This document shows, piece after piece, positions 1 through 32,000 of a stretch of DNA of 32,000 bases. The notes beneath the pieces are model-generated. The model searched no databases and had not been told where the DNA came from. It worked only from the letters and a program-made list of their open reading frames with translations. Made by a program: the position numbers and the translations under genes. Numbering within the stretch: the first letter of the stretch is position 1; each line of letters begins with the position of its first letter. Origin of the DNA: Candidatus Lokiarchaeum ossiferum (GTDB lineage: Archaea; Asgardarchaeota; Lokiarchaeia; Sigyniarchaeales; Promethearchaeaceae); the NCBI GenBank assembly GCA_025839675.1, contig CP104013.1, positions 2,880,001-2,912,000 of the forward strand, given 5' to 3'.

Positions 1-12
1 ATTAAGGTTGAT

Positions 13-27
13 TTTTTAAATTAAATA
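13..27 (+). promoter_or_regulatory. TATA-like A/T box upstream of the first gene (short or absent leader)
   Basis: TTTTTAAATTAAATA ends 14 nt before ATG 41. The spacing is compatible with an archaeal TATA box and a near-leaderless mRNA. Sequence-only inference. Confidence 0.3.
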
Positions 28-40
28 CAAGTGATATATT

Positions 41-1384
41 ATGAGTGATGATAAGAATAAACCTACAACCGAAGAGGATGCACCAACTAAATCGCCTTTA
101 CTTTCAGCAGAGAAAGCAGAAGTTGCGAAAAAAGTCATTGTAAAGTCAATTCTTTGGATAACTATGCTCGGATTATTTGTAACCGTAATCGGAGGCATTT
201 GGGCAATTGGAGATATATTTTCTCAAGAGAAATTCTCAAATTTCACAGAATTAACAATTCAATCACAGTTATTTATAACTGGTTTAATATTGTTAGGTAT
301 TTTCTTCTTAGTTCTGTTTTTAGTTGTGCTGTATAAGCGTGGAAAGAAGAATTTAATGGAAAGTCTTTTCAAGGAAGCTCCAGAAAAAGAAGTGAAAACT
401 GCAGATGAGTATTTACCTGCAAAAATAATTACTGCAGGTGCTTTAATTTCATTTTTCACAATATTTGTTGGTTTAATAGTCGCATTTCTTATGTTTTTAA
501 TTGATGCAACAGTTTTTACTGACGAGTTAGGTTTTTGGAGTTTCATGAGAGAATTAACCGGAGGTTCCATAGTTTTGATAATTGGACTAATTGTTCTTCT
601 CTTAGATGGGTTAATATATGGTATGATTTATATTTGGCAAAATGGATATTATCTTCTAATCAACAAAATCCTACGTTATAACCAGAAAGTAGAAGAAATT
701 CATGATTTTTCAAAGAATGAACGGATTACAGGCAAAATTGTTTTTGGAATATTGGTTTTGATTCTTGTTGGAATCGTATTTGGTATTGTGTGGACTATAA
801 TTGAATCATTTTCAAGCGATTGGGGAACGACATTCCGTGAAGATTATATCTTTGGGGTTCAATTATCAATAATTGGATTTTTTGGAACTCTATCATTTGG
901 AACCATGATATCAGCTATGTTTATCTATAAATGGGGGAACAATGTGATTATGAAAGCACTTTTTATCCAATATACCCCTAAAGCTACTACTGAAGATAAC
1001 CTTCCAGCTAAAATTCTCGCAGTTGGGATATTAATCGCCATCGTTTTACTTGCTTCATCTCTGATCATTTGGATAATCACTTTGATCATCGATGCCTTAA
1101 GTTCTGGAAGCGGAGAAAATATTTTTGCAGCACTGGCTGCTTTGAGTGGAGGGTTGGCTTTACTTGCATATTCACTCATTACCGAAATATTTGTGATTTT
1201 AATACTGCTTTTTATTTTCTTCCTCCATAATGGTTACGCTTTCACTCTTCTAAAAATAATGAAAACAGAATCAATTATTGATTCTGGATTAGAAGAAAGC
1301 AAAATTCGAGCTCAAGAAAAGAAACAACAGCGTTTGAAGAAACGGGAAGAGAAGAAAACAGAAAAAAAGCCCTCTAAAAAGTAA
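41..1384 (+). CDS. Multi-pass membrane protein with two-fold internal duplication and Lys-rich C-terminal tail (function unknown)
   Basis: 447-aa ORF with about 8 hydrophobic helices. aa 35-212 and 230-409 are visibly homologous (YKRGKKNLMESLF..EYLPAKIITAGALI..LIDA..LTGGS..QNGYYLL versus YKWGNNVIMKALF..DNLPAKILAVGILI..IIDA..LSGGL..HNGYAFTLL). C-terminal tail is KKQQRLKKREEKKTEKKPSKK. A/T box lies upstream and a hairpin plus T-run follows the stop. No family recognised. Confidence 0.6.
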   Translation: MSDDKNKPTTEEDAPTKSPLLSAEKAEVAKKVIVKSILWITMLGLFVTVIGGIWAIGDIFSQEKFSNFTELTIQSQLFITGLILLGIFFLVLFLVVLYKRGKKNLMESLFKEAPEKEVKTADEYLPAKIITAGALISFFTIFVGLIVAFLMFLIDATVFTDELGFWSFMRELTGGSIVLIIGLIVLLLDGLIYGMIYIWQNGYYLLINKILRYNQKVEEIHDFSKNERITGKIVFGILVLILVGIVFGIVWTIIESFSSDWGTTFREDYIFGVQLSIIGFFGTLSFGTMISAMFIYKWGNNVIMKALFIQYTPKATTEDNLPAKILAVGILIAIVLLASSLIIWIITLIIDALSSGSGENIFAALAALSGGLALLAYSLITEIFVILILLFIFFLHNGYAFTLLKIMKTESIIDSGLEESKIRAQEKKQQRLKKREEKKTEKKPSKK

Positions 1385-1387
1385 TTT

Positions 1388-1409
1388 GAGATTTTATCTC
1401 ATTTTTTTT
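1388..1409 (+). terminator. Hairpin plus T-run after the membrane-protein gene
   Basis: GAGAT-TTT-ATCTC (5-bp stem) immediately followed by ATTTTTTTT, 4 nt after the stop codon. Confidence 0.4.
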
Positions 1410-1634
1410 CATCTTTATCATTACAATATTAAATAAATTGCAGTATTCCATTAGTTTTATTCCTTGAAGTATCGAGAAAAATTCAAACTGAAATCAAACT
1501 AGTAGTTAAAGTAAAGATAGCTCCGCGTGTTTAAATCAACATATCCCCATCATTTATATGGATTGGATCTTTTCAAATCACGAAACCATTTCTACCAAAA
1601 ATCTTCCGATTTACATTAATGATACGTGATAATA

Positions 1635-2774
1635 ATGAGTGACCCACGAAAAACACCTCTTTCAGCCATGCATGAAAAACTAGGGGGAAAGATGGTTGAT
1701 TTTGAAAACTGGTATATGCCAGTTAAATTTGATGGAACAAGTGTCAGTGATGAACACTTATGGACTCGTGAACATTGTGGAATCTTTGATATTTGCCACA
1801 TGACCGAATTCATGCTTGAAGGTCCAGATTGCATTCCATATCTAAAACATATGATGTCAAATAGTATAAATATTGTTGATAATCAAGCACAATACCAACA
1901 TATGTGCTATCCAGAGGGAGGCGTTGTCGACGATTTATACATCTACCGAGAATCTGCAGAAAAATTCCGAATCATTGCCAATGCTCAAACATATGAAACC
2001 GAAGGAAAAGATTTCAATTGGTTAACTGAACATATTGAGAACTTCAAAGTATCTTTGGAAGATTTATCTCTTAAACGAGCAAGATTTGCCGTTCAAGGGA
2101 AAGAAACAATAAAACTATTAAATCCATTGACCGATGTAGATTTATATCCTATGAAACGTTTTAGATGGACCTATGCCAATCTTAAAACATCCGAGGGAGA
2201 TATCCCAATATTTTGTTCACGAACAGGATATACTGGAGTAGATAATAATAAAACTGGTGAGGAAGCAATTGCCTCCTACGAAATATCTTGTGATGCTAAA
2301 TTTGCTGAACTCCTATACCAAACATTCCTAGATATGGGAGCAAAACCTATAGGTTTAGGAGCGCGCGATTCATTACGATTGGAATGTTGTTTTGCACTTT
2401 ATGGCAATGATATCAATCGAAATATCACTTCTATTGAAGCTAATCTTGGTTGGGTTGTTAAACCGAAGGAGGACGCTCATTTTATTGGTGAAGAGGTGTT
2501 ATTGAAACAAAAAAGTGAAGGAACTGCACGAATAAGTGTAGGGTTAAATTTAGTTGGTAAAGGTATTTTGCGGGATGGATATAAGATTTTTGCAGGTTCA
2601 AATGAAATCGGTTTTATCACATCTGGGGCTTATGGACCAAGTGTTGGCAAAACGATTGCCCTTGCATTAATTAAAAAAGAATATTCTAAAGTTGGAACAG
2701 AATTAGAAGTAGAAATTCGATCCAAACGGAAAAAAGTGGTAGTTGTTACAACTCCATTTTGGAAACAAGAATAA
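1635..2774 (+). CDS. gcvT: Aminomethyltransferase (glycine cleavage system T protein)
   Basis: Family motifs TPLSAMHEKLGGKMVDFENWYMPVKF, FDICHM, VVDDL, SRTGYTG, GLGARDSLRLE, GWVVK and GKTIALALI. The ORF track starts at GTG 1626, but ATG 1635 gives the family-typical N-terminus. Confidence 0.9.
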   Translation: MSDPRKTPLSAMHEKLGGKMVDFENWYMPVKFDGTSVSDEHLWTREHCGIFDICHMTEFMLEGPDCIPYLKHMMSNSINIVDNQAQYQHMCYPEGGVVDDLYIYRESAEKFRIIANAQTYETEGKDFNWLTEHIENFKVSLEDLSLKRARFAVQGKETIKLLNPLTDVDLYPMKRFRWTYANLKTSEGDIPIFCSRTGYTGVDNNKTGEEAIASYEISCDAKFAELLYQTFLDMGAKPIGLGARDSLRLECCFALYGNDINRNITSIEANLGWVVKPKEDAHFIGEEVLLKQKSEGTARISVGLNLVGKGILRDGYKIFAGSNEIGFITSGAYGPSVGKTIALALIKKEYSKVGTELEVEIRSKRKKVVVVTTPFWKQE

Positions 2775-2882
2775 ACATGATCAATACCGATCATCTTAAT
2801 ATCTAAAAGATATAAATGATCTTTAATTTGAAAATTTAATACTTAACTTTTTTTTTTTGTAATAAAAAACTAGGTGAATTAC

Positions 2883-3260
2883 ATGGTTAACATCCCAGAA
2901 GATTTAAAATATGCTGAAACCCACGAATGGGTGAAAGTTGAAGGCGATATCGCCATTGTCGGAATTTCAGACCACGCTCAAGACCAATTAGGTGAAATAG
3001 TATTTGCTGAATTACCTGAAGTCGGAGATAATGCAACTGCCGGAGAAGGAATTTGCAATTTAGAATCTGCTAAAGCTGTTGGTGAAATCAAAGCACCAAT
3101 TTCTGGAGAAGTCATCGAAGTGAATGAAGATCTTGATGATGAACCAGAAAAAGTCAACTCAGATTGTTATGGTGAAGGTTTCCTTTACAAATGCAAAATT
3201 GCTGATGCTGGTGAATTAGACAAGCTTTTAGATGCAGCTGCCTATAAAGGTACACTTTAA
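2883..3260 (+). CDS. gcvH: Glycine cleavage system H protein (lipoyl carrier)
   Basis: YAETHEWV, GISDHAQDQLGEIVFAELPEVG and the lipoyl-lysine motif LESAKAVGEI. GGTGA at 2872-2876 favours ATG 2883 over the ORF-track GTG 2874, which lies inside that ribosome-binding site. Confidence 0.9.
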   Translation: MVNIPEDLKYAETHEWVKVEGDIAIVGISDHAQDQLGEIVFAELPEVGDNATAGEGICNLESAKAVGEIKAPISGEVIEVNEDLDDEPEKVNSDCYGEGFLYKCKIADAGELDKLLDAAAYKGTL

Positions 3261-3269
3261 AACTTAAAT

Positions 3270-3296
3270 AATTCAAATTTGAATTCTTTTTTTTCT
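3270..3296 (+). terminator. Perfect 16-nt palindrome plus T-run after gcvH
   Basis: AATTCAAATTTGAATT (3270-3285) is its own reverse complement and is followed by CTTTTTTTTCTTT. A TTAAATA box follows, before gcvPA. Confidence 0.45.
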
Positions 3297-3355
3297 TTCC
3301 ACCATTTTTCTTAAATACGTGATGTCCATTCTAAATTGAGAAAGAGGCCAAAAAA

Positions 3356-4672
3356 TTGGATTACGTTCCCCATGATAAAAAAACAATGGAAACCATGCTA
3401 GCCAAAATTGGCGTATCAAGTATGGAAGAATTGTACGAAGACATTCCTAAAAGTTTACTTTTAGAGAAATTAAATTTACCCGAAGGTTTATCTGAAGCAG
3501 ATCTATTAAAAAGAATGACTGTTTTATCAAAAAAGAACCACTTATATCGAACCGCCTTTATTGGAGCAGGATCTTATTATCATTTTATCCCAAGTTTAGT
3601 GGATTATGTCATAAGTAGAAGCGAATTTTTTACCGCTTACACCCCCTATCAAGCAGAAGCATCACAAGGATTTCTCCAAGCGATTTATGAATACCAATCC
3701 GCAATAACCCGCCTAACTAAAATGGATGTGACCAATGCATCAATGTATGATGTTGCAAGTGCTTTTGCAGAAGCAGCAACCATGTGTACTTTTGCGACAC
3801 GCAAATCTAGAATTTTAATGCTTGAAGGAATGCATCCAGAATACATTGAAACGGTGAATACTTATTGCTGGGGTCGAAATATTCAGACTGAAATAGTACC
3901 CTTAACCAAATTGGAAGAATCTCTCAATGATGATTGTGCAGGATTTCTCTTTCAGAGCCCTAATTTTTATGGAGAAATCGAAGATATTTCTTATTTAACA
4001 AAAATTGTTCGGGAAAAAGCAAAAAAATGTAAGATTGTTTATGGAATGCCAGATCCAACTTGTTTAGGTATATTGAAAGCACCTGGAGATTATGATATTG
4101 ATATTTTTGTATCAGAAGGGATGGGTCTTCCACCATCTTTTGGAGGACCAAATCTTGGAATCTTTGCTACAACTTCAAAATTGATGCGAAAAATGCCCGG
4201 TCGTGTTATTGGTGTCACAAAAGAAATTAATGGAGAAGGAGAAGGATTTGTTCTCACCCTACAAGCAAGAGAACAGCATATCCGGCGAGAAAAAGCACTT
4301 TCCAATATTTGTTCCAATCAATCGTTGTGTATGCTGGCTTGCCTAGTATACATGGTTTGTTTAGGAAAAACAGGGTTGAAGCAAGTTGGAACCCAAAATA
4401 TTCAAAAAGCAAATTATGTAAAGCGGGAAATGGCAAAAATTCCAGGATACAACCTTAAGGAATCACGGGCTACGTACAATGAATTTGTCATTGAATGCCC
4501 TAATGTAGATAAGTTCATAGGAAAATGTAAAGAAAATGATATATTACCTCCATTACCTCTTTCTCATTATTTTCCAGAACGATCTTCAGAAGTTTTAGTA
4601 TGTGTTACTGAACAAAATTCAAAAGAAGATATTGAACTCTTCCTACGGGTTGCTAAGGAGGCAGCCCTTTAA
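3356..4672 (+). CDS. gcvPA: Glycine dehydrogenase (decarboxylating) subunit 1 (P-protein alpha)
   Basis: The N-terminus DYVPHDKKTMETMLAKIG matches the family pattern (xYIPHT..ML..IG). Also FIGAGSYYHFIPS, FFTAYTPYQAEASQG and LQAREQHIRREKALSNICSNQ. TTG start. Confidence 0.9.
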   Translation: MDYVPHDKKTMETMLAKIGVSSMEELYEDIPKSLLLEKLNLPEGLSEADLLKRMTVLSKKNHLYRTAFIGAGSYYHFIPSLVDYVISRSEFFTAYTPYQAEASQGFLQAIYEYQSAITRLTKMDVTNASMYDVASAFAEAATMCTFATRKSRILMLEGMHPEYIETVNTYCWGRNIQTEIVPLTKLEESLNDDCAGFLFQSPNFYGEIEDISYLTKIVREKAKKCKIVYGMPDPTCLGILKAPGDYDIDIFVSEGMGLPPSFGGPNLGIFATTSKLMRKMPGRVIGVTKEINGEGEGFVLTLQAREQHIRREKALSNICSNQSLCMLACLVYMVCLGKTGLKQVGTQNIQKANYVKREMAKIPGYNLKESRATYNEFVIECPNVDKFIGKCKENDILPPLPLSHYFPERSSEVLVCVTEQNSKEDIELFLRVAKEAAL

Positions 4673-4686
4673 GAAAGGTGATTATT

Positions 4687-6120
4687 ATGAATAAAATTCA
4701 ACTCATTTTTGAAAAGGGGTATGAAACCACAAAAAATAACTTCGTACCTCAAATGGATATCGACGAAATTCCATTAACAGAATTACTCACTTCAGATAAC
4801 TTACGGACTGATGAAATAAATATTCCAGATATCCCTGAATTTGAAATTGTTCGCCATTTTACAAATTTAAGTCAAAAAAATTATGCAGTGGATTCAGGCA
4901 TCTATCCTTTAGGTTCCTGTACTATGAAATATAATCCACGGATAAATGAAAAAACGGCTCGTTTACCTCACTTTGCAAATATTCATCCCCTCCAAGAAGA
5001 GAATGAAGGGGCAATTGAGTTGATCTATAATTTAGGAAAGGATCTTTGCGAAATTTGTGGTATGGATGCATTTACTTTGAATCCTGCTGCAGGTGCACAA
5101 GGAGAACTCACAGGAATCCTCATTTTCAAAAAATATTTTGAAGTAAGGGGCGAAAAGAAAACAAAAATCATTGTACCTGACAGCGCTCATGGAACTAACC
5201 CTGCAAGTTCAGTAATGGCAGGTTTTGACATCATTGAAATTAAATCTGATGAAAATGGTGAACTTCCTTTGGATCAACTGGAATTTGCGATGCAGGAAGG
5301 GGATGTGGCGGGCTTGATGCTTACAAATCCTAACACTGTAGGGATGTTTGATAGAAATATTCTTCAAATTACGGAGATTGTGCATAAATATGGAGGGCTT
5401 TGCTATTATGATGGCGCAAATTTAAACCCAATTCTTGGAATGTGCCGCCCAGGAGATATGGGATTTGATATCATCCATTTGAACCTACATAAAACCTTTT
5501 CCACACCTCATGGCGGCGGTGGCCCCGGAGCTGGACCAGTTGGAGTAAAAGCAGATTTAATTCCTTATCTCCCATGTCCACAAGTGATCTCTACTGAAAA
5601 AGGGTTAGCTTGCATGGACAATGAGGAAACTACGATTGGGCGTTTACGAAGTTTTTGGGGAAATTTTGGTGTTTTGGTGAGGGCTTATACCTATATTTTA
5701 GCATTAGGGGCAGAAGGATTAAGACGGGCGGGTCAAAATGCAGTTTTAAATGCAAACTACCTCAGAGTTTCACTCCATGAGAAATATGCCGTACCTTATG
5801 ACCGAATTTGTATGCATGAATTTGTAATAGATGCCCATCTTCCAAATGGTGTAAATGCCGAAGATGTTGCTAAGGCACTTTTAGATCGTAAATTATATGC
5901 TCCCACTTCTTATTTTCCATTGATAGTTCATGAAGCATTGATGGTAGAACCTACAGAAACGGAAAATAAACGTGAATTAGACCGATTCATTGAAGCCATG
6001 CTCGAAATATATGAAGAAACTATAAATAATCCAGAGCATCTCAAATCGGGCCCACATAATTTGGATGTTGGGAGATTGGATGCTACGTTAGCTGCTCGAA
6101 AACCCCATCTAAAAGATTAA
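4687..6120 (+). CDS. gcvPB: Glycine dehydrogenase (decarboxylating) subunit 2 (P-protein beta)
   Basis: GSCTMKYNP, PAAGAQGE, VPDSAHGTNPAS and the PLP-lysine motif HLNLHKTFSTPHGGGGPGAGP. GGTGA lies about 7 nt upstream of ATG 4687 (ORF track starts at GTG 4678). Tightly follows gcvPA. Confidence 0.9.
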   Translation: MNKIQLIFEKGYETTKNNFVPQMDIDEIPLTELLTSDNLRTDEINIPDIPEFEIVRHFTNLSQKNYAVDSGIYPLGSCTMKYNPRINEKTARLPHFANIHPLQEENEGAIELIYNLGKDLCEICGMDAFTLNPAAGAQGELTGILIFKKYFEVRGEKKTKIIVPDSAHGTNPASSVMAGFDIIEIKSDENGELPLDQLEFAMQEGDVAGLMLTNPNTVGMFDRNILQITEIVHKYGGLCYYDGANLNPILGMCRPGDMGFDIIHLNLHKTFSTPHGGGGPGAGPVGVKADLIPYLPCPQVISTEKGLACMDNEETTIGRLRSFWGNFGVLVRAYTYILALGAEGLRRAGQNAVLNANYLRVSLHEKYAVPYDRICMHEFVIDAHLPNGVNAEDVAKALLDRKLYAPTSYFPLIVHEALMVEPTETENKRELDRFIEAMLEIYEETINNPEHLKSGPHNLDVGRLDATLAARKPHLKD

Positions 6121-6123
6121 CAC

Positions 6124-6141
6124 TTTTTCTTTTCTTTTTTT
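6124..6141 (+). terminator. Oligo-T tract after gcvPB
   Basis: TTTTTCTTTTCTTTTTTT starts 4 nt after the stop and is followed by AATTTATATT (TATA-like) ahead of the activase gene. Confidence 0.4.
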
Positions 6142-6207
6142 CCTAATTTATATTGATAGTTTTACTCTAAAATCACACTTTTTTTTAAGCATGAATTAAT
6201 CATTTTA

Positions 6208-7023
6208 TTGATAACTTTGAAGAGTGATACTTCCGGGATAGTATTCGATATCAAGAAATTTGCTATCCATGATGGCCCAGGAATAAGAACAACAGTATTT
6301 TTCAAAGGATGTCCTTTAAAATGTGAATGGTGCCACAATCCCGAAAGTCAGAAACATGAAATAGAACATATCTTAAAAAATCCTATTGACTCTCTTCATA
6401 ACGATAATTCTTACGAGCAGATTGGAAAAAAGATTAGATCTCTTGATTTAATTGATGAAATTAAGAAAGACGTATTATTTTACGATGAATCGGATGGAGG
6501 AGTTACCTTTTCAGGGGGGGATCCTCTATCTCAACATGAATTTCTGAAATCTTGTCTTCAATTGTGCAAAGAAAATGAAATTCACACAGCTCTTGACACC
6601 GCAGGTTATCTTTCTTGGTCAAAACTCAAAGAAATTATTCCATTAGTTGATTTGGTTTTATACGATCTCAAATTTGTTGATGAACCGAAGCATAAAAAAT
6701 ATACTGGTGTATCAAACAAATTGATACTCGAAAATTTGTCCAACCTTTCGGCCATGAACAAGGCAGTTTGGATAAGAATTCCAATAATTCCCACTCTTAA
6801 TGATACAGAAGATGAAATTCACCAAATGATAAACTTTATCTCACGATTAAATAATATCGGGAGCATTGATCTCTTGCCCTTTCATAAAATAGGTAAAAAT
6901 AAATATCAACGTCTAAACCTTCCATATAAAATGGAAAATTTTTTTGAACCATCACTTGATAGAATGGAAGAATTAAAAAGAAAATTTGAGACCCTAAATA
7001 TTCCTGTTAAAATTGGAGGTTAA
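6208..7023 (+). CDS. Glycyl-radical enzyme activating enzyme (radical SAM)
   Basis: HDGPGIRTTVFFKGCPLKCEWCHNPE (CX3CX2C), GGVTFSGGDPL and DLLPFHKIGKNKY. TTG start. The stop is 6 nt before the GRE start. Confidence 0.85.
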   Translation: MITLKSDTSGIVFDIKKFAIHDGPGIRTTVFFKGCPLKCEWCHNPESQKHEIEHILKNPIDSLHNDNSYEQIGKKIRSLDLIDEIKKDVLFYDESDGGVTFSGGDPLSQHEFLKSCLQLCKENEIHTALDTAGYLSWSKLKEIIPLVDLVLYDLKFVDEPKHKKYTGVSNKLILENLSNLSAMNKAVWIRIPIIPTLNDTEDEIHQMINFISRLNNIGSIDLLPFHKIGKNKYQRLNLPYKMENFFEPSLDRMEELKRKFETLNIPVKIGG

Positions 7024-7029
7024 AATTAT

Positions 7030-9393
7030 ATGAATCAACGAATTCAAGCATTGAGAACTCAAAGTCGTACCGCTATCCCAACATTATCTCTTGAACGAGC
7101 AAAATTGATGACAGAATTTTATAAATCTGGAGCAGGACACAAATTAAGCCCTCCTATGGCAAGAGCAGAATCTTTTAAATATCTTATGCAAAATAAGACA
7201 ATTTGTATTAATCCAGGGGAATTAATAGTAGGAGAACGAGGGCCCAGCCCAAAAGCAACATCGACTTATCCTGAAATTTGTTGCCATACTCTTCAAGATT
7301 TGGAAATTTTAAATAATCGGGAGAAAATATCTTTCAAGGTGACAGATGAAGATAAGAAATTAACTACATCGACCGTACTCCCCTTTTGGAAAAATCGATC
7401 AATTCGTGATAAAATTTTTGCACAGGTGGATCCTGAATGGATTGAAGCTTATGATGCAGGAGTTTTTACAGAATTTATGGAACAGAGGGCTCCAGGCCAT
7501 ACAGTCGCAGGGAAACAATTATTTACCAAAGGATTTTTGGATTTCAAAGAGGATATCAAGGAGAGTATAGCAAATTTAGATTTCTTTAATGATGCCGAAG
7601 CCTTTGCAAAGCGAGAACAATTACAAGCAATGAATATTGCTGCAGATGCAATTATAATTTATGCCAAACGCCATTCAGATCTAGCTCGATCATTAGCTAA
7701 CACAGAAGTAAATCCCACTCGAAAATCTGAACTTTTAAAAATTGCCGCAACTTGTGATTATGTTCCAGCTCATGCACCAAGGACCATGTGGGAAGCCTTA
7801 CAACATTATTGGTTTGTTCATTTAGGTGTTATAACTGAATTAAGTACTTGGGATTCATTCAATCCAGGAAGATTAGATCAACACCTCATTCCATTTTATC
7901 GGATGGAAATCTCAAAGGGTACCCTTACAAAAGAGTTTGCAAAGGAATTACTCCAAGCTTTCTGGGTGAAGTTTAATAACCAACCAGCACCCCCAAAGGT
8001 GGGAGTTACCGCTGAAGAATCTAACACATATACAGATTTTTGCAACATTAATGTGGGGGGACTTAAGGAGGATGGTTCAGATGGAGTAAATGAACTCTCT
8101 TATATGATTTTAGATGTAATTGAAGAGATGCGTTTGCTCCAACCGAGCTCAAATGTGCAGATTAGTAAAAAGACACCAAATCGTTTTCTCAATCGAACTT
8201 TAGAAATCTTGAAAACGGGATTTGGACAACCTTCGATATTTAATACGGATGCAATAATCCAAGAATTAACACGGCAAGGAAAAGACATAATCGATGCTAG
8301 AAATGGTGGAGCAAGTGGATGTGTTGAAATTGGTGCTTTTGGTAAGGAGGCTTATATTCTAACAGGATATTTCAACCTTGTTAAAATTTTAGAAATAACA
8401 TTGCATAATGGGACTGATCCACGTACGGGAAAACAAATTGGAATTCAAACCGGAAATCCTCAAGATTTTTCTACATTTGACATATTTATGAAAGCTTTTG
8501 AGAAGCAGGTGAAACATTTTGTGGATATAAAAATCAAAGGCAATATGGTGATTGAACAATTATGGGCTCAAAATCTTCCAGCAGTCTTTATGTCTATATT
8601 CGTTGATGATTGTATAAAAACCGGAAAGGATTATAATGCGGGTGGTGCCCATTACAATACATCCTATATTCAAATTGTTGGTATGGGGTCCATAACAGAT
8701 TCACTTGCTTCAATCAAACATCATATTTTTGATAAGCAGACACTTTCAATAGAAGAAATGATTAGTATTTTGGATTCTAATTTTGTACAGAATGAAAAAT
8801 TGCAGCAAGATTTTCTTCTAAATACTCCAAAATATGGGCAAGATGATGAATATGCAGATGATATTCTTCATGATGTTTTTGAAATCGTATATAATTCCAT
8901 AAATGGGAGACCGAATTCAAAAGGGGGTGTTCATCGTATTAATTTGCTCCCCACAACTGTTCATGTTTATTTTGGCTCAGTTATAGGAGCGACTCCAGAT
9001 GGGAGATTCGCAAGCAGGCCACTTTCAGAAGGAATTTCTCCCGTGCAGGGAACTGATATCAAAGGACCAACAGCTGTCTTAAAGTCTGCAGGTAAAATTG
9101 ATCATCTTAGAACAGGTGGAACCTTACTGAATCAAAAATTCACGCCAAGCCTAATGAAAGATGAAAGTGGCATCAAAAAAGTTGCACATTTAGTACGAAG
9201 CTACTTCAAAATGGATGGGCATCACATTCAATTCAATGTGGTTTCTGCTGAAACTCTTCGCGCTGCTCAAAAAAATCCTCAAGATTTTCGAAATTTAATA
9301 GTTCGAGTCGCTGGTTACAGCGATTACTTCGTTAATCTTGGTTCAGATTTACAAGAAGAAATAATTAAACGAACAGAACATAAAGAATTCTAA
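7030..9393 (+). CDS. Glycyl-radical enzyme, PFL2/glycerol-dehydratase/CutC/HypD-like (substrate unknown)
   Basis: 787 aa. C-terminal glycyl-radical motif LIVRVAGYSDYFVNL..IIKRTEH. Single-Cys loop GGASGCVEIG (Cys-x-Glu) rather than the Cys-Cys of true pyruvate formate-lyase. GGAGG at 7015-7019. Confidence 0.85.
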   Translation: MNQRIQALRTQSRTAIPTLSLERAKLMTEFYKSGAGHKLSPPMARAESFKYLMQNKTICINPGELIVGERGPSPKATSTYPEICCHTLQDLEILNNREKISFKVTDEDKKLTTSTVLPFWKNRSIRDKIFAQVDPEWIEAYDAGVFTEFMEQRAPGHTVAGKQLFTKGFLDFKEDIKESIANLDFFNDAEAFAKREQLQAMNIAADAIIIYAKRHSDLARSLANTEVNPTRKSELLKIAATCDYVPAHAPRTMWEALQHYWFVHLGVITELSTWDSFNPGRLDQHLIPFYRMEISKGTLTKEFAKELLQAFWVKFNNQPAPPKVGVTAEESNTYTDFCNINVGGLKEDGSDGVNELSYMILDVIEEMRLLQPSSNVQISKKTPNRFLNRTLEILKTGFGQPSIFNTDAIIQELTRQGKDIIDARNGGASGCVEIGAFGKEAYILTGYFNLVKILEITLHNGTDPRTGKQIGIQTGNPQDFSTFDIFMKAFEKQVKHFVDIKIKGNMVIEQLWAQNLPAVFMSIFVDDCIKTGKDYNAGGAHYNTSYIQIVGMGSITDSLASIKHHIFDKQTLSIEEMISILDSNFVQNEKLQQDFLLNTPKYGQDDEYADDILHDVFEIVYNSINGRPNSKGGVHRINLLPTTVHVYFGSVIGATPDGRFASRPLSEGISPVQGTDIKGPTAVLKSAGKIDHLRTGGTLLNQKFTPSLMKDESGIKKVAHLVRSYFKMDGHHIQFNVVSAETLRAAQKNPQDFRNLIVRVAGYSDYFVNLGSDLQEEIIKRTEHKEF

Positions 9394-9482
9394 AATATAA
9401 TCAAGATCATCTTTTTCCCATTTCCCTCCCATTTAAAAAGTTACATTCAAAAACTTTCCGCTTTTAGTAATATTAACATTCC

Positions 9483-9512
9483 GAAAATATTCATTTTTTC
9501 GAATATTTTTTT
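9483..9512 (+). terminator. Hairpin ending in a T-run downstream of the GRE gene
   Basis: GAAAATATTC (9483-9492) pairs with GAATATTTTT (9501-9510): 9 Watson-Crick pairs plus one G-U, with an 8-nt loop, running into TTTTTTT. Confidence 0.35.
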
Positions 9513-9543
9513 AAAATAATATTAATTCTCTGAGGAATCAATT

Positions 9544-10677
9544 ATGGCAGAAAACAAATTAGATCTTGCATATTTAGAAAAATTATGTAATGCATTTGGC
9601 CCTTCCGGTCACGAACGTGAAGTTCAAAAAATGGTTTTAAACTACGGTAAGCCCCTAGCGGATGAAGTTTTATTTGATAAAACTGGATCAGTTATTTTCA
9701 AACGCGGAACTTCGGGTCCTAAAATCATGCTTGCTGGACATGCTGATGAAATTGGCTATCTTGTTCAAAGTATTGAAAAAAATGGATTTCTAAAAATCTC
9801 CAATCTGGGAGGTATTTTTCCAGGAAACTTGATTGGTCATGAAATTCTTATCCGACCATTCAAAGGGGGGGAAAAAATCATTGGAATCACCACCAATGGT
9901 TCTTTAGCTGGGCCACATAAAGACAAAATTCCTAAATTGAGTGATCTTTTTGTTGATATTGGATGCGCTACTGATGAAGAAGTGAAGGAATTGGGAATTC
10001 GAGTTGGAGATCCTGCCGTTCCTTACGCAGTATATCGATCTTTAACCCGAAAACGAAAGGAAAAGAAAAAAGATGCCAAACCTGATGAAGAACCAGAGAT
10101 AAAGGAAGCACGTTTGGCAGTAGCAAAAGCATTTGACGATCGGATAGGTGTGTTTATGGCACTTGAAGTAATGCGACGATTGTCTGATGATCACATTTCC
10201 CATCCCAATATTGTTTATGCCGCATCCACAACCCAAGAAGAAGTGGGATGTAGAGGAGCTCGAACAGCTGCACAATTAATTCAACCAGATATTGGATTTT
10301 CACTTGATGTAACTATTTGCGGAGGAGGACCAGGAGCAAAGTCTATTGAACAAAAAATGGGGAAAGGCGTTGCTGTAGGAGTTTATGATAGTTCTATGAT
10401 TGCAAATCCAGTTTTCCGAAGGTTTGTTATGGAACTTGCAGAAGAAAAGGGTATTCCTTGTCAAACAGGATTTTTAAATAGAGGGGGAACTGATGCAGGA
10501 CAGATACATCTTTCTGGAATTGGAGCACCATCGTTATTTTTCGGTATTCCAACCCGTTATGTGCATTCCCATCATGCAATGTTAGATTTAGATGATGTTG
10601 AAGGCGCCATTCAACTATTAATCGAGTTAATTAAAAAATTGGATGAAAAAACTGTTGCTAGTTTTACCACTTTATAA
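9544..10677 (+). CDS. M42 family (TET/FrvX-like) aminopeptidase
   Basis: GPSGHEREV, MLAGHADEIGY, AKAFDDRIG, HPNIVYAASTTQEEVGCRGARTAA, GGTDAG and IPTRYVHSHHAM match M42 metallopeptidases. Carries an extra charged insert at aa 168-188. GAGG lies upstream of the ATG. Confidence 0.85.
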   Translation: MAENKLDLAYLEKLCNAFGPSGHEREVQKMVLNYGKPLADEVLFDKTGSVIFKRGTSGPKIMLAGHADEIGYLVQSIEKNGFLKISNLGGIFPGNLIGHEILIRPFKGGEKIIGITTNGSLAGPHKDKIPKLSDLFVDIGCATDEEVKELGIRVGDPAVPYAVYRSLTRKRKEKKKDAKPDEEPEIKEARLAVAKAFDDRIGVFMALEVMRRLSDDHISHPNIVYAASTTQEEVGCRGARTAAQLIQPDIGFSLDVTICGGGPGAKSIEQKMGKGVAVGVYDSSMIANPVFRRFVMELAEEKGIPCQTGFLNRGGTDAGQIHLSGIGAPSLFFGIPTRYVHSHHAMLDLDDVEGAIQLLIELIKKLDEKTVASFTTL

Positions 10678-10714
10678 GAAATCATGAGATTTCTTTCTTT
10701 ATTTTTCCCTTTTT

Positions 10715-12349
10715 TCAAAATTCATTTTGATCTGTCGATATTTGAGACAAAATTTTAATCAATTTCAAATTAGGGGTCGAAAGTAGATACTTATACAACC
10801 GATTTTGAGGATAAATCATACAATATTTGGAATTTTTTAAATCACGTAAAAAATTCAAAATGAATCGGGTTGAGAAAAACTTAGCGGAATGAAGGTCAAA
10901 AATCATGTTCCTTACGAAAGATTTTGTCAAAGTATCTGAAAAACAGACTATTGAAGAAATAAAACCATATTTTTTACTTAACAAGTTTTTGATTTGAGGT
11001 AAGTAAGATTGTTCTTCAGAAGAATGAGAAGTATCCAAGCTTTCAAGAGTTAGAGAATTCGAATCGATTTTGGTTACTTCTTCTAAAACACCTTGTGAAA
11101 ATCTCAATAAAACCAATGAAAACTCTGAAAGATCAAATCTCGAGGAAAATTTGGCTAAGTTTTGTACATTATTCCCTAAAATAAGGAGGATTTTCCCCTC
11201 AGAACCTATTTGGTGAATCATTGCATTATTTAGTAATGATGGAATTGCCCAAAAGGCAATTTTTCTTGGATTAATAGTCAAATTTCGAGCATACTTTGAA
11301 TATCGGAAAAGTTCTCGCAAAATTTTAGGTTTGGGATAGCAATTCCAATCTGTCCCATAATTTTTGTAACAGGATAACATTTTCTCTCCTAACAAATTCC
11401 ATCGATCTTTGGTAGAAGGAAAGGGCGTTTGAAAGAGATCTTCTAAATATTGGACAATAGATTTGACTTGAAACATGAAATTAAAAGAAGTATGGTAGGA
11501 TTTCTTTAAATATTTCATAATTTTTGCATCCCTTTCAACAAAATCTTCACAAGATAATATTGTTTCTGGAATTTTACATGGAGTTATTATGAAGCGACTA
11601 TACCGCTTAATTAATTTCAAAGCAAAATAATAGTCTGATCCTTTGAAAGTAAGAGAAAATGATTCATTCGGTGCCAAAGTTTCAATATACCGATAGAATG
11701 ACTCATATTTAAAATTTCCAAAAAATTGATGACTTGAGGTTAAGAAATCTAGTCCCACAGATTTTGGAAAATATAAAAATTGATTTTGGCTTTGTGCATC
11801 AATTAGTCGATCTATAAAATAACCCATCAAAGCAAAAATACTGCACGCTGGAGAAGATGTTTCATTATTTCCGGATTTTTCAACAAATTTTTCCAAAAGA
11901 GTTTCAGAGATAACATGAATATTTCCGAGATCGCTCCCAAATTTTTTTTTTATAAAAGGTGTTAATTTTTCAAAGGTTGTTTCAAGATGATAAATTGCAT
12001 CTTCTTCCAAGGATAACTCCTTAACATCCAAAGTTACCATTTCTTTAACCATATTAAATTGGTTGACTGTATGAAGATATGCGCGTAAAATGACACCATT
12101 TGTATCCACAACAAATTCTATCGATACTGGGTTCTGGTTCAAAAAGAGAGCATAGAAATCAGCCCATAATTTATGAAATAAGATCGAATTCGTCTCTAAT
12201 TCAAGAAATGGCAGTTTTATCACAATGTTGGATAGAATTTGAACCTTGGAATATTCTTGTGCAGTTGATAAATGCTTATGCCAAGTAACAAAGTACTCAT
12301 GTATTTTTTTTTGAAGATTTTTTGATTTTATCGAATCTATTTTACTCAT
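10715..12349 (-). CDS. Hypothetical protein, 544 aa, no recognisable domain
   Basis: Long uninterrupted ORF. Its ATG overlaps the stop of the upstream 644-aa gene (ATGAGTAA, 8-nt overlap). No Walker, metal-binding or catalytic motif recognised by eye, and no TM helices. Confidence 0.6.
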   Translation of the reverse strand: MSKIDSIKSKNLQKKIHEYFVTWHKHLSTAQEYSKVQILSNIVIKLPFLELETNSILFHKLWADFYALFLNQNPVSIEFVVDTNGVILRAYLHTVNQFNMVKEMVTLDVKELSLEEDAIYHLETTFEKLTPFIKKKFGSDLGNIHVISETLLEKFVEKSGNNETSSPACSIFALMGYFIDRLIDAQSQNQFLYFPKSVGLDFLTSSHQFFGNFKYESFYRYIETLAPNESFSLTFKGSDYYFALKLIKRYSRFIITPCKIPETILSCEDFVERDAKIMKYLKKSYHTSFNFMFQVKSIVQYLEDLFQTPFPSTKDRWNLLGEKMLSCYKNYGTDWNCYPKPKILRELFRYSKYARNLTINPRKIAFWAIPSLLNNAMIHQIGSEGKILLILGNNVQNLAKFSSRFDLSEFSLVLLRFSQGVLEEVTKIDSNSLTLESLDTSHSSEEQSYLPQIKNLLSKKYGFISSIVCFSDTLTKSFVRNMIFDLHSAKFFSTRFILNFLRDLKNSKYCMIYPQNRLYKYLLSTPNLKLIKILSQISTDQNEF

Positions 12350-14276
12350 TTGACTTTTCTCCTTCCGGTTTTTCTTCTTGAGTATCTTTAGAAACTGATT
12401 CTGGTAAAAGAACTGATTCGGATCTTAGGGATTTTTGTTTTGAGTAGTTTTTTTTTTCAATTTTCAGGTTATCAATTTGAGGTTGAAACTTAGGTTTCAG
12501 TTCTTCCAATGCATTCTTTCGATTCTGTTTGTACTTCTGAATTTGCTCTTTATATGTTTGTTTAGCAAGTTTAAGCTCAGATTTAATCTGAGGTAATATT
12601 GGACGATTTATCTCGGTGATTTTTGCCTTTAATTTAGATCTTTGTTGTTTTTGCTGAATCGTTCTTTCCTTTTTATCAAATTCTATAAAATTATAGACCG
12701 TTTTCATACTATCCAAAAATGTAGTAAGCGTCGGGATCATCTTGGAAGGGATGAAATTTGCGATTGTCAGCATATTCTGTAAACCTATTGGTTGATAATT
12801 AGAAAGTTCCACTACTTTAGAATTTAAAACAACATCAGGTGCTTTGTTTTGAATTCGTAACTTTTCGTGTTTATATGATAGATCGAGACGGATCCTTTCT
12901 AATTTGTAATGAAAACTTATAGTTGATTTTTCTAACTTCTTTTTCTTTTTCAATTTTAGGAGTTTTAGAGAAGGAGTCTGCTCTTTTTCTTCAATCATTG
13001 ATATTTGATGATCAATTTTGGACTGAAATAATTCATTTTTTCTTCTTAATTTTGCCTGTTTTCCAATAATTGCTCGTTCTAACTCATCCCCATCCAAAAT
13101 TCGAGTGACTCCAGTTTCAAAACCAAGAATTTCAAGAGGTTCTTTTAAAGAACTTTTAAGAATTGAGCGAAATGCATAATCTTGAGTCGATTGAATTGCA
13201 GAGTTCCCAAATACTACAATATATTCTTTACCCGTAAAATTCGGTTCTGGAGGATTTTCTCCTGCAAGTAAGATCCAATCTCCAACATTATAAAGATCTT
13301 TGAATAAAATTGTTTGAAATCGTAAGAGTAGGAGGTAGAGTGTGTGATGATCGGCAACACTCAGATTTCCAAGATGAAGGGAAAGTCCAGGAAGCTTAAA
13401 AAGGTTTAAATCTTTTGGAATAGGCTTGATATCGAGTTTTGCGATATTTTCAGGAGTTTTTACCACATTATTTCCTGAAGATGCGAATTTTTCTTCATTT
13501 ATTTGTTTTAAGAAGGGATTTTGCTTAGGATCAAACCCTAAATCAATTAATGTTTCCCAATCCAACGTTAAACAATCATTTCCAAAATAAACCCGATGTA
13601 AATGTGTTGTTTTAATTCTCTTTCCTATACATGGCCCATTCTGTTCTATAATGGAAAATCCATCGTTAATAAAAAGTAAGGGTTTTTCTTTAGATAAACT
13701 TTGAGAGGGGCGATCAATCCATTCTTGATAAGTCTCAGGGGATTTACTTGTATTTGAATTGCTAAAAACCGAGAATAGAGGAAGAGATGCCCAAAATCCG
13801 AATAAAGGATCTTGCTTAAGCTGGGATAAAAGAACAATTGAATCAATTTGTGAAAAGAGAGAAAGATTTGGTTCGTTTATTACCTCACTTGGCTCAAGGG
13901 TTGGATCTGTCTCACCATCAAGATTTTGGGAAATTTTTTGATCGAAAACATCTGATCTATCAACCAAAATTGCATTATGGTGGTTTATCCAAGTTTTTAA
14001 CCCATAATTTGAGAGAAGAGCATCAGAACTATAGCCATTGAAAACAACAGGAAGCACATAGATTTCAGATATTCCTCGAGATTTTAAGAAATTTATTAGA
14101 ACAACTAGAGAATCGGGATTGAAGGATACAGGAAAAGGTTGTGGAATCAACATATCAACTACAATTAAAACCTTACCCTTACTTGGAATAAAACCTCCTT
14201 TTTGCTCTAAAAGTCTCAATCCATCAATTATGGTTTTTTCGAGTGAATTATTTTCTGAGATAATTGTGATGCCCAT
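12342..14276 (-). CDS. DUF362-like domain protein with long Lys-rich coiled-coil C-terminal half
   Basis: aa 1-257 follow the DUF362 layout (KGKVLIVVDM.., DSLVVLINFLKSRGISEIYVL, ..AILVD, QIDSIVLLSQLK, KPLLFINDGFSIIEQNGPCIG, YFGNDCLTLDWETLIDLGFDP). aa 398-475 and 533-615 are heptad-like and K/E/Q-rich (LKLLKLKKKKKLEK, KLKAKITEI, KQTYKEQIQKYKQNRKNALEELK). The domain call is from memory of the family pattern, not a search. Confidence 0.6.
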   Translation of the reverse strand: MGITIISENNSLEKTIIDGLRLLEQKGGFIPSKGKVLIVVDMLIPQPFPVSFNPDSLVVLINFLKSRGISEIYVLPVVFNGYSSDALLSNYGLKTWINHHNAILVDRSDVFDQKISQNLDGETDPTLEPSEVINEPNLSLFSQIDSIVLLSQLKQDPLFGFWASLPLFSVFSNSNTSKSPETYQEWIDRPSQSLSKEKPLLFINDGFSIIEQNGPCIGKRIKTTHLHRVYFGNDCLTLDWETLIDLGFDPKQNPFLKQINEEKFASSGNNVVKTPENIAKLDIKPIPKDLNLFKLPGLSLHLGNLSVADHHTLYLLLLRFQTILFKDLYNVGDWILLAGENPPEPNFTGKEYIVVFGNSAIQSTQDYAFRSILKSSLKEPLEILGFETGVTRILDGDELERAIIGKQAKLRRKNELFQSKIDHQISMIEEKEQTPSLKLLKLKKKKKLEKSTISFHYKLERIRLDLSYKHEKLRIQNKAPDVVLNSKVVELSNYQPIGLQNMLTIANFIPSKMIPTLTTFLDSMKTVYNFIEFDKKERTIQQKQQRSKLKAKITEINRPILPQIKSELKLAKQTYKEQIQKYKQNRKNALEELKPKFQPQIDNLKIEKKNYSKQKSLRSESVLLPESVSKDTQEEKPEGEKSNE

Positions 14277-14359
14277 TTTTTAATCCTTTAAATCGTTCTT
14301 ATTTATTCAAATGTCGTTTCCAAATAAGAATTTTTCACAAAAACTAATTAGAAAAAAAT

Positions 14360-15661
14360 TTACTTTTGATCATATCGAGTTTTAACTAATCCCGCTTGCG
14401 CTTGATATTCGCCATAAGCTTTACCTGCTTTTGCCAATTTTCCAATAATATGTGAAATTCTAGGATCAATAATTCCTGGATTTTCATTTTCAAAAGGTGT
14501 CCCAGGGAGAGGCATAAAAGTATGGGTATGAATGCGGACATTTTTCACCTTGTTAGTCAGAACTTGATTAAAAAATGAAATATTCGCTTGAATATCTTCC
14601 TCAATCTCACCAGGTAACCCAAAAATGAAATCAATTTCTGCACCTATCCCAAATTCATCCATAAGATCGACAGCGGTGATGACATCTTCGATGTTATGTC
14701 CCCTTGCTATTGATTTCAAGAGACGATTGGAAGCAGTTTGAGCCCCAATCAATAATTTTCGATTTGTCATTAAAGGTGTGACAATTTCCAGCATTTCCCG
14801 AGTTACAGATTCAGGCCTAACTTCACTTGGAAAAGTACCAAAATATATGCCTTTAATAGAATTTTTTTGCGAAATTCCAGTTAGTAATTCTTGTACCGCT
14901 TCTATGTTTGGTGTAATTCCATTTGGAGAACCGTATGCAAATGCGTTGGGTGTTAAAAACCATACTTTATCAAATTTTATTTCGGACGCTCTTTTAACAT
15001 TTTGAAGAATGGTTTGAATGGGAACATGTCGCATTTTATTTGAGGAACACCCTGTTTGACAAAATTTGCATCGATAAGGACATCCTCGAGAAATTTCAAT
15101 GGGTCCAAAGAGACGGAATTTCTCTGAAAATGAGGGAGTGACCCCTAATTCAATAATTTTTGCAGGTAATCCAGGTGAATATTGAGGTTTCAGTTGGATC
15201 ACCCCATTTAGCATAGGATAGTTAAGGAGATCTTGTGAAGCATTATATAAAGTATGTAATAATTGAGAAAATCCAATTTCACCTTCCCCTGGAATAAGGA
15301 AATCAACATTAAGGTTTTGAAATTCTTGAGGTGATGCCGTTACATGAGGACCTCCTGCCACCGTAAAGATTTTTGGATGAAATTGGTTGAAAAAATATGG
15401 AGTGGATTTACTAAACTCTTTAAATTGATTCATTTGAATTGACAACAACGAAAAAGCTAGAACTACAAAATCATAGTTTTGAAATGGAATTTCCTTAATT
15501 TTTGAAGAATGTTGAGGAGATTTATAAAGTTGAAACGGTAAAGCAATAAAATCGTAGTTTTCCATCAGCTGGGAATTATTTTCTAAATATCCCATCAAAA
15601 TGCTCCATGAATACCGGTTTGGTTTGTCATACCCAAATAATACCAATCCTTTCTTGATCAC
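14360..15661 (-). CDS. B12-binding-domain/radical SAM protein (MJ_1487-like)
   Basis: N-terminal Rossmann-like B12-binding-type region (VLFGYD.., DFVVLAFSL, GGPHVTASP, VDFLIPGEGE) followed by ISRGCPYRCKFCQTG (CX3CX2C) and FGLPGE. GTG start with a TTTATTTAA box 20-28 nt upstream. Confidence 0.8.
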   Translation of the reverse strand: MIKKGLVLFGYDKPNRYSWSILMGYLENNSQLMENYDFIALPFQLYKSPQHSSKIKEIPFQNYDFVVLAFSLLSIQMNQFKEFSKSTPYFFNQFHPKIFTVAGGPHVTASPQEFQNLNVDFLIPGEGEIGFSQLLHTLYNASQDLLNYPMLNGVIQLKPQYSPGLPAKIIELGVTPSFSEKFRLFGPIEISRGCPYRCKFCQTGCSSNKMRHVPIQTILQNVKRASEIKFDKVWFLTPNAFAYGSPNGITPNIEAVQELLTGISQKNSIKGIYFGTFPSEVRPESVTREMLEIVTPLMTNRKLLIGAQTASNRLLKSIARGHNIEDVITAVDLMDEFGIGAEIDFIFGLPGEIEEDIQANISFFNQVLTNKVKNVRIHTHTFMPLPGTPFENENPGIIDPRISHIIGKLAKAGKAYGEYQAQAGLVKTRYDQK

Positions 15662-15680
15662 ATGAAATCCAAACCATTCC

Positions 15681-15690
15681 TTAAATAAAG
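15681..15690 (-). promoter_or_regulatory. TATA-like box upstream of the radical-SAM gene
   Basis: The minus strand reads CTTTATTTAA 20-29 nt upstream of GTG 15661, which suggests a leaderless or very short-leader transcript. Confidence 0.3.
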
Positions 15691-15796
15691 AATTTTTGAA
15701 GAGACTGTTGGAGAAAAAAACTAAAACTGGAATGCTTCTTAATAAGTTTCTAATAAGGATTCCTTAAAAGTATGCAACGGTTTTACATCATGATTA

Positions 15797-18661
15797 TTGA
15801 AAAAAGAGATGGCTAACCTGAATCTTTCGGAAGAATTAACAAACTCAGCAAAAATTCTTGAACAAAGAATTGGCATGCAAGCAATTATTTCAAAGATCTC
15901 TTCTCTATTTATAAGCTGTCCCTTTGATCTTGTTGATGAAAACATCGAAAAATCATTAGAAATTATAGGTAAGTTTACAAAAGTTGATACATGCCATGTG
16001 ATTATTCCAAATGAGGATAACAACCACAGCCTAGTTTTTGAATGGCACGATAAATCAGTAGAATCAACCAAACAAGTATTTGAACATGCAATTTTATCGG
16101 AAAAAATCTTTCAGAATAACCTACTGATAAATCCACTTTTTGTAGCACAAACGAGCAAATTTAATTTTCCTTCTCCCAAGTTGAAGCAAATTTTTACGAA
16201 TTTAGGAATACTGTCTTTCCTTATTGTCCCTATGAAATATCTCGGTAAAAATTTTGGGTTTATTACATTATCCAATTCTACCCATAAAAGAACTTTAGAT
16301 CCAAAAAATCAAGCATTGGTTAACTCAATTGCAGAGATATTTGTTTCAAAAATAATAACAAAAAAATTAGAAGAAGAGAAGCAAGAACAAGAACTTAAAT
16401 ACCAAAATCTATTCAACAATATGGTTAATGGGTTCTCCTATCACAATGTAGTCTTTGATGCCAATGACGAACCCATAGATTTTATTTATGTGGATGTCAA
16501 TCCTGCATTTACAATTTTAACGGGTAGATCTCGTGAAGAAGTGATTGGTAAGAAATTATCGGAAATCAGTCCAAATTATTTGAAAGTACTGAAAAAACAT
16601 TATTATAAAGTTATAGTCGATAAATTTAATCTTACTTACGAGTATTATTCAAGTTCTATTGACAAATGGTTTTTGGTTAATTCTTACTCACCGGAAGATG
16701 GATATTTTGTTAATATATTTAATGATATTACAGAACGTAAAATAGCAGAACAAAAGCTTCAACAAAACGAAGAATGGTTTCAAGATGTTCTCAAGAATGC
16801 CTTGGATGCATCGTACAGAATCAATTACATTACTCACAAAGTGGAGTATATTTCCCCAGTTTTTACCAAAATGACAGGAATATCAACAGAAAGTTTTAAT
16901 TATCAAGATTTTAAAGCGCGAATTCATCCAACAGATTTTGAACACCAAGAAACTTACTTTTATGAAGAAATTAGAAGAAATCCAAGTTCGAAAATTCCAT
17001 TGAAGATGAAATATAGGTTTAAATGCTATGGAGATAATTATCTTTGGTTGGAAGACAATTTTACTTTAATTGTGGATGAAAAAAGGCAGCCTTGCTATTC
17101 AATTGGTACACTTAGAGACATTCATCAACAAACTGAAGCAGAAAGAAGGTTAAAACGGAGTGAACTAAGATTTCGGGAGGTTTTGGAACACTCATCAGAT
17201 GTAATTTATCGAATTGCATTTAAAACAAGAAAATTTGATTTTATTTCACCCTCAATTGAAGTTAATTTAGGATATACAGTAAATGAAATATTAAATCTCA
17301 ATTTTAATGATTCTCTTGCATTAATTCACCCAGAAGATCGACAATTAGTAAATAACAAGATGAAACAATTATTAAATGAGAAGAAACACGAAAATACCAT
17401 TAATATTCAATATAGGCTTAAAAACAAACAAAATAGCTATATTTGGGTCAATGAAAATCGGACGTCTATACGCAATAAAAAAAATAAGATTATATTTATT
17501 TTAGGAGTATTTAGAGATGTCACAGATCAATTAGAATTAGAAAAAGAACGATTACGAGCAGATAAAATTGAATCAATTGGACTCTTGGCAGCCGGAATCG
17601 CCCACGATTTTAATAATCTACTCGTTTCAATATTAGGGAACGTAAATTTATTACAAATGACTCAAATAGATGAGGAACAATCAGATATATTACACGATAT
17701 TGAACAGGGCACTTTTAACGCAACTAATTTAACAAAACAACTATTAACATTTGCAAAAGGCGGAGCCCCTATAAAGAAAAGTGAAAATTTGAAAGATATT
17801 GTTGAAAATGCCACAAAATTTGTTTTAAGGGGATCAAAATGCCGAGCAACTTTCAATTTTGAATCAAATCTTCCCCAAACCGCTATTGATGCAGGACAAA
17901 TGAATCAAGTTCTTATGAATTTACTTATCAATGCCGATCATGCAATGAGTGAGGGAGGAGTGATTCAGATTACAGTCAAATCAACATTGTTAGAAGAATC
18001 ATCAAGTATACCTCTAAAAAAGGGAAAATATCTTCTGATTGAGATTAAAGATCAAGGAAAGGGAATCAAGCCAATACACAAAGATAGCATATTTAAACCA
18101 TACTTCACAACAAAATCTAAAGGATCGGGGCTGGGATTGGCGACTTGTTATTCCATCATCAAACAGCATAATGGCTACATTAATTTTCGCTCCAATCTTC
18201 AAGAGGGAACAACATTCTTTTTCTACCTCCCGATTTCAGAGTCAGAAACGATTAAAGCTAATGAAGAACAACAAATATCGAGTAAAATCAATAAATCTAT
18301 TTTAGTTTTAGATGATGATGCCAACATTCACAAGCTTCTGCAACGTTTATTCAAGAAACTCTCAATTAAACTCGATTCTATTTATGATGGAAAAGAGATA
18401 TTAGAAATTTATAAGAAAAAAGACTCAATGGGAGAAAAATATGATTTAGTGATCATGGATTTAACTATTCCGGGAGGGATTGGAGGACAAGAAGCAATTT
18501 CCCGGCTTAAATCATATGATCGGAATGTTAAAGCAATTGTTTCCAGCGGATATTCAAATGATCCCATCATGTCAAATTATGAAAAATATGGTTTTATTGA
18601 TGTTCTTCCGAAACCTTTCACGATTCAGGAATTAAAAACCATCATCGAAAAACATTGTTAA
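15797..18661 (+). CDS. Hybrid sensor histidine kinase/response regulator with multiple PAS domains
   Basis: N-terminal GAF-like region, then three PAS-like modules. H-box AAGIAHDFNNLL (His codon 17602-17604). HATPase N/G boxes (MNLLINADHAM, DQGKGI, GSGLGLA). C-terminal receiver ILVLDDD..DLVIMDLTIPGG..LPKPF (Asp codon 18458-18460). The start may be ATG 15809 rather than TTG 15797. Confidence 0.85.
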   Translation: MKKEMANLNLSEELTNSAKILEQRIGMQAIISKISSLFISCPFDLVDENIEKSLEIIGKFTKVDTCHVIIPNEDNNHSLVFEWHDKSVESTKQVFEHAILSEKIFQNNLLINPLFVAQTSKFNFPSPKLKQIFTNLGILSFLIVPMKYLGKNFGFITLSNSTHKRTLDPKNQALVNSIAEIFVSKIITKKLEEEKQEQELKYQNLFNNMVNGFSYHNVVFDANDEPIDFIYVDVNPAFTILTGRSREEVIGKKLSEISPNYLKVLKKHYYKVIVDKFNLTYEYYSSSIDKWFLVNSYSPEDGYFVNIFNDITERKIAEQKLQQNEEWFQDVLKNALDASYRINYITHKVEYISPVFTKMTGISTESFNYQDFKARIHPTDFEHQETYFYEEIRRNPSSKIPLKMKYRFKCYGDNYLWLEDNFTLIVDEKRQPCYSIGTLRDIHQQTEAERRLKRSELRFREVLEHSSDVIYRIAFKTRKFDFISPSIEVNLGYTVNEILNLNFNDSLALIHPEDRQLVNNKMKQLLNEKKHENTINIQYRLKNKQNSYIWVNENRTSIRNKKNKIIFILGVFRDVTDQLELEKERLRADKIESIGLLAAGIAHDFNNLLVSILGNVNLLQMTQIDEEQSDILHDIEQGTFNATNLTKQLLTFAKGGAPIKKSENLKDIVENATKFVLRGSKCRATFNFESNLPQTAIDAGQMNQVLMNLLINADHAMSEGGVIQITVKSTLLEESSSIPLKKGKYLLIEIKDQGKGIKPIHKDSIFKPYFTTKSKGSGLGLATCYSIIKQHNGYINFRSNLQEGTTFFFYLPISESETIKANEEQQISSKINKSILVLDDDANIHKLLQRLFKKLSIKLDSIYDGKEILEIYKKKDSMGEKYDLVIMDLTIPGGIGGQEAISRLKSYDRNVKAIVSSGYSNDPIMSNYEKYGFIDVLPKPFTIQELKTIIEKHC

Positions 18662-18731
18662 AAAAATGGTAGATAGAAATCACTTAGGGGAATAACATCA
18701 TTTAAATTCCATTTGAACTAAACTATGTTTA

Positions 18732-19118
18732 ATGGGGAAATTATCACTTATTATTTTACCAGAAACTTATGCTATTTGCAGGCTCTCCCCTCACGAAAAC
18801 ATTCCGAAACCAAAAAACCAAGATCATTTCTTTTCGGTAACTCAAACAAACCAGGAAATATCGGTCGTATTAGATGAACGTGATGTTTCACCCGATTGTA
18901 GTACAGTTGAATTAGGTTGGCGATGTTTAAAGATTGACGGTCCGTTATATTTCAGTCTTATTGGCATTCTGGCATCAATAGCAGTACCTCTTGCAGAAGC
19001 GAAGGTCAGCATTTTTACAATTTCAACTTTTGACACTGATTATCTACTAGTAAAAAGTAGAGATCTCCAAAAGGCGAAAGAGGCGTTAAATAAAGCCGGA
19101 TTTAATATAAATCATTAA
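18732..19118 (+). CDS. ACT-domain protein (ACT_7/CASTOR-like)
   Basis: Pattern LIILPETYAICRL, FFSVTQTNQEISVV, GWRCLKIDGPLYFSLIGILASIAVPLAEAKVSIFTISTFDTDYLLVK matches the small ACT_7 family. Confidence 0.75.
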   Translation: MGKLSLIILPETYAICRLSPHENIPKPKNQDHFFSVTQTNQEISVVLDERDVSPDCSTVELGWRCLKIDGPLYFSLIGILASIAVPLAEAKVSIFTISTFDTDYLLVKSRDLQKAKEALNKAGFNINH

Positions 19119-19134
19119 AATTGTCGAAAAAAAA

Positions 19135-19578
19135 TTATCTTTCATCCCACGATGGAACGTCTTCATTCACACAATAAAGAAATACGAAAGTCCCCGTGCG
19201 CCCTAGCCATTTAAATTTTTTAGAGATTTCTTTATTCTTTTCAGGATATACTAAGTTTCTTAAAGAGTGCAGATATTCTGCGAAGGATCCAAATTGACTG
19301 ACAATTTCATTAAATATTCTTGCATTTTCAACAGTGGCCCGGATTTTACGGATATTTCGAATAATTAAACTCGATTCTAATGCAGCAAAAATTTCATCTT
19401 CACCCCACTTAGCTATAATTTGTGGATCAAAATTTAGAAAGACTTTCCTAAAACCTTCCCATTTACTTTGAACAACTTTATACGAGAAACCGGCTTGAAA
19501 TACAGCTTTGGTGATCTGTTCAAAATATTCCTGATCAATTTCAGGAGTTATTCGGGGAGGTATGATTAATTCAGGCAT
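19135..19578 (-). CDS. DNA-3-methyladenine glycosylase I (Tag)-like protein, truncated form
   Basis: YFEQITKAVFQAGFSYKVVQSKWEGFRKVF.NFDP....IIRNIRKIRATVENAR aligns with the E. coli Tag core (LFE..QAGLSW..L.KRE.YR..F..FDP...IIR.R.KI.A...NA). Lacks the N-terminal CGW/YHD.EWG segment and the C-terminal His/Cys zinc ligands. GGTG ribosome-binding site lies in the last codons of the upstream gene. Confidence 0.65.
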   Translation of the reverse strand: MPELIIPPRITPEIDQEYFEQITKAVFQAGFSYKVVQSKWEGFRKVFLNFDPQIIAKWGEDEIFAALESSLIIRNIRKIRATVENARIFNEIVSQFGSFAEYLHSLRNLVYPEKNKEISKKFKWLGRTGTFVFLYCVNEDVPSWDER

Positions 19579-19580
19579 TT

Positions 19581-19793
19581 TTACACCTTGAGGGTTTTAT
19601 CAATCGATCCATCGGGTAACATATTATCTGGATGAATTTGTCCGTTATTTTCCATTTGATACCGAACACATTTGGAATTAGCAACCAAACAATAATTATT
19701 AACCCAAGTGGAGTCTAATAAGCCCTTATCAGTATAATACTTGATAGGACATATCAAATACCATTTGCATACTGATTCGGGCACGTTGAACAC
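19581..19793 (-). CDS. Small Cys-rich protein (putative metal-binding), 67-70 aa
   Basis: Four Cys arranged C9-x5-C15...C35-x6-C42, plus Trp/Tyr-rich segments and HPDNMLPDGS. Sits between the aminotransferase (19-nt gap) and the Tag-like gene (2-nt gap). The start is GTG 19793 or the GTG 9 nt downstream, which has AGGTG upstream. Confidence 0.5.
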   Translation of the reverse strand: MFNVPESVCKWYLICPIKYYTDKGLLDSTWVNNYCLVANSKCVRYQMENNGQIHPDNMLPDGSIDKTLKV

Positions 19794-19812
19794 CTAATTT
19801 ATATTAAAAAAA

Positions 19813-20982
19813 TTAAAGGAAATTTCGATTGCGGAGGAATTTTTCAATCCGATTGAAGCCTTCTTCCAGCTTTTCATCGCTGGTGGCATAAGATATGCGG
19901 AGGGAATCATTAGAATAGCTTCCAAATCCACTGCCAGGGACACAAGCAACTTTTTGTTCTTGAACTAGAGCATTCGAAAATTCATCTCCATCCATACCCC
20001 ATTCTGGGTTTAACTTAGGCATAATATAAAAAGCACCTTTGGGCATATCTACAATGAATTTCATTTCTTTCAATCTTCGAACACAAAATTGACGTTTACG
20101 GTCATATTCTTCGATTATCTCTGGAATATTCATGCGATCAACATGTTTTAGCCCTTCTATAGCACCATATTGAACCGGATGATTGACTCCCGCGGTTGTA
20201 TATTGAATATATTTTTCCATATTAATGATTATTTCTTCACTAGCGGCAATATAACCTAATCTTAATCCTGTAGCCCCAAAGGTTTTACTAAGCGCGTTTA
20301 AGGTAATAGTGCGATCTTTCATTCCCTCATAGGATGCAGGGCTGATATGAGTCATTCCATCAAAATAGAATTTTTCATAGACTTCATCGCTAACAAGATA
20401 GAGATCATGTTCTAATACAAGGGCAACTATTGCATCCATTTCTTCCTTGGAAAATGCATACCCTGTTGGATTACTCGGAGAATTAATGAGAATAAATTTG
20501 GTTTTTGGAGTGATTGCATTTTTAATTCCCTCAATATCTGGAGAATAATTGTTTTTGGCAGGTACTTCCACACATTTTATTCCATAGTAATCCGCTAAAT
20601 GATAATAGCTTAAAAAAGCAGGACTGGACAAGATCATTTCATCCCCTGGATTCGTTAAGACAGCATAGGCTAATTGTAAAGCTTGACTCCCTCCATTTGT
20701 AACAATTGTGTTTTCGGGTTTGACCCAGGACATATTATTTTCGTTTTTAAATTTGTAAGCAATGATTTCCCGCAATTGAGGAATTCCTCGGGCAGGAGCA
20801 TATTGTGTTTTATGTTCTCGGAGAGCTTTGATAATGGCATCATTCATATAATCGGGAGAGGTAAAATCAGGTTGACCAATTCCAAAACTGATCGCATCAG
20901 ATCCAGATTTTAGAAGCATATCGAATAATTTGCGGATCTTGGATTTTTTTGAATTTAAAATAGCTTGGCTTAATTCCTTCAT
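19813..20982 (-). CDS. Class I/II PLP-dependent aminotransferase (aspartate aminotransferase-like)
   Basis: ISFGIGQPDF, TNGGSQAL, NSPSNPTG, DEVY, PLP-lysine motif LSKTFGATGLRLGY and RISYA. Confidence 0.9.
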   Translation of the reverse strand: MKELSQAILNSKKSKIRKLFDMLLKSGSDAISFGIGQPDFTSPDYMNDAIIKALREHKTQYAPARGIPQLREIIAYKFKNENNMSWVKPENTIVTNGGSQALQLAYAVLTNPGDEMILSSPAFLSYYHLADYYGIKCVEVPAKNNYSPDIEGIKNAITPKTKFILINSPSNPTGYAFSKEEMDAIVALVLEHDLYLVSDEVYEKFYFDGMTHISPASYEGMKDRTITLNALSKTFGATGLRLGYIAASEEIIINMEKYIQYTTAGVNHPVQYGAIEGLKHVDRMNIPEIIEEYDRKRQFCVRRLKEMKFIVDMPKGAFYIMPKLNPEWGMDGDEFSNALVQEQKVACVPGSGFGSYSNDSLRISYATSDEKLEEGFNRIEKFLRNRNFL

Positions 20983-21178
20983 GATGGTTAATGATAGGTG
21001 CGAAGATTTTAAAAAGCTTGGTGGGTTTAATTTGGGAATTCCAATTTTTAACTCAAAAAAAACTCAAATAATTGATGTGGTAATTACAAAACAGTCATGG
21101 ATTTTTATATTTGTAGTGTTCTTAGATAGTTGGTTTATTTTTGTTTACAAAAAAAATGCTTTCGAAGATGAAAAAAAC

Positions 21179-21382
21179 ATGCGACGTCTTGTATGGGGAA
21201 CTGTAATCGGGGCTATGATCGGGCTTTTAATTTTAGCAGTAACTAACAACCCTTTTGTGATTGTTGGGTATTTTGGACTCTACTTATTGGCAGTAGTCAC
21301 AATTTTTCAACATTTTTATGAAAAAATTCGAACTACTGAAATTTTACAAACAACGGAACAATCTTCACTGAACGAAAACTAA
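21179..21382 (+). CDS. Possible small two-TM membrane protein (weak call)
   Basis: ATG-initiated 3' part of the 150-aa ORF (MRRLVWGTVIGAMIGLLILAV..FGLYLLAVVTIF). The upstream part of that ORF overlaps the divergent aminotransferase start, so only this part is proposed. No homology recognised. Confidence 0.3.
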   Translation: MRRLVWGTVIGAMIGLLILAVTNNPFVIVGYFGLYLLAVVTIFQHFYEKIRTTEILQTTEQSSLNEN

Positions 21383-21509
21383 TTTTTTTTATTTTATTGA
21401 TTTCTTCCCGAAATTTTTTTCGCTTTTATTCCAAAAAAAAGCCATATATCTCTAAAATCCCTTAGAACAGTAATATAGCTGTGATAATGTGGGATGGGAT
21501 TATTTTTAA

Positions 21510-22421
21510 ATGGATGCTGAAGCAAAAAAAAGGTTAATTGAACGGAGTTTTAAAGAAATTGAAGAAAAAAAGGCCCTTTTCAATAATAATCCAGAGAATT
21601 CCACCCAATATTTTGAAAAATTAAAAGATTTAATCACTTTTGAAGGTAATTTGGACCTCTCAAATTATCGAAAAAAGTATCTAGAGAGGAGATTTCTTCA
21701 TCGCCTTTCTTTTTTGAACATTGAATCCTACAAGAAATATATTGATTTTGCAAAAGATAATCCTAAAGAAATATTGGAAATGAAAGATTCCCTTACCATC
21801 CATACTACCGAATGGTTTCGGGATAAAACCCCTTTCGAATTATTAAGAAAAAACATTCTTCCTAGGATATTAAAAACAAAAAAACTCGCAGCAGACAAAA
21901 CTTTCAGAATTTTTTCCGCGCCTTGTAGCTCAGGGCAAGAACCATACACATTAGCCATGATTTTGGATGATATCCGTAGAGAACTTGGCATTACTACACC
22001 AATAGAAATTTATGGGTGTGATGTAGAACCGAAAATTGTCGAAAAGGCGAAAGATGGAAAATATTTTGCTCAGTATATGAAAGGAATTCCAGTAGAATTT
22101 GTGGATCGTTATTTTACACCATTACCCGATGATTGGTTTGAAATTAAGCATTCTATTAAGCGGATGGTGAAATTTTTTGTCCAAAATTTGTTCAAACCTC
22201 TTCCTTCATGGATCAAATCAATGGACGTGATACTCTGCCGGAATTTATTAATTTATATTGATCGCGACCACCAATTGCAAGTTATTCAGAATCTATCAAA
22301 AATTCTACGCAAAAATGGATATTTGATGCTAGGAAAAACTGAAAGTCTGCTTATCCTAAATACTAAAACAGATTTTATCGCGGAAAATGCCCGTGAACAT
22401 CTATATCAATACACCCCATGA
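21510..22421 (+). CDS. cheR: CheR-type protein-glutamate O-methyltransferase (SAM-dependent)
   Basis: TEWFRD, FRIFSAPCSSGQEPYTLAMIL, IYGCDVEPKIVEKAKDGKY, ILCRNLLIYIDRD and GYLMLGKTES align with the canonical CheR (WSAA.STGEEPYS, ASDID...L.KA..G.Y, IFCRNVMIYFD). Confidence 0.8.
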   Translation: MDAEAKKRLIERSFKEIEEKKALFNNNPENSTQYFEKLKDLITFEGNLDLSNYRKKYLERRFLHRLSFLNIESYKKYIDFAKDNPKEILEMKDSLTIHTTEWFRDKTPFELLRKNILPRILKTKKLAADKTFRIFSAPCSSGQEPYTLAMILDDIRRELGITTPIEIYGCDVEPKIVEKAKDGKYFAQYMKGIPVEFVDRYFTPLPDDWFEIKHSIKRMVKFFVQNLFKPLPSWIKSMDVILCRNLLIYIDRDHQLQVIQNLSKILRKNGYLMLGKTESLLILNTKTDFIAENAREHLYQYTP

Positions 22422-22483
22422 TTTTGTGGGATGACTAAAATTGAGGGGTAAAGTTATTTTGTGATAAAATAAATAATTGTATA

Positions 22484-23794
22484 ATGCTCCCAGTGATCAA
22501 TCAGATTTTCATAGCTCTTTTGATTTTTTCGCTCATCTTGGTGTATTCAAAAGAAAATTGGGATGCAACACTTTTTATTCTGATTTTTGCTATTGTTGGA
22601 GCTCTCTTCACCAGTTTGGTATTTGAAGTTGACATTGATACCTTTTTTAACTATATTCCTCTACAAACACTAACTTTCCTCATTTTTATGGATATTTTCA
22701 TTAAAATTCTGGTCAAAGATAAAGTGTTTGAATACATGACGATCCAGTTAATCCATATCACCCATGTAAATATCCGATTACTCTTCTATCTACTATGTAT
22801 TGCAAGTGCCTTAATTTCTGGGATTATGGAAGATGTGTCAGTTGCTCTTATTTTCAATCCAATCATATTTCGAGCTACGAAAATTCTAAAAATCGAGACG
22901 AAACCATTTATAATGGGTATAACATCATCAATTTTAATTGGAAATTTATTAACTCCTTTTGCAACTCCTGTAAGTATAATCATTGCCTCGGGATTTGATT
23001 TGAATATGGGCTGGTATTTCAAGTATTTTTCGATTCTTTTTGTTCTCCTACTAGGTACCAGTTTATTTCTGATTGATAAATTTTTTATTAAGAAACTCCC
23101 TTCACCTTCCGATAAAGATGTTCAAATTTTGATGGTCATTATGGATCCAGAATATGTAATCGTCAATAAGAACCGATTTATCCGCTTAATTATTTACTTG
23201 GTTATATTGGTTATATGTATTGCATTTAACATCTTGCCTTTTATGGTTGTAAGTTTTATCACCATTTTTACATTACTCGTGGAGCGGATTAAATTTGATA
23301 AAGTGTTAAAAACTGCCAATTGGAACCTGTTATTTTTATATTGTGGCTTGTTTGTTTTGATCGGATGCATGGTTGAGAATGGAACAATTGGTATGATCCA
23401 AGATGGTTTAAGCTTCATTATTGGAGGCAATTTAATTATAGCCATGCTAATTATTCTTATTGTAGGTAGCCTTCTGGCAAGTTTTGTCTCTAAAAGTTTA
23501 ACTTCCATCATATTTATAGCGATAATATCAACATTATTTTTGGAAACATTCACAAATACTGTAGATCAAACCCTTCTAATCCTTGCCCTTACCATTGCAA
23601 TTTTAATAGGTGGAAACATGGTTCCACAAGCATCCAGCTTTATATTATTTACCATTCAGCTAGCAAAAACAGAAAAAGTACCCAGTTTAACCTATCAATC
23701 CTTTAAGAAGGAAATGGGCAAGTTTTCAGTTCTCTCCGTGTCCATCACCATTATATATTATATTTTGCTAGCAATTATCCTTAAATTGCTATAA
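22484..23794 (+). CDS. Polytopic membrane permease (ArsB/NhaD-CitMHS-like ion transporter superfamily, tentative)
   Basis: 436 aa with 10 or more hydrophobic helices and a central cytoplasmic-looking loop (KKLPSPSDKDVQILMVIMDPEY), as in two-repeat ion transporters. The family assignment is tentative. Confidence 0.55.
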   Translation: MLPVINQIFIALLIFSLILVYSKENWDATLFILIFAIVGALFTSLVFEVDIDTFFNYIPLQTLTFLIFMDIFIKILVKDKVFEYMTIQLIHITHVNIRLLFYLLCIASALISGIMEDVSVALIFNPIIFRATKILKIETKPFIMGITSSILIGNLLTPFATPVSIIIASGFDLNMGWYFKYFSILFVLLLGTSLFLIDKFFIKKLPSPSDKDVQILMVIMDPEYVIVNKNRFIRLIIYLVILVICIAFNILPFMVVSFITIFTLLVERIKFDKVLKTANWNLLFLYCGLFVLIGCMVENGTIGMIQDGLSFIIGGNLIIAMLIILIVGSLLASFVSKSLTSIIFIAIISTLFLETFTNTVDQTLLILALTIAILIGGNMVPQASSFILFTIQLAKTEKVPSLTYQSFKKEMGKFSVLSVSITIIYYILLAIILKLL

Positions 23795-23815
23795 CCGAAA
23801 AGAAAAAAGAAGTTT

Positions 23816-24253
23816 TCAAAGTATAGGATTTAAGGATGCAATATGTTGATTGATTCCTACATTTCTAATATTTTCAATGGATACTTGAATTTCGTTATCA
23901 ATATGAACCCGAAATAGCATATTAAATTTCTTACAGGGATATTCGAGATCACATTCCGCACAGGTAAAATAGCTTCGTTTGGTGGCACATTTTCGAATTC
24001 CACAGAAAGGATTTCCTCCTTTATTTCTGCACCCAGGACATTCTCCTTTAAAAAATTCCATTGATTTTAAATACCCTTTATATTTTCGTTTCATAAATGG
24101 AATTACTTTAGCCATTTCAGCAAAATTTACCGCTTCCATTTTTTCTTGTAACAGCTGAGCAGTTTCTCGAATATCTTGAAATTTTGATTTACAATCCTTG
24201 CAATTTAGCCCACAATAGGCAATATCGACTTTTTCATATTTCTGTGTTTGCAA
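23816..24253 (-). CDS. Cys-rich DUF3795-like protein
   Basis: AYCGLNCKDCKS at the N-terminus, then CPGCRNKGGNPFCGIRKCA and FTCAECDLEYPCKKF. TTG start preceded by a strong GAGGGG 6 nt upstream. Confidence 0.6.
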   Translation of the reverse strand: MQTQKYEKVDIAYCGLNCKDCKSKFQDIRETAQLLQEKMEAVNFAEMAKVIPFMKRKYKGYLKSMEFFKGECPGCRNKGGNPFCGIRKCATKRSYFTCAECDLEYPCKKFNMLFRVHIDNEIQVSIENIRNVGINQHIASLNPIL

Positions 24254-24521
24254 TTTTTTCCCCTCAATATATGAAAAATAAGTAATTTCTTACAAACTAT
24301 AATATTAAGGAAATGAGACACTACATTTACTAGATTAGAAGAAAATTTATTGTGTCGGCCAAAAAGATTACGTTAGAGAGAAAAAAATTGATATTTAATT
24401 ATGATCTTTGAGAAAGATCTACAACAATTCTAGAACTGAAGAATTTTTTAGGTTTACACGAAAAAAATTATAAAATTCCTGAAAAATCCGAGTTTAATCA
24501 AGAAATTCATTCAAGGGGAGT

Positions 24522-24545
24522 AAAAAAAAGAAAGGAAAGAAAAAG
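24522..24545 (-). terminator. Oligo-T tract after the proteasome beta-like gene
   Basis: The minus strand reads CTTTTTCTTTCCTTTCTTTTTTTT immediately after the stop codon at 24547. Confidence 0.4.
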
Positions 24546-24546
24546 T

Positions 24547-25170
24547 TTATTCGCCTAATTCATCTAAGGAAAAACGTTCAGAAGAGGTGCCATCCTTAGT
24601 AATGGTCATAACATCCATTCCACTACCCACCATAGCATCTCGAGTCATACCGTTTTTAAGAAGTTTTTTCATTAATTCCACGCCTTTTTTAACGGTAAGG
24701 GTAGGTTTGTATTCGGCTTCCAGCATACCCGAGGCGAAATACATGGAATCACCAGCCATTCCGTAATCATCTTCGGTTAAACTACCACCTGCATCTAATG
24801 TATAAACATGACCATCTCCATTTTCTTCCACACCTGCTATGACAATCATCACATAAAGAGGTGCCATTTTGCGTTGGTAGAGATAGTTTGCAACCATTTT
24901 ACCCATCGCTTGGACCGAGATCTTAAATCCTTCTCGCATCTCATAGATATTTGCTTGAGCTTGCATGATTCGGGCTAAGGCTTGGAAATCTCCAATTAAT
25001 CCATAACAGGTCATAGCAACTCGTCCGTCCTTGGTCAACGGAAAGATTTTGGCAACATTTTTATTATTCACTGTGTATCCATAGGTAGATCGAGTGTCAT
25101 TACCTAAAACAACACCGTCTTTGCATCTAATTGCAACTCCGAAAGCACCTGGTATCCATATTTGAGCCAT
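24547..25170 (-). CDS. 20S proteasome beta-subunit homologue lacking the catalytic Thr1 (predicted inactive)
   Basis: Collinear with archaeal PsmB: PGAFGVAIRCKDGVVLGNDTRST..AKIF..GLIGDFQAL..LDAGGS..GMAGDS..GMLE..TRDAMVGSGMDV. Gly-1, Asp17, Lys33, Gly128 and Asp166 are kept. Thr1->Ala (GCT, 25144-25146), Ser129->Asp and Ser169->Val. Confidence 0.8.
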   Translation of the reverse strand: MAQIWIPGAFGVAIRCKDGVVLGNDTRSTYGYTVNNKNVAKIFPLTKDGRVAMTCYGLIGDFQALARIMQAQANIYEMREGFKISVQAMGKMVANYLYQRKMAPLYVMIVIAGVEENGDGHVYTLDAGGSLTEDDYGMAGDSMYFASGMLEAEYKPTLTVKKGVELMKKLLKNGMTRDAMVGSGMDVMTITKDGTSSERFSLDELGE

Positions 25171-25522
25171 TATTTTTCATCTCGAAATTTTTTCAAATTC
25201 CTATACAAAGAAGTAATAACAAACTGCTTTAATTTTTTTTGCCTTTGCAATTTAATATTAGTTTACTTTTCAAGAATAAAAAATTCCTTTTCACAAATCA
25301 AATTCAAAAATTTAATATTTTAATCAATCTAATGCTATCGATATTACCATAAAAATGATTTTGTAGGTTATTTTTGGTGAAATGAAGAATTTAGTTTACT
25401 CTTGGAATTCGATTGTAGACTTAAGACTCTAGTTTAATATTTTGTATTTTAATATATGAATTTGTAGAAATAAATTTAGAGGAGCTGAAAGCTTTTTAGC
25501 TTTATACGACATCATCTATATT

Positions 25523-26305
25523 ATGAAAACCTATCTCAAGGAATTCGAAAACATCGGGAAAGAATATGCAAATCAATTACAAAAGCAGATGAAGATTCGT
25601 TCAATTGATGATTTTGAAAAGTTTTCGTTAGAAGAAATCCACCAACAGACGAAGATAGATATGGAACGGCTCAAGCAATGGGCCGACGTGATTGATCTAT
25701 ATCATATTCCAGATTTAACGACTCGAGAAGCAGAATTACTCTATTTCGCCAACATAAATTCAGTTCAAGAACTATCACACCGTCAAGCGATACGTATTTT
25801 CTATAAACTTCGTGAAATTGATATAGAAACTTACCATATCATTCTTCAACTTCCGACATTTCAAAAAATTGAAAATTGGATAAATTTTTCAAAATTAATG
25901 ACAAAACGGATAAAATTTGGACAAAATATTCCAATTATCATGATCCCAGTGGTCGAATTTGATCACGCCAGTGAATTGAAGAATTTCAAAATTTTTACAG
26001 TAGAGGACTTTGTCCAAAAAAGCCCTATGATTTCAAATCTTCGAAAAAAAATCGGGATGTCGCGACACAATTTTCATATATTAGAAAATACAATAGATTT
26101 TATCAAAGTTGAAGGAATTGATCTCTATTTTGCTAATCTATTTCTTCAAGTGGAAATCGAAGGGATCAACGATTTTTTATCTTTGAATAATGATGAAATC
26201 CTTCAAAAAGTTAAAGAGATCCAGGATAATGATGAAAATTGTCCTGAAAAGTTAACTTTAAAACATATTGAGGAAATTAAACAAAAAATAATGGAGCAAA
26301 ACTAA
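25523..26305 (+). CDS. Protein with about four degenerate helix-hairpin-helix (DUF4332-like) modules
   Basis: Repeated pattern of L..h..IG...A..L....I.s..Dh type: LKEFENIGKEYANQLQKQMKIRSIDDF, IPDLTTREAELLYFANINSVQEL, NFKIFTVEDFV, VEGIDLYFANLFLQVEIEGINDFL. Its stop is 1 nt before the next gene. Confidence 0.5.
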   Translation: MKTYLKEFENIGKEYANQLQKQMKIRSIDDFEKFSLEEIHQQTKIDMERLKQWADVIDLYHIPDLTTREAELLYFANINSVQELSHRQAIRIFYKLREIDIETYHIILQLPTFQKIENWINFSKLMTKRIKFGQNIPIIMIPVVEFDHASELKNFKIFTVEDFVQKSPMISNLRKKIGMSRHNFHILENTIDFIKVEGIDLYFANLFLQVEIEGINDFLSLNNDEILQKVKEIQDNDENCPEKLTLKHIEEIKQKIMEQN

Positions 26306-26306
26306 A

Positions 26307-29300
26307 ATGGCATTACCAGATATATTAATTCAACTAACATACGTAATTATTGGAGTAATTGTATTTTTCATGGGATTTCTCTTAGTATATAAGAATTTGA
26401 AGAAAATCAATACAGTTGAGGGTGAAAAATTTAACGGTTCTGATTGGTTAGCCATGATTGGATTTGGATTGCTATTTGGCTTAGCAATGATTTTCATTGT
26501 GAATATCACTTTCGAGCTAATATTACCAGTAGAAATTCCAAGTATCGCTGGATATGTCTTAATGATAATGTTAGGGGTACTTGTAATATATCCTCTGTGG
26601 GAAGTAATTTTCTTAGGGCGACCCACAAGCGATTCAGTACATGATTTTCATAAGTTCTTGGAATCGAAAATATTAGATCGGTTTAAAGGAAAGGTGGCAT
26701 ATTTGGTATCTTTACTTATTTTCATAATCATCTATCTAGTTCCAATTATTATTATCAACCTAATTTCGAACGAACCTTGGCAGCAAATTGCATTTATTTG
26801 GTTCTTACTTTTTCCACTCTTCTTCTTAGCTTATTTTGCAGCTAATGGAACGGTTTCAGGAATTATAGCTAAAACTTATACAAATACAATCCCAGCCCGT
26901 GTATTGACCAAAGGAAAACTAGGAAATAAAAAAGTGATAGGTATAATAATGGTCGCTATAACTTGGATTCCTTTTATGCTAAATATCTATAATTTTGGAA
27001 ATCCTATTTTGAAGGCAATTAGAGGCGTTGGAGAGATACCAACAGAATCTTCTACTAGTAGTCAGTTGGATAAATATAATGCATATATATCCCTATTTAC
27101 TACAACAGTTTTTGGTATCAAAGGATTTTTCTCTAAATTCTGGAATAAGAAATCGAAAACAAAAACAATAGATTTTCTCTTTTCTGGATATTTAATGATT
27201 GGAATTGGAGTGAATATGTTATTAAGTTTCGTGCAAATTGACCCTTCCGTCGTTGCTTCCATTTTTGATTCAATTCCAATCCCATTTATTGCGTCTTTAG
27301 GAAATGTCTTCTATAATTACACACTCTTATTACCAATAATTATAATTTCAAGCGGTATAACATTCGTTTATGGAATAATCAATCTTGTCCAAGTTAACTC
27401 AGATTTTCATTCGGATATTCGTCTTCAATCAACTACCAAAGCTTTTGGAAAAATAGATCTGGATAAAATGGTCGAAAGTCGTAACGAAATGCTAGAAGAT
27501 CTGGAAAAAGGAAAACAAGATAAAAAGAAGAAGGAAAAGAAGAAAAAATATGACTATGCAACCTTGTACAAATCACTTTTATTAGCTCCGAGTTATTCAA
27601 AATATGGAGTAGATCTTAACGAACAAGTTCGACAAAAGGCGGCTCAATATTTATTCCTAATGTCGGTAGATGACAGAGAAATCGCACAGAAAATAATTGA
27701 ATTCATTTTTGCAGTAACGATTGAGAAAGATACAATCGAGAAGGATACAACAGAAATTCAAGAACAATATTACTTGAGCAAAGAAGCATTTGATGCTTTA
27801 GGAGAAATTGGGGAAATTTATCCAGATTTGGTTATGGAACGCCTAATTAACGCATTAGAAATTGTTGATAATTATACTCAAAGATATATTTTGGATGCAC
27901 TGGGTGATATCGGAGAAACGAAGGAGAACATGAAAGTAATTTTGTCCAAAATTCTCCCATTGTTTAGCAGTAAGCGCTATGATGTGCGACTCGCGGCATT
28001 CCAAGCTATGTCAGAAATGATCTTGGAAGGAGATTCTTCGGATAAAGAATTTGTCAAGCTTGCCTTAGATGCAGTGTATACTGTCTTAAAAGATGATACT
28101 AATGAAGGGGCGATTGATACTTGTTTAGAAGCTTTAGTAAAAATGAGTGCTCGGATTGCAGATGATATAGATATTGAAAAAATTATACCCTTTTTAACCT
28201 ATTCCAAAGGGAAAGACCAAGATACCACAGATTTCATAATTCAGAATGCGATTGTTATCCTCAGTTATATGGTATATTATAATATGGCCCAGTTTACAGC
28301 AATTTTGGATAATTTAAAACCATTTTTAAAGGATCAAAGAGATTTTATCCGATATGCTGCAGTAGATGCTTTGGGGAACTATATATTAAAATGTCCAGAA
28401 GATAAAATTGATGAAATTTTAGTGGAGCTATTGATTTTATCTACGAATGATGCTAATGATGATGTGGCTCATATAGCGACCGAAAGTATAGCGGAATTTT
28501 TGATCATGCATAAAGGATATAAGATCACTATCGATAACCAAGCTATTTCGATTTTAGATTATTATATGAACGCATTGGTTTCAAGCAATGTTCAAGTTAC
28601 TGAAAATGCGAGTGAGGCTTTAAAACAAATATCGCCATTATATGATGAAGATATTTACCCACAACTCGAAAAGCATTTGAAAAGTCAAGAAAACTTGGAA
28701 CTAGTAAGGGATTGTTTGCATGTGATTGCTGTCTCCGGAGTAGAAGAACATTTAAGCACCGATTTAGAATTGATCTACAGCTTGACAGAGCATGAGGATC
28801 CAAGTGTGCGAAGTGAAGCAATTCTGACATTAGGATTTTTGGGAAAGAATAGACCTGAAATTAAACCCGAAGTAATTGTGAAATGTCTGGACGATAAAGA
28901 TCCTCAAGTTCGTAGAGAATCGATCTTTGCTTTAGGAAAAATTGGCAAGCAAAACCCAACGGCTGTGGTCCCTGTATTAATTCAAAAATTCTTCGAATTG
29001 GATCGCCACGATGAAGATAAGGTTAGTGAAGTAGAACTATATGCTGAAACCCTTGGGGAAATTGGAAAAGTGCACCCATCAAATGAAATCATAATCACAT
29101 TGCAAAATGTGCTAATGGGTGATACTAATCCTTTCTCGAAGGATGTGATTGCAAGAGCCTTAGGAACCATTGGATATGGGATGATTCAATCCGGAAAAGC
29201 TATAAAACGGATTGAAAATGATGCATTCTACAATCAAATCTCATGGTTACGATCCGCTGATAAGGCAGAATATACAATTGGTAATCTTATCATTATTTTC

Positions 29301-29888
29301 TTAGAAGCATTACAATTGAAAGGCATTCCAGATTCAGTAATGAATGAAATTTCCGATTCGATTCAAGATTTGCTCCCAGTATTTCTTTTTGCACAAAAAG
29401 ATGAGAAGAAACCAAAGAATGAAGATGTTATTTTAGAAACTATTAAATCTTTGCTTGCTCAAGCGTATTATGCAAATTATAACAATGAAATCTTGGAAAC
29501 CATCGATCGAGTAGATTCTTTACTGAGTTTCAAACGGTTTTTCAAAACAGATGATGAGATCCTCCAAAAGCAATTCATATTCTACGCCACGCAATATACT
29601 GCGGATGGGAAGCAATTCCATGATCAGGGTGAAGTCTTTTTACTTTTGAAAGATCAAGATCCTGAATATCTGAAATATGCGCTAAAATCTTTTGAAATCT
29701 CTCAGCAATTATCGCCTTATGAGTTTTATACCCCCAATGCAGTGCTTCAAATGGGAATAATCCATAAGACCTTAAACAATAGAGAATTGGCAAAGCAGAA
29801 ATTTGAGGAAGCACTTGAAATCTTCACTTCATTGGATGAAGTGGATAAAATGCGCGAATGCGATGCAAATTTGAAAGAATTAAGTTAA
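26307..29888 (+). CDS. Large membrane-anchored HEAT-repeat protein with C-terminal TPR-like region
   Basis: 1193 aa. aa 1-370 contain about 9-10 hydrophobic helices, followed by a poly-Lys linker (KGKQDKKKKEKKKK). Then at least 7 PBS-lyase-type HEAT signatures (DALGEIGE, DALGDIGE, DALGNY, TLGFLGK, FALGKIGK, ETLGEIGK, RALGTIGY) with DP.VR elements (DPSVRSEA, DPQVRRES). The C-terminus is TPR-like (NAVLQMGIIHKTLNNRELAKQKFEEALEIF). Confidence 0.75.
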   Translation: MALPDILIQLTYVIIGVIVFFMGFLLVYKNLKKINTVEGEKFNGSDWLAMIGFGLLFGLAMIFIVNITFELILPVEIPSIAGYVLMIMLGVLVIYPLWEVIFLGRPTSDSVHDFHKFLESKILDRFKGKVAYLVSLLIFIIIYLVPIIIINLISNEPWQQIAFIWFLLFPLFFLAYFAANGTVSGIIAKTYTNTIPARVLTKGKLGNKKVIGIIMVAITWIPFMLNIYNFGNPILKAIRGVGEIPTESSTSSQLDKYNAYISLFTTTVFGIKGFFSKFWNKKSKTKTIDFLFSGYLMIGIGVNMLLSFVQIDPSVVASIFDSIPIPFIASLGNVFYNYTLLLPIIIISSGITFVYGIINLVQVNSDFHSDIRLQSTTKAFGKIDLDKMVESRNEMLEDLEKGKQDKKKKEKKKKYDYATLYKSLLLAPSYSKYGVDLNEQVRQKAAQYLFLMSVDDREIAQKIIEFIFAVTIEKDTIEKDTTEIQEQYYLSKEAFDALGEIGEIYPDLVMERLINALEIVDNYTQRYILDALGDIGETKENMKVILSKILPLFSSKRYDVRLAAFQAMSEMILEGDSSDKEFVKLALDAVYTVLKDDTNEGAIDTCLEALVKMSARIADDIDIEKIIPFLTYSKGKDQDTTDFIIQNAIVILSYMVYYNMAQFTAILDNLKPFLKDQRDFIRYAAVDALGNYILKCPEDKIDEILVELLILSTNDANDDVAHIATESIAEFLIMHKGYKITIDNQAISILDYYMNALVSSNVQVTENASEALKQISPLYDEDIYPQLEKHLKSQENLELVRDCLHVIAVSGVEEHLSTDLELIYSLTEHEDPSVRSEAILTLGFLGKNRPEIKPEVIVKCLDDKDPQVRRESIFALGKIGKQNPTAVVPVLIQKFFELDRHDEDKVSEVELYAETLGEIGKVHPSNEIIITLQNVLMGDTNPFSKDVIARALGTIGYGMIQSGKAIKRIENDAFYNQISWLRSADKAEYTIGNLIIIFLEALQLKGIPDSVMNEISDSIQDLLPVFLFAQKDEKKPKNEDVILETIKSLLAQAYYANYNNEILETIDRVDSLLSFKRFFKTDDEILQKQFIFYATQYTADGKQFHDQGEVFLLLKDQDPEYLKYALKSFEISQQLSPYEFYTPNAVLQMGIIHKTLNNRELAKQKFEEALEIFTSLDEVDKMRECDANLKELS
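27721..27750 (+). repeat. In-frame 15-bp tandem duplication (2 copies) inside the HEAT-protein gene
   Basis: ATTGAGAAAGATACA / ATCGAGAAGGATACA, 13/15 identical. Both differences are synonymous third positions. Encodes IEKDT-IEKDT. Confidence 0.8.
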
Positions 29889-29986
29889 TTCCCTCCACTT
29901 TTTTTACTCATCTTTTTTGATAAATCCTTTAAATTTCAATTCTAATCTAGTAACAAGTAATTTAGAAAAACAATTTTAGGATTAAA

Positions 29987-31561
29987 ATGCGTAAAACAAA
30001 TTCAATCCCACGGTCTGCGGGAATTCTCTTACACCCTACTTCCCTTCATACACCATTTGGTATAGGGGATTTTGGTTCCAAAGCAATTCATTTTATTCAA
30101 TATTTAAAAAAGTGTGGTCAAAAATTCTGGCAAATCCTACCATTAGGACCTACTGGGTATGCAGATTCACCTTATCAATGTATTTCAACCTTTGCAGGGA
30201 ATCCTCTTTTAATCAGCATGGATGGACTCATAAAAATGCAATTGATTACTCAAAAAGAAGTCATGCAGTGTTTCGAAACCAGTCCAGATCCCAATACTCC
30301 AGAAATTCAATGGACAATTTCTACAAAAATTAATTATCAGGCTGTGAGGAAAAGCAAATATCAAGTGTTTGAAATATCTTATAACAATTTCATAAGGTCA
30401 AACTATGAGGGGAAAACCCAATTTTTACAAGAATTTTCAGATTTTTGCCGAGAAGAAAAAGACTGGTTGGATGATTTTGTATTATTTACTTCACTAAAAA
30501 ATCAGCATGACTCAAAATCTTGGATCAAATGGCCGGAAAAATATCGAAATCGACGAATTCACTCAAACGCGATTAAAGTATGGATTGCAGGACATAAAAA
30601 AGAGTTAGATTACTACAGATTTATCCAGTGGATCTTTGCGAAGCAATGGAAAGAATTAAAAACCTATGCTAATAAACAAGGCATCCAAATTATTGGAGAT
30701 ATGCCAATTTTTGTAGCCCATGATTCTGTAGATGTATGGAGCAATCCGGAATTATTTTCTCTTGACTCTTCCGGCATTTTGGAAACACAAGCAGGTGTCC
30801 CTCCAGATTATTTTAGCCCCACAGGACAATTATGGGGAAATCCTTTGTATAATTGGAAACAAATGGAGTTGAATGGCTTTAAATGGTTTATTAGGCGATT
30901 TAAAAAGCTAGCAGACTTTTATGATTGGATTAGAATTGACCACTTCAGAGGATTTGAAGCCTTCTGGGAAGTTGACGGGATCGCCACGGATGCAATTAAA
31001 GGAAAATGGGTAAAGGCACCAGGGGAAAAACTTTTCAAAGAAGTGGAGAAAGAATTGGGGCAGTTACCAATTTTTGCTGAGGATTTAGGCATAATTACTG
31101 CTGAAGTTGAGCAATTACGAGATAAATTTGATTTTCCTGGGATGAAAGTAATGCAATTTGCATTTGGAGACGATTCAAATAATCCGCATTTACCTCATAA
31201 TGTAATTCCCAACTCAATTGTTTACTCAGGTACTCATGACAATGACACCACGGTAGGATGGTGGCAAAATGGGGCAACTAAAGAAGAAAAAGAAATGTTT
31301 ATGGAATATTTAAACGCAGAAGGAATGAATATCATTGAGGATATGATCAAAGGATTATATCGAACTTCTGCAAAAATTGCAATTATACCTATTCAAGACT
31401 TATTGGGATTGGGTTCAAAATCCCGGATGAATACTCCAAGTGTAACCCAAGGTAATTGGCAATTTCGACTAAAATATGGGGATCTTTCCGAACAAAAAGC
31501 CATTTGGATACGTAAAATAGCATCCCTCTACGGAAGATTACCCGTTGACCCTAAATCATGA
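29987..31561 (+). CDS. malQ: 4-alpha-glucanotransferase (amylomaltase, GH77)
   Basis: RSAGILLHPTSL, GIGDFG, WQILPLGPTGYADSPYQ, GDMPIFVAHDS, IRIDHFRGF, FAEDLG, YSGTHDNDT and RMNTPS..GNWQFR are GH77 hallmarks. AGGA lies upstream of the ATG. Confidence 0.9.
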   Translation: MRKTNSIPRSAGILLHPTSLHTPFGIGDFGSKAIHFIQYLKKCGQKFWQILPLGPTGYADSPYQCISTFAGNPLLISMDGLIKMQLITQKEVMQCFETSPDPNTPEIQWTISTKINYQAVRKSKYQVFEISYNNFIRSNYEGKTQFLQEFSDFCREEKDWLDDFVLFTSLKNQHDSKSWIKWPEKYRNRRIHSNAIKVWIAGHKKELDYYRFIQWIFAKQWKELKTYANKQGIQIIGDMPIFVAHDSVDVWSNPELFSLDSSGILETQAGVPPDYFSPTGQLWGNPLYNWKQMELNGFKWFIRRFKKLADFYDWIRIDHFRGFEAFWEVDGIATDAIKGKWVKAPGEKLFKEVEKELGQLPIFAEDLGIITAEVEQLRDKFDFPGMKVMQFAFGDDSNNPHLPHNVIPNSIVYSGTHDNDTTVGWWQNGATKEEKEMFMEYLNAEGMNIIEDMIKGLYRTSAKIAIIPIQDLLGLGSKSRMNTPSVTQGNWQFRLKYGDLSEQKAIWIRKIASLYGRLPVDPKS

Positions 31562-32000
31562 ACGATTTATTAAATAATTTTTTACTTTCTCGTAAATTTT
31601 TGCCATTTTTTCTGTCTGCGGTAAAGTTTGATTTAAGATTTCGATATATCTTCTTTCCTTTATAATTTCAAAAGATCGAGGAAAATTTAAGTCAAATACC
31701 CAAGCGAGTTGTAAAATCTTAAAATCTGTGACCGAAACAATATCTTCATGCTTGACTAATTGATCATTCATAATCGAGGTGAAAACTTTGTCTGAAATAA
31801 TTTGGGAATTGGGTAATCCTAATTCGATAGTATTTGCAAATATTGGGTCTGGATTTTGGTAGTGATCACACACGACTTTATAAATATCAATTTTATCGGC
31901 ATCTCGGATGAGTTTGGTAAAGAAAATTTCCTGATCAGAAAGTTCCAGAGGAACATGAGCTACATTATGATAATTTATTGCAGAAAGGATTAAGATTTGT
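31556..32000 (-). CDS. HD-domain protein, 5'-truncated by the window edge
   Basis: The reading frame stays open upstream of the ORF-track GTG (31873) to position 32000. My translation of that stretch is ..QILILSAINYHNVAHVPLELSDQEIFFTKLIRDADKIDIYKVVCDHY.., where LIRDADKIDI is the distal HD-domain motif. Its stop overlaps the malQ stop convergently (TCATGA, 31556-31561). Confidence 0.6.
   Translation of the reverse strand, partial: QILILSAINYHNVAHVPLELSDQEIFFTKLIRDADKIDIYKVVCDHYQNPDPIFANTIELGLPNSQIISDKVFTSIMNDQLVKHEDIVSVTDFKILQLAWVFDLNFPRSFEIIKERRYIEILNQTLPQTEKMAKIYEKVKNYLINRS

Follow-up and report, generated by a model that had tools for sequence, protein, structure and literature searches.

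A predicted B12-type radical-SAM gene and a coupled DUF362-family/partner gene pair form a conserved gene set of Lokiarchaeia

The B12-type radical-SAM family TIGR04013, also named B12_SAM_MJ_1487, combines an N-terminal B12-like domain with a CxxxCxxC radical-SAM core, and no function has been demonstrated for it. Such enzymes are widespread in methanogens and occur in a few bacteria, organisms in which we know of no gene pair of the 644/544 type described below, and an independent function of the enzyme is therefore probable. The closest named paralogue family, TIGR04014 (MJ_0865), which NCBIfam names methyl-coenzyme M reductase glutamine C-methyltransferase, has the same architecture. Its substrate is a large protein, and this offers a hint as to how the genes reported here could work. 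MJ1487 itself is tentatively placed in benzimidazole synthesis in MjCyc, where a BzaE-like role is proposed on the basis of 29% identity. DUF362 (PF04015) is likewise a family without known function, and it shares Pfam clan CL0471 with the DUF2088/LarA nickel-pincer racemases (PMC11770544). Literature searches gave no functional data on MJ1487/TIGR04013, DUF362/COG2006/PF04015, or the NEF87 locus tags, and no earlier account links TIGR04013 enzymes to a DUF362/partner pair.

The window analysed here is a 32,000-nt stretch of DNA from Ca. Lokiarchaeum ossiferum, in which a 644-aa protein is identical to NEF87_002438. The initial annotation had pointed out three consecutive minus-strand ORFs, the last two overlapping by 8 nt and the first set apart by an 83-nt gap with T-runs and a sequence box. 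The three ORFs were found at exactly the coordinates given there, with the following features.

14360..15661, minus strand: radical-SAM gene (433 aa, GTG start)
14277..14359, minus strand: spacer of 83 nt separating the radical-SAM and 644-aa genes
12342..14276, minus strand: predicted diverged DUF362-family gene NEF87_002438, "long form" (644 aa)
13557..14171, minus strand: DUF362-like alpha/beta domain, residues 36–240 of the 644-aa protein (PF04015, E 0.0073; Foldseek, 4NAR)
13161..13391, minus strand: putative cysteine-domain remnant, residues 296–372 (S306, D309, and S359 at the CxxC and GxCA positions)
12849..13088, minus strand: predicted helical (coiled-coil) insertion 1, residues 397–476, situated after the third and before the fourth of the former ligand positions
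12717..12830, minus strand: conserved segment, residues 483–520, equivalent of "ILE(I/L)PGCPP...IPxL" (Y494 at the cysteine position)
12414..12674, minus strand: helical (coiled-coil) C-terminal extension predicted by AlphaFold2 (AF2), residues 535–621
12342..12349, minus strand: overlap ATGAGTAA, the 544-aa start codon lying over the 644-aa stop codon
10715..12349, minus strand: partner-protein gene NEF87_002437 (544 aa)
10718..10735, minus strand: C-terminal motif T-D-Q-N-E-F-COOH of the 544-aa protein (family consensus h-h-[T/I]-D-x-[H/N]-E-[F/Y])

The overlap reads aATGAGTAAa, and the gap was also as described: a T7 run stands immediately 3′ of the radical-SAM stop codon, a AATAAATA box is present, and AGGA lies 13 nt 5′ of the 644-aa ATG. 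The T7 run is a possible transcription terminator, which counts against a single three-gene transcript. The ORFs are real genes and not chance, since orthologues occur in many other contigs with the ORF lengths kept, and since an ATGAnTAA/TAG overlap is kept in 6 of 7 close loci despite approximately 30% protein identity. No eukaryotic signature was found for the trio, and nothing so far bears on eukaryote-like features.

The 433-aa protein scored 361.9 bits against TIGR04013 (cutoff 251) over profile positions 1–382 of 382, so that the MJ_1487-type assignment made from the letters alone holds. Pfam Radical_SAM was matched with an E of 5.8e-20, and the CxxxCxxC cluster motif, CPYRCKFC from residue 194, is kept in the orthologues. 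The N-terminal B12-binding domain (PF02310) scored 29.9 bits, just below the 32.1-bit cutoff, and the orthologues at loci L007 and L092–L095 gave unmarked PF02310 matches. By these scores the enzyme is a TIGR04013 (MJ_1487) family member and a predicted B12-type radical-SAM enzyme. The nearest named family after TIGR04013 was TIGR04014 with 73.8 bits against a cutoff of 360, which indicates that the enzyme is no member of it, and no methyl-coenzyme M reductase gene was present in the window or the fetched loci.

Relatives of the other two proteins are numerous. A word-indexed homology search returned 2–3 relatives per trio protein, and an exhaustive search using a concatenated query made from the window only recovered both the 644-aa and 544-aa families. 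This gave 66 representatives of the 644-aa family and at least 84 clusters at 50% identity for the 544-aa family, whose labelled members are all Lokiarchaeota/Promethearchaeia, so the description of the 544-aa protein as an orphan does not stand. The two genes were adjacent and on the same strand in all 16 context loci and in all 73 metagenome loci with any upstream sequence, the 544-family gene lying always directly 3′ of the DUF362-like gene. Approximately 95 loci with an adjacent, tightly coupled pair were examined, with intact ORFs of conserved length. The translational coupling proposed for the window is borne out at their junctions, which are ATGAnTAA/TAG in 6 of the 7 close loci (−8 nt) and elsewhere 4-nt ATGA/GTGA overlaps or gaps of mostly 1–7 nt, up to approximately 24 nt. 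The distance matrices of the two families were correlated with a partial r of 0.52 when two neighbouring genes were controlled for, compared with 0.13–0.30 for the controls. Gene order and junctions show that the 644-aa and 544-aa genes always travel as a pair and are coupled in translation.

The initial annotation had called the 644-aa protein DUF362-like. Residues 1–250 of the window protein alone scored 16.8 bits against PF04015 (E 0.0073), spanning profile positions 1–196 of 200, which is below the Pfam gathering threshold of 24 bits; sub-threshold matches were also obtained for 4 of 6 close relatives. The name is instead carried by the family, because the 644-family consensus scored 81.9 bits (E 8.5e-23) and its short-form members 35–60 bits, the N-terminal domain of the family matching the full profile. 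The window protein matched its family relatives with E values of 1e-10 to 1e-80, and is thereby linked to DUF362 by transitive homology through relatives with strong PF04015 scores. These comparisons indicate that the 644-aa protein is a real, extremely diverged member of a DUF362 subfamily within the LarA clan. The best Foldseek match of the DUF362-like domain was 4NAR (E 0.013, probability 0.96), which is GntE2, a LarA-superfamily enzyme, although this match was made with a low-confidence model (pLDDT 49.5). AF2 had been run from 3-sequence alignments, and its models (mean pLDDT 49.5 for the 644-aa and 39.3 for the 544-aa protein) were unusable because the alignments were shallow. The window protein differs from DUF362 in its sub-threshold score, in its two long predicted helical insertions, and in lacking the K-x-N strand motif, which is replaced by V-V-D-M where the short forms show I-K-F-N. 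The 644-aa family as a whole differs in that it always has a dedicated downstream partner.

A second domain follows in the family. Among 59 short forms, each of the four cysteines in the pattern CxxC...GxCA...GCPP is 93% conserved, a pattern reminiscent of the cluster-binding site in NuoB and the [NiFe]-hydrogenase small subunit (Oxidored_q6). The short-form consensus scored 18 bits against Oxidored_q6 (PF01058; cutoff 27, E 0.0024), and 32 of the 40 PDB matches of the short-form domain profile were [NiFe]-hydrogenase small subunits, the best having an E of 0.0041 over approximately 43 residues in the GCPP segment. All of these are sub-threshold or borderline matches that extend over no more than approximately 43 to 60 residues, and no hydrogenase large subunit or complex I genes were found near the trio. 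From the motif and these matches, the less derived relatives probably carry an Fe-S-binding four-cysteine domain. In contrast, all four cysteines are gone from the window protein, where S306, D309, S359, and Y494 take their place. It retains 41 of 91 positions conserved in the short forms, several other conserved polar residues having been lost besides the cysteines; of the 91 positions, 21 have disappeared from practically every long form. Across 41 family members, N485 and P515 hardly vary. The coiled coil named in the initial annotation was recovered as two confident AF2 regions. Helices 397–431 and 435–476 have block pLDDT values of mostly 80–89 (60–64 at the ends) at a site where the short forms have only approximately 45 lysine-rich residues, and helices 535–557 and 560–621, absent from the short forms, have mostly 82–91 (56–62 at the ends). 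This amounts to approximately 170 residues of confidently predicted long helix. On this alignment evidence, the window protein is read as a degenerate derivative of a four-cysteine ancestor that gained long helices. Such degeneration had been missed in the earlier reading. The idea that cysteine loss is tied to radical-SAM adjacency was rejected, since loci L093 and L094 have both the four cysteines and the radical-SAM gene.

The 544-aa protein matched nothing in Pfam, NCBIfam, PADLOC, or PDB, even when a 55-sequence profile was used. As had been claimed, no function could be assigned to the pair, neither protein being homologous to a characterised family in searches of Pfam, NCBIfam, PDB, PADLOC, and PHROGs. 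The best PDB profile match of the 544-aa family, the F-BAR domain of Syp1 (E 0.025), was set aside as spurious, since mixed alpha/beta structure is predicted for that region. An ASKHA (actin-like ATPase) fold, with its two beta-beta-beta-alpha-beta-alpha subdomains and D-x-G phosphate loops, was also considered and found unsupported. Foldseek matches of the model (pLDDT 39) to Ppx/GppA, the Hsp70 NBD, NTPDase, and sugar kinases all had E values of 0.026 or higher, and no conserved D-x-G loop was evident in the family alignments. The hhalign probabilities were 0.2% against Fumble and 1.9% against Hydantoinase_A, a test of little power because the positive control reached just 8.8%. Between the 644-aa and 544-aa families hhalign detected no kinship (probability 0.1%). 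What is conserved in this otherwise fast-evolving protein is its C-terminus, as nearly all family members end in D-x-H-E-F-COOH. Among 55 representatives, D is present in 87%, E in 91%, and F in 96% (the remainder being Y); in 73 metagenome copies the values are 97% for D, 95% for H, 88% for E, and 97% for F.

A radical-SAM orthologue stands directly upstream of the pair on the same strand in the window and in 12 other loci (L001, L002, L004–L007, L009, L010, and L092–L095). These orthologues are 40–84% identical over their full length, and the loci represent at least 7 subgroups of the 544 family with less than approximately 30% identity between subgroups. Their flanks are unrelated to one another: ParE/DUF1152 and ACAD/ETF, Fer4/Metallophos and FG-GAP/S8, Cpn60 and a methyltransferase, or proteasome and Rv0495c genes. 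The radical-SAM/644 spacer is a conserved 35 nt in L002, L005, and L006, and 49–97 nt elsewhere. In the Promethearchaeales, much of the adjacency lies inside a wider conserved synteny (aminotransferase ... glycine-cleavage genes), which makes those loci weaker as independent evidence. In one large subgroup, recognisable by the C-terminus IDKHEF of its 544-like proteins, the pair stands alone between opposite-strand genes; its sampled flanks, longer than 1.5 kb upstream at 39 loci and downstream at 52, contained no TIGR04013-type radical-SAM gene. The proposal that the three genes belong together is thus upheld in two respects, as homologues of the pair always occur together and a B12-type MJ_1487-family radical-SAM gene is immediately upstream in most subgroups, but it fails in the large subgroup just mentioned. 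The trio is a gene set conserved across Lokiarchaeia whose function has been described by nobody.

We see about an even chance that this set is a three-gene Lokiarchaeia module in which the pair forms a hetero-complex working with the radical-SAM enzyme. The 644-aa and 544-aa proteins would be made in fixed proportion and assemble into a stable hetero-complex, and the invariant acidic-aromatic C-terminal tail of the latter would probably dock into a pocket, either in its partner or in the radical-SAM enzyme. The ancestral complex may have carried a [4Fe-4S] cluster and worked jointly with the radical-SAM enzyme, serving that enzyme as a dedicated partner for redox chemistry or cofactor handling, or being itself the substrate of the modification. 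The DUF362 subunit of L. ossiferum and its relatives would have become a non-redox coiled-coil scaffold without the cluster, which could still present the 544-aa protein to the radical-SAM enzyme. The full form of this proposal is speculative, and we hold it to be rather unlikely in its entirety: an undescribed, Lokiarchaeia-specific system in which a B12 radical-SAM enzyme would act on or with a complex of a DUF362/Fe-S protein and a new-fold protein, with D-x-H-E-F as the recognition or modification site and the Fe-S subunit turned into a coiled-coil scaffold in the cultured species. If true, it would open a first functional route into both DUF362 and the MJ_1487 family of radical-SAM enzymes.

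It is possible, albeit doubtful, that the pair works by itself as a two-subunit enzyme or complex, and that the radical-SAM gene is a mere syntenic neighbour with a housekeeping role in, for example, RNA, lipid, or cofactor modification. The stand-alone subgroup is what this reading expects, and the T runs in the window spacer agree with it. Divergence points in the same direction, as the radical-SAM protein is as conserved as the housekeeping neighbours (approximately 60% identity between genera) while the pair diverges fast (approximately 28–32%), which is unusual for obligate catalytic subunits and counts against a working link. The wide occurrence of TIGR04013 in methanogens also favours a separate role, as does the tentative benzimidazole role given to MJ1487 in MjCyc. 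Yet a mere neighbour would hardly account for order, strand, and adjacency being kept in at least 7 divergent subgroups with otherwise unrelated flanks, nor for spacers as short as 35 nt. A still less probable reading is that the radical-SAM enzyme modifies the 644-aa or 544-aa protein, for instance by methylating or otherwise altering the D-x-H-E-F tail, in parallel with TIGR04014 acting on a methyl-coenzyme M reductase glutamine. TIGR04014 is indeed the nearest named family, and the tail motif, exceptionally conserved within a fast-evolving protein, persists with or without cysteines in the DUF362 subunit; however, the subgroup that lacks a neighbouring radical-SAM gene conserves the motif to the same degree, and the window enzyme falls far short of the TIGR04014 cutoff.

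Mycofactocin MftC/MftA and PQQ PqqE/PqqA are radical-SAM systems acting on a protein or peptide C-terminus, and the trio may be likened to them in that a radical-SAM gene adjoins one whose product ends in an invariant acidic-aromatic motif. Unlike in those systems, the window enzyme lacks a SPASM domain and has a B12-like one, the putative substrate would be a protein of 540 aa and not a short peptide, and no RRE/PqqD-like protein was found. That the trio is instead carried as cargo by a mobile element, a virus, or a defence island, or consists of decaying or spurious ORFs, is very improbable. Low sequence conservation, the small number of relatives that word-indexed searching returned, and the ParE toxin gene adjoining one locus might hint at it, but the conservation data, namely intact ORFs of conserved length in approximately 95 loci and stable positions among housekeeping genes, effectively refute it. 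The GC contents of the trio genes (0.31–0.34) also lie inside the whole-window range (0.30–0.40). A defence or phage origin was rejected, as the PADLOC and PHROGs models gave nothing meaningful for the pair and, for the enzyme, no more than a match of generic radical-SAM kind (PDC-M51A, E 1.7e-15).

Neither DUF362 nor the MJ_1487 radical-SAM family, widespread as both are, has a known function, and the 544-aa family is without a database model. A fixed genomic association provides a testable partner for each component of the trio. The module is present in Ca. Lokiarchaeum ossiferum, with related copies in MAGs of Promethearchaeum; experiments are feasible because these Asgard genera have cultured representatives. 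The 644-aa family moreover constitutes a natural experiment, in which relatives that keep the cysteine motif are directly comparable with those that lack it, as are relatives that have the coiled-coil insertions with those that do not.

Three consecutive minus-strand ORFs, the last two overlapping and an 83-nt gap preceding them, had been described in the initial annotation as an uncharacterised cluster of a B12/radical-SAM enzyme, a DUF362-like protein and a 544-aa orphan. The observation was reproduced exactly, and its interpretation stood in part. The ORFs are as follows.

14360-15661, minus strand, radical-SAM ORF (433 aa)
12342-14276, minus strand, 644-aa ORF, whose protein is identical to hypothetical protein NEF87_002438 of Candidatus Lokiarchaeum ossiferum
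10715-12349, minus strand, 544-aa ORF, whose protein is identical to hypothetical protein NEF87_002437 of the same organism

The 644-aa and 544-aa ORFs, hereafter the pair, overlap by ATGAGTAA, and the spacer between the radical-SAM gene and this pair starts with a T7 run, which might terminate transcription, and contains AATAAATA. The trio is flanked on one side by genes for a PFL-like glycyl-radical enzyme with its activase, an M42 peptidase and glycine cleavage, and on the other by those for a hybrid PAS/GAF histidine kinase, an ACT protein, a methyladenine glycosylase and an aminotransferase. The activase, PFL-like and M42 genes (6208-10677, plus strand) separate the 544-aa gene from gcvP2; since gcvP2 directly adjoins the 544-like gene in the homologous loci L002 and L004-L006, they represent a lineage-specific insertion common to the window and locus L001. 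Of these three genes, the Harpocratesius locus contains the M42 peptidase alone. A 110-aa ORF (15739-16071, minus strand), antisense to the start of the histidine-kinase gene, is probably spurious.

The locus holds a conserved, tightly coupled gene pair, which is usually preceded by an MJ_1487-type radical-SAM gene. Every context locus had the two genes adjacent and on one strand, the 644-type first and the 544-type directly downstream, and this order and strand were kept in 73/73 metagenome loci with any upstream sequence. The junction was tight throughout, being ATGAnTAA/TAG in six of the seven close loci and a 4-nt ATGA or GTGA overlap in others. Pairs of a stand-alone subgroup were usually 1-7 nt apart, some loci reaching about 24 nt, and the downstream gene started at ATG, TTG or what appears to be CTG. 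In loci L022-L031 and others of this subgroup, the conserved downstream M-I-N N-terminus begins 1-7 nt past the upstream stop (e.g., TAA AGAA CTG ATT AAC), and such junctions suggest termination-reinitiation with a non-canonical start. A mirror-tree test gave the pair a partial correlation of 0.52 versus 0.13-0.30 for neighbouring-gene controls, which lends modest support to co-evolution.

Searched alone, the 644-aa protein had no match with E 0.1 or below among Pfam and NCBIfam models; its residues 1-250 gave a sub-threshold DUF362 match across the whole profile (E 0.0073, 16.8 bits versus 24), as did four of six close relatives. The globular parts of the 644-aa and 544-aa proteins were concatenated, using the window sequences alone, and searched exhaustively with HMMER against 1.84 billion cluster representatives. 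This yielded 146 relatives; with the proteins already in hand, the 644-aa family had 66 representatives and the 544-aa family 84. PF04015 matched the 644-aa family consensus with an E-value of 8.5e-23 (81.9 bits), and short-form members, labeled DUF362 by both IMG and NCBI, passed it individually. This indicates that the 644-aa protein is DUF362-like by transitive homology, as the initial annotation had proposed, and it is a strongly derived DUF362 variant. The best PDB match of its weak AlphaFold model (pLDDT 49.5) was 4NAR (GntE2, LarA superfamily), and DUF2088, the family of LarA, is a sister of DUF362 in Pfam clan CL0471 (PMC11770544).

This family consists of short forms (about 440-495 aa) and long forms (about 575-710 aa), the window protein being a long one. 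Each of the four cysteines in CxxC ... G-D-C-A ... P-G-C-P-P was 93% conserved among 59 metagenome short forms. The arrangement is similar to that at the proximal-cluster site in NuoB and in the small subunit of [NiFe] hydrogenases, a resemblance for which the supporting matches were borderline: the short-form consensus matched Pfam Oxidored_q6 with E 0.0024 (18 bits versus a cutoff of 27), and 32 of 40 PDB matches of the cysteine-domain profile were hydrogenase small subunits (best E 0.0041, GCPP segment aligned). The window protein has S306, D309, S359 and Y494 at the four positions and lacks the K-x-N strand motif. Short forms have 91 positions with a conservation of 90% or more; the window protein keeps 41 of them, and 21, including all four cysteines, are gone from essentially all long forms. 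Its confident long helices (397-476 and 535-621) are located on both sides of the former fourth-ligand segment, and are expansions of the ~45-residue lysine-rich linker and the short tail of short forms. The window protein would be derived from an Fe-S protein by loss of the cluster, which we infer for the ancestor, and expansion of the coiled coils.

The 544-aa protein, with 84 family representatives, is not an orphan, and its family is unrelated to the 644-aa one. Single sequences, 7- and 55-sequence profiles and consensus sequences found nothing in Pfam, NCBIfam, PADLOC, PHROGs or PDB, and the family is undescribed in the databases and literature searched. It has no conserved cysteines. What stands out most is the extreme C-terminus, h-h-[T/I]-D-x-[H/N]-E-[F/Y]-COOH, of which E is 91% and F 96% conserved (Y otherwise) among 55 representatives that share ~20-30% identity elsewhere. 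Short forms of the 644-aa family frequently end in a conserved W-E-x-L-COOH (e.g., L008:6509-7996 and representatives P0043 and P0054), so that the stand-alone pair has conserved extreme C-termini on both subunits. The structure model of the 544-aa protein was unusable (pLDDT 39.3); at this low confidence it contained two beta-beta-beta-alpha-beta-alpha units (75-158 and 385-488), and its non-significant Foldseek matches were enriched in actin-like ATPase (ASKHA) and RNase-H-like folds. Profile-profile comparison with Fumble and Hydantoinase_A, a test of low power, gave no support for an ASKHA fold.

The radical-SAM protein passed NCBIfam TIGR04013 (B12_SAM_MJ_1487) with 361.9 bits versus a cutoff of 251, in agreement with its original MJ_1487-type assignment, and is a new member of this known, uncharacterised family. 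Its sequence contains CPYRCKFC, and its match to a B12-binding domain fell slightly below threshold. The second-best family, TIGR04014 (MCR glutamine C-methyltransferase), gave 73.8 bits versus a cutoff of 360, indicating that the enzyme is a paralogue and not a member; TIGR04014, whose own substrate is a large protein, is its nearest characterised paralogue. A single published statement on MJ1487 was found, which tentatively calls it BzaE-like on the basis of 29% identity. The PADLOC candidate-system model PDC-M51A also matched this protein (14360-15661, minus strand; E 1.7e-15), which was judged to be generic radical-SAM similarity.

Conservation of the neighbourhood, examined for the whole trio, held for the pair in all loci and for the radical-SAM gene in most subgroups. 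In the window and in 12 further loci, the pair is immediately preceded, in the same orientation, by this gene or an orthologue of it (40-84% identical). Those of Lokiarchaeum, Promethearchaeum and Harpocratesius are syntenic; beyond them there are four very divergent subgroups and one additional locus, with flanking genes unrelated to those of the window. The spacer is 35 nt and conserved in three loci. The radical-SAM gene is not seen beside the pair in the large stand-alone subgroup, whose 544-like proteins end in IDKHEF and whose 644-like proteins are short: no TIGR04013-type gene was found in the sampled flanks (39 loci with >1.5 kb upstream), where the pair is flanked by a divergent pantothenate-kinase-like gene and a convergent aspartate-semialdehyde dehydrogenase gene. 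The main rival explanation, that the radical-SAM gene is merely a long-standing neighbour of the pair, is considered rather unlikely, and a functional tie between them is somewhat favoured. Two loci, L093 and L094, encode radical-SAM-linked 644-type proteins with all four cysteines, so the simplest history would start from a trio whose DUF362 subunit carried the cysteines. Two independent later changes may have followed, namely cysteine loss with helical expansion in the lineage of the window and several others, and loss of the radical-SAM linkage in the IDKHEF subgroup. All taxon labels observed were Lokiarchaeota, Promethearchaeia or the undifferentiated phylum name.

The pair probably forms a complex, which would be a stoichiometric hetero-complex with the conserved tail of the 544-aa protein as a putative docking or recognition element. 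The ancestral complex presumably carried a [4Fe-4S] cluster, and the complex may cooperate with the radical-SAM enzyme as its dedicated partner or its protein substrate. As a redox role would no longer be possible for the L. ossiferum DUF362 subunit, that of a scaffold appears more likely. Any specific chemistry for the trio is doubtful at best. The three-gene association is undescribed in the databases and literature searched; it was rated a variant of known radical-SAM enzymes with dedicated partner proteins, and there is a real if minor chance that it is without precedent. Its relevance to researchers of Asgard archaea, radical-SAM enzymes and DUFs is moderate to high, since the organism is available in culture and open to clear-cut experiments.

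In 49 loci of the stand-alone subgroup, the second gene downstream of the pair encodes a conserved coiled-coil protein, about 450 aa long, that weakly matches TPR and MIT domains (e.g., L052:10779-12140). Elsewhere in the window, a 447-aa protein (41-1384, plus strand) has no Pfam match and shares 51% identity with its counterpart in the Promethearchaeum locus L006, and a 1193-aa HEAT-repeat protein (26307-29888, plus strand) with weak condensin Cnd1 and importin-like matches is possibly an Asgard eukaryote-like repeat protein.
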